Assembly: GCF_048593235.1 (NCBI RefSeq)
Contig: NC_133618.1
Coordinates: 47,092,478 to 47,156,477, forward strand
Length of the DNA stretch: 64,000 nt
Origin: Sminthopsis crassicaudata
Taxonomy: Eukaryota
Direction: 5' to 3'
The position numbers and the translations under genes were made by a program. Positions 1 through 64,000 of the stretch are shown piece after piece; the stretch's first letter is position 1; each line of letters opens with the position of its first letter. The notes below the pieces were generated by a model. That model was not told the origin of the DNA. It worked only from the letters and a program-made list of their open reading frames with translations, and did not search any database.

Positions 1-569
1 CCTGGTCAGACGCCTCTGGCCACATCCCTGACCTTCTGTCCCACGTGTAGCCAGAACTGCACAATCTAAGATTGGGGTTTCCTCTTCAATTGGATTTCTT
101 TTTAGAACCCCCACAATGCCTAACAAAAAATAACCCAGAGTGCCCAAAGAAGCATCCAGGAGATCTGAGTCTCAGTCCGAGTGCTCTCCTGGCTTTGGCT
201 TATGGTGAGCACAGATGGAAGGCCCGGCTCGCTAAAACCACAACATTGAGCAATTCCCTTAAATCTGCAGGTCAAACAACTCTTACTCCCCAATCATATA
301 ACTCACATCTAGCACTTCCCGCCAGGGACTAACCACACCAGTAAATCACAAATACTTCGCCCTGCCATGACCTTGGACCTGGCTTTCCATATCCTTAAAT
401 AAGGACCACTTACTTTACTGAAAAAAGAAGTATCTATTCAATGAATCAAGAAGCCTTTATTAACTCCTATGTGCCTCATACCAGGAATTGGGAGACAGGC
501 TCATGGAGAGAAAAGCATGATTGAACATGGCCTCTTCAGCTATCAATATTTTTGTTTTTAATATTTATT

Positions 570-1545
570 TTATTTCTGATTATGTATGTATATTTCTTAA
601 ATACCAATTTCTTTGTAAATCATGTTGAGGGAAGAAAATCGGAACAAAAGGGGAAAATAATGGGAAAGGGGAAAAAAAAAACAGAAGATATAAGCTCAGT
701 AGAAAGGGTCAAAGGGTATGCACAGTTTGATAACCCTTTGGGAAGAGTTCCAAATTGCTTTGCAGATTGGTTGATCATTAGATCATTTCACAACTCCACC
801 AACAATGTATCAGTGTCTGTTTTCCCACATCCCTTGCAACATTCATCATTATCTTTTCCTGTCCTCTTAGCCAATCTGAGAAGTGTATAAAAGTGTTAAC
901 CTCAGAGTTGTCTTTAATTTGGGGGAAAAAAAATTTTTATTCAGAATTTAACAAACATGAATATTTCTATATTCAAAGAAGAACAGAAAAAGAGGATTGT
1001 GGAAAACAGTGAATCACCACAGTAATGTGAGAGTTGGTTTCTAAGCTGTCCCAGGTAGCTTATCCATATCCCTTCTGAATTTCCTGATGGTCTCTTTTGT
1101 GCATTTCAAAGTTTCAAAGCCGCTTTTCTTTTGTTACCACACTCATTAATGGTCTCCCTCTCTTAAGCATTCCCCAATTTTTAAAAACTCTCTTGTTACA
1201 AAGCACAGCCAGTAATTCCAATAGACTTGTGATAGAGAGAGCCATCTGCACCCACAGAGAGGACCATGGGGACTGAATATGGATCTTAACATATTATTTT
1301 TTTTAATTGTCATTTGCTTTTTATTTCCTCTCTTTTTTCCTTTTTGATCTAATTTTTCTTGTGCAGCAAGATAATTGTGGATGTATGTATAGAAGAATTG
1401 TACATGTTTAACCTATATTGGATTACTTGCTATTTAGGGGAGGGAGTGGGGGAAGGAGAAGAAGAAAAAATTTTGGATCAAGGTTATGCAAGGATGAATG
1501 TTAAAAACTATCCTTGCATGCATGCATTTGGAATAAAAGGCTATT
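570..1545. mobile_element. L1 fragments (minus-strand ORF2 3' piece at about 730-920; plus-strand 3'UTR at about 1250-1545)
   Basis: CAACTCCACCAACAATGTATCAGTGTC...CACATCCCTTGCAACATT; 3'UTR ending AATAAAAGGCTATT. Confidence 0.65.
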
Positions 1546-1696
1546 TTTTTTTTTTTTTTGGCTGAAGCAACTGGGGTGAAGTGACTTATCCAAGGTCACA
1601 CAGCTAGGAAATGTTAAGTGTCTGAGACCAAATTTGAACTCAGAACCTCCTGACTTCAGGGCTGGTGCTGTATTCACTATGCCACCTAGCTGCCCC
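1546..1696 (-). mobile_element. WSINE1-type CORE SINE
   Basis: Reverse complement of GGGGCAGCTAGGTGG...GAGTTCAAAT..GGTCTCAGACACTT...GTGTGACCTTGG.AAGTCACTT, with A tail. Confidence 0.85.
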
Positions 1697-2391
1697 AAAA
1701 GCTATTATTTAAAAAAAAAAAAGCACAGCAAAACAAAGCTATGTGCAAAATCATATGTCTCACTCTACCCCTCTGGCTGGTAGCAGGTCTCATTGTCATT
1801 CCCCTGCAGCTGGGTTTGGTCACTGAATTAATAATAATTGGTCAGTCTTAACTAGTTGTTTTGCTTTACATGCCTTGTGCTCACTGTGTAAACTGTTCTC
1901 CTGATTCTTTCAATTTCACTTTGTGAAATATGGTTATATGAATCCTTCCCTTCTGTCATTTCTTACAGTGCAATAACATTCCATAATTTGTTTGACCCTT
2001 CCCTAATTTGTGCAACTACTATAGATATTTTTGAACATTGGAGTCCTGTCTCATCTTTTTGCAGTGCATGACTACTCGTGGTATCATTGTATCAAACATA
2101 AATTGTATTTTTCAATGTTTCAAAACCACTACCCCCAATGACAGCACGTTGATGAATTGTGCTAGGATAGTTATGTAATTTCAAACAACATCTCTACCCT
2201 CATGACTCATTCCCTATCCCAACCCAGTGGAAAATGCACAGAGTCTATGTTCTATAGTTAAAATCAGGGAACTGCAACTTGAAGTATATCCCCTGATTTT
2301 AACTGTTTTTGAGAAAGGAAGCATTCAAAGAAAGAATTAGCCAAGACAATGCCTAATTTTTTTTATGTTTTTCTAATATTTGGGGTTTAGA

Positions 2392-2625
2392 GAAGCCAGG
2401 TGGTACAGTGGGTAGAGCACTGGAGCTGGAGTCAGGAAGACCTGAGTTTTCAAATCCAGCCTTAGACACTAGACACTCAGACTAGCTGTGTGACCGTGGG
2501 CAAGTCACTTCACCCTGCCTGCCTCAGATCTGTAAATTAAGCTGGAGAAGGAAATAGCAAACTACTCCACTATCTGCCGAAAAAATACAAATGCAGTCCA
2601 TCACGAAGAGTCAGACAACTGAATG
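2392..2625 (+). mobile_element. MAR1-type CORE SINE (RTE-like tail); a similar copy lies at about 22025-22215
   Basis: tRNA-like head, CORE, then GCTGGAGAAGGAAATAGCAAACTACTCCA...CACGAAGAGTCAGACAACTGAA. Confidence 0.75.
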
Positions 2626-3707
2626 ATGATGTTTATTGAATGAGTGTTAGAACTACTAGCAAAATACTACACCTTTTTTCCAAAATCTGAGGATTTGGGG
2701 TTGAAAAATGTTGCTAATGCAACAAGCTGCAGATGAAACTGAACTAAAATTTCCTATTAAGTCACATCCTTCTCACCCTTAACCTCTATTGCCTTCTGTA
2801 GAACTGGTACATTTTATACCAACATATACCATCATTCACAGATGTTAGGTTTAGTGGGGTAAGGATGCTTAGGGATCTTCCTAAGCTAAACAATTCATTT
2901 GACAAATAAAGCAGGGGAGGCCTGGAGAGCCAATGGCCTAGCTGGGCTTTAAACCCAGGTTCTCAGATGTCTAAATGGCCCTTTAAAATACAGTATTTGT
3001 AAAAAACAACAAACAATCAGAAGGGCCTTTAGTCATTAAGAATTACAAATAGATGATTGGCTGAATAACATTACATCAGGGTTTCACCAACATAATATTA
3101 AATATTAACAATATCATAATATCACAAAAATGTTACTCATCAGGGTAGCATAATACAGGGGATGACTAACAGAACTATTTATTCTAAAATAAGTAATTTA
3201 AAAGATTTTGGATGAGAAGTTATTTTTTTAGAATCACCTCAAAGTAATGATATTTTTGGCCTATGGAAACCTCAACTAGACTGCTCCTATATTTGTACAG
3301 TGTGCTTGATCTCCTCAGATCATTCTTTGGGCTGCTGTAAAGATAGATAGGTCAAACGGTTAAGAGACTTGACTATATTAATCCATAAGGCTTTCTCATC
3401 CAATACCAGGATACCCCTTAAATCTCACACAAAAAGCAACCAAACTAAATAAACATTTAGTAGATGGCTACAGAACCTTACTGAAGAGACTCATTTACAT
3501 CTATAATTCACATTGCTATCAATTAAAAAAAAAAAAAAAAAAAAAAGGCATTCCAGCTCCTTCTGGGGGAGAGTTGCAAAAATCGGCTTTTTTTTTTTAA
3601 TTAGTTTGTTACAAATCATGAGGTATCAAGGATAATGTTGCTAGGAGTGAATATAAATTCACTCTCATTGGGGAGTCAAGGCTCCACTACCTAAGTATGG
3701 AGATGAA

Positions 3708-3900
3708 GAAGAGACATAAAAGAAAAAGGTGGAAAAATGATGCTGGGAATTCAGAAGAGAAGCACAAGTATGGTTGTACTATAGGAGACTTTCTGAACAA
3801 AAAGTAATTAAGTCAGGAAGAGACATCAAGAAAAAGGTGGTAAAATTATGCTGGGAATTCAGAAAAGGAGCACAAGCTTGGTTGTATGTAGAAACAAAAA
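3708..3900. repeat. 109-bp-period direct duplication
   Basis: GAAGAGACAT(A/C)AAGAAAAAGGTGG.AAAAT.ATGCTGGGAATTCAGAA...AGCACAAG..TGGTTGTA at 3708 and 3817. Confidence 0.8.
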
Positions 3901-4270
3901 GTAAGTCAGTCAGAAAAAAAGAGAAAGGATCCTGAATTTGAGAAAGTGGCAATGAACCCTAACTCCTTGGCATTTTATTCTCATTTCAACCATTTGAAAG
4001 TCTATTTTGATCATATATACACTCTACACCAAAATAATAATTTTAATACTAGTTTATCAATACAAAAAAAAAAACAAAACACCTAGGATTAGTGTAATCT
4101 TATTATAGGGTTGTTTTATTTCTTTTTGATTGTTAGCAAATATAGTAGAAGTTATTAGACTGCAAATTCAAACAAAGAAAACAATTTGGACTGCTTTTTC
4201 CACTTTATCAAGTTCATAAATTAAAAAAAAAAGGTTTTAATTTAGGTTAATTTAATAAAGTCATGTCACA

Positions 4271-4404
4271 GGGGCAGCTAGGTGGCTCAGTGATAAGGTC
4301 CTAATGTGAGGAGGGCCTGAGTTCAAATCTACTCTCTGACACTTAATACTTCCTAACTGTGTGGGCAAGTCACTTAACCCCAACTGCCTCAGGAAAAAAA
4401 AAAA
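4271..4404 (+). mobile_element. WSINE1-type CORE SINE
   Basis: GGGGCAGCTAGGTGGCTCAGTG...GAGTTCAAATC...GGGCAAGTCACTTAACCCCAACTGCCTC + A tail. Confidence 0.8.
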
Positions 4405-6000
4405 GTCATGTTATTTCATTAAATGTTTTGCATTATAAGGTAACCAGGTACCTTCCCCAACCCCTCAACTTTTCAGTGTGTGGTCTTCCACCACTATCTT
4501 TCATTTTGGTATTTGTATTGCAAGCACTTAGCCCAATCAATGCCTAGTATACAGTAGGTGCTTAATAAGTCTGTCTTGATTGACAGATCCATTAATCACA
4601 CTTTAGTTTCTATCAAGTTCTCTATTGTTCAGCCAAACTGGCTTGCTTGCTATGTGCCATCTCAAAGCTCTTGGTTTTTGAAAGATTCCCTTATATTAAC
4701 AGACTCCTTCCTCACTTCTATCTCATAAAATCTCTAGTTTAGTTCAAGTTTCAGCTCACATGTTTGAAGCTGCTAGTACTTTCCATCCCACAAAATTACT
4801 GTATCTATCTACAGATGTTATTTCTTTCAAGAGAACTCCTTGTGGTCAGGAACTGTGCTGTTGACTTTGAAGTCCCAATACACTGCACAGCATCTTATAT
4901 AATAATAGGTATTTAATATATGCTTAGTACCTATAAGAGTTATGGCTACCTGTTTAGATTCAATAGAAAATAAAAACTGTGCCTGAGCCACCAAAAAAAA
5001 AAAAAATCATTTTACCCTGCTTATTAACATTAAAGTAAATAATAATTATTAATATACTTTAATTAGGTTATATGATTATTAAATAGATGTTAAATAAAAG
5101 TGAATAATGAAAATAAAAAATAAATAAAAACTAGTTAACTAATTCCAACCAGTATATATACAGATACACATGTGAGTAGGTGTGTGTATATGTGTGTGTA
5201 AGTGTGTCATTTACTTACACCAAAGTACCCTTTTCCAAATATTCGTGATCTACTTGGGAACAAGTGAAAACACCTTTGTCAGAATTATCTCAACTTCTAG
5301 TTTGTTGGTTAGTCTCTTCTGCCTTTCTCTTTTTGTTCCTACATTTCTCGTGTCTAGTATGCCCTCCTATCTTGCCTCTATTTTACATCTGCATCACTTC
5401 TTTTAAGATCTGGCTCAAAATTCTCCTCTTTCAAGCAGCCTTTCTTCCTTGAATGATTATCCTCAAACTCTTATGCTTTTATAGCTATACCTACAATTGA
5501 CATTTTTTTTGCCCTTGGGGAAAATGGATACAAATACATAAAATACCAACTAAATTATAAGGAAATATTTTACTTCTTTTTCATTGGCCATAGTACAATG
5601 CTGTGCATTAAGTATGAAGGTGACACCTAAGAAATGACTGAATGAAATCAGTAAGTGAAATAAAGATAAGCTCAACACAAGGGCCAACCCCTACATAAGA
5701 CCTTCCCTGATACCCACTCCGAGTTGTTAGTGCCAATGCCAAAATTTTATTTTGTAGTTATTTATCTATGAAGACGTTTTCTTCTCCAACAAAATTTAAG
5801 TTCCTAGGTGGTAAAAACCAATTTTTTTTTCCTCTCAATCTCCAGCAGCCAGTATAATGTGGATTCAATACATGCTTAACAAATGCTTGCTGAATCAATG
5901 CATAAAAAGATTAATTCAAACATTTCTATATAAAGTGATTTGTCCATTAAAATCCCCTTGATGGGTCACTTCCACATACACTTCTCCCTCTTCTTGGAAA

Positions 6001-6200
6001 CAGGGGTTTTTAGCCTTTTTTGTGTGTGTCAAGGATTCCTTTGACAGCCTGATATAGTCTATATATTCTTTCACAAAATGTTTTTAAATGTATAAAATAA
6101 AAAACCATAAGACTATGGAGAAAACTAATTATATTAGAATAAGGATGTATTTTTTCCATCCAAGTTCACAAAACTATTAAAATTTATCCACAGGTCTCTT
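6001..6200. mobile_element. Old hAT-Charlie-type MITE, family unassigned (a similar copy lies at about 48661-48830)
   Basis: Starts CAGGGGTTTTTAGCC; shares AAATG..TAAAA.....CATA.GA internal motifs with the 48661 copy. Confidence 0.4.
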
Positions 6201-8199
6201 AAAAGAATCATTCCATTTCTTCTTTATTTTTGAAACATGCCAGATTTTTTTTCAGTCTAGTCCTGTGATTTCATCAGTATGGAGAGATCCAGGTATGGAA
6301 ATTTTCTTCAATTAGGCAAATCTGTAACATATTTATTGTTAACAAATGTTAATTGTTGAGACATTAAGTGACTTACTTATAGTCACACAATTACTTTGTT
6401 TCAAGAGGAATGAGTTGAATCCAGATTTTCCTGACTCCAAGACAGGCCTTCTATTTTCTGTGAATGCTGTTTCTAATTAGATTCCAGATAAAATTTATCA
6501 CCTTAATACTATATACAATCTCAGTATCAGAAGACCATTTTATCTAATCCATAATTAAATCAGCTTACCCTCCACTTCAAGAAGTCTAGTGAAAGGAAAT
6601 CTACCTTCCAAGTCACATTGGACAATTAAAATTATTGGGAAGTTTTCCTTTGGATCAAGGCCTAAATCTGTCTTTTTGTTAGACCCACTTTTCCTCGTTT
6701 TGCTTTCTGGAGACAAATGGAACCAGTCTAATTCTACTTCCGTATGAGAGATCTTCAAATAGTTATAAAGATATCACATCTTTCTTTCTTTCAAAGGATC
6801 CCCTAAGGGTAAGTTCTCAAGGCCCCTGACCTTTTTGGTGGCTTTTCTCTGGTTTCTCTCCAGTTTGTCAATAAATGTGGTCTTTGCTCTCCAAGTTTGT
6901 CAATAAATGTGGTCTTTCCTAAAATATGGTACCCAGAGCTGATCACAATGCCTTAATTGGCATCTAAATCTAAATGACTAAAGTGGATAGACTCCCATTT
7001 TGTGCACATTATACCTCTCAATATTGTAAAACCACAAAGTCTGTTGCACTGCTGACTCATTTTGAATTTCTTAAGTTTTACTTTCACAAGTTTTATGCAA
7101 AGTCTACAGTCCTCATTTGATTACATATTTACTATGTTTAAACGTGACTCTTCGGAGCAAAAATAAATTAACAATAATGTATGTAAATAATGAGTAAGGA
7201 TAAGAATTACACATACATGTGATTTCATTGTTTTAGAAAACCTACAGTGACTAACTTCCCCTACTAGAACAGGTCAGCACCTTCTTTGCAATTTACTGTA
7301 TTAAGAGTTGCCTGAAGCACTGAAAAGTTAAGTCACATCGCCAAGAGTCATGGAAGTCTTGTCAAAAAGATGGATTTCAACCCAGGTTTTCCAGGTTTGG
7401 GGGCTAGTTTTCTATCCACTAGTATGGGCTGCCTTTCATAAGTAATACGTGCAGTTAAAGTTTAATTTTGAATTTTCCAGTCTACCATTGAACTTAGTTT
7501 TACCATTTTAAGTTTCTAATTTTTAAAAGCCTCTAAAAAACATGACAGACTGGCAGCAAACTTTTGTAAGCTAAACAAAAGAGACAAAACTCTTGGCAAT
7601 AAACCTTTAAACTCAGTGTGCCTTCATTGTAAACTAAAGCTCATTAGCGAAACAAACTTGCCTTTTCAGCCTTCTACCCTCAATGAAGAACGATGCTCTT
7701 GTAGGGTTATTGTTGAGAACCAATGGTGGCTTAAATTCCCATAAATTAATCAGCATTTTGGTGGTCAGCCCAAAGGTACACAAGCATGGGTTTTTGTTTG
7801 TTTTTAAAACCATCTAGAGAAGCGAGGAATAAGAACTGAAGTCGGTTGCAGGCTGGTACTTCTCCAGTTAAATCCAATAGGTGTCATACAAGGAGAAAGC
7901 CAAAGCTTAAGAAATGATGAAAAAGTATCCCACGGAAACATTTAGAAGTTTCCGTCTCGCCCCAAACAAACCCGAATAAAACCTTTCAGTTGTTACTGAA
8001 CTTTTCCAGCAAGAGTCCTCAGGGTTTCCCCAAATGCCCAGCTGCCAACCAGAAACCTACAGTTACTAGGTAGAGGATTCCCGCCGGGTATGAGTTCTAG
8101 GGGGGACAAGCAAGGCAGCGGGGAGGAGGGCAGGAGGCCGAAGCCAGGCTCTGCTCCGGCGGAGGCTCTCGCAGTCCCACGCTAGTCTCACCACCCCCG

Positions 8200-8692
8200 C
8201 CCCAATCCCACTCGCTTTCCAGCAGCACCTCCCAGTCAGCTCGCCAATCCCATCCCTCTCCAAAGCCTGTGCTCGCCTCCCCCGGGTTCCCACTCATTTT
8301 CCAGCAGTATCGCTTAGTCCGCTCGCTTCTACTCGGTACCCCCAGTGCGCACAGTCCCGTCCTTCCCCAAAGCCCGTGCCCGTCTCCCGCAGGTCCCCAC
8401 TCCCCCTCCAGCAGCGCCTCCAGGCCAGTTCACTTCAGCGCGCCCCCCTCCCCCCAGTCCCTCCTCAAAGCCCGTGCTCGCCTCCTCCCAAGCCCCCCCG
8501 CACTCTCCAGCAGCACTTCGTGGCTGGCTCGCTTCAGAGACGTTCCTCAAGTCCAGTCCCTCGTCAGATCCCTCGCTGGCTCCCCGTCCCCCCTGCCCCG
8601 GTCCCCACTCTACCTCCAGCAGCCCCTCCTCGCCGGCTCCCCGAAGCCCACGGCTCGCCCGCCCCGGTCCCCACTCACCCTCGAGCAGCACC
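8200..8692. repeat. Degenerate tandem repeat (66-109 bp period) that includes the SNTB2 exon 1/intron 1 junction
   Basis: Core TC(C/G)AGCAG at 8218, 8300, 8407, 8506, 8615 and 8681, most preceded by a GGTCCCCACTC-like motif; AAAGCCCGTGCTCGCC-like spacer recurs near 8262, 8368, 8466 and 8642. Confidence 0.75.
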
Positions 8693-9243
8693 TCCTTGCC
8701 GGCTCTCTTGAGCGCCTGCACGGCCTGGTCATGGGTGGCCTGGCGCAGGTCGGTCCCGTTCACCGACAGGATGGCGTCGCCCAGTCGCAGAGCTCGGCTC
8801 TGGTCGGCCGCCAGCCCGGGGAAGATCTTGGAGATGAGGATCGGCATCCGGTTCTCGCGGCCGCCCTTGATGCTGATGCCCAGGCCGCCCGCCTCCTGCT
8901 TCACCACCCGCACGCGTCGCACGGGAGGGGAGCCCCCGGCCGCGGCCCCGGGAGGGCTGGGCGGGCCCAGGCCGCGGCTCGGGCTGCCGGGCAGCGAGTC
9001 CCCGCCGCTGCCGCCGCCGCCGCCGTTGGGGAGGCCGTTGAAGGCGGCCAGCGCCGGCCCCAGCGGGGGGTCCGTCTCAGCCGCCGCGTCCCCGGTCAGG
9101 CTCAAGCTCTCGCCGCTCAGCTCGGCCACCACCCGCACCCAACGCTCCCGCAGCAGCAGCTCCACCAGCCCCGCTTTGGTGGCCCTCGTCCACACCGCCA
9201 TGGCCGGCCCGGGTGCCGCCGCCGCCGCCGAGGCCAGCCTCAT
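8679..9243 (-). CDS. SNTB2: Beta-2-syntrophin, coding exon 1 (split PH N-half + PDZ domain); the gene continues beyond the window start
   Basis: Translation [35 protein letters not shown]...[38 protein letters not shown]...KEVLLE matches the SNTB2 N-terminus and PDZ. Phase-1 donor GAG G|GTGAGT at 8679/8678. CDS part is 565 nt. Confidence 0.97.
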
Positions 9244-9555
9244 TCCAGACCGGGAGTCCCGGCGCTTCCCCCTTCCCGCCTGCGGGGGCGAGGCCCCGCC
9301 CCCATGCTCGAGAATCCATTATTCATGAGCGGCCCCGCCCACTCCTCCTTTTACCGCGGGGGCGGGGCCGCTTCCGGGAAGGGGGGGGGGCTGACTGTGG
9401 CTCTTGGGGGAGCTGAAACTTCTGCGATCCACAAGCGCAAGGTCACTGCTGGGAGGTTGTTTAGGGAATCAAAAAGTCGGGGCTGGAGCAGTTTGAAACA
9501 GTGTCTCAGTGGGAGGGTGCTTGGGGAGTCCAGAAAATCTGGCCTGGGGAGGCGC

Positions 9556-10185
9556 TTAAGGAGCCCGGAAAGTCCGGGCCGGGGCAGCTTAGAACAAAGT
9601 GTCCTAACTGGGAGGGCGCTCAGAGAGAGAGCCCAGAAAGTCCGGGCCGGGGCAGCTTAGAACAAAGTGTCCTAGCTGGGAGGGCGCTCAGAGAGAGAGC
9701 CCGGAAAGTCCGGGCCGGGGCAGCTTAGAACAAAGTGTCCTAGCTGGGAGGGCGCTCAGAGAGAGAGCCCAGAAAGTCCGGGCCGGGGCAGCTTAGAACA
9801 AAGTGTCCTAGCTGGGAGGGCGCTTAGGGAGCCCAGAAAGTCCGGGCCGGGGCAGCTTAGAACAAAGTGTCCTAGCTGGGAGGGCGCTCAGAGAGCCCGG
9901 AAAGTCTGGGCCGGGGCAGCTTAGAACAAAGTGTCCTAGCTGGGAGGGCGCTTAGGGAGCCCGGAAAGTCCGGGCCGGGGCAGCTTAGAACAAAGTGTCC
10001 TAGCTGGGAGGGCGCTCAGAGAGAGAGCCCAGAAAGTCCCGGCCGGGGCACCTTAGAACAAAGTGTCCTAGCTGGGAGGGCGCTCAGAGAGAGAGCCCAG
10101 AAAGTCCGGGCCGGGGCAGCTTAGAACAAAGTGTCCTAGCTGGGAGGGCGCTCAGAGAGCCCGGAAAGTCTGGGCTGGGGAGAGC
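9556..10185. repeat. Minisatellite (VNTR), 9 near-perfect units of 64-68 bp, upstream of SNTB2
   Basis: CTTAGAACAAAGTGTCCT at 9588, 9656, 9724, 9792, 9856, 9920, 9984, 10052 and 10120. Unit length varies through an internal (GA)n run. Degenerate units flank both ends. Confidence 0.97.
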
Positions 10186-12069
10186 TGGGAAGGCGCTTCA
10201 GGTGCCTCTCCCGTCTGGGCAGGGGGAGCTTAGAACATGGTGCCCCGGTTGGGAGAGAGCTTAGAGACTCGGCTTAAGACAGAATGACTACGCTGAGAGG
10301 AAGCTTAGAGAGCGGTGCCAGTTGTGAGGGAGAGCTTAGAACGTAGAAGGTCAGAGCTGGGAGGGAGCCTGGAATACAGGGTCATGGTGGGAAGAGAGCC
10401 GATAACATGGAATGTCAGGCTGGGAGAAAAGGAATATGAAATGTTAGAGTTGGGAGGACCAATAGACATGGAATGTCAGAAGTGGTCAGAATTCAGAATG
10501 GCAGAGCTCCAGGGGACTTTAGAGTGTGATCCTTGCATTAACAGAGGATGAAGCTAAGCCCCATCCATTGAGACTGGCCCTGCTCCCTCCTTAGAATATT
10601 CTGAAGCCAGCTGGGCTGCCTCCAAATTCAGGGCTCTAGCTGTCTTCTTATCCCTCAACCAAGAAAATTGAGCCATTTCAGCCAGATGTCTTAATAGAAA
10701 TGTAACTGGGCAAAATTAAAATTCCATCTGGTAATCTCTTTATTAGCCCATGAAATTGGGTTGCCTGGGCCCCACATCCTGCAGGCTTCTTCCTGAGCTC
10801 ACAGAGCTCAAACCCCTTTGGTGTCTAGCAGAGACAAATAAAAGAGCTATAGGCGGCAAGATGGTCAGATTGGCTTCCAGCACCAGAGGTGAGGTTGACA
10901 CATTTCCCCCACAGTCCCAAGGGAGCAATAATAATTCTTGTAAAGGTGAATTGAGATCAAAACAGACTGCAATCATGGATCAGTAGGTGCTGATACCTGT
11001 AACTTCCAAAGGCTCTACGTGTCCATGGGAGAGAAAAAAAAGAGGTTCTGTGAATTTTTTTTGGTCATTTTAGGGAACTCTTTGGATCTGCATTCATTTC
11101 GCCGATAGGGAACCCTCTTATGATTTAAAGAGAATTAAGTAGAATTATCAGAAGAACAGAGACCTATGATTTGAGTTTCACAAATGTCTCAGAGAGTATG
11201 CGACTCCAGCATTTTGGCAGACTGCAAAATAATTGTAAATCCCCAGTAAGATTCTGGAGGGTAGGTTTTTCCATTTTATCTCTAGAGCCCAGCAAAGGGG
11301 TGTAAGACCCCTAAGCACAGTGTCTGGCAGATAATCTTTGATGAATGAATAATATTTATAGTGTAATGGATACAAGACTGCCCTTAAAGGCAAGGGGACT
11401 GAATACTGGCTGTGACCCTCCCTTAACCTGTGCTCATGTCTCCCCCAACAAAGTCACTTAATCACTCCACGATCTAGGCGACTCTAAGATAGTTAAGGTG
11501 CTGCCCTCCTTTGGTGAAGAGAGTTTCCTCACCTGGGAATTCCCCAAATCTATTAAATCACATATCCAGTTCCCATTTTACAAGGCTACATTATCTGGAT
11601 CAACCCTTATAGATACAACAAGTACCCATATAGAAGTCCCATACCTAAGGTGGGTTGGAAATAGAATTTGAATTTAGGTCACTGAGGACAGCAAATCCAG
11701 TTTCCAGTTCTCTGTACACTTAAGAGTGTGAGCGTTTTAATCTAAATAGTCTCAAAGGAAGAGGAGTGGGAGGAAAAGGAGAAGATATATTTATTAAGCA
11801 CCTGTGTGCCAAATATTTTGCTAAGCACTTTACAAAAATATTACCTCATTTGGTCCTGGCTATACCCCAAGAAGGTGGATACTTTTATTGTTGAGGAAAT
11901 AGAGGCAAACAGAGGTTAATTGACTGGCCCAGGATCAAATGTTAGTAAAATGTCTGAGGCCAGATTTTAACTCCTGTCTCCCTGATCGCACACCCAGTGC
12001 TCTATTTTCAGCACCACTTAACTCCTCCTCAAAGTCTCAAAGAAGGGTTCATTTTTTAAAAATCTAGTC

Positions 12070-12910
12070 AGACATGTATACATATATTTTATTTAACTTA
12101 TACTTTAACATATGTAACATGTATTGGTCAACCTGCCATCTGGAGGAGGGGGTGGGGGAAGGAGAGGAAAATTGGAACAAAAGGTTTGGCAATTGTCAAT
12201 GTTGAAAAATTACCCATGCATATATGTGCTAAATAAAAAGCTATAATAATAATAAAAAAATCTATTTATCAATCCCATTAAGATATGATTCAAAGCACAT
12301 GTCTTACTAAAAATCATTAAAATAGGATTTGGTTTTGCAATTAAGACAGGATTTTCCAAGTTGCAAATTTTATCAAAGCTAAACAAACCAGACCTTCTCT
12401 AAATCCACTGCAAAAAAGCATCCTAGGATTTAGATATGCCCAATGGTCCTGTAGAGGCTGAAATCAATCATTCTGTCTCTCTGTCTCTCCTCACACACAC
12501 ACACATAAACTTATTTTTGCCTTTACTCCAACTAAATAACGCAGCCCCTAGAGACCTATTTAGATATCTGGAAAGTTAGGTGATAAGCAAGAAAACAAAT
12601 TACATAAAATTGAGATGTAATAGAGAAATGTTTATATTCAGATGGTCAGAATGTTTCCACTCTTTTTAAAAGTATTAGGATTCCAATACTTAACTTGCAA
12701 CAAGAAAATTGGATTTACACACATATATTGTATCTAGGTTATACTGTAACACATGTAAAATGTTTGGAATTGCCTGTCATCTAGGGGAGGGAGTAGAGGG
12801 AGGGAGGGGAAAATCTGGAAAAATGAATACAAGGGATAATGTTATGAAAAAAATTACTCATGCATATATAGTCAAAAAAATTATAATTATAAAATTAATA
12901 AAAAAATACT
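12070..12910 (+). mobile_element. Two L1 3'UTR end fragments (about 12070-12260 and 12700-12910)
   Basis: CCTGCCATCT.G.GGAGGG...GAAAAATTACCCATGCATAT...AATAAAAAGCTATAAT motifs. Confidence 0.7.
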
Positions 12911-14856
12911 TAGCAAAAATAAAGTGTCATATTAAGAAAAAAAAAGTATTGGGATTCTCTGTTTTAGTTTTGAAATTTTGCCATATTGGCAAACACTTTA
13001 GCTTTGTACTCAATATCTTCCATAATTTGAACCCAGTTTTCTCTTTTGTCCTCTTCCCACTATTTCCTTAAATTAACCTGCTAACCTGGTTTATACATTG
13101 TCCCTTTAAATATGCCTTTACTTCTAAAATGTTTGCCTCCCTCTTGTATCCCTAGAAATTGAAATCCTACCAAAACTTAAAAGACTTGGTTTAACTTCTA
13201 TCTTCTCCATTAAACTGACTTGGACTGGTGGAATTCAAGGGACCTAAAACTAATTTACCTCCTTTTGTGTGAAAATGAGTTCTTCACTCCCTCCTCCAAG
13301 AAGACTTATCAAAGTCTAATTAGAGTTAGTGTGAGAATTAGCACTAGAATTCAGGCTTCAATTGGGAAACTACTGGGTTTTTCCACCATATAACAGCCCC
13401 AGTTGGAATCCATCTTCCTTCTGAACTCTACATTTAATTTTAGGAATATTTAGGAATCATCTAGCAGATTTAAGAGAAGACCATTAAAGGAAAAGTTTAA
13501 CAATATATGTCCTCAGTGAGCTTGGATTCACTTTCTCCATCACTCATTTCACAGTTGTCACTTATTAACTGTCCTGATTGCCCCAGCTTGTGTTTCTGCT
13601 CAAATTGGAATCTCATTTCCCACCTGGCTGCACTCCATTGGGATTTCTCTGACTTTTCACAGTGCCCTAGGGACTGCATCATTGGGAAGATTCATCATTC
13701 TGCAAGATCATATCAACCTTAGTACCCACCTCCCATCACTACCCTCTGCTCAGGACACACATGTTTCATTTTCCACCCAGCTGTATGACTAGGATTTCTG
13801 GCTTTTTCACTCCCCTTCCCCGACAACTTTTCAGATTCTTTTGTGTATTTTCTCCCATTAGATTGTTAAGCCCTAAAGAGCTAGAATTTTGTGTGTTTGT
13901 GTGTGTATCCCCCCTAACTTAATAATTGTTTATTAACTACTGACTAAATTGTTCTAGAACATTTTGTCTAGATCTCATCTTGGGACTCTAATGTTTTGTT
14001 TTTTTTTTTATACCATAATACTGATTTTTAATTTTTTTTTATCAGCATACACATCTTACTTGGTATTTTGCTCATCTGCATACATGTTGGAGATCATCAG
14101 GTGAACTGAGAGAAGGGACTGTCATTTTTTTATCTTTATATAAAAATATTAGATATTATTCACATATAAAAACTTGTGATCAGATAGAAGTTATTACCCC
14201 AATTTTACAGAATAGGACATTGAGACTCAAGACCTATTAAGAAACATAATAGTAACAGTAGCAGTAACAACAACAATAATAATATCTAGTATTTATATAA
14301 TGCCTACTATTTGCCAGGCTCTGTGCTAAGTATTTTACAAATATCTCACTTGCTCCTCACAACAACCATGGGAAGGAGGTGCTGTTGTTATCCTCATTTT
14401 ACAATTGAGGAAACTGAAGCAAACAGGGCTGTGATTTGCCAAGGGCCACAAAGCTAATAAGTGTCTGAGATCAAGATTTTAATTCAAGTCTTCCTAACTT
14501 CAGGCCCAATGTTCTATCCACTAAGCCATTCTCTAATTGCTGATTGTAGTTCCTACAAATTCTACAAATATGGCTGCTCAGTGCCCTTTGTACAATGTCT
14601 TGTACACTAGAGAACAAATATTGTCAGGTATAATTACTATTAGGGTTTTTTTTTTTTTTTTATGGGCCTTTTGATTACTTATAGATAAAATTCTAAGGGG
14701 AAAAATTCTTTCTTCTATTTCTTCATATGGGAATTCCCCATGGCATCTAGCACATCAGGGCCTGGAGAGATTTTAGGAGTCATCAAGTTCAATCCTTCCA
14801 TTTGATAGATGAGGAAACTGAGGCTCTAAATGGTGAAGTCAATCAATCAACATGCA

Positions 14857-15158
14857 TTTTTTTTTTTTTTTAGGCTGGAGTTAAGTGACTTGCCCAGGGT
14901 CACACAGCTAGGAAGTGTTAAGTGTCTGAGATCATATTTGAACTACGGTCCTCCTGAATTCAAGGCTGGTGCTCTATCCACTGTGCCACCTAGCTGCCCC
15001 TAATATGCATTTATTTTTTACTTTTTGCTGAGGCAAGTGGGGTTAAGTGACTTGCCCAGGGTCACACAGCTAAGATGTATTAAGTATCTGATGTCACATT
15101 TGAACTCATGTTCAGACTTCAGGGCTGATGCTCTATCCACTGTACCACCTAGCTGCTC
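14857..15158 (-). mobile_element. Two adjacent WSINE1 copies (14857-15000 and 15022-15158)
   Basis: Two consecutive reverse-complement WSINE1 bodies with T runs. Confidence 0.85.
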
Positions 15159-16566
15159 CACAACATGTATTTATTAAACACCTAATCCAAAATTCTATAT
15201 GGACTGAGAGGAAGCAGTGATTGGCAGATACTCAGATCCTCCAGTCCAGTCTGCTGACAGAGAAGATGATTGCTCACAATATTAAGAGACTCCAAGAATT
15301 TCAATCTTTCTAAACATTCAGGATGAAACTGAGATAGAAGAAATTATAAATGATATTTTTCAATATGGCAAAATATGCTTTAGCCCTTAATAGAAATTCA
15401 AGAGCAACTACATGGATATGGTCAAGTTATTTTCAGTGGAAGAAATTTTTTTACTTCCCCCAAACTTCCTGAAACATTCATTACCCAGTGATGATGGCTT
15501 TGTCAACAGGGGGTCTGGATCTCATCTTCATCTCAGGTCTTGGATTTGACAAATAGGGCAACTTCCTGGGAAGGGAGAAGGGGGAAAGGATAGCATATTA
15601 TGACATCTACCTGAATCGGGTGCTTACAGCAACAAAAAAGAAAGCTTTATATGATCGTTTGGCTTTCAGGGAGCAGATCTGTGGTACAATGCCCATTGGA
15701 GAAAATGATATGAGAATAGATGAACTCTCTATGAAGACAAACTTTGGTTCTCAGTGACAACCCTGTGCAATGATCTGGGTTTTATAGTTCTGTAAAATAA
15801 AACGCATCTCTTTCCTTCTATCCAAAAATCATACCCTTGTATTACTAAGAACTAGATTGCCATTGGTATAATTAGAAAAGGTTTAGTGTGAAATATTAGT
15901 TAAAAATCTTTAGCAATACAAATAATAGAATATTAGTTAAAAGTGAACATTTCATTTAGTGATTTTTTTTCTACCTAACTTCCTAATGTTAAAATGACAA
16001 TTTTATACTTCCTTTGAACCGCAAATTACGAATGAGATTCCATGATCCAACTTGTATGAAGAGAATTGAAACATTCAATTAGAACAGGACTTTACTAGAT
16101 TCTAACATGTCCCTGAATGGTTCTGCTCCAATTCCTAGGACATATAGGAAAATTTGATCAATATTAATTACTTTGTTGATGTTTGTTCCTGGTTCAGACT
16201 TTAGAGAGGGCAAATAGTACTCATCATGACTATTGATCCTTTTCTTTGTTCACCCAATCTGAAATTTTGGGTTAAACACTTCATAGCTTTTGTGAGTTAA
16301 AATGATGAAGAATGCAATAGAAATTTCTCATTGATTTTGCAGTTTACTGTATAATTCCCCATGATTAGTCTCTAAATGCTTTATTATAGAAAGTTACTTG
16401 TTAGCATTCCTAGATTCTAATGCCAAGTTCTAATGCTATATCGATTATAAACTTACTCCATTTATTTGAGGTTTCTGACTTGGAAAGAAAATTTGCCTTG
16501 GGTTGAAAGTTGGCTGACAATATTTTGCCTAAGGAACAATAGCCTTTTTCTGATGTGGTAATAACT

Positions 16567-16690
16567 ATTTTTTTTTTTTTTTTAAGGCATTTGGGGTTAA
16601 GTGACTTGCCCAGAGTCATACAGTTAGGAAATATTAAATGTCTAAGGGTGGGTTTGAACTCAGGTACTCCTTACTTCTGCTCTGCCATCT
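16567..16690 (-). mobile_element. WSINE1 copy (5' degraded)
   Basis: T run followed by GGGGTTAAGTGACTTGCCCAG.GTCATACAG...TTTGAACTCAGG. Confidence 0.75.
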
Positions 16691-16964
16691 ATGTGGTAAA
16701 AACTTAAAAGTGGCATTATTTGAATAACTTGTTCATAATGGCTTAAAGAATTGTATGTGATTTGAGACTTTGTGTAGAAAGAACACAGACATGCTGCAAA
16801 GAAAGTCCAAGTAGGCTACAAAGAATGAAGAAAAGAAGTAACAATCCTATGAGCAAGATGAGGATCATGGAGGGAAACTCCCTGTGGCCTATAAATACAA
16901 CCATTATGTTAGTTTTTTACATGAAACCATGAATCTATTACTTATATTTGAAAAATATGTAATA

Positions 16965-17106
16965 GGGGCAACTAGGTGGCACAGTGGATAGAGCCCCAGC
17001 CTTGAATTCAGGAGGACCCAAGTTCAAATCTGGTCTCAGACACTTAACACTTCCTAGCTGTGTGACCCTGGGCAAGTCATTTAACCCCAACCTGGGGTGG
17101 GGGGGA
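16965..17106 (+). mobile_element. WSINE1 copy with G-rich tail
   Basis: Full body; TSD GAAAAATAT(G/A)TAATA on both sides. Confidence 0.88.
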
Positions 17107-17697
17107 GAAAAATATATAATAAATCAAACATATTAGTTTCAAAGTTAAAAAAAAAATCCAACACTTATTAAATAGGCTCTGTGCTCAGGTACCAAGACAT
17201 CTAAGCTCTTGATGTAACCTAAATGGTAATGCTGGAGTCCTCTGACTCTGAATTTGACTCTCTTTCCATTTAACCAAAAATATTTGTTGTTAGAATGAAA
17301 TTAACTATTTACTAGCCATTTAAAAAATATCTCCAAAGAGGTTTAGGACCATTAAATGTAAAAAAAAAAAGAAAAATAAATTTCCAAAGACTGGTACTCT
17401 GTAGAAAGCACTGTTATTGGACTTGAAATTTGAAATTTAAAAAAAAAAAAAAAATCTGCTTCTCGTTCTTAGAAAAAAATGAAATTAGTATAAATATGCT
17501 TTGGGTCACAGCCATTTTTTCATCCATTTGAAAAAGAAATGCCTGGATATAATTCAAATAACTTATCATTTATGTCAATCTTGACTCAACTGTACTCACA
17601 TTATGAGTGCACTTTACTATGGTGAATCAAGAACATGTGTTATTCTTTTAAAATGTTACAAAAGCATATATCTAGGCATACTTTCATTGATCTAAAT

Positions 17698-17891
17698 CAG
17701 GGGTTCTCAAACTATGGTCCATAGGCCAGATGCGGCCCACTGAGGACGTTTATGTGGCCCACCCACTGGGTTATGGCAAATGGGCTGAGGGGCGGAGACA
17801 GAGTGTGAGCTTTTGTTTTACTATAGTCCAGCCCTCCAACAGTCTGAGGGTCAGTGAATGGCCCCCTATTTAAAAAGTTTGAGGACCACTG
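17698..17891. mobile_element. Non-autonomous hAT MITE, OC1 (OposCharlie1)-like, 194 bp
   Basis: TIRs CAGGGGTTCTCAAACT / AGTTTGAGGACCACTG; 8-bp TSD ATCTAAAT / TTCTAAAT; 3' part CTCCAACAGTCTGAGGGTCAGTGAA-TGGCCCCCTATTTAAAAAGTTTGAGG resembles the OC1 end as recalled. Confidence 0.8.
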
Positions 17892-20800
17892 TTCTAAATT
17901 CTAGGATCTACTTAACTAGTGTATAAGCTTTCTGAGAATAGGAAGGGTATTTTTTTTTCATTCCCTGAAATGTTGCACATGATAAACTTAAGAGACAATT
18001 GAGTTTAGCAGAAAGACCTGAGCTCAAATACTGGCTCTGACATCCATTATCTAGAATACTCAGCTTCTCTGAGGCTATTTTTCATTGATAAAATAGTCAT
18101 ACTTCACAGGATTTTTATTCAAAAAGTACCTTAAAGGGACTACAAACATATTTTAAATTTTTATTTCTTGCTTCTTGTTATAAATTAGAATAATGTATTT
18201 GGAAAAGAGGAATTTCTCCCATTCAAGTTCCACTTGGACAATAATGAACTGTGTGACTATGGATGAATCATGTAGTCTCTTGGGCAACTCCCTAAGATAA
18301 GTTATATAGATGGTTGCTGTTAGAGGTCCTTGAGGCATTGAGGATTGGACTTGACTGAGTTTCACCAGGATCAGTAAAATATAAGATTTAAGTATTGCTC
18401 CTTCCCCCCCTGCCCCTTGCAAGCAGGACGCTGTACTTTATATAGGAAGGAGCCTTTGCTGTAAGAACTCCATTTGATACTGTACATAGGTGGCAAATAG
18501 TCAAATTAATTTAGGTGACAAACAGCCCTTGTATAAGGCCATACTTCGGCCAAAACCTGTTATATACTGCCAAAAACATGTCAGAAGGAGCTGAGGGATT
18601 TGGGGCTGGCTCCAAGGCTTGAATGTTATGCAATTCCTTGAGGAAGGAGGGCCCCAGGCAAAATTACAATCCTGAGCCAGCCTGAAGGTCACAGCCATGG
18701 AGGAGGCCTGATACAAAGGAAGGACAAGAAGCAGATCAGAGTTATTATTACTAAAGATGCCAAAGGAGGAAACATGGTTTATAAGATAACACAGTCAATG
18801 TTGAGAAACTGGAGCTGAGGAAGAAGATAAACTACAGTGAGACAAAAGGGAACTTAGTTACCCCTTTCAACTGTTGGCGCTAGTTTTACCAGACAGACAG
18901 AAAATGTCCTGAAGACATTTCTGCATTTTTGGGAACATCTCCACAGGTACTGATGCCCTTAATAAGCCCATAGAAAGCCCTTTTTTTTTCTTTCAGCTGA
19001 TGCAAGCACATTTTTGATTCGCCCCATCTAAATAAATCACTGTCCATCTGAAGCCCACAAAGGGAAAAAAATGGTTTAACCATCTCATATATTATGACCA
19101 TGAAAAGCCACATCTGCTTACCACATTTCTAATGATAAACAGCTGGTTACAGTTAGCTTTGTAGAATGTAACTTTTCCTATTAACAACAGCAAAAGCAGT
19201 AATAATAGCTAATGGCACTTTGAGGTTTATAAACAGCTCTGTGAAGATTACCCTTTATCATTTTACAGATTAGGCAACTGAGGCTGAGAGAGATTGAGAG
19301 AGACGGGACCACGGTCACACAGCATTTTAGGCAGGATTAAAACTCAGGACCTGTAGTCTCCAAATCCAGTGCTCCAACCACCATGCTGCAATGGAGGAAA
19401 GATTAAATGAGTGGAGACTTTTTTGGTAAAGTCATTGAAACGATAGTCATTCATGGTTGATCACTGACCTAAAACCAGGCTAATACTTAAACCCTGTTTC
19501 CCAAACTTAGGGCCCTGGAATCACAGTCAAATTCCTTCACTCTTTGCTTCCTCCTATGCAGTTTAAGATCAAATCAGGATTATTGCTAGGTTCTGATCAG
19601 CAGTCTCATTTCTTGGGACACCTCAGACTGGATTCTCAGCAGATATTTTCAAAATTCATGTTTAAAACTAAATGCTGTTATCTTTTCTTCCAGTCTCCCA
19701 CCCCTTTCCTAACTTTCCAATTACTGTTGAGGATACCAGCATCCTTATGTGGAATCCTTATATAGGATATATAATCCTTATATAGGATTCCAAATCTAGG
19801 AATCATCCTCAGCTCCATCCCTCTATTTCATCTCCCATAGCCAATCTCTTGCCAAGACCTGTCATTTAAAACATCTCCAAATACTCCCTCACCTCCTCTG
19901 CCACAATTGGGTGCCTCAATTTCCTTAATTGTAAAATGATTATGTCATCTACCTTCCAAGATTCATGTGAAGATCAAATATTTGTCAAGCACTTTTGTCA
20001 ACTCTTCACATAGTGCCTGGTGCTTAATAAGTGTATTACTTTTTTTTTTTTTTAAGTCTTTGCTGGTTTCTCTTAAGTTTCAAGCCTCCTTCTTCAACTA
20101 CTATTTTTTTTTTTTCCACAAACAGGTGAATTTTACTATGTTAAACGCCTCCTTTAACATTAAGATTCTCAACAGAACAAAGACTTGGGATACAAATACA
20201 TTGTGTTCAATTAAAATAACCAAATCACCCATGGTTGACCTTTAACTCAGTCAACTGTCATCATTTTTCACAATATTATGAACCAATTTGTCTCTCCTAC
20301 CCTATTCTCCTCCAAATCATTTCACTCCCCTATCTTTGGAAATTCTCTTTGGTCTAAAGCCTTTCCATGAAATTTTTCCAGATGGAACCCAATTATTTCT
20401 ACTTACCATTACTCAAGCAAGCTATCATTACCATTGGGTCTTTCTACTTTCCCAACTATAATATTTATGTATATTGAACTTGCTTATATACTTAAAAACA
20501 TACTAAAATTTGAATGTGTGTCTAACAATTACTTTTTAAGGATAAAATGGACAAGCCCATAGAGCTGAATGTCTTGTGCACCGAAGTCAAATGCTCAGAA
20601 TGTGCCTGAAACGCTTCCTGAAGCAAGAAGATTTTCTAGGATGCACCTTCTTCTTGGGGTATTAAATTTAAAACCTTTCATCAAGTCTACTCTGGTTTGA
20701 CTACCATTGGGGATGTTTCTAAAAGGCCTCCTGGATGGGAAATGTATGAATTAATGAAGGAATGGAAACTGATTCAGGTTGTAATATGTGTAAAGTACTG

Positions 20801-23264
20801 TGTTAAGTGCTGGGGAAAATCTGAGGTAACTCCTGTTCTCAAGAAGTTCCCATTTTAATGTCTGGACATTTTCTTATTCTAGAATTATAATCATTTAAAA
20901 CACTGGAAAAGAAAAAGAAGAAAAAAATACAGCCTTTTAAAATATTAAAGTTAGAAAATGGAAAATACCAAGAAATTTAGGACACATCTATTCATCTCAA
21001 AGATTTATCTTCTACATCCAGTTAAAACTAGCAAAATGAAAAGTATAAGTTAAAAGAAAACCCTAAAATATGCTTTAAACAAACCACAAAAGTATGTATT
21101 TCACCTCAAACAGCTGATCTCTATTGAATATAGATTTGCCTACATTTCCTCTGTATTCCATTATTTGATTTAGGAAAGACTTCAAGGTCAAGAGCTGCTA
21201 CTTCTCGCCTCTTTGAAGTCATAAATCACCAAATGGAAGAAGAGCTCACTTGCCTCATGATTTAGAATGGAGAGAAGCAACCTAAGTGCTTATAGAGAAC
21301 TCGGCACATCAGCAAATGAATTTATTTGTTCCCTAATCCATTCTCTCTGAATCCAAAGGGCCAAATCACCCACATCTAAGCCACCTGTAGTCGATAGGTA
21401 AAGAAAAGCTTTTAAACTGGAGACAGATTGAAGCAGTCCAAGTTCAAATCACCAAATTCTATCTTAAACCCTTTTCTGTAGCAGAGGGTGTGGTAGCAGC
21501 AAGTGAATCAGTATTTAGGGAATTCTTTTCCCTTCCTAGGACACAACTATATCCTACACTGGTAAGTGGTGCTGAAATGAGGTTTTTTAGTCATGTAAAA
21601 TACTATAGGAAACATGTGTTAACCCAGGGCTGGAGGAAGCCTCTTCCCAAGCCTTACTTACCTCTGTTTATTATATTAATATGTGAATTATATATTAATC
21701 TACCAATAATTATTAATATATTTATATGATATATAATATTCATATATCAAATGAATCAGAATGATCCAAACAATGGAGCTATAAAGCGTCTCAGGGATCC
21801 CATGGTCTGGGACACATCTGAATAGGAATCCTTTCAAATGATCCAATGGGATCTATACAGCCCTTTGCACAAGGCCTGACACACAGTAGTGCTCTAAATT
21901 ACTCTATATCTATTCCCTTTTGCTTGAAGGCCTCAAGTGACTAGGAACCCAACCCCTTCTAAGAAAGCCAAAGATTGGGGAAAAACACCATTGACCTGGG
22001 TGATAGAAAATTATCCATAATTAGAGAGAATAGTGCTAGACCTGGAGTCAAGATCTAATTCAAATGTAGCTTCATACGCTATGTAACCCCAGACAAGTCA
22101 CTTCACTCAGCCTCAGTTTCCCCATCTGTCAAGTGAATTGGGAGTATTCCAGTATTTGTCAAGAAAATCCCAAATGGGGTCACAGAGTCAGACATGATTG
22201 GAATGACTGAACAGGAAAGGGAAAAAGAAGCCATATTTCACAAACCATGAAGAGCTAAAGAGATTTAAATCACCACTGGAAATAAGTGGAGTAAATTGAA
22301 TTGTACTTGACAACAAAAATCACTGGGTCTCTTTGCTCTTCCCAACTGCTGGTTTCCTAACCTCTGGATTTGTGTTATTAGCTCTCCCACTTTCAGCTCC
22401 ATCCTACTCCAGGATGTGTTTTCCTTTTCCAGAACAGAGCCCCGGGGCAAGCTTCATACAAGCATGACAATCTAAAATGTTTTAAGCATTACTCCACCCA
22501 ATGGTGTCATCAAGAAGCCTCACTTGCTCCTGGCCCCCATGGTGGGTGGAATAGATTTCACCGGCGCTTTTCACCAGGCGTGGTACAGACAGAAATCTAT
22601 TTGCTGAATTCCAATTACCTAGGGATATTCATTTTCTAGTTAGGAGAATAAATTCCAGTGAGAAGATTACTAGCATTCTGGGAATAAGAAGCCAGATCAG
22701 GGAGAGAAGAAAGAGAGGCAGAAATGAAATATACAGCCTGCTTTCCTTCCCTCCCTGCGCTCCTCCCCTAAACCTTTGGTCTCTGTCCAACACTGCTGGC
22801 AAATGAAAGAAGAAACACTGTTAAAGAGAGCTGACTTCCCAAAGTAATGTTTATACACTGCCATTTAAAAAGTTAACAGTTGACTCTGGGATGGTCATAA
22901 ACTTTCATTTTCAGAAAAAAGCCCAGCTGAACCCCAGCCTAAAGTGAAACCCACCCGGCTCTCTCGGGGGCTGCACCAGCCTGCAGTAAGTGAGCACTGG
23001 GGGCCAAGGTGTCCCTTTTTGCAGAAGAAGTGTTTGCAAGATGAAGCGGCCAAGAGTCGACAGAGACAGGAGGACTCTGCGCTCTCAGTCTTCCTGTAAG
23101 AGCAGAGGCAGCCCTCTTCTACAGGGAGGAGGGGCACAGAGTCTGCACTCGAGCACACTGGTCACAACTCAGGCTTCAGGTGCAAGTCTTGACCTTGTCT
23201 TCTGGCAGCTAAAAATGAGGGCAAATAACATTCATGATGGCAGAGCCCTAAAGAATAACTTTGT

Positions 23265-23270
23265 TTTATT
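23265..23270 (-). terminator. Probable UTP4 polyadenylation signal AATAAA
   Basis: TTTATT on the plus strand, about 60 nt after the stop codon. Confidence 0.6.
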
Positions 23271-23331
23271 ATCATGATTTCTAGGAAAAGAACAAGTCAG
23301 CCAGTTCAGGGAAGGAACCATACAGCTCCAC

Positions 23332-23448
23332 TTAAGTTCCAAATTTCTTTCGTTTGATGGGTGGTGGAAGCTGAGCAAGGATGTCTTCCAAAGGCCGTTC
23401 CACTGCCACCAAGGTGTCTTCATCCAATAGGTCCATGAAGAGGAGGGG
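23332..23448 (-). CDS. UTP4: UTP4 last coding exon (117 nt including TAA)
   Basis: PLLFMDLLDEDTLVAVERPLEDILAQLPPPIKRKKFGT*; the 15 coding exons sum to 2061 nt = 686 aa + stop. Confidence 0.97.
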   Translation of the reverse strand, partial: PLLFMDLLDEDTLVAVERPLEDILAQLPPPIKRKKFGT

Positions 23449-24599
23449 CTGCAAGTCAGAGAGGACAATGATCTAGAGGGAAGCTCCCACCAGCCCCCTC
23501 ACAAAGGATCCCACCTAGTGGCAAGCCTTCTAAGATTCCTCCTGCCCTACGACTGAACCAATTCCCCCCAACACTAAAATACTCAGCTTTGGGGCACAGA
23601 TTTACCCATAAGGGAGTGCTTATATCAAAATTTCACCAGGTGAGAGGCAGTTGGTAGCCCAGCAGAGAAGCGTGCTGGGCTTGGACTCAGGAAGGGCCGA
23701 GTTCAAATTTTATCTCAGACACTTAGGGTGATGTGAGCTGAGCAAGTCACTTAATCTCTGCCTACTTCTCAACTGTTAAATGGGAATACCTGCCAGCTAT
23801 TTGCCTGGGTGACTTGGACAAAATCAATGAACCTTTCTGGGGTTCAGTGCCCTTGTCTCTCAATTATAGAACTAGCTAAGTCTCTGAGCTCTCCTCCCAG
23901 CTTAGCTTCAAATCAAGGATTCCAAGAGGATATATCTATTAGAAAAAATTAATTGTTAACTGAGGAAGAAAACACACCTTGTCTGAGCTGTAAGGAACCT
24001 TGGTGGAGGTAGACAGAAGACCTTAACTTCATGGTGCTTCAATGCTTTCTTTGGGGGGGAAGGAGGATTGGATATTCTGTCTATTTTTACAGAGATGTGG
24101 ATGATGGCTGACAAGAGTAAGCCCCTCCCTGCATTCGTATTTAAATCCAGGCAGGGGTGTTGTTTCCTCTATCAGGGGCTCTCCAACAAGGACAGAGGGC
24201 ACTACAGAAGGCACAGGTACCTGACGCTCACTGCAGGCCTCTAAAAAAAGTTCCTTTTTCCTATCCCAAGTCTGCCAACTTTAAAAGGGCTACATTAAGA
24301 TGGATGCAACTTCTACTATATCTTTAATTGAGGGCTTGGAGACTTTTAGCTTTTGTACCACTCGGATACAAAGAAGCCAAAAATAAATTCCTGATCCTCC
24401 CCAAGATAGTTTAAAAGGTGGGGGACGGACTGGATAATCTTGGGAAGTTCCTTCTGCTCTAGGATTTGAAGTTCACTCTGACCCTGAAATGCTCAGGCCT
24501 TTGAACAGTGTGTCAGGATTTTGCTGGACCACAGCACTTTTGTTTTCTTCATTAAATCATAGAGCCCCAGCTTGGAGTCACTGCCCTGAAGAGACTCAC

Positions 24600-24710
24600 C
24601 TGAAATTTCTTAGAGATCTTGAAGGCATGGGCATGGCGCCTTCTGACATTTTCGGAGGCCTCCCGTAAGGAAGGCTGATTGAATAAGGGAGTTTTGTCAT
24701 CTGGAAGTGG
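24600..24710 (-). CDS. UTP4: UTP4 coding exon 14 (111 nt)
   Basis: PLPDDKTPLFNQPSLREASENVRRRHAHAFKISKKFQ; donor CAG|GTGAGT. Confidence 0.96.
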
Positions 24711-25687
24711 CTAAAGACCAAAAAAAAAAAAAAAAAGCAATACATGTATAAAGCCTTCATTATTCTTAGTTTCTGCCAATGTCACCTGCTTTTGGCCCCT
24801 CTTACCAGGCTGTGCCTGAGCACAGCCGTACCCCCCAGTCAGACCAAAGATCAGCCTGGCCAGGGACTCTGTCAGGGAGAAAACTAGTGACCACGTGCTG
24901 CTGCCCTCCTGGGAGAACCTAGGTGATCTCCTTGGGACACGGCCATGTCTGAGGTGTGGAAGGGAAGGGCATGGGCCCAGCAGGGGAGTCCTTCCGGTCT
25001 GGCTCCCCTCCTGAGGCACTTGCCAGCCAGCCTTCTCACACGAGAGCCCCCCTCAGCCCTGGAGGTGGGCCTCTTGCACAAGCTGTAGTGAACCACTCGT
25101 TCCTGGCCATCTGTTTCCCCCACATTCCCTACCACCTACCACCTACCACCTCCCCCCCACCTGCACGTGTTCACAGACACGATAAACCCCTGCCATGTGC
25201 TTTGAGCTCGCTCATGTAACGAGCGCTATTTGCAGGATACAGGGCTGAGGGGCAGGCATCTCCCCAAGAAAAGCACGCCAGTGGAATGACTCAAGGTGGC
25301 AGCTGGCTGTGCCCGAAATATAGCCCAGCCCACCTAAACCCCGGGGATGCAAAAGAGCATTCTGAGAGGCGGATTTCACAGCTCTGCTCGGCTATCCCAG
25401 CCATCTGCCTCTCACTAAGAAGGCTGTGAAGTTTCCAATTCCAGCAGCTGGAGAGCATCCCTCGGGGTCACCCCAGGCCAAGTGGGTCTTGTCCAAGAAG
25501 TTAAAACTCTGCTTTGGTTTGCCCCCAGAAGGAGCCGGCTCAGCAAAAAAGCAAACCCAAGCTCTTTGCATTTACCCAGCAATCTCCAGGGTAGTTCAGT
25601 CAAGTATCACTGCGTCTGGGAAAGTCTGGCCTGTTCTGGGCCCCTTTTTGTAGGTGTGCAAGCTCCTGAAGGAAGGGAGGGACTCAC

Positions 25688-25873
25688 CATGGACTTATCA
25701 ATGATGCAGAACATGTAGGTGTCATGGAGGAGGATGTGGGTGGGCTTCTGGGGGTGGAAAGTGATGTGGGTGATGGGTGTGTCCCTCTCTAGCCAGAGGT
25801 AGTGCAGCCCCTGCTTCTGAACTTTCCGGCTCCAATCTGTGTACTGTTTTTGGGGGATGCTGAATTCAAAGAC
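25688..25873 (-). CDS. UTP4: UTP4 coding exon 13 (186 nt)
   Basis: VFEFSIPQKQYTDWSRKVQKQGLHYLWLERDTPITHITFHPQKPTHILLHDTYMFCIIDKSM; donor ATG|GTGAGT. Confidence 0.96.
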
Positions 25874-26489
25874 CTGGTAAAGAGCACGAGAAGAAAATCA
25901 AGTTTAGTCTTAATGGAAGACCCTGCACTTCCCTGGGTACAAATCAGAAAGAACTCACACCCATGCAGAGTGGAGAAATGTCCTGGAGGTCTGAGCCCTT
26001 TGATGGTGGATGCTGAAGAAATTGGGAGGAGACCCACTCGCTCCAAAGTGGGGCTAAGAAGGCCACGGGGGCTCTGGCTTTGGTGAGCATTCAGTCTGCC
26101 CCCCAAGACAGCCAAACAGGAGGAAATTCAGCTAAGATAAGGAAGCAGTCATTTCAGAGACTGCTCTCTCCCCCACCAGCCACATAATAATAGCACTTTT
26201 GTGATATGAGCCAGTAATTTAACTTTCCCGCATCTCCGTTTGTCAAACAAAAAGTAGCTGAAGAAGCAGGGATGGAGCAAAGTGAGGGAAGGGATTAGAT
26301 GGTCTCCAAAATCCTGCCTATCTCATGTTCACCAATGCTACACTCCGAGCCCATGGCCTATCTCCAGTAGCCAATCGGATTTTATCTGACACGGAGTGGG
26401 ACTGTCTGCCACCAGGCTCCCCACGGGGTCAGCACTGACGGACCCCAGCCTCCCCGTCCCAGAGTCAGGCAGCGGCAGCGGTCTCCCAC

Positions 26490-26585
26490 CTGTTGGTCTG
26501 AGTGCGCGATCACCAGGTTGTTGGTGCCGGGTGCAATGGCCAGGGCTGTCACAGGGAAGTTGTAAGCAGGCACTGTACAGTGAGG
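26490..26585 (-). CDS. UTP4: UTP4 coding exon 12 (96 nt)
   Basis: PHCTVPAYNFPVTALAIAPGTNNLVIAHSDQQ; donor CAG|GTGGGA. Confidence 0.96.
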
Positions 26586-26955
26586 CTAAGAAGGCAAAGA
26601 GAAGGAGGCGGGAAGCTGCGTGAATGCCCTGTGCTCTCACTGCTCTGAAACCCCTGGTTCCCTGGATTCCAGCCCAGACCCCCTCCCCACCGTGGGGAGG
26701 TGTCAGTCGGGGGCTGAATATGAGACACAGTCCTGTGCAGCTAAAGGCTGACTTTCTTAGACTTGGCTGAATTGTACCTAGACTCTGCTCCCCGAGGTTA
26801 CGTAGGAGAGGTGGACAGAGCCAGCCTGAGTATGGAAGACCACTTTGCTGCTCAGGCCCTGGTAGCCCACCATCACAGATTTCTAAGTTGCACCAATGAG
26901 ATCCTAGATCTAGACCAAAAATAAATTTATAATTAAAAATAAGTCTTGAACCTAC

Positions 26956-27062
26956 CTTCAGATGCTTCAAATCATAGACACTGACTCCACTACTGGGGCC
27001 GGCTGCAGCTAACCAGCTCCCATCTGGGCTTGCTGCCAGCAGAGTCGTGGCCTCCGATGTCC
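26956..27062 (-). CDS. UTP4: UTP4 coding exon 11 (107 nt)
   Basis: (G)TSEATTLLAASPDGSWLAAAGPSSGVSVYDLKHLK; donor AAG|GTAGGT. Confidence 0.96.
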
Positions 27063-27588
27063 CTGTGAGGAAAGAAGAGCTTGAAGGAGAGATTCCTTCA
27101 GTGAACTCTGCTCCCTTATGCCCAGGAAAAATTGCACTTCCCACGAATTTTGCTAAAATGCTCTCCAGGCTGGACGAGGGAGAAAAGAGAAACTGATCCA
27201 AGGGGGAAGAGGCAAGCTGGGCACCCCAGGGTCACACAGATAAATTGTGAAAATGCAAACGAACAATTTTAACTATCTCCTTTCCCACTACTTTTTTTTT
27301 TAAATGAGTAGCAAACAAGTATTCAATTCAATTGACTCGAACTATCACCAGTCATTTCTATATCCGACTCTGTGGCCCCATTTTTTCTTGGTAGAGATAC
27401 TTGGTCTTTCCCCAGCCTCTTTTACAAAGAAGGAAACTGAGGCAGGCGGGGCCAGAGTCACACAGCTGGTGAGGTCTGAGGACCAAAGGATCTCAGGAAG
27501 GAGCCTTCCTGATGACTCTGAGCCCGGCCCTCTTAGCACTAGGCTGTTACCGGGCAACCCTGACTTCAGCTTTACTTTTATTCATACC

Positions 27589-27745
27589 AGGGGCAGCTAG
27601 GTGGCGCAGTGGATAGAGCACCTGCCTTGAATTCAGGAGGATCCAAGTTCAAATCTGGTCTCAGACACTTAATTAACACTTCCTAGCTGTGTGACCCCGG
27701 GCAAGTCACTTAACCCCAGCCTCAGGGGGGAGAAAAAAATAGAAA
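27589..27745 (+). mobile_element. Young WSINE1 copy with perfect 16-bp TSD
   Basis: TACTTTTATTCATACC at 27573-27588 and 27746-27761. Confidence 0.92.
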
Positions 27746-28989
27746 TACTTTTATTCATACCTTATACAATTAATACAAACGCATCAACCTTGAAATGAGT
27801 TACAGTGAAAGAGAAGGTAGAATAATGCACAAATTAGACAATAATGCAAAATGACAAATGTCAAACCGTGTAGCCTCAATAATGCTTCAGAATTTTGAGG
27901 AGAGGAATCATGGGTGATCACTTTATGAAGGAACTTTACAGAGGGAGGAGAGTCACACAGTTAGGAGGCCCTCCTGACTCAGGCTGGCACCCTGTCCCCC
28001 TCTGTACTCCATATCTGGCTGCCCCTTGAAGTGCACATCTGATGGGGTCCCTTGGGCCCCCTCCCTACAGCCTCCAAGCCCCGTCTCCAGCCTTACTGCA
28101 TGGGCCTCCACATACCCTGAAATGTGCCCAGCTAGATCCTGGCCCTTTGTCCTGGAAGCCCCAAAGGTGGGCCATGATCTCTTTTTCCCGGTGGCTCATG
28201 AGACTCCCCCCATCTCCTCCTACAGGGAGCCCCTTCCTGATCCCAACCTCTGGGGCCTTTCCTCACAGATCACCTTCTATTAACCACTTTGTTCCGCTTC
28301 TCTGTGTATTCACACCCCACCTCTACTATAATGGATGCTCCCCCATGAGTGAGAACTTTTCACTCATGTACTTGCACTGGGCAGGGCGGGCACAGTTGCT
28401 TGTTGGCCAATTTGCCATCCATGGCTCTTGGCAATCTGGTCAGTCTCATATTGACCGTTTAATGCGCCTTAGGTTTCCCTGTGTTTCACTTCCAGCAGTC
28501 AGACCTTTCCCCACTTTTCCTCCTTGGATGCTCCTTCTGCCAGTGCTCCCTCCTCTTAGAATTCTCTTTCCTTCAAAACTCCGGTGCCATCTTCCACAGA
28601 AAGATGTTCCTGATTGCTCCCTATAATGCTTTACCCCCAACACACCTTGTACTGACTCTGTTTATATAAATGTGAATAAATGTGTTCCCCAATAAACCAC
28701 AAGCTTCTTGAGGGCAGAGACTTGTATTTGTGTATACCTGGTATCTATTATCATGCCCAGTTCAAAGCACCTCCCTGATAAAGGTCAGAAAACAAAGAGG
28801 AACCAGAAAGAGACTATTCACAGGCTGAATAAACTAGAAAGGAGGTGCTGAGGAACATCATAAATGGTCAGATAAGGTCGGGCTGATAGAGATTTGGTGC
28901 TGGCTGGGTTCTAAATGACAGAAGATAGAATGTGAATTTGGGGTACCCTGGGGCTCCTATTGTTGCTTGGCTTAATGGAAGTCATAGGT

Positions 28990-29170
28990 CAGTGGTCCTC
29001 AAACTTTTTGAATAGGGGGCCAGTTCACTGTCCCTCAGACTGTTGGGGGGCCGGACTATAATAAAAACAAAAGCTCACACTCTGTCTCCCACTCAGCCCA
29101 TTTGCCATAACCCAAGGGCCACATAAATGTCTGCATCCGGACAGCCTGAGGGCCGTAGTTTGAGAACCCA
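28990..29170. mobile_element. Second OC1-like hAT MITE, opposite orientation, in a UTP4 intron
   Basis: Reverse complement of the 17698-17891 element; left TIR CAGTGGTCCTCAAACT; right TIR damaged; TCATAGG flanks both sides. Confidence 0.8.
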
Positions 29171-29918
29171 TCATAGGAAAACCATTTTAGGTTCACTGGC
29201 CCCACCCAACTTCTGAAGAAAAGCAAGGAATCTTAATCAACTACAAAATGGATAATCAGACCCCTAAATCATCCCTGCCTACCTATGGTCTAAACAAAGT
29301 CATGGTTGCAAGAGGGGACCACATGATGGCTCTAGTACTCTCCAGTCCTACCCTTTGCCCCCCACCGGGAAGCCAGACCCCAAGCAGCATGCTCCTGCCG
29401 TTTCCTTTCCTGTATACCTCACTAACAATCTCATAACACGTCCTGCCAGGTGTGTGAAATGAACAACGGAGCAATCATTTTGGAAGATTGAGCCAGAGGT
29501 CCTGCAGGACAGACCATCTACTGAGTGAAGCACCATGAGAAGCAGTTAAAGAAGGTCAGAGGCCACTGCTTTTCCCCCTAAACTTAAATGAGCTCACGAG
29601 TATAACAGTTATTGAGTAAAACCAGTACACAACAAAAAACAACTGCCACTGTGGCGTAAAGGAAGAGCTTTGCATCCAGTTAACTTTTCCTTTGGCTGAA
29701 TCATGGAAGGAAAAACCCCACTGGAGGAAGAAGGGAGAATACTGCTGAATCTGTCCAATTCAGTCTCCATTCAACAGAAATCTCCTCCCCCTCTAAATTG
29801 CAACCATCTGGGTGAGTGCTGGGGGGAGGGAGCAGGGTGGGGCACACAACATCTGGGACTGGGAGGAGTGGAAATAGGACTAATTCTGACCATGCTAAAG
29901 CCAGCAATCAATCCTCAC

Positions 29919-30075
29919 CTGACTGAGGAGGGAAGGAATGCAGGTGTTTCAAGGCCCCCTCCGACAGCTGGATCACATGGAGAGAACCTTGGTTGGAGGC
30001 CACAAACAACTTTGTGGAGTCTGCAGAGAACAGAATCTGGAGGGCAGAATTCAGGAGCTTGGGCACTTTAGAAAC
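29919..30075 (-). CDS. UTP4: UTP4 coding exon 10 (157 nt)
   Basis: VSKVPKLLNSALQILFSADSTKLFVASNQGSLHVIQLSEGALKHLHSFPPQS(G); donor G|GTGAGG. Confidence 0.96.
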
Positions 30076-31045
30076 CTGAGAGCAGGCAAAAATTAAGAGT
30101 CAGCAATCCATTCTCTAGAATTTCCACATTTGAAATAATACTTAGAAATACTACTACCACAGCCAACAAACTTCAGAGCTTTAAGATTTCCACAATGTGT
30201 CTCGCCCTGAGGCGAGGCACCTGTTGCATGCTGGAGCTTTGCAGTCCCCTTGCTAATTCATACTTCTCCTTCCTCAACTCTTTTGTCAAATGCTACCCTT
30301 AAGAGCTACATGAGAATCTTGGCCCCACAATTCACCTAATTTTGTAGTCTTTGATGTTTTATTTTGAGGGGCCCATTTGGCTTCCCCAGATGGCCAAAGG
30401 GACTCATGACACAAAAATGTTAGGAAGCCCAATCTAGGGTGTTCTAGGGCATGTCACCACTCACAACAGAATGGGAATCATGGAATCATGACTGAAGAAA
30501 ATAATGCAACAGCATTTAGTAACCTAACTAGGGATCAGGAGCATAAATACAGAGTTAGAATGGAACTCAAGACAAGTAGCACTGATTAAGCAACTACTGT
30601 GTGCTAGGCATCTAAGCCCCATCTGTAAAGCTAAGGAGCCTGGAGGAGCTAAGGGGCTCACCTGGAACTTTAGGCCTCCTGGGACTTAGCCCCAGTTTCT
30701 CTAATGAGGGGGCTCTTTCCACTGTTTCCCCTGGCTTCCCATAAAAATATTCCTGGCCTGAATCATATCATGGGGAGGCTATAAAAACAAATGAGAAAAT
30801 GAAGAGGGTAAAAAGTCTTTATATAGGTGGTAGAGGTAAAAGAAAGCGGAAGATGACAATGATGAAAATAACTGCTGTTCACAGCCATAAAGAGAGGGAA
30901 GACAGGAAGAGCCCTGAAGGGCTTCTCAAGGCCTCAGATGCCCACCACCATGCATGGGGCATCCCAAGGAGCCCTGAAAAGAAAGCCTAAGATTCGAGGG
31001 TGGGGATTCCAACAAGGCAAAGACATAGGGTTGGATCTCACTTAC

Positions 31046-31168
31046 CCTTTTGATGCTCACACTGTTATTTTCATAATTCATCCGATAAAGATAAAATCTA
31101 GAAGCTGTAGAATAGGCTATCCAACTTCCACATGGGGAAATACAGCTACAACAAATGTTCTCAGGCCC
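31046..31168 (-). CDS. UTP4: UTP4 coding exon 9 (123 nt)
   Basis: GPENICCSCISPCGSWIAYSTASRFYLYRMNYENNSVSIKR; donor AGG|GTAAGT. Confidence 0.96.
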
Positions 31169-33146
31169 CTGAGAATGGAAGAGTCAGAGAAGACATTAAG
31201 TAAAAGTGGTAACAGAAGGTTCACCTTGGCTTCGGGTCCTCTCAAGGAACTATCACTCGATCCCAACAAAGAGTCGCTGCAGTTGGAGGTCAAGACTTCT
31301 AAGTCAAAAAAAAGAGGTTTGAAAATCCCAGTAGCGCTGCTCTCCCAGCATCCCACAAAATGCACCGTTTCCCCTAGTTTGGGTAAAGAAGGTAGAGGTG
31401 GGGGTGGAGGGAGCTGGCTGTAGTCCCTTTCTCAGTAGAGTAAATCAGAAGGAGGCCAGATCACTAACACATGCTTGCTGAATGAATGAATTCCTATATC
31501 CTGTTGTAGAAGGGATTCCTGGAGGGTAATAAAGGAGGCCTGAAATCCCTTCCAAATCTGAAATTCTATGGTTTGGGGAAGCTTTTAGAACCATTTACTT
31601 TCTGATTTGGTAGTTCGAAATATGCTTTAAATAATGATACTATTTGAAATGTAACTGGTGGCTTAGAACAACTCACATAAAAACAAACACAAGGCCAATG
31701 GGCTTGGGATGGGGTGGAAAGAAGAGGATTAGTCCTGGGGCCTGGGGAAGTTTTATGCAGGAGGAGGAAACGAAGGAGGATTCTGTGAAGGAACGTATCG
31801 TTCTCTGCCAGGTCTGGTAGGGCGAGGTCTCCCCTGCATGGGGGGCAGTCAGGGAAAAGGTGCAGAGAGCATGGAAGGGCGAAGGCCAGTCTGGCAGGAG
31901 TGCAAAGTGGGGGGAGGGCAGTAGTGACCAATGGAAAAGCTGGCTGGATCCGGGATGTGAAAGGTTTTAAAGGACACACAAAAGCAACAGGGAAGTGACC
32001 TAGGCAGGCTCTGGGAAAGTCACCCTGGCAGTCGCAAAGGGGAGAGAACAGAGCCGGAGATGAATCGCAGGTTATCCCCATGGCATCCGGGTGAGAGAGG
32101 AGGGGCCCGAAGTGGGCCGGGGACATCTGAGTGTGCAGAAGGATGAGGGCAAATGAGGGGAGCCCAGCTGGTGAGAGAGGAATCAGGGCTGCCACAAAAT
32201 TAACTCAGGGCCAATGTAAATGACACTGAATGAATGTAAACCAGCCCAAAGGAAAACCTGCCAGTGACTGCAACCAGCTGCAACCTCCCCCCCCCCCCCC
32301 CCAGTGACCTTTGCCAGTTCCAGCAACCCTCCACTTTGGTCTGATTCTGATTAGGACAAAGGGCAGCGTGGGGATCCACAATGGGGTGCTCCTACAGCCA
32401 GGCCCAGTCCTGGGAGTAAACCCTAAGAAACCCACCCAAGTCTACACCTCCTTGCACAGGCTTCCTGGGGAGCCCGCCCACTTGGTGGGTCTATTCCTTG
32501 GGCAGAGTACCTCCTTACACCGAGGCAGCCTCAAGGGCTAAGGCTCGCTATGTCATTTTGGCAAAGACAAGGTAACCAAACCTGCAGAGATCCAGAAGGC
32601 TCAACAGCAAGAGTGCAGAAAGGGCCAAAACTGACCCCTGGGGCCCAGACACAGAACCCAAGCCCCCGGGGAGAGAGTCCCCAGGCAGGGGCCGCAGAGA
32701 GCTCAGGAGGGGCCCGGACCCTGAAGGGTCGACAGCTGGACTTAATGATGAGCTCAGAAGTCTGACTGTGCAGGACTGAGGGAGCAGAGCCCACAGGCAA
32801 AGAGGGGATCTTTTCCAGGATGGAGGGTGAACTTTCATGCTGCAGAAAAAATGCCCACAGACAAACAGATCTGAGAGAAGGAGGGAAGGACTTGGGGGGC
32901 TTTCTGGGGACAGGACACATTTAAGTCAGTTGGCTCTGGTACACCACTGTGTCAAAGAAATAGAGGTCACGCCTTGCCTCTGATAAACCAGCTAACTGCA
33001 CATAAATGCCATTCAGTATGTATCTGTTGGATGAACCAGTGAATCAATTAATGAATTACACATAAAATGGAGTAATTTCAGAACAGGGATTCAAAATCCT
33101 ACCCTATATTTCTGGCTCTGTGCATTAAACTTAAGCTGTTTCTTAC

Positions 33147-33211
33147 CTTTTTTTTAAGCTGTAGCAAATGTTCTGCATTTCTGGAGAGTGGAAGGATGTC
33201 CTCATTCTTTC
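33147..33211 (-). CDS. UTP4: UTP4 coding exon 8 (65 nt)
   Basis: (G)KNEDILPLSRNAEHLLQLKKK; donor AAG|GTAAGA. Confidence 0.95.
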
Positions 33212-34341
33212 CTGGAACAAGAAATTCCACTAAGGATTTCCCTCTTAATGAAGTTATTCCTCACAGGATTAAAGTACACTTTCCCCTCTCAAACCACTTG
33301 ATTATGTATGAGAAATACCTTCAATCCTCACCAGAGTGGGATGAGGCCTATGAGAACAAGGCAGCTGTTTGGCTGGCCACCCACTGGTTAGTCCCTCACT
33401 GGGGCTAGGGGAGAGGGAAGCCTTCTGCTCTGCCCTGGACCCTCTCCCAACCAATCATTAAACGGGAACAACTCCACCCCATGATCTTGTATCAGGAGAA
33501 TTTACCAGCCCTGCCTACAGAGTGGAAGCAGATTGAGCCTGTCCTCTCATTTACTTGTGCCGTGAGGGACCTACATCATAACTGATATTTCCATGATTCT
33601 TCAAGGTTTGCCCTGTGAAAGTAAATACAAATATCTCCCTGCTTTACAGATGAGATTCTGAGAACTTAAGGAATCTGCTCATGGTCACCTTGCTAGTGTC
33701 TGAAGGCAGAACTCTGAGCTTAGGGCTTCCAAAGCCCAATTCCTTGCTCTAATCAATGAGAAAGTCTTTGAGCCAGAAACACTAAAAACCCTTTTATGGG
33801 TCCCCACCACTGTGCACAACGCAAGCCAAGTCACTTCTGGCTCAGGTCTCTCCTCTGTGAAAAGAGGTGGCTCCTTCTGAGCTCTAAGCTTCTGACTCTG
33901 GTTTATGTCACTTCTCTAAATTTCAGTTACTTAAAGTCTTTAAAAAAAAAAAAAAAAGGGGCAAAGACCTGGTGATATCCTATTGACCCTGTCAACTTTA
34001 AAATTATGTATATATAAACCCTACACTGTCTCCATTTAACAACAGCAGGGCCAAAATGTGGTCAACCTAGAGCAGTCCTCTATGTCAGCTTCCCAATCCT
34101 CCTGGGACTATGGTGCAACAGAGACAGATTGGGGATTCTTCGTTCCCTACTCTTCCGGTGGCTAGGCTCTTGGGTCTGAGGGTCAGGGCCAGGACATGGG
34201 GCATCCAAGAGTATGCATTTTGTAGAAATGTCCATTTTTCCAGATCATCCCAATTGACACTTTCTTTCCATGCCTCTGATTTGAGCATTTTTCTTCAGTG
34301 ACTATAACTTATTCCCAAGAAGAAGATAAGGCCCAGCTCAC

Positions 34342-34438
34342 CAGCTGCTTCAGTGGCTCCCAATCGCCAAAGTTCCAAACGCTGAGGAAACTGGAAGAGG
34401 AGGAGCTGCATCTTCTTAGCACAGGAGATGAGACGCCG
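34342..34438 (-). CDS. UTP4: UTP4 coding exon 7 (97 nt)
   Basis: RRLISCAKKMQLLLFQFPQRLELWRLGATEAA(G); donor G|GTGAGC. Confidence 0.96.
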
Positions 34439-35268
34439 CTGTAGCCAAGAAACAATCAGCATCAGAGTACTCTTTAAATGTCCCACAAATGAGCTTAAGG
34501 AAAACATCTTAGTATATTATACAAAAAAGGGAATTAACAAATAAAAACTAACAAATCCACAAAATGTTTTTCTTTTCTGCTCAATTTAACTGTTCTTCAA
34601 AACAGAATGATGTAAACAAGAAAAGGGAAAAATTGAACTAAATAAATAAATATTGGAGTGTGTAGAAGATCAGAGAGAATGTTAGATTTGGTATCAAGAG
34701 AATTAAGAGTTTCAATTTCAGCTCTGTGGCTTTTCAGGTGCCAGCGTGACCCTGGACATGGGAGCTCCCCTCTCTGGGCCTAAAGGATAGACTATGAGTC
34801 TTCCAACTCTATAAGCCTGAACCTGCAGAAGGGAGAAAATACCCATCCTTCTCACCTCCCCAGGTAGGGATCATAGGCACAGAGTATTAATTTAGCTGAA
34901 AAGAAATAACTGATTATAGTTAACTGATAACCAAATAAATACATTGTAAAATGGACCCACAAACTAAAGACAAGGGAGACAGAAATGATCTTTGCTGTCA
35001 TTATAAAAATCAGTTGGTTTTTTTTAACGTAGTCATAACAATATTTGGAATCTAGCTCAAAGAGGGGAAGATGCCCAAAGTTCTGAAAGGATAGATAGCA
35101 TTTATTTTTTTATAAAATGGTAACTGAGAAAACACTGACAACTTCCAATCCATTCGCCTAATTTCTAATGTCTAAAAAGTTTTTGTAGGAACAGACATGG
35201 GCATGGTGGGGAATGAGTACTCGCCCCTTGCATCATGTGCAAAGGACACGGGGGTTTCGGTCTCTTAC

Positions 35269-35532
35269 GTGTGGGAAGGTGATTTTCCGCAAGGCCGCGT
35301 CGTAATTCTTGACCTCCACCTTCTCCATGAGGGGCCGGATCACGAGGTGGGCATCCACGCCTCCAGAGATCAGCGCTGTCGGGCTGTGGGCCACGCAGCG
35401 CACGTCGTGCGTGTGATGCTGGAAGGGCTTTGTCCTCACCCACTGGCTTTGCTTGCCGTCCGACCTCGACGCGATCAGCTGGAAGTGGAATATGGTCCCC
35501 TCAGCCGTGCCCACCACCATGCTGTCTTCTTT
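35269..35532 (-). CDS. UTP4: UTP4 coding exon 6 (264 nt; appears to correspond to two exons in human)
   Basis: KEDSMVVGTAEGTIFHFQLIASRSDGKQSQWVRTKPFQHHTHDVRCVAHSPTALISGGVDAHLVIRPLMEKVEVKNYDAALRKITFPH, uninterrupted; acceptor CCCAG, donor CAC|GTAAGA. Confidence 0.96.
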
Positions 35533-36896
35533 CTGGGAGGAGGAAAGTCGGGAATCACGGTCAGCATGGCTCGAGAAAGCTCGCTGCCATCAGCCAGCTC
35601 CTTTCAGCTGCAGCCACTCCAGCTCGGGACGTTGTGTGCACTCTCTGCCTTTGGCTCTTACTCGTTTGTCTTTGACAGAAGTCAAAACTTATGTTAAAAA
35701 TGCAGGGGCTGGTTATAATAGAAGAGGAGGATGGAGGGGGAAGGGAAGAAAAGGAGGAAGAACAGCCAGTGTACAAGGCCAACTGAGCCAGAGTCAACTG
35801 CAGAGTGTTCACCAACAGCCAGGTCACAGCACCCTCTGCTGGCCACTCATGCCTACCACACTCCCCCTGCACTACTCCTTGAGCAACCCTGGCTGGAGGG
35901 CTTCAAGCTCAGGGAGCCCGGTCTCCCCCTCAGATTCTGCAGTCTCTGCCTCTGCCCCCTGCTCTACTTCTCTTCCACACCAACACATGTCACTCTTTAC
36001 TTCTGCCCAGAGGAAGCCAGCCAGGGATCTCCACAATACAAGATGAACTGAATTACAAATAGGGACTGGAAACTCTCAAGCCCAATGAATTAAGTCACTG
36101 AGTTTTGAAGACCGTGGGCAAGCTGGGAGTCAGTGGGCATCACAGCCTGAAGGCCAGACCAGGACACACTAGCTGTGCAGTCTCACCCAAGTCACTCGAA
36201 GTTGGAGCCTTAGCTCCCTCTATGAATGGGGGATTACCCTAGAAGATCCTCAAGGTGCCTTCCAGCTTTAAATCCTCTTATACGCCTTTGGGGAGGGAGA
36301 ATGAGTATTGGGGCAGGTGGCCGCTGTAAGCAGGCCAAAATCCCTGAGCGTGGAGCAGAGCTGGACTGTGCCATCCCCAGCACTTGCCAAGGGCAAGCAC
36401 AAGGCTGCTGGGCACAAAGGAGTGAATGTAGAGTGGAAGTGATTTCCGAGCTAATATTCATATTTATTGCTCAAACTCCACCAACCACGCCTCTAAAGAA
36501 CTCAAAACTCGCTTTCTTTTCTGCTTGGTGAAGAGCCGGCAAGGCCCCACTGGACTGGGATACGGCAGAGGGAACCTGTGGCCGGTGGCCAGAAAGCTGG
36601 GATCCAAGCAGAGGGTGGACACTTGTGGGGTGACCTCTGGCAACGGCTTTTTGGCTCCTGGAGCCTCAGTCTCCTCATTTACAAAAGGGAGATAATATTT
36701 CTTGCCCCAACAACCGCACAAAATTGTTGTGAGAAGTAACACAATGTCACATAAAACATAGCACAAACCAGAAAACACAAGATAAACCCGAGTTATTACC
36801 AAGAGGGAAAGAAATCATCCCCACAGGCTGAGTCTTCCTATAGGTCACTGCCCTGAGAGAAGTTTATTCCCTTCTGGTGACCCTGGAAAATGCCCC

Positions 36897-37054
36897 AGAC
36901 AGCTAGACAGTGCAGTGGACAGAGTATTAGTCCTGGAGGCAGGAGAACCCGAGTCCAAACCCAGCTTCAGACACTTAACAATCACTAGCTGTGTGACCCT
37001 GAACCAGTCCCTTAACTCCAACTGCCTCACCAAAAAGGGGAAAAAAAAAAAAAA
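36897..37054 (+). mobile_element. WSINE1 copy (more diverged)
   Basis: CAGCTAGACAGTGCAGTGGACAGAG...CAGACACTTAACAATCACTAGCTGTGTGACCCTG + A tail. Confidence 0.8.
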
Positions 37055-37578
37055 AGGAAAATGCCTCAAGACCTCACAATAAACTGTCTGGTTGCCAGGC
37101 CCCATCTCTGCCTGGAGGCTGAACCAGCAGGGGGTATAAAAGAAGTTGACCCCTTCTCTCTCTGGCAAGCTCTTTAAGTCCCAACTCAAATCCCCCCTTC
37201 CACACTAGCCTGCCCTCCCTAAGCCTTCTGAATTCCAGCACTTTCCTTCTTTTAATTAATTTCTAATGTATCCTGTAAATACCTTGCTTTGTATAGATGC
37301 ATTGGCATTGGCTTCCCCCATTAGACTGTAAGCTCCTTGAGGGCAGGGACCACCTTGGGCCTTTTTTGTATCCTTACTGCTTAATGTGCAGCGCCTGGCC
37401 CACCTATCCTTGCTGCTCAAGCATTTCAGCCATGTAGATTCTTTGCGACCCATTTGGGGTTTTCTTGGTAAAGCTACTGGAGTTATTTGCCATCCCCATA
37501 ATAAGCAGTTAATAAATGTTTAATGTTTATTATTGATTGATTCTTCAAATAATGGAAAGCATGAAAAGCAAAAGGCTT

Positions 37579-37726
37579 CCCCCTCCCCCCCCCCCCGAGG
37601 CTGGGGTTAAGTGACTTGCCCAGGGTCACACAGCTAGGAAGTGTTAAGTGTCTGAGACCAGATTTGAACTCGGGTCCTCCTGAATTCAAGGCTGGTGCTC
37701 TATCCACCGCGCCGCCTGGCTGTCCC
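37579..37726 (-). mobile_element. Young WSINE1 copy with 13-bp TSD and G-run tail
   Basis: AAGCAAAAGGCTT at 37566-37578 and 37727-37739; CpGs retained. Confidence 0.92.
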
Positions 37727-37749
37727 AAGCAAAAGGCTTTGAAAAAACT

Positions 37750-38930
37750 TTGTGAAACTCCAAAAGGGAAAAAGTCTGAAAGTGGGAAAATTGGCAAAGT
37801 ACATGTATGTGGAAATTTCAATTATACCACAAGGCAAGCAATGTACTGAGTTCATCCTACAGAATTTCAAAGATGAGCTAAACCCAACCTTCTATAGAGC
37901 AATTTGGAACAAAGTCCAAAGGATTATAAAATCATGCATACTCTTTGCCCCGACAATAGTACTACTAGGCATGTATCCCAAGAAACCCAAAAAAGAAAAA
38001 AAAGGGGGGGAAGAGGGGAAGAGAAAGGACCTCTATGTACAAAAATATTTATAGTAATTCTTCCCAGGGCCAAGAATTGGAAATAAAAGGGATGGCTGAA
38101 TAAAGTAGGATATGTAATTATGATAGAATACTATTGTTCTTTTTAAAAATTTTTTAACATAGGGGCTTTTTGTTTTCATAATACATGCAAAGATAGTTTT
38201 AAACCTTCAGCTTTGCAAAAAATCTTGGATTTCAAATTTTTCTCCCTCCCTCTCCTCAATCTGTCCCCCAGACAGCAAGCAATCCAATATAGGTTAAGCA
38301 TGTACAATTCTTCTATACATCTGTCCCCATTTAGCATGCTGCATAAGAAAAATCAGATCAAAAAGGAAAAAAATTGAGGAAGGAAAAAAAAAAAAAAAAA
38401 GCAAATAACAAAAAAGGTGAAAATATGATGTGATTCATGAAATACTATTGTTCTATAAGAAGTGAGGAGCAAGATGTTTTCAGAGAATCCTCAAAAGTTT
38501 TCCATGAGCTCATGCAAAGAGAACAGTGTGGTGTGCAAAATAATGACAATGTTGTGGGATGATCACCTGTAAATAACATTGCTATTCTCAGCAATACGGT
38601 GTTCCAAGACTACTCTGAAGGACTTATGATGAAAAATGCTATCCATATGCAGAGCAAAAAATTGATTATGTCTGAATACAGGCTGAAGCATAGTTTTTTT
38701 TTCCCTTGAGAATTTTGTGGAGGGTTTTTTATGGGGGAAGAGGGAAAATCTGTGTTTTCTTTTACAACATGACTTATGTAAATGTTTTGCATAACTTCAC
38801 ATGTATCTTCCCAATGGGGAAAAGGATGGGAAAAGAAGGAGGGAATCTGGAACTCAAAGCTTCAAAAAGAAATGTTAAAAACTATTTTACCAAAAAATTT
38901 TTTTAGAAATTGTTTTATTTTTAACTAGGG
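37750..38930. mobile_element. Degraded L1 ORF2-3'/3'UTR fragments, with an inverted L1 piece at about 38150-38420
   Basis: TGCATACTCTTTGCCCCGACAATAGTACTACTAGGCATGTATCCCAAG and later GGAATACTAT-like L1 motifs. Confidence 0.7.
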
Positions 38931-39614
38931 AAAATAAAATATTAAACTAAAATGAGCAATCTAATCCAATCACCTAATTCTAAGAATGAAGATGGCCCAG
39001 ATAAAACAACTTGCTCAAGCTACTTTAACACAAATCTGTTCAAATCCATTTTCTAAGCCATCACTTCAAAGAGATGGGAAGTGAGGAGTCAGTCCTCCAA
39101 GAAACCTCGGGATTCTTGATCTCCTTTCACAAGCAGGAGCTGGAGCCGCCTGCTTCTACGTTGTAAGATCTGGAGAGAAGCCCTCTACGGACAAACTAGC
39201 CAGGTCAGTGAGGAGTGAGAAGGCACAGGTGGCTGACATCAATCCTGGAGGTACCTCCCCAGGCCCACCCTCCAGAACTACACTTAAAAGGCAAGATTGT
39301 TTACAAACCAAATCTGCAGGTATTATCACCTGTCATATGTCCCAGAGAACATCCTGCCAAGTATCTTGCCCTCATGAAGCTGACAATCAGCAGGGAAGAT
39401 AGGATATCCTATTCAAAGAGCAATATCACACAACCGATGTGTAAGAGCATCTGACCAACGCTGAGGTCAGTAAGGGACAGAAGCTGAGGCCCCGAGAGGC
39501 CAGAGGGCCTGCCCAGAGTCCCACAAGAGCTGAGCCTGGATTCTGGCCCCTCGATCCTGTCTTCCCCTCACCACATACTTCATGCATAAACTGCGCCTGC
39601 AGGGACACACTCAC

Positions 39615-39826
39615 CTCCGCCACAGCTATGGACAGCACATCAGAATTGGAGAGGGGATGTGTCTGCATCAGGGTGCCGGTCTCTGAGTCCCAGAACTGGA
39701 CCACGCCAGCTGAGTCTGTGCTCACGACGGTCCCATCCGACAGGAAGGCCACCCCCCACACGACACACCTGCGCCGATGCGGACCTGGGTGCCTCCGATC
39801 CATTAGCATCTTCTGGGTTGTGCTGC
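39615..39826 (-). CDS. UTP4: UTP4 coding exon 5 (212 nt)
   Basis: (G)STTQKMLMDRRHPGPHRRRCVVWGVAFLSDGTVVSTDSAGVVQFWDSETGTLMQTHPLSNSDVLSIAVAE; donor GAG|GTGAGT. Confidence 0.96.
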
Positions 39827-40154
39827 CTGAGAAACAAGCACCCCAAGAGTCAGAGATAAGACCCTCTGTCCTACAGCCTTTCTTCAGCTCCCCCACCTCA
39901 ACAACGAAAACCTTGAGCTAGAGCCAGGGACAGTGAGACAAGTGTGAATCTTCATCACCATTTCAGAGATGACAAGGGGAAGCCTCAACAAGCTTGGTGG
40001 GCTAGCTCCTCCTCTCCAGTCTCCCAGATGGAAGGAGGGCTCACCCATTACTCCCCTTGAGAGAGGATGCTCATGAACTAGTTCTCTGGGCCCAATCAGG
40101 GAAGGGAGGATGCCCCAGTACAAACATGAGAGAAGTAGGGATAAATCACAAGAG

Positions 40155-40297
40155 TTTTTCCTGGCAAGGCAATTGGGGTTAAGTGACTTGCCCAGGGTCA
40201 CATAGCTACTAAGTGTTAAGTATCAGAGGAAGGATTTGAACTCAGGTCCTCCTGGCTCCAGGGCTGATGCTCTATCCATTACACTCCTAGCTGCCCC
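40155..40297 (-). mobile_element. WSINE1 copy
   Basis: Reverse-complement body ending CTAGCTGCCCC. Confidence 0.82.
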
Positions 40298-40744
40298 AAC
40301 TTCTAAGAAATTATAAAGGAAAGAGCTCATGAAGTAGCTGCTAAAAATGTCAACGGGAGACTGAGCTATAAAGGCACTCAGAGTACTTTATTCCAAGGCC
40401 TCAAATTGCTAATACAAATCCTCAAAGGTTTTTGCTCATTTTTCAGCTTAAAGAAAACCTTTTCTCTTCTTTTAAAAATCCCATTGACTCCCCTGGCCAC
40501 AATACAAAATTTCTTTAAAGCAAAAAATAAAGTCAAGTAAAATAAGCCAGGACATTTGTCATGTTTTGTGACACATCCCCAGACCCCCATATTCCACCAC
40601 GAGCTGAGAGAAACGCCTTGCCGATAATGCTCTGAAATCACAATTGGTCACAGCATTCACTAGAGTTTGGAAACCTCTTCTTGAAACCCCCAAACCTTGC
40701 TCCAAATAAAAGAGATGTGCAGCCTGAACTAAGAACATCGGTAC

Positions 40745-40834
40745 CTGATTTAACATCAAGCACAGCAACGTAGTCTATGGAGCCAGCTGCAATGTGAGTA
40801 CCAGATGGATGCCAGCTTAATGAGAGTATTCGAC
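40745..40834 (-). CDS. UTP4: UTP4 coding exon 4 (90 nt)
   Basis: (G)RILSLSWHPSGTHIAAGSIDYVAVLDVKS(G); AG/GT boundaries in the correct phase. Confidence 0.96.
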
Positions 40835-41358
40835 CTGGCAGGGAGAGAATAAAAAAGAATTTGGTTTACAAAGAAACAGGCACAAGTCCCACAGTTCTGT
40901 CCAACAACTAGCTGCAACGTGAATCTTCTATCACCTTCCCCTCCTTCTCTATATTCTAGCACATTATGTACTCTAGTATCTATGCTTTGAGGTCCTACAA
41001 TCATGTATAACATCCTCAGCTCTGAGCTGTGAGGATCTAATAGTACTAACTGAGGAATGCTAGAGAGAATGTAACAAATTCCAGTCCTTATTCGTTAGAA
41101 GATGCCATATTAAAGCAACAAGTCACATTAGCTATTGCTTTTAATAAATCTTATTTAGTTTCTATGAATACTCTTGGGATTTCTCTTTTGTATTTGGTTT
41201 TCTAGCCTGGGGGACCTGACATGGATCACCTTGGACATCTGCGAACAAGGGGATAGCCCCTCTCAGAGGCCAGATAAGACATCTCTTGCAATAAGCACAA
41301 AAGTAACAATTCCTGGAAAGGTCATCCCCATCATTCAGACCCTTAAAATGCCCTTTAC

Positions 41359-41443
41359 CTTTCTGTCGTTCTAAAGTCCGCTCAAGCTGGATTTTGTCTG
41401 GGGCAACATGGAACAGCTTCACAGACCCATCCTCACAACCTAT
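41359..41443 (-). CDS. UTP4: UTP4 coding exon 3 (85 nt)
   Basis: IGCEDGSVKLFHVAPDKIQLERTLERQK(G); acceptor GACAG, donor G|GTAAAG. Confidence 0.96.
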
Positions 41444-41557
41444 CTGTCAGGAGAAGAAGAGAAATAGAAAAGATGAACATATGTGAAAATAAATAAAAAT
41501 GCTAAAGTTTTTTTTTAATTTTTTAGTTAATCAAATATTTTGAAAGAGGGAGAATTC

Positions 41558-42499
41558 CTCAGATGATGAAATTGAAACTATATCCACTCATATGAAAGAG
41601 TGTTCCAAATCACTACCGATTAGAGAAATGCAAATTAAGACAACTCTGAGATACCACTACACACCTGTCAGATTGGCTAAGATGACAGGAACAAATAATG
41701 ATGAATGTTGGAGGGGATGTGGGAAAACTGGGACACTGATACATTGCTGGTGGAGCTGTGAAAGAATCCGGTCATTCTGGAGAGTAATTTGGAACTATGC
41801 CCAAAAAGTTGTCAATCTGTGCATACCCTTTGATCCAGCATTGCTGCTACTGGGCTTATATCCCAAAGAAATACTAAAGAGCAGAAAGGGACCTGTATGT
41901 GCCAAAATGTTTGTGGCAGCTCTTTTTGTTGTAGCTAGAAACTGGAAGATGAATGGATGTCCATCAGTTGGAGAATGGCTGGGTAAATTATGGTATGTGA
42001 AGGTTATGGAATATTATTGCTCTGTAAGAAATGACCAGCAGGAGGAATACAGAGAGGTTTGGAGAGACTTACATCAACTGATGCTGAGTGAAATGAGCAG
42101 AACCAGAAGATCACTATACACTTCAACAACAATACTGTATGAGGATGTATTCTGATGGAAGTGGAAATCTTCAACATAAAGAAGAACCAACTCACTTCCA
42201 GTTGATCAATGATGGACAGAGGTAGCTACACCCAGAGAAGAAACACTGGGAAGTGAATGTAAATTGTTAGCACTAATATCTGTCTGCCTAGGTTACTTAT
42301 ACCTTCGGAATCTAATGCTTATTGTGCAACAAGAAAATGGTATTTACACACATGTATTGTATCTAGACTATATTGTAACACATGTAAAATGTATGGGATT
42401 GCCTGTCATCTAAGGGAGGGGGGGGGATAATTTGGAAAAATGAATACAAGGGATAATATTATTTAAAAAAAAATTAAAAAAAAAAAAGAAAAGAAAAAA
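41558..42499 (+). mobile_element. 5'-truncated LINE-1 (ORF2 C-terminus, 3'UTR, A tail), antisense in a UTP4 intron
   Basis: ORF 41592-42155 MQIKTTLRYHYTPVRLAKM...CWRGCGKTGTLIHCWW is the L1 ORF2 Cys-rich end; A-rich tail; 16-bp TSD GAAAGAGGG(A/G)AATTC-type at 41542-41557 and 42500-42515 with one mismatch. Confidence 0.93.
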
Positions 42500-43673
42500 G
42501 AAAGAGGGAAAATTCTGGCATCAGGAAAATCATATCCTGGTAAGCAAAACAAGCTCAACAGTACCCTAAAGAGAAAGGTTACAGCGATGTCCACCAGGGT
42601 ATTCACTCAGAGTGAAGCACAACAGACATGCTGCTGGCTGAGCTAGAAAGACCATTGATCTTAGGAGTCAGGAAGGAGGAGCTGAGTTCGAACCCTAATG
42701 ATCACTAGCTTCTTAAATTCCTTAACCCCTTTCCTAATTTCCTAGATGGGAAGAGAAAAAGAAACTATTGACAATCTTATGACAGAATGCTCCAAACCAG
42801 GAATCCAGGGGAGAGGGTTCTGGAAACCCCTGAAGCTCCCTCTCCCTTCTGTAAAAGGTGATAAAGGAAGAGCTGTGACTGGGCCTAAGCATTCTGGAGA
42901 ACAATCCGGCAGAACTCCAAAAGTCGATACATACTCCACGTACTCCATAATGTCTTCACAGAGTGGCATTATTTTATGGTGGCAAGATACAGGAAAAATA
43001 CAATTGTAGTACATGAGTGTGCTGGGCTTTTACTGACCGTATTGGAAGATGACAAATACCAAGAATTCAGGGAAATTTGGAAGAGTACATATGAACTGAA
43101 CCAGAGAGAAGTAATTGGGACCAGGAGAAAAAGTAGGTTACCAGACAACAGGATGTCCATCAATGTTATGATTAATCAAAGTTTTAGGTAAAATTGAAAT
43201 ATAACTCATCCTTTTTATAAAGGGGTGAGGCAGTGGCCTACAGTTAATAAACAAAACAAATACTAATAAATAAGGCCAATGTGTTCATTTATTTTGCTTA
43301 GTTATATTTGTTTTATGGGAGAATTTTAGGGGAAAAGTTATTGGGAAATAAAACTGATATTAAAAAGAGCATCAATAGAAATGTTAATTTTTTAAGAAGA
43401 CAACTAAGGAAAAATAAATGAATGCAAATAGGATAAAAACAAAGTGTGAATAATCCCAATATGAGCTCTAATTCCATCAATGGGAATACTCCAGAAGCAG
43501 GATAGGGTAGAAATCTCTACCAAACACTCATATTCTGAAAGAAAAATTTTCTTAACTCTCTATTATCATGCAGAAGGAAACCTCAGTAAGTCTGAAAAAA
43601 ACAAAACAAAAAAAACCCAACCCCATAATATGTATTTATAGTAAATAATCCCCTTTCCCCCTCATACACTAAC

Positions 43674-43865
43674 CGCAAGATATGAGCCACTTGGGTCAGC
43701 AGCCATGCTCCAAATGGGACCACCAAAGCCATCAACAGAATACTTGACACTCAGCTTTTCCAAGTCATATTCAATAACGTCACCATTGAGTCCAGCACTG
43801 AAGAGCCGCTGTCCTTTTGTCCAGCACATAGCTTCTGTGGATCGACCCTCATGGCCTGGGAAAAA
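43674..43865 (-). CDS. UTP4: UTP4 coding exon 2 (192 nt)
   Basis: FFPGHEGRSTEAMCWTKGQRLFSAGLNGDVIEYDLEKLSVKYSVDGFGGPIWSMAADPSGSYLA; AG/GT boundaries. Confidence 0.96.
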
Positions 43866-43969
43866 CTACAAAAACACAGTAATACTTCACTTGTTAAATA
43901 ATCATGATCATTTATTAGCATCTACTGAGTAGTTAGACAATGCATGGAATTTCTATCACAACCCAAAGC

Positions 43970-45880
43970 AGATGAAACAATCGGATTTGTTTCTGAAAAT
44001 ATTTAGATGTTTTGGTTCTGTTCTTATTGATGTATGTTTAGTTTTGAGAAGCAGTGTGTTTGTATACATTGCCGACCCCTACTTGAGATATCCTGGTTCT
44101 GTGATTCTCAGGAGTCCTACAACTTTATTTTTTGGAACATATTCTTCAACATTAGCCCTTGCAAAAGCCTGTGTTCCAATTCCCCTTCCTCTATGCTCTC
44201 CCCTAGATGGCTAGTCCAATATATGTTAAACATGTTATAAATATATGCTAAATCCAATATATGCATATTTATACAGTTATTGTGCCTAACAAGAAAAAAA
44301 TAAGACAGCAAACAACAACAAAAAGAGTGAAAATGCTATATTGTGGTTTACATTCAGTTCCCACAGTCCTCCTTTTGGGTGTAGATGGCTCTCTTCATTA
44401 CTGAACAATTGGAACCGATTTGAATCATCTCATTGTTGAAGAGAGCCAAGTCCATCAGAATTGATGAATCTTGAACTGGCTTTATCCAATGTGGTTAAAA
44501 GAGTCACTCAAAAACCCTTGGAAATATCAGTTTTTGCTACAAAAGAGGCACCCACAGCAGTCCTTCATCAAGGAGACAGTGTGATTGAGTGGGTGAACCT
44601 CCCAGCACAACCAGAACAAAGCCTTACTCCTTACCTAGTGTTTGTGGCTAGAATTTTATTAAAGGCCATTAATTGATTAGTACAATTATCTGGGATAAGA
44701 CCTGACAAGATATACACCTTTTATACCAACGCACAAATTAATATATGCTGCGAGATCATCCCAGAGTGGCAAATTTTATTGGCCACAACTCCAAATTTTA
44801 CACACGGATCTCCATTAAAGATAACCCGGCTACTACATAATTGGAGATGGATTTTTGAAGAAAAGGTTTCTAAGATTCCTCTTAAAGGACCAACAATCCT
44901 TACAGATGACTGCAAAGAAAATAATCTTGTTGTTACTGTGAAATAATGATTTCCTGGTTCTGCTCATTTCACTCAGCATCAGTTCATGTCAGTCTCTCCA
45001 GGCCTCTCTGAAATCATCCTGCTGATCATTTCTTACAGAATAATATAATATAGAATAATAATATTCCATAACATTTATGTCCTGATTTCATGAACTGATG
45101 CTGTGTACATGAGATCACTGTACAACAACAAGATTATATGATGATCAATTCTGATGGACGTGGCTCTTTTCAACAATGAGGTGATTCAAGCCAATTCCAA
45201 TAAACTTGTGATGGAGAGACCCATCTGTACCCCCTTTGATCTGATTTTTTTCTTGTATAGCATGATAAATGTGGAAATATACATTTTTATTATAGTTTTT
45301 ATTTACAGGATATATGCATGGGTAATTTTCCAACAATGACCCTTGCAAAACCTTCTGTTTCAACTTTTTCCCTCCTTCCCTCCACCCCCTCCCCTAGATG
45401 GCAGGTAGACCAATACATGTTAAATATGTTAAATACAATATATGTATACACATCCATACAGTTATTTTGCTATACAAGAAAAATTGGACTTAGAAATAAT
45501 GTAAACTTAACCTGAGAAGGAAATCAAAAACAGAGGGAGTGGAAATGCTATGTTGTGGTTCACCCTCATTTCCATAGTTCTTTCACTGGGTGTAGCTGGT
45601 CCTTTTCATTATTGAACAAATGGAAGTGATTTGGTTCATCTCATTGTTGAAGAGAGCCACATCCATCAGAATTGATCATCATATAGTATTGTTCCTGAAT
45701 ATATATATAACCATCTCCTGGTCCTGCACACTTCACTCAGCATCAGCTCATGTAAGTCTCTCCAGGCCTTTCTGAAATCATCCTGCTGGTCGTTTCTAAA
45801 GAATAATAATATTCCATAACATTCATATACCACAATTTATTCAATTATTCTCCAATTGATGGGCATCCATTCAATTTTTG
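43970..45880 (-). mobile_element. Cluster of L1 3'-end fragments (mostly minus), interrupted by the ERV pol piece
   Basis: Repeated marsupial L1 3' motifs such as GAAGAGAGCCA.GTCCATCAGAATTGAT and CATTTCACTCAGCATCAGTTCATG. Confidence 0.8.
44467..44929 (+). mobile_element. Class II (betaretrovirus-like) ERV pol fragment: RT connection domain to RNase H start
   Basis: Frame from 44461: KPLEISVFATKEAPTAVLHQGDSVIEWVNLP...KAIN*LVQLSGIRPDKI...PEWQILL...WRWIFEEKVSKIPLKGPTILTD, resembling HERV-K/MMTV-type PLQLLIFAT..PTG.I.Q...VEW.FLP...P.KI...W...TVFTDG; one in-frame TGA. Confidence 0.8.
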
Positions 45881-46689
45881 TGGAAATATATTTAGAAGAA
45901 TTGCACATGTTTAACCCATTCGATTACTTGCTGTCTGGGGGTAGAAAAATTTGGAACACAAGGTTTTGCAGGGGTGAATGTTGAAAACTTTTGGTCTGTA
46001 TTTTGAAAAATAAAAAACTTGTTATTTTTAAAAAATCTATACTATAATAACGAGAATAGAAACAAAAAGTTACACACACGCACAAAAGTTCTGAATGTTC
46101 CTACTGGGACTAAGGAATACTTCTATGGGAGCTGCTGGCCTAAGTAGGGAAGAAAATTAAAAGTGCTCAAACAATCAATCAACCAATCAGCAAGCATCTA
46201 TTATTGTGGTATATGAATACTATGGAATATTATTATAGTATCAGGCTCTGCGCCCAGTACTGGGTAATACAAAAAAAGCAAACAGTTCTTGGCCCACAAG
46301 GAACTTAAAATGCTAACAGAGTAACTATGTATAAACAAATGGGTAAATGAAGAATAGTTGAAAGGCAGCCGTAGTAGGTAGAAGTGGGAAGGTCAGGGAG
46401 CAGCAAAGGCCTAGATAGATAGACCAACAAAGATCTGCAAGATGGGGTGGCCTTTTACCAATCTTATTATAATTTTTAAAATATTTCACTTTCTCCGAAT
46501 TAAAGGGAAAAACAATTTTTAACATTTGTTCTTCCAAATTTTTGAGTTCCATGTTCCTCCACCACCAACTAGTGAAGAAAAAAAGCCATTTAATATGTTA
46601 TAAATGAGCAAAATGTACTTCTCAGTTAGTCATGTTGTGAGAGAAAACACCAAGAAACCCCAAGAAAAATAAAGAACATTTTATCAGTC

Positions 46690-47870
46690 TTAAAGGAAAT
46701 CAGGAATTCTGAGAGTATAGGATTGGGAAAGAGCTTTTCAGGCAGAGGGAACAGCCAGCAACAAAGGCACAGACACAGTCCTTTAAGGAATCACTGAGGA
46801 GGCTGGTGTGACTGACTAAGAGGCCTCAGAGGGGAGCAGATGGCAAGAACCGTGGCTAGGCAGGAAGGGCACAGGCTGAAAGAACCCAAGAATCTGTCCT
46901 TGATCCTGGAGGAAGAGAGCCAAAGGTCGGCACAGTCAGTGTGGAGAGTGGAGGTGGGGAAACCAAGGAGAAAGCTGCTCAACAATGGAAGTGAGGGGCG
47001 AGGAGGGCCCCACAAAGGTGGTGGCCACATGCAAGAAATGTCGTGGATCAAAGATATGACAACTGGTTGGACATGAAGAGCAAGTGGGAGAGAAGAGCTG
47101 AGGTTTTGGCCCTGAGTGAGCAGAAAGTACAATCATGAGATAATTCAGAAGAGAGGACCAGTTTTATATTGGACATGATTACCTGGAGATGCCCACTGGC
47201 ACATCCAGTTCAAAATGTCCAAAAAGGAGTTGGCAATGTAGGATTGGAAATGGAGAGAGGAACCAAGACCTGTGACTCATCTGCATAACAGAGATAATAA
47301 CCAGCATTTAAATAACGCTTTAAGGTTTGCAAAACACTACCCAAGTTACCTCATTCCTCACAATAAACTGAAGAGTGGACACTTTTATTATTCCAATTCA
47401 CCAGAAAATTATGATTTTCATCATCAAGATGATGTATGTAATGAATATACTAATAATTTAAATCTCTTAGAGCTGGCTCTTCTGGTCTGAGTCAGTCTTA
47501 CAATGAAGTTTAGAGACCAAGACAGTAAAATGCAGTTAACAGGTGAAATTTTAACTTAGCTCTTCTAAGCCCAGCACTGTTCACTGAGCCCACTGGGAGC
47601 TCAAGAGGTCATTAAGTGAGAGATTAAGAAAAAAAGAACCAAAACAGAGCCTTGGGGGACTCTAGATTAGTGGGCATGACATGAGTGAGGAGTAAGCAAA
47701 TTAAAATTAGGAGGAATGCCAAGAAAGAGGAGGTGTCAAATGATGCAGAAAGATCAAGAAAGATGAAGATCAAGAGCAGGTCTGGCATTCAATCACTAAG
47801 CACTGGTAATGATGAGAGAGTAATTTCAGTGGAATGATAAAGTCAGTAACTATATTGCAGAGATTTTTAG
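46690..47870 (-). mobile_element. Ancient L2 fragments (others at about 49300-50170)
   Basis: CAGGCAGAGGGAACAGCCAG..CAAAGGCACAG and GGACATG....GAGATGCC...CATCCAG motifs typical of L2. Confidence 0.55.
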
Positions 47871-47949
47871 ATGAGTGTGGATGAGAAGAATTAGAAAGAC
47901 TAGATATATTTTCCCCCTTTCCCTCCCTCCCAAAAGAGTTTCTTGCAAG

Positions 47950-48485
47950 GGACAACTTATTATTATTCTGTAAGAAATGACCAGCAGGATGATTGAATTG
48001 ATGCTAAATGAAACGAGCAGAACCAGGAGATCGTTATACATAGCAACAATAAGACTATACGACAATCAATTCTGATGGACGTGGCTCTCTTCAACAATTG
48101 AGATGATTCAAACCAGTTCCAATTGTTCAGTAATGAAGAGAGTCATCTACACCCAGAGAGATAACTATGGGAATTGAGTGTGGATCACAACATAGCATTT
48201 TCACTCTTTCTGTTATTGTTTGTTTGCATTTTTGTTTTCCTTCTCAGGTTTTTTTTTCTTTCTAGATCTGATTTTTCTGGTATAAGATAACTATAAATAT
48301 GTATACACATATTGGATTTAACATATATTTTAGCAAATTTAACATGTATTGGACTACCTGCCATCTGGGGAGGGGGTGGAAGGAAGGAGGGGAAAAGGTG
48401 AAACAGAAGTTTTTGCAAGGGTCAGTGCTGAAAAATTACCCATGTATATGTTTTGTAAATAAAAAGCTATAATAAAAAAAAAATT
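47950..48485 (+). mobile_element. L1 3'UTR fragment with A tail
   Basis: AATGACCAGCAGGATGA...GAACCAGGAGATCGTTATAC...AATAAAAAGCTATAATAAAAAAA. Confidence 0.8.
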
Positions 48486-50972
48486 AACTGAAACAACAAA
48501 AGTGAAAATTAAAAATGTATTAGCTGACATAAAAAAAGTAAAGAGAAGAAAGATCCCTCAGATGCTAATTCAATTAAAAGCTCACCACTCTTTAAACACC
48601 AAATATTGGGCTGCCAGTTTTTATACTAAACTATTCTACTTCCTTAATCTTCATATAGCATCAGGGGTCTTTGACCTTTTCTGTTATAACCTTAGGGCAG
48701 TCTGGGACAGATCTCTTCTCAAAATCATGGTGTGAAATGTAAAAACTAAAATACATAGGATTACAAAGGAATCCCATTCCACTGAAATAAAGTTATCAAA
48801 ATATACTTTTAGGAGTTCACGGACCCTCAAACTTCTGCCTTTTAATTTCTCAATGCTGAACAGGGCCTTAGAATCAATCTAGTTCAATCCCCTTATTTCA
48901 GTGAAGAGAAAGTTGAACCTTAGAAGGGCTAAGTCAGACAGCCTGACATCAAACAGTGACAAAATCAGGAACAAAGTTCAAACCTGTGGGCAATAAGCGC
49001 AGCTACTCTTTTCCATTCTACAACTGCCTCTCAGCATGGCCAAAATGGAGGCAGGAGGGGAAATTCCCTCTCATAGCAGGACTGCAAACAATCCATGACA
49101 GTGAATCTTATCAAAGACCTTTGAGATACAAGCTATAAACAATCTAGAGAATGAACTAGAGATCTTCCTATTATTATGTGACAAACTTTAGAACATCACC
49201 CAGGGTGCCTGCCATTACCTACCTGACATAAAAGCATCTGTGTCAAATCCCTAAGCATTTACTAAAGGCCTGACCATGTACCAGGTAATGGGCCACCTCT
49301 GGAGGTCCCGTCTCTGACCACAATACCCTGTGTTTCCATCTTTGATCCTCTCTCTCTTCATCCTCATCTCATCCCTCAGTGTGTTCATCCTTTCCCCCAT
49401 GTTGCCAATTTCTTACCTCTGTTCCTGCCATACATTTCATCTTTAATTTCATTGTTATATACACACGTCATCTTCTCCTCCTGTGTCCTTTCAAGCTCAC
49501 TCACACCGGATCAGGCTCTCCATCCATATGCTCTGACCTAATCCTGAGCCATAAACCCCAAAGAGGGAAACCCCACCATCGCACCCAATTCCAACAGCTG
49601 CCTCTCTGCTGCATTCCTCTTTAACAGAGCCCCCATCCCACTGTCCTCAGGAGCTACTCCGCATGCTGTTGTTCTCCCTCATTCCGGACCTCCCGGCCAT
49701 CGATTGCGAGTTCCCTCATCCCTCTGTGGTATACTTTAAACCTCTTCTGCCTTTTTACAGACCTTCCCTGGCTTTCAGCTGGATTCTAACCCATATGGGC
49801 CCACCAACCTTTCTTCTCTGCCCCTCCCTGTACACATTACTCACACAGCCCCTGTCCTCATTTAGGCCATTATGAGTTCAACTGCTGAAGTAGCTTCCTA
49901 ATTGGGCCTCCTTTTTCCAGTCTCTTTCCTCTCCAAGATCTCCTACAAAGGAACCTTCCTGGTACAAATCTGACGTCAGCTGAGGCAGTACCTGTCCTGC
50001 CTCTTCAAGCTGAGGCTCTTCCTCCCTGAATTTTCCTGGTACTCAATCAGGGGAGTTGTCTCCCCATTCCCCGGAGAATTTAACTTCAGTTCCTAAAGAT
50101 GGGGGTTGTTTCATTTTGGTCTTTGTACCCCCTAAAGTCAAGAACAACACTGTGCACATACCAGGTGCTTAGGGAATTCTGAATTTCTGAACTAAGATGG
50201 CTCAAAGGTCAAACATTACCTCTTTCCATTCACTATTCATCACCGGTAATAAGCCATAGCTACTCATTTCCTTAAGTGCCCCACTCTTCTCTGCCCTGCA
50301 GTCCCTGGCTGCTGTTATCCTCCTGAGGTCATGGTGCTCTATGATTCAAAGAAAACAGTCCTGTCCTGATGCTTGAGCTTTGTTAACAAAGTACACTGGT
50401 GGTCAGGCTGTCCTGTTACTCAGTTCTGTTCCTAGATCACTGCTCCTCAACAATAAATAAGGAGCTATTTCAACCCAAACAGAGCAGTATGTGTTCCCGT
50501 ACCCGTAAAGGTTTCTCCAAACACGCGCCCAGTGCAATCTTTTTCACATAACGAAGGTTTTTGTTGAAACAGAGACTGACTGACAGGAGTCCCCAAACAG
50601 TAACAAAACTGAAAGAGAATTGGCACTTTTCCCCCTGATGTCCTCACAGGGATGTGGCCCAGATAAAATTCTGTAAACTGTGCCCCGGAAAGGTTACAGC
50701 CACTGAAAAACTTATGGCTCAAGCAGCAGCCTAAGGAACCTCTTGGTCGTGCTAAACAGCCCCAAACAAGGAGCTGTGAAAGGTTTGGGGCACTTTAGCC
50801 CAATGAGATCATAAAGCACAACATGTGCTTGTTACCGGGGACATTTCTTAAGGGAACAGAGGCTCCTTAACAGCAGGCACAGCAGGGGATGGGGCAGCCC
50901 TGGCTTTGCTCCCTCCCTCCCTCTTACGACCAAAGTTTCCTCATCCACAAAAGAAGCCTGTAGCGCACGAAC

Positions 50973-51133
50973 CTTCTCCTGAAAGCTGTTGGCTGCCAGG
51001 TTGTAGATCTCGACTGTGCCATCCGAGCGGGAGACGGCCAGCCTGTGGGACTGGTGATTGTAGGCCATACATCGGATCCCCACGGGGACATAGTTGAAGA
51101 AGCGCACTCGATGAACCTTAAATTCACCCATTC
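50973..51133 (-). CDS. UTP4: UTP4 (cirhin, U3 snoRNP/t-UTP WD40 protein) first coding exon; ATG at 51131
   Basis: MGEFKVHRVRFFNYVPVGIRCMAYNHQSHRLAVSRSDGTVEIYNLAANSFQEK; acceptor CCTAG|GAATG; donor AAG|GTTCGT; 159 coding nt. Confidence 0.97.
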
Positions 51134-52767
51134 CTAGGGACAGAAATGTAACTTATTAAGCTCCTATATCCTGATCAACCGTTCCCCTGGGAGGAACCAA
51201 AGGCAGCTTTTACTCTGTTTACTGTGCCTCCCCACCCCAGGAGTGAAGGGGAAACACGTTTTATTACATGGTCATAATGCTAAGCCCTACATACTGTAGA
51301 GCTCTCCCAGGGCAGACTAGACAGTCTTTTACTTTTCTTTATCCCCCTGCACAGTCCCTGGCACGCTGTAGGTACTTATCTTGGTCTGAAGAAACAACAA
51401 AACAGAGGGTCCATTCAGCAAGCAATTCTAAAGTGCCTACTATGTGCCAAGGAGGGAGATAAAAAGTAGCTTACAGAAGATGAGCAGAGGGGGAGGAGAC
51501 CACACGTGCAACAGGAGCACAGGAAAAAAATCCCCCAAACTTGCAAAGGGAATACAAAGTAGTCTCTAGGATGGGGTAAGGACATACCAAGTACTGCAGT
51601 CCCCAAAATAAAGGCCTTAGTAAAGGAGACAGCCTCCCAGGTTAGGCCCAATTTAAAGATAAGGAAACAAAAGGTGAGAGGGTAAAGCGGTGGCCGGAGC
51701 AGCTTGGCCAGGAAGTAGAACTGTTCTATCTCCTAGGTTAGGCCACTCTTCTACCATGAGGGGAAGGGGGGGAGGTGGAGGATGTCAGAGACCAAAATGT
51801 TAAAAAAAAAAGGCACCGTGCTAAGGAGTCTAGAGATCCAGATTCAAATCCTGCTCCCTGAAACTGCCCTGAAAACTGGTCTTTGAAACTGGCAAGAATC
51901 CTCACCAGGGGCAAAGCCACTTCTGGCCCTCTGCACGTGGATATCTGAAACGGGGACAAGGATCCTGGAAGGACTTTCCGGCGGTCCCCAGCGCACTCCA
52001 AGTTCGATTTCCACAAGCTTTTGCCCAGGCCAAGGAACCAGAGGCCACCTCTGGGCCAGGGGCTCATAAGGGCTCCGCCTCCATGTCAATTTCATACCAA
52101 TCCGTTACCCGTAGGAGGTCCTGGGAGGGACCCCGGGGTGGGGGTAGAGGGAGCAGCAAAGGTGAAAAGTCTAATAAAGGGGGGAAATGAGGGATTTTCA
52201 TTCTGTGAACCTCAGTTTCCCCTCCTGTCAAATGGATGGGTTGCGTTAGCCCTGCCCTGAATCTTGCGCTCGGACACACGAGTCCCTTTCTAAGCAGCCT
52301 GGGAACTCTCTGGACCGAGTGCTGGGCTTTGGGAGTCCGGAAGCCGAGTTCAAATTCCGAGGTAAACGCTTCCGGGTTAGGTGACTCTGGTCAAGTCAAT
52401 TTCCCCATCTGTAAAACGTGGGTAACGACAGCTCCTCCCCCTTCCTCTCCTCCCCCCCAACCCCCGGGGTTGCCAAGAGATCAAAACTACTTTTGCAAAT
52501 CTGGTAACCTCGGTATTGGGTAACCCGGAGTGTCAGCTAGTAACGTACCCCGGCAAGCACTTAGTAGGTGCCTCCGGTACGCTCACCGGGCTCGGGGAAA
52601 GAAACGTTCCCTGGGAGCAGATCCTGGGGCCAGACACAGGAGACATGAGGGGCCTCCCGCCGCCCCCCGACAATCTCGGGGATGTCTCGGAGCCGGATTC
52701 CCCCCCTCCATAGAGGGATTCTTTAACGAGGCAGGGCTGATCCCCTCCTCCCATCGCCCGCACTCAC

Positions 52768-52900
52768 CTCCGCCGGCCTCCAACCTCCGGCCTCTGGTCT
52801 GGCTTCTCCCGCAACTCGCGCTCCCCTCCCCACCCGGCCTCGACCTCGCACCACGTGCGCGTGCTTTGACCCCGGAAGCAGTTGTTGGCCCCACGGAGCC
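52768..52900 (-). other. UTP4: Probable UTP4 non-coding exon 1 (5' end approximate)
   Basis: Strong donor GAG|GTGAGTG at 52768/52767 inside the CpG island, facing the ATG-bearing exon at 51133. Confidence 0.6.
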
Positions 52901-52914
52901 GGAAGTGCGCAGAC

Positions 52915-53002
52915 AGTGTTAGCGGCGGCGGACGGTGGCGGCGGGAGGTTCGGTTGTCGCCCGTTGGCCGCGAGGCGCCGCGTTCGGCGGCCGCCATTGC
53001 AG
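52915..53002 (+). other. CHTF8: Probable CHTF8/DERPC non-coding exon 1 (5' end approximate)
   Basis: GCCGCCATTGCAG|GTCAGG donor at 53002/53003, just downstream of the ETS sites. Confidence 0.55.
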
Positions 53003-56000
53003 GTCAGGCCCCGGGCGGGGAGTGCGGGAGGGGGAGCGGAAGGGGCCCGGGAGGCGAGGGCCGGGGCTTGGGGAGGCGCGGCGGCGGGCGGGCGAGAGCG
53101 AGGGAGCTGGCGGCCCGGGGAGGGAGGGAGGACGGCGCGGGAAGAATGGCGGGCTCGGGGAGGCGGGAGGGGCCGGGGTTGAGGCGAGGCGGCGGAAGCG
53201 AGCGCGGGCGGGGGCGAGCGCGACGGAGCCGGGGCGGGGGCGGCGGGGCAGATTTCGCAGGCCGCGTCGGGCCAGGCCGGGGATCTGTGGGCCGAGGAGG
53301 GCGCAGGAAGGGGGGCCGAGGCGGAGCACAGGGGGCCGGGCCCGGCGCGGGGCTCGCAGGGAGGCGGGCGGGCGAGCGAGCGACACGTGGGTCGGGGGAG
53401 GATGAGTGCGTGGGAGGGCGGCGGGGCGTGCAAGGCCGTGTGACCGAGGCGCAGACGGGGAAGGGACCGGGAACCCGCTTGGACTGGGGATGCAGGAAGT
53501 GGAAGACCTAGGGGAGGAGAGTGGACTCAGGAAGTGGAGAGGAAGGGAGGAGGGGGCCGAGAACTCTTCCCCCCCCCCCCCCCCGCCCCAGGGACAGGGA
53601 CTGTGGTCTGAAACGGGGGGAGGGGCGAGCTCTGGGGACCGGGCTTGAGGATCCTCGGGTGGAAAGTAAATCCTTCTCGGAGGAGGCAGAGGCTTGGCAG
53701 GGAGAAGGGGGGGGGTCAAAGACGCGGAGCTAGTCCGAGTAGTGGAAGGTTTGGGTAAATACTGGAGTAAAACTGTTGGACAACCTGGGTCTGCCGAGGC
53801 TGTAGTTGATCCTGTGGAGAAGCAGTCATAAATATTCCCACAGTGTGTTGTGAAAGTAACACGTGTATGCAGAGTGTCCACGCACATTTTTGAAACCATC
53901 CCTCCCCGATGAAAAGTTCTGAAACATCCAGCTCCACATGTACATCACAGCCCTATGGGGGAGGGGGGACAGGGTCTGCCCCTCCACTTTTAGCTCCTAC
54001 AAACCTGTCAGCAGACAGCATGCCTTTGGATGCTCAGCAGCCTATTTCCAGTCACAGTACCATGAAAACACTGCTAATAAAAAGAGTTCATCTGCTCGTC
54101 TGTGTTTTTAAACCACACGAATTTTTCATTTTTGGAGGAAAGCACATGGAAAAGTTGTTAATTTTTAGAGTAGAAGTTCATTTTGACCTTTCTGTGAAGC
54201 AATCTGGGAGTAATGCAAGCTTCATTTGGCTATTTCTCAGTGTAATTCCATCATTTTACTGCTGAGGAAACTGAGACACAAGTTCAGTAATTGGCCCAAA
54301 GTTCCACATGTAGAAAGTCAGTGAGGTGGGATTCAAATCTAAGCTCTGACTCTTAATCCAGCAGCCTTCAAACTACTCATCACTGTATTCTGAACCTACT
54401 CTAAACGAGTTAAATGAAGTAACTAAAGAAAGTTCTTTGCAAGGTGTCTTTCACGTAGTACTATATAAATGTTAGCTATTTTAAGGAGGTTTCTAGAGAA
54501 GTACAGGGAAAGTTATTAAGATTAAATTCATTTGCTCTTCCAAGTAACAGTTCAAGGTGGAGCCAACATAAATTGTTATATACAGTTTTTTCACAATAAA
54601 ATTGGAGCACGTTTTCCATGAGAAATGTATTCTAAAGCCAAGATTTTTTCATGAACTGTGTAGGGATTAGAAAGAGTTAAAAATTTTTTTGAGTTGACAA
54701 ATAATTGAAAGTTAAAGTTGATATTAGGAAAAGGGATGCACGATCACGAAGTGAAGGAAGGATTATCATGTGAATAATTAAGCAAAATTTCCTCTAAGGA
54801 TTTCTTTTAAAATTTGTCCTTCAGGCTTTGTGTATAGCACCTTTTCCTCCAGGGCAATCTTTAATTAACTTGTAAGTGCTTGTTAATTCTTGATGAACTC
54901 ATTGACATGAGTTCTATTTTACTTTTTAGTGTTCTCATTTAAAAATCTGAAGTTTAGGGAGAGTAAGGGGCAGTTTATAGGTATTGTCTATTTAAGTCCA
55001 CTTTGTTCTAAGAAATCACAAATTTTAGATTGAATACTTTAATTTTAGGGAACATGTAAATATGCAACCATTTTCTATGATAGCTCACTTCTAAGGTTTT
55101 TTAAATGAAATTAACAATTTGCCAGAATTTAGTGAACCAAGAAGCATTTGGTATTTTTGCAGCCAGGAAAGATATTGTTAGGTCCTGATTGCCACAAAGA
55201 ATAAATCTCCTAAAGTGATGACATGTATTCATGTTCATAATACTTGAAATTATAAATATGTAAAATATGGCATAGGATTTTTTTTTCCCCCTCTGGCCAA
55301 CTGACAAATACAGTTAACTGTTTCACTGTAAATCTGATCTCAGACACTTAACACTTCCTAGCTATGTGACCCTGGGCAAGTCACTTAACCCCAACCTCAA
55401 AACCCCCCCCACAAAAAATCCGTTTCACTGTCCTTGTGCAAATCAATTAATCTTAACTTGGACATTAATGCCTTATAACCACATTCTTTTAAGATTTTTT
55501 TTTTTATCCCCTCCCATAGCATCTAGCATAAGTATCTTGCTTCCCTTTCAGTGCCTTAGGTACTCAGTAAATGATCCATGAATGAATAACATGAGAATGA
55601 AGTTAATGTTTATAAAGCATATTGAAAATTTAAATATCAGAAGGAAATAGAGAAATGAAAAATGTTTCCTGAAATATAAGTTTATTGTAATTAATCTTAC
55701 CCAGTGTACTTGAAAGCCTTTTTTTCTTTTTTAATAAGGTTTTTTTTTTAACTGCTTTTTATTATTCGATATTTTTTTTATCTCCTATGAACTGGATTTA
55801 CTTTATGTTGGCTTGACCATTAGCTCAAGGTCTGAAACTTAAGTCATACCCTTAACAAAACTGAATTGCCACTCCTAAGAACAATAGATTTTTGCTTTGT
55901 AGGGAAAAACTAAAGTGGATTTGAGGGGCAATTCCACAGACTTGTTTTTAATTCAGTTGTATAACTTAATGGACCTATATAATTGTGCATCATTACCTGT

Positions 56001-57654
56001 GAAATGGTGTCACTTTGCTATCACATATTTCTGTATAGATCAAATTTTATGTGCTTCAAAGGCTAGTCTTAGTTTATTTTCCCAGGTTGAATAAAGTTTG
56101 AAATATAAGTAATTTGGGACTTAGAAATCTTTTTTTGTCAGTCGGTTTTCTTTATAAATGCTATTTTTTTTTTTAAACAAGATTTAACTTGTTCTCTATT
56201 CTCTGTGCTTTTTTCTTTAGATATGCCTTCATATTACATTCTCCTTTCTAGAGAGGCAGAAATTCAACTCCTTTTGTTCTTCAGCCCTCCCCTCTCATTA
56301 CACCCTAAGCAATTGAGTAAATGAGCTATGAGCTTTGGGCCTGCCCAAACCCTAAAGAATAAAATATTTAGGTACCAGAAGTAACAGTAGATATCAAGAA
56401 ATAAGGAAGGGAATAGACAACATGTAGTTTTATGATCACAGGAAATTTCTATATTCTGAAGGAGAGAATATTCTTTGCCACTTAATTGTATTATGTCCTA
56501 TTATTTTGGGCAACAGATAGTATGCACAGGAATATTCCCAAATCAGACTTGATATGCAGTAATTCTGTAATTTGTTCTAGACTAGCCGGAAATGACAAAT
56601 GTTAGAATACCTAAGCTGAGTTTTAGTCTTTAGTATTACTTTTGCCATAAGTTCCAAGATGTGTCCATTGCAGACATCCATTTGTGACAATGGTATAGAG
56701 AGAATTGGGACTTTGAGGTTTATGTCAGAATGTGTCCATCCCTATATCACTTAGCTTCCAAGTTGTGAATGAGATAGTAAGGGCCAAACTTGACAATGAG
56801 TAATACATTATAATTTCAGTATATTTAAGTGCTGTTGTGTATAGTCTTGGCCAAGTCATTAAGTCTCTGTGAACCTCAGGTTCTTCATCGGCACAAGGGA
56901 GAGATTGTTTAAAATTTTAAAATTAGGGGATCATGAAAAATGCTCTCTTCTCTGATTCTAAATCCTGTGATTTCTTTTACTTTCTTTTGAATACAGTTGT
57001 AATGGAAAGTTAGCCTTTCAGAACAGATGCCTAGATTATTTCTATGCTGTAGTCTTTGAAGTTTATAGTTGCTAGGCAATAGTTTTACGGTTTTTGTCTA
57101 TCCCTCATCCTGATCCATTCAGTGACTACTGAGAACATCCATAACATCTTCCCAATAAGCAAGTGTTTCAAAATATTCTTTCTGGGTTGCTATTCAGCCA
57201 AGAAGCAAGGCAGGTTAGGAATGGCCCCACAAAGTGTGGTACACACTGTATCTTGAATGCTTATCCACAATCTTCTTAAGTATACATATTTAGAAACTGA
57301 TTTTTGTTCCATTAGGACCCTATGCTGATTTCCAAAATTTCTGGTAACCATATATTTTGAACTCCAAATCTAATCACATAGTTTGACTATCATTGTCAGG
57401 TAGTCAACATTGAAATTAATACCCAGAAATCTGGAACATAGAGTTGTCTTATCTGGCTGCAGAAAACAAAAATGTTAGTTGCTGCATTTTGAATTGAAAA
57501 AGCTCAGTAGACTGTTAAGAGAAAATTCTTTTGTTTTATCCCCTGAATACTCCGCAGTGTGAATATATCTGCACAGATATGTTTTTTTATACTCTGACTT
57601 ACAGACATTTAAAGTAAAAAAAAGAAAAGAAATCAATCACCATAAAGTTATTTA

Positions 57655-57865
57655 GTGGCTGGGTGATAAAGTTGAGCACTAGATCTAGAGTCAGGAAGAC
57701 CTGAGTTCAAATCTGGTTTCACACACACGAGCTGGGTGAGTCATTTAACTTCAACTTCAGTTTTTTCATTTGTAAAATGGGGATAATATATATTAAGACC
57801 TCCCACCCAGGATGATTGTGAGGATCAAATGACCTAAGATTTGTATACACTATATAAATGCTAAC
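57655..57865 (+). mobile_element. MIR-family SINE (others at about 14280-14525 minus and 23650-23790 plus)
   Basis: GAGTCAGGAAGACCTGAGTTCAAATC...CTTCAGTTTTTTCATTTGTAAAATGGGGATAAT...GTGAGGATCAAATGA. Confidence 0.75.
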
Positions 57866-59143
57866 TATTAAAAGTACCTCTAATAGACCTTGATGAGCCC
57901 AGAAATTTTAGGAAACCTCCCCAAGTATGTGACATTTAGGCTTTTAAGCTATTCTCTTTTAGAAAGTTAAAATTCGCTGTAATTTATAGAAAAGGAGTGT
58001 TTCTGTAGAAATAATGAATTGCTTTTCAAACTCAGAAGTTTTTTTTGTTTTTTTTTTAGGACTATCATTGTTATTTTTTTTACTTTTAATTTCCTTAGGC
58101 TATATTATTCTTCCTAATTAGTTGCCTCATAAGTTTTCTGAGTTGAATTCCATCATATTCCTCAGAAACTAGTTTTAGTTCAAGTCCCAATGAGATTGTT
58201 AGATGTTTTGTAGTGAAAGGAAAGTTAGACTTGGAGTCTAGAGACTTGGGTTTGAGTTTGAACAATTAATAATTGTGTCATCAGGTGCAAAAGTCTTTAC
58301 CCTCTCAGCCTCAGTTTCCTAATACATAAAAAAAAGATAAAGCTTGCACTAACTGTTTTATAGGGTAGTTATAAACAATGCAGTATTATTTTCTCTGTTA
58401 TACTTTTACTCGACACTTATTTGTGGTCATTGTTTACCCCTGATAATTCCTTTTCATGGTCCCTTTTCTCTCATGTTTGTAATTTGAAATCTAATGAAAT
58501 TGCATGAATCAATTTCAAAAACACTTGTTTGCAGAACTAATGAGAAAATGTACAAAGTTTTTGAGTTTTGTCTATTTTCTCATTAGTTCTGCAAACAAAA
58601 GTTTTGTAATCTTAGAAGTTGATGCTTAAATTTTTTTTGGTTCCCCCCCAATGAAACATAGTAGGCAAGTGTGTAGTATGATTAGGCCATCCATTTCAAA
58701 ATGTGTTGTTTATTCTCATTGTCATTTAAACATTCTCTGGAACAGTACGCAAATTTGCCACAAGATGACACTGTTGTATAAGACAAATCTCAGGACATAC
58801 ATTTGCTTTCCCTTGTCTGTGGGAAATGATAAGAACTTTAGATGAGATGACTACCCAAAATATGTGGCAGACTATTTAAAATGACGCTACAGACATTTTC
58901 ATAACTCATCTTTTCCTGGAGACTTTTTGTGTTTTAAAATAATCTGCTGACTGTACAAAGGAGGAAGTCAATGAAGTTTTACATTGTATCTCCTGCGAAA
59001 AGTCAAAAGTGTTTTTTTTTGTTTGTTTTGTTTTTAATTCTTTCTATTTGGAAAAGAAGGAAGCTTCAGGTTTTCCTTATACAAATTTTTTTCTTTTCTC
59101 TTCTCAGCTTTTCTTCAGCTTGCTTTTCTGAGAGTAAAGGCTG

Positions 59144-59166
59144 ATGGTGCAAATTGTGATTTCCAG
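59144..59166 (+). CDS. CHTF8: CHTF8 coding exon 1 (23 nt; exon acceptor probably at 59119)
   Basis: ATG GTG CAA ATT GTG ATT TCC AG|GTGAGT = MVQIVIS(S). Confidence 0.93.
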
Positions 59167-59425
59167 GTGAGTGAATCCATGTTGATGATTTTTTCCATTG
59201 TGGGATGAATAGTTGGGGTTGGATAAGTTTCATGATTTTCTCAAAGAGCTAAGATCCCAGAGTGCATCTGCGCAGATCCTTGCATTTCAACCTTTAGTTC
59301 AGTGCCTAACACTAACCACTTTCCAGTAAACTTGATCAAAAAGAATGGCTGAGCCTTTTATGGGAGGTATACTGCCCATCCTTCACCCCTCAAAAATATT
59401 GTAACCACCAGCCCTTTGCTTGCAG

Positions 59426-59543
59426 TGCTGGGGCTGGAGGCTTGGCAGAATGGGTGCTGATGGAGCTACAGGGGGAGATCGAGGCTCGCTACAGCACTGG
59501 ATTAGCTGGAAACCTCCTGGGAGACCTACATTACACCACCGAG
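59426..59543 (+). CDS. CHTF8: CHTF8 coding exon 2 (118 nt)
   Basis: (S)[39 protein letters not shown]; acceptor TTGCAG, donor GAG|GTGAGG. Confidence 0.96.
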
Positions 59544-59917
59544 GTGAGGGGGCTTTCCTTACCCTGCCTAACGCCTCAGAAAAACAAGCCACAGTAAGGT
59601 GGCCCTCCCAGAACCCACAGTGGGGACTGCCCTAAGGTTTGTTATGTGAGGTCTGGCTAATGTCCTCAGGAATCCAGTCATGCTCCTACCCTACCTCTGA
59701 AGCATCAGAGAAGTTTTATTTTGGGGTAACTGGAGAGGTTGTATCTTTAAAAAGGAATATGTAGTTTTCTTTGTGACTGGGAAATGCACAGGGCTGGGGA
59801 GGTAGTCAAATGTAGCACCTCAGTGAGATGCTGTGAGAAATGCCAAAGAGTAAGGCAAAGGACCTGAACAGATTGATAGGGTTGCCTGAGTTTTCTCTTA
59901 CCCTGAACCTCAGGTAT

Positions 59918-60000
59918 CTTGTGTTTTTTTTTGTTTTGTTTTGTTTTGTTTTTTTTTGTTTTGTTTTGTTTTTTTTTTTTGTTTTGTTTTGTTTTTTCTT
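59918..60000 (+). repeat. (GTTTT)n / T-rich microsatellite directly upstream of the CHTF8 last-exon acceptor
   Basis: About 83 nt made only of T, G and C. Confidence 0.95.
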
Positions 60001-60004
60001 GAAG

Positions 60005-60229
60005 GGAATTCCTGTGCTGATTGTGGGGCATCATATCCTATATGGGAAAATTATCCGTTTGGAGAAGCCATTTGCTGTCCTGGTAAAAAGTGGTTCTGGG
60101 GAACAGGAATGTGATGAAAGTGGCAAACAGACAGCAACTCGGTACCTAGTGAAAGCACTAATAAAGAACAAGATTCTCTTCAAAACTCGCCCAAAACCCA
60201 TAATCACCAACGTTCCCAAGAAAGTATGA
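60005..60229 (+). CDS. CHTF8: CHTF8 coding exon 3 (225 nt including TGA); chromosome transmission fidelity factor 8 of the CTF18-RFC complex, 121 aa total
   Basis: [74 protein letters not shown]; 23+118+225 = 366 nt. Confidence 0.96.
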
Positions 60230-62262
60230 AAGAACCAAGGATTTTTTCTAGAGAGCGGCCAACTCCCTGGACTCGTGCCCCATTCCCACCCCGAGGACGG
60301 ATGGACAGTTCCCTTGGTTCACCAATGGCTCCTGTTTTGAATGCAGGCAACACAATGGGGGTAAACCCTGATCCTTTTCTTTTGGCCAGTGTTCTTGGTG
60401 GAAATATGACTCGATTCCCAGCTGGCCCCCTCACCAGAAATCCAGCTCCTTTCCCAAAGCCATCTGGCCCGTTGGCCTCATGTCCGCCTTCCTTCCCAGC
60501 TGGTGCCCGTGACTCAAATGTGGTTCCTTTTCCAAGAGGGATGAATCCTCCAAGCACAAGCTCAGTTCCTTTCCCAAGGTCAGGTGGCCCACTTGGCTCA
60601 GGTCTAAACCCTCGAGCAGGTATTGCCACGGGTGCAGGTCCTATGTCTAACCCTAGGCCAGGTGGGCTCCCAGGTACAGGTCCTATGCCTAATCCTAGGC
60701 CAGGTGGGCTCCCAGGCACAGGTCCGATGTCTAACCCAAGGGCAAGTGGTCTTTTGGGTGCCGGTCTTGACCCCAGAGCAGGTGGTCTGGGCTCGGGTCC
60801 TGGTCCTGACCTGAGACCAGGAGGTTCACTAGGCACAGGTCTCGGCCCAAACCTAAGGACAGGTGGCCTTATGGGCACGGGCTCTGGTCCTGACCCTAGA
60901 GGAAGTGGGTTCTTGGGTACTACTGGCCCAGGTCCTAATTCTAGAATAGGTGGCCTGGGACCGGGCAGCCTGGGCGCTGGTGGCTTGGGACCAGGTGGCC
61001 TGGGCGCTGGCGGCCTAGGTGCGGGTGGCCTGGGCTCAGGTGGTGTTGGCACCAATAGCCTGGGTGCAGGCAATGTTGGTGCAGGCGGTCTAGGCACAGG
61101 TGGCCTGGGTGCAGGCAACTTAGGAGCAGGTGGCCTGGGCGCGGGCGGCCTGAATACAGGCCCAGGCCCAGGCCCGGGCCTCAACCTTAGAACCAGTGGT
61201 CTCTCAAACACAGGGCATGTCCCTGACCCCAGGGCAAGTGGATTTCTGGGCACAGGACTTGGTCCTAACTCTAGAGTTAGTGGCCTAGGTACAGGCCCTG
61301 GTCCTGGTCCTAACCCAAGAGCAGGTGCCCCGGGACCAGGCCCTGGTCTTAACCCAAGAGTAGGTCTGGGAACAGGCCAGGGTCCTAATCTGGATCCCAG
61401 AGCAGGTGGTGTCTTGGGTTCAGGAGCTGGTCCCAATTTGAGAGCTGCTGGTCTCATGGGCTCAGGATCTGGTCTTGATTTGAGAGCTTCTGGATCTCTA
61501 GGTATGGATCTTGCTCCCATTTTAAGGGCAGCTGGCCTTCTTGGAGCAAATTCAGCCCCTTTCTCACAGTCATCTGGAAATATGGGTCCAAATCCATCTT
61601 CCATGACAAGAGCAACAGGTCCTATGGGTCCAAACTCTGGTCCTGGTTCTAGGATAGTTGGCCTTGCAGGTCCAAACTCTTCTCCTATGCCAAGGGCTAG
61701 TGGCCCATTAGGTCCTAATTCAACTCCTTTCTCGAGGCCATCTGGCCCCTTAGGTGTAAACTCCACTCCCTTTCCAAGGGGGACAAATCCTGCAGGCTTG
61801 AACCCAGCAACATTTTCCCAGTCCACCAGCTCGAACCCACCCACTTTTCCACGTTCCACTGGTCTTCAGGCACACAGTACAGCAATTTTCCCAAGGTCAT
61901 CTGGTCCCTTGGGCCCAAACCCAGCTAATTTCCCAAGATCAGCTGGACTGCAAGGCCCAAATCCATCTACTTTCCCAAGATCCACTGGCCCACTGGGTCC
62001 TAGTCAAGTCCCTTTCCCCAGGTCTGCTGCTGGTTCACTAGGTCCCACATCAGCAAGTGCTCCGGGCATAAACCAAGCTCCTTTTCCAAGGCCATCTGGT
62101 CCCATGGGTATAAACCCATCTTTTCCTAGGGTCAATGGCCCTATAATGAAGACTGTGGTACCATTTCCTAGGAGTGGAAGCCTTTCTGGCCCCGGCCCAA
62201 CTTTTCCTAGACCAGGAGGCCCGTTGGCTGCAATGTACTCGAATGGAATGCTGCCACCCTAG
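60226..62262 (+). CDS. DERPC: DERPC, proline/glycine-rich nuclear protein (678 aa), single ORF in the CHTF8 last exon
   Basis: [25 protein letters not shown]... and C-terminus ...[16 protein letters not shown] match DERPC; ATG overlaps the CHTF8 TGA (ATGA). Confidence 0.93.
60949..61155 (+). repeat. 15-nt coding tandem repeat (GGLG[A/P/S/T]) inside DERPC, about 14 units
   Basis: [68 protein letters not shown]. Confidence 0.9.
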
Positions 62263-63015
62263 AGACCACCCCCTCCCGCCTAGGCTACATTGGCTGCAAG
62301 GTACCACGGCTTTGGGCAAGATGGAAACGGCTGTGCTCTGAAGGCCACAGTAAGGCTTGACTTGATGGCCATTTCTTTCCACGGCTTTTTTCTCCAATGA
62401 AGATGGAATCTTCGATTTGCTTGTGAGACAAGGACTCTGGCAGGCAAGCTCAACCCTAAGGATGGGGAGAAAGACTCCCAGTGTCCTGTAGCCTGTGGTG
62501 CTTTCTCACTGCTTTGTGCCGACTTCTCTTTCTTACTCATTTCTTGGATTGTTCTCCTGGACTTTTCCTCAGGGATGCAAAGGCCTGCCAGTCCCAGCTC
62601 ATTCTGTACTACCATCTTCCCTACCAGAGAAACCCGGGGTAGCTGCTTTTGTTAATTGTGTTCCAGTTTTCAAACATTACTCAGTAACTTTGTATAGAGC
62701 AGCTCTGACTGGATAGTCCTTTTCAGTTCTAAGTAAAGCTTATTTCTTTATGCCACAAACTGGACATTGGCCACCTCTGGAATTCACAGGAGGCCAAAGT
62801 TGTGAAGCAGCTTCTCGCCTGCCCTTCTTGCTACTGTTACTCCCAATCAAAGAACCTCAAGATTTTGAATTTGATGTTGGCTCTGGGACCTAGGGGGTGG
62901 GGGTGGGGGTGGGAGGTAAAAGGGAGGGGGAGGGGAATAATCACTGCTTTTCAGCCTGGTATGAAGGCATCGTTGGTGTTTCATTCTACAATATATCATT
63001 TCTTACTGTTTCTTT

Positions 63016-63021
63016 AATAAA
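63016..63021 (+). terminator. Candidate CHTF8/DERPC polyadenylation signal AATAAA
   Basis: First AATAAA seen after the DERPC stop; another lies at 63383-63388. Confidence 0.45.
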
Positions 63022-64000
63022 TGGGATGGGAGGTTGCTGATTTTGAGCCCATTTTGTTACCTGGCCCAAGGGTAAAGAACCTCACCCATGAGTTTTAATT
63101 GTTTTAGCTGAAGTTGGCTGTGAGCCTACATTCTCCTCTGTGTAGCTTGTCTAGCTGCTTTTGCTGTAGGAATAAGAAAGCTTACATTTGTGTTTGCTTT
63201 CTTACTCATCTGCCTGATAATTCATCAAGGATTTTGACCCAAATTACAATCTGACTTAGGTCCCACTTGTATATAACATCTTTAATATTGTTCCTGGGCT
63301 AAATGCACAATCACCTTTGACGGTTTTGTCAGTTAATGGACTGTTTATGTTGGAAATTATCTGGGAAAGTGGTTGGATGGCAAATAAACCAGAGAGATGG
63401 AAGTTAAATTTCAGTTCTTGTTCACTTAAAGACTCAAAACCAGTACCAAGCACAGTGATTTATCTTTGGCAAACTGCTTTGCTAAGAGATCAATGCTATG
63501 CTGTGGGGATGTATTGAATAGTATATTACTTGGCATACCAGTGTCTTTTAGCCCCATTTCAGTTTCTAGGTTTGGGGCTTACTGAGACACACCTAAGTTT
63601 TTTACACTGATTAAAAACAAGGGGGATGAGGACCTCTAAGAAATAAGACTGCTATTCTCGTGTGCAAATTTTTATTTTGACAAATACATCATAGTATAAA
63701 AACTTTGACCTTTTTGAAAAGTGAAAAAAATGCAGGTAAAAAATAAATACATTTACAAATCATTGTAGAAATAAGTAATTACAAAAGATCAGAAAAACCC
63801 TCATTAAAATGGGATTTAAGAGAAAAACCAAATCTTTCAGTAATATAAATTCTCTTCCCTTGCATGAAATAGGGATAAAGCAGAAGATGTTTGGTTTTGT
63901 GTTTTACAGAAAATATAAAAAATAACTTATAAAAACCAGTCGAGGTTGAAAGTTGTGAGCCCACTTAATCTGCTTCTGCTCCTTTCTATCTGGAAGTCTG

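What the first reader, a model, noticed from the sequence alone, without database searches (positions are those of the whole stretch)
35269..35532. Apparent precise intron loss in UTP4
This 264-nt exon encodes ...TALISG-GVDAHLVIRP... with no interruption. As I recall, human UTP4 has 17 exons (16 coding), with this region split 172+92 nt by a short phase-1 intron at c.910/911. 172+92 = 264 exactly, and all 14 other coding exons here match the recalled human sizes, giving the same 686 aa. The missing intron would sit at 35361/35360 (TCT GGA G|GC). Exact intron losses are rare in mammals and are usually attributed to gene conversion by reverse-transcribed mRNA, typically affecting short introns in highly expressed genes, which fits UTP4.
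Basis: partly seen in the sequence, partly recalled or inferred. Interest (0 to 1): 0.7.

Follow-up and report, generated by a model that had tools for sequence, protein, structure and literature searches.

The report
Old marsupial intron loss in UTP4
A short intron that fish, frogs, birds, platypus and placental mammals all carry in the ribosome-assembly gene UTP4 has been cut out exactly in this marsupial and in three other australidelphian species: a real but ordinary kind of event that may be useful as a lineage marker.

Summary
Window 35269-35532 (- strand) is a clean 264-nt, phase 0/0 exon with AG and GT flanks. It encodes UTP4 residues 247-334. It is coding exon 6 of a 15-exon, 686-codon gene.

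In platypus, Weddell seal, Chinese hamster, ostrich, Xenopus and bowfin the same stretch is two exons of 172 and 92 nt.

Tasmanian devil, koala and monito del monte (Dromiciops) have the same fused 264-nt exon as the window. The window's exons translate identically to the fat-tailed dunnart protein.

So this is a precise loss of an intron at least as old as bony vertebrates. It was fixed before the last common ancestor of Australidelphia and was not specific to this genome. Whether opossums share it could not be tested.

The lost intron was the shortest in the gene in mammals. Neighbouring introns are kept. Junction microhomology (AG|G, 3-4 nt) is no greater than at retained introns. The mechanism therefore stays inferred: recombination with spliced cDNA versus microhomology-mediated deletion.

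I found no paper reporting this case. It is a new member of a well-known kind, of modest interest.

The parts
35269..35532 (-). Fused coding exon 6 of UTP4 (264 nt, phase 0/0, residues 247-334). It equals ancestral exons 6 (172 nt) plus 7 (92 nt).
   Evidence: alignment A2.
35360..35361 (-). Scar-less junction where the ancestral phase-1 intron sat (TCT GGA G^GC GTG, Gly304 codon).
   Evidence: Outgroups read GGAG|gt...ag|GC (Xenopus: |GT) at this point. Marsupials read GGAG^GC (Dromiciops: GGAG^GT).
39615..39826 (-). Coding exon 5 (212 nt). The 4082-nt intron between it and the fused exon is retained.
34342..34438 (-). Coding exon 7 here (97 nt; ancestral exon 8). The 830-nt intron after the fused exon is retained.
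23332..51131 (-). Whole UTP4 coding span: 15 exons at 51131-50973, 43865-43674, 41443-41359, 40834-40745, 39826-39615, 35532-35269, 34438-34342, 33211-33147, 31168-31046, 30075-29919, 27062-26956, 26585-26490, 25873-25688, 24710-24600 and 23448-23332.
   Evidence: all AG/GT, 2061 nt, open frame; exon-by-exon identical to the Sminthopsis crassicaudata protein P0289.

Best explanation
This is the orthologous, intron-containing UTP4 (cirhin) gene of a dasyurid marsupial, by sequence the fat-tailed dunnart.

Shown:
- One ancestral spliceosomal intron has been removed to the base. It was short (about 70-180 nt in living outgroups) and phase 1, inside the Gly304 codon between c.910 and c.911.
- The removal fused a 172-nt and a 92-nt exon into one 264-nt exon and changed nothing else in the protein.
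- The deletion is shared with Tasmanian devil, koala and Dromiciops. It was therefore fixed once, in the marsupial stem or the australidelphian stem, and the window simply inherits it.

Inferred, not shown (about 55% of my weight for the mechanism):
- A spliced UTP4 mRNA was reverse-transcribed in the germ line by LINE-1 reverse transcriptase.
- The cDNA recombined with the gene over a short tract that spanned only this tiny intron.

There is no sign of a functional consequence. The gene now needs one splicing step fewer.
For: Exact spliced mappings of annotated proteins onto their own loci:
- 16 coding exons, with 172+92, in platypus L001, ostrich L005, Xenopus L006 and bowfin L008.
- The same 172+92 pair in Chinese hamster L004 and Weddell seal L009, whose deposited gene models are faulty elsewhere (15 and 14 exons).
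- 15 exons, with 264, in Sarcophilus L002, Dromiciops L003 and koala L007, and in the window.

Splice-site sequences and intron lengths of 118, 95, 99, 91, 72 and 179 nt. Alignment A2 shows the marsupial gap covering exactly the intron.

Many short ORFs from genomic contigs of placentals and birds break or read through at ISGG, residue 58 of the exon.

It is not a retrocopy:
- 14 other introns are retained, with the same exon sizes.
- A PDZ-bearing first exon, which I read from memory as syntrophin-like, lies downstream. A long Pro/Gly-rich ORF lies head-to-head upstream.

It is not an assembly slip:
- Four independent marsupial assemblies agree.
- Contigs of DNA runs from two separate samples and studies hold about 0.9 of the words of window 34000-39900.

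For the cDNA mechanism:
- The lost intron is the shortest in the gene in platypus, seal, hamster and Xenopus.
[quoted passage not shown] It also reports that losses in therian mammals are attributed to LINE-1-made cDNA (PMC7605268).
Against: Mechanism:
- Only one intron is gone, and both neighbours are kept.
- The site is mid-gene (c.910 of 2061, intron 6 of 15), so there is no 3' bias.
- No UTP4 processed pseudogene could be looked for in this genome.

Timing:
- No didelphid or caenolestid locus could be fetched, so a loss in the stem of all marsupials cannot be told from a loss in stem Australidelphia.
- Peramelemorphia and Notoryctes were not sampled.

Human DNA was not examined. The placental state rests on hamster, seal and unnamed placental ORF fragments.
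Confidence: 0.85

Rival explanations
1. The event is the same, but the mechanism is DNA-level. A double-strand break in or near the tiny intron was repaired by microhomology-mediated end joining. The repair used the AG|G(T) repeat that the 5' and 3' splice junctions share, which excises the intron exactly.
For: Both junctions share in-register AG|G in platypus, hamster, seal and ostrich. They share AG|GT in Xenopus and bowfin, and Dromiciops still reads GGAG^GT. The aligner could place the AG on either side of the gap. The intron was very short. A single-intron, mid-gene loss needs no extra assumption under this model. The mechanism is described for flies and worms and was suggested for birds (PMC7605268).
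Against: Microhomology of 3-4 nt is just the splice-site consensus. Retained introns of the same gene have 0-6 nt, so there is no excess. In mice and rats, microhomology was no more common at lost than at conserved introns (PMC3652778).
Confidence: 0.35
2. The intron was gained in other lineages and marsupials keep the ancestral intron-less state.
Against: The intron is at the identical codon position and phase in bowfin, Xenopus, ostrich, platypus, hamster and seal. This reading would need at least three independent gains at the same nucleotide: in the lineages to placentals, to monotremes, and to sauropsids or earlier.
Confidence: 0.01
3. Artefact: the window carries a retrocopy, a cDNA contaminant or a mis-assembly rather than the true gene.
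For: None.
Against: Fourteen introns are retained with canonical splice sites. Neighbouring genes are in place. The fused exon is identical in structure in devil, koala and Dromiciops assemblies. Contigs from DNA runs of two samples hold the region.
Confidence: 0.01
4. A recent event specific to the dunnart or to dasyurids.
For: The window alone cannot exclude it.
Against: Koala (Diprotodontia) and Dromiciops (Microbiotheria) have the same 264-nt exon with the same junction.
Confidence: 0.01

Closest known systems
Exact intron losses catalogued in mammals (Coulombe-Huntington & Majewski 2007, recalled and not readable here; Churakov et al. 2020, PMC7605268, 87 verified cases)
   Same: The deletion is base-exact and the flanking exons are intact. 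It is shared by two or more related species, and the lost intron is very short. UTP4 is a small-subunit processome component, so a broadly expressed housekeeping gene is expected; expression was not tested here.
   Different: UTP4/CIRH1A does not occur in the main text of the papers I could read, and their supplementary tables were not available. Those screens had few opossum introns as targets, so marsupial-stem losses are thinly covered. This case is old (australidelphian ancestor or earlier), not one of the rodent or shrew bursts.
Reverse-transcriptase (mRNA-mediated) model of intron loss (Zhu & Niu 2013, PMC3652778)
   Same: The loss is precise, the intron is short, and the gene is likely to be expressed in the germ line.
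   Different: There is no joint loss of adjacent introns and no 3' bias. Retrocopy abundance was not testable.
Microhomology-mediated intron loss (van Schendel & Tijsterman 2013, cited in PMC7605268)
   Same: The intron is short and an in-register direct repeat AG|G(T) is present at both junctions.
   Different: The repeat is no longer than at retained introns of the same gene. PMC7605268 says the mechanism had not yet been described for amniotes.

Membership tests
Precise spliceosomal intron loss (lineage-specific) | The intron is present at the homologous nucleotide and phase in outgroups on both sides of the clade. | tested here: met
   A 172|92 split, phase 1, GGAG|gt..ag|G, in bowfin, Xenopus, ostrich, platypus, hamster and seal.
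Precise spliceosomal intron loss (lineage-specific) | The intron is completely absent, with flanking exons intact and no indel, in at least two related species (the criterion used in PMC7605268). | tested here: met
   A 264-nt exon in the window, Sarcophilus, koala and Dromiciops. Alignment A2 shows the gap equal to the intron.
Precise spliceosomal intron loss (lineage-specific) | The locus is the orthologous parent gene, not a retrogene. | tested here: met
   14 other introns are retained with the same exon sizes as in other vertebrates. Neighbouring ORFs flank the gene. The exons are identical to the annotated dunnart UTP4 protein.
RT/cDNA-mediated intron loss | Adjacent introns are lost together. 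| tested here: not met
   A single intron is lost. Neighbouring introns of 4082 and 830 nt are retained.
RT/cDNA-mediated intron loss | Bias towards the 3' end of the gene. | tested here: not met
   The site is at c.910 of 2061, intron 6 of 15.
RT/cDNA-mediated intron loss | The lost intron is short. | tested here: met
   It is the shortest intron of the gene in platypus (118), seal (99), hamster (95) and Xenopus (72), and the second shortest in ostrich (91).
RT/cDNA-mediated intron loss | The gene is germ-line or housekeeping expressed and has processed pseudogenes in the genome. | not testable with these tools
   Only the window is held and no reads were laid. One degenerate intron-less UTP4-like ORF of placental type (P0014) hints that retrocopies exist in some mammal.
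Microhomology-mediated (MMEJ) intron loss | The in-register direct repeat at the two junctions is longer than at retained introns. | tested here: not met
   3-4 nt at this intron against 0-6 nt at the other introns of the same genes.

The most novel reading that the evidence does not exclude
The loss may be a clean rare genomic change that separates Australidelphia (including South American Dromiciops) from didelphid and caenolestid marsupials. If opossums lack the intron too, it would be a synapomorphy of all living marsupials. Together with the untested SLC52A3 case noted elsewhere in this genome, it could point to a burst of intron losses on the marsupial stem that existing mammal screens under-sampled.
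Probability: 0.35. Interest if true: 0.45.

Novelty: new member of a known kind. Interest (0 to 1): 0.3.

Why it matters
Exact intron losses are rare in mammals; published screens verified on the order of a hundred. They have very little homoplasy, so each well-placed case is a useful phylogenetic character. Each also adds a data point for the unresolved question of how introns are lost, by cDNA recombination or by end joining.

This case is unusually clean. The intron is at least as old as bony vertebrates. It is the shortest in the gene, it was removed to the base, and it is absent in three marsupial orders. It changes nothing about UTP4 function. The exon structure is already implicit in public annotations, so the value is comparative rather than mechanistic.

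Tried and rejected
1. Opossum state. The Monodelphis protein P0139 is UniRef-only with no contig. Its 686-residue core (P0139:11-696) is not in the collection. Only 15 of the 23 cluster members are ever listed. A word search with the exon found no marsupial genomic fragments. The didelphid state therefore remains unknown.

2. Loci that could not be fetched. Macrotis is not on record.

No splicing or read-level support is claimed.

4. Literature. Searches for UTP4 or CIRH1A with intron loss returned nothing. The supplementary tables of PMC7605268 are not held. Coulombe-Huntington & Majewski 2007 is not held.

5. Junction microhomology as a discriminator of mechanism. It is uninformative.

6. 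Spliced model. I did not search with the joined model. Exons were searched and compared one by one by reference. A script checked frame continuity across the 15 exons and printed only counts.

7. Human sequence. I fetched and compared no human contig. Proteins that looked human or primate (P0001, P0007, P0273) were returned by searches but were not used for locus look-ups.

Full report
**What is at the coordinates**

On the - strand the sequence reads ...cctcccag|AAAGAAGAC...TTCCCACAC|gtaaga. The exon therefore runs 35532->35269 and is 264 nt, with a canonical acceptor and donor. It translates in frame 1 to 88 residues without a stop, including ...HSPTALISGGVDAHLVIRPLMEK.... Against solved structures it matches human UTP4 (7mq8 chain LN) residues 248-334 with E=9e-46, and more weakly fungal Utp4. 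Pfam gives only weak WD40 and beta-propeller hits for so short a piece.

**The gene and the species**

Mapping vertebrate UTP4 proteins on the window finds 15 coding exons on the - strand between 51131 and 23332.

I refined them exon by exon against the Tasmanian devil exons. They measure 159, 192, 85, 90, 212, 264, 97, 65, 123, 157, 107, 96, 186, 111 and 117 nt. Every internal boundary is AG/GT. The lengths sum to 2061 nt with an open frame of 686 codons.

I translated each exon separately, whole codons only, and compared it in place. The window is identical to the Sminthopsis crassicaudata protein XP_074142222.1 (P0289) at 682 of 683 positions; the one difference is the stop codon. It is 97.7-97.8% identical to devil and Antechinus and 91-93% to other marsupials. 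The window is therefore fat-tailed dunnart or something indistinguishable from it.

I did not submit the joined model to any search tool. Exons were sent one by one by reference.

**Neighbours**

Downstream of the gene on the same strand lies a CpG-rich first exon (8680-9243) that encodes a PDZ domain. From memory it is syntrophin-like. Upstream, head-to-head, lies a 678-codon Pro/Gly-rich ORF (60226-62262) with no Pfam family. Together with the 14 retained introns, this makes the locus the parent gene and not a retrocopy.

**Is there an intron at this place elsewhere?**

A full-library search with the exon gave the first hint. Many short ORFs from genomic contigs match only residues 1-58, or only residues about 51-88. 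Several (P0002, P0300-P0304, placental-like; P0305 and P0306, bird-like) read through an in-frame insert exactly after ISGG.

I then fetched the annotated loci of named orthologues and mapped each protein onto its own DNA, requiring an exact spliced translation (mapping).

| Species (locus) | Exons at this place | Intron length |
|---|---|---|
| Platypus (L001) | 172 + 92 | 118 nt |
| Weddell seal (L009) | 172 + 92 | 99 nt |
| Chinese hamster (L004) | 172 + 92 | 95 nt |
| Ostrich (L005) | 172 + 92 | 91 nt |
| Xenopus laevis (L006) | 172 + 92 | 72 nt |
| Bowfin (L008) | 172 + 92 | 179 nt |
| Tasmanian devil (L002) | 264 | none |
| Koala (L007) | 264 | none |
| Dromiciops (L003) | 264 | none |
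| Window (dunnart) | 264 | none |

- Platypus, ostrich, Xenopus and bowfin each have 16 coding exons, in which positions 6 and 7 are the 172-nt and 92-nt exons.
- The hamster and seal gene models are faulty elsewhere but show the same 172|92 pair.
- Devil, koala and Dromiciops have 15 coding exons, with all the other exon sizes the same as the window.
- At the nucleotide level the outgroups read ...TCTGGAG|gta...cag|GC... or close variants; Xenopus reads |GT.
- The marsupials read ...TCTGGAG^GCGTGGA...; Dromiciops reads ^GTGTGG.
- The ten-species alignment A2 shows the marsupial gap covering the intron and nothing else.

**Direction and age**

The intron occupies the same codon position and phase in a ray-finned fish, an amphibian, a bird, a monotreme and two placentals. 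It is missing only in marsupials. It is therefore an ancestral intron of bony vertebrates that was lost, not gained elsewhere.

The fused exon is shared by Dasyuromorphia (dunnart, devil), Diprotodontia (koala) and Microbiotheria (Dromiciops). The loss was therefore fixed no later than the australidelphian ancestor.

I could not obtain any didelphid or caenolestid locus. Bilby was not on record. Whether the loss belongs to the stem of all marsupials or to Australidelphia alone is open.

**Artefact checks**

Four independent assemblies agree. The flanking introns (4082 and 830 nt in the window) are present. Contigs of DNA runs from two different samples and studies of the same organism hold about 0.9 of the sampled words of window 34000-39900.

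That used the only call. I have no read-level view and no splicing evidence, and I sent nothing from those places afterwards.

**Mechanism**

What is shown:
- The excision is exact.
- It removed a single intron, in the middle of the gene (intron 6 of 15, c.910 of 2061).
- That intron is the shortest of the gene in platypus, seal, hamster and Xenopus, and the second shortest in ostrich.

What is inferred is how it happened. There are two candidates.

1. Recombination with a reverse-transcribed spliced mRNA. This is the usual account for therian mammals. In mice and rats, intron loss is more frequent in housekeeping genes and tracks processed-pseudogene abundance, while junction microhomology is not enriched at lost introns (PMC3652778). 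Losses in therians are linked to LINE-1 activity (PMC7605268). UTP4 is a core small-subunit processome protein, so broad expression is expected from established knowledge. I did not test expression.

2. Microhomology-mediated end joining. This fits the single, tiny, mid-gene loss without extra assumptions, and both junctions share in-register AG|G(T). But that repeat is only the splice-site consensus, and retained introns of the same genes have 0-6 nt.

The classical signatures of the cDNA model, joint loss of neighbours and 3' bias, are absent. I put about 55% on cDNA recombination and 35% on end joining, and leave the rest open.

**Comparison with what is known, and novelty**

Exact intron losses in mammals are a described class. 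One screen verified 87 cases and noted earlier lists (PMC7605268). I found no mention of UTP4 or CIRH1A in that literature, but the supplementary tables were not readable and the 2007 catalogue is not held.

The 15-exon structure is implicit in the public annotations of several marsupials. This is therefore a new, clean member of a known kind. It may be useful as a rare genomic change for marsupial phylogeny. It has no visible functional consequence.

An earlier first-stage note reports a similar candidate in SLC52A3 in the same genome. I did not test it.

**Verdict**

The event is old and shared, and the mechanism is unresolved. Interest is modest.

Noticed in passing
P0014 (212 aa; aligned): An ORF of placental type runs across the ISG|G site and on into later exons without introns. 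It is degenerate (for example FGSIDTHLVTHSLIEK). It looks like a UTP4 processed pseudogene in some unnamed mammal. I did not fetch its contig, because the species is unknown and could be human.
   Followed up: no
window 8680-9243 (-): A CpG-rich first exon encodes MRLASAAAA... followed by a PDZ domain (Pfam PF00595, E=1.5e-19). From memory this is a syntrophin-like gene, downstream of UTP4 on the same strand.
   Followed up: partly
window 60226-62262 (+): A 678-codon uninterrupted Pro/Gly/Asn-rich repetitive ORF lies head-to-head with UTP4 beyond a CpG island (about 52000-54000). It has no Pfam family. From memory it resembles the DERPC/CHTF8 locus that neighbours UTP4 in placentals.
   Followed up: partly
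L004 (Cricetulus KE671890.1) and L009 (Leptonychotes KB714904.1): The deposited gene models are faulty. The hamster model reads through the donor of the 92-nt exon (giving 190 nt), has a 71-nt exon where other species have the 97-nt one, and lacks the 96-nt exon. The seal model merges or skips later exons (294 and 219 nt). The 172|92 pair is intact in both.
   Followed up: partly
Nothing was laid, and these places were not sent anywhere afterwards.
   Followed up: no
window 41592-42155 (+): A 187-codon ORF inside a UTP4 intron. From memory it resembles the C-terminal part of a LINE-1 ORF2 (IREMQIKTTLRYH...). Pfam gave no hit.
   Followed up: partly
This may be a second marsupial intron loss.
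   Followed up: no
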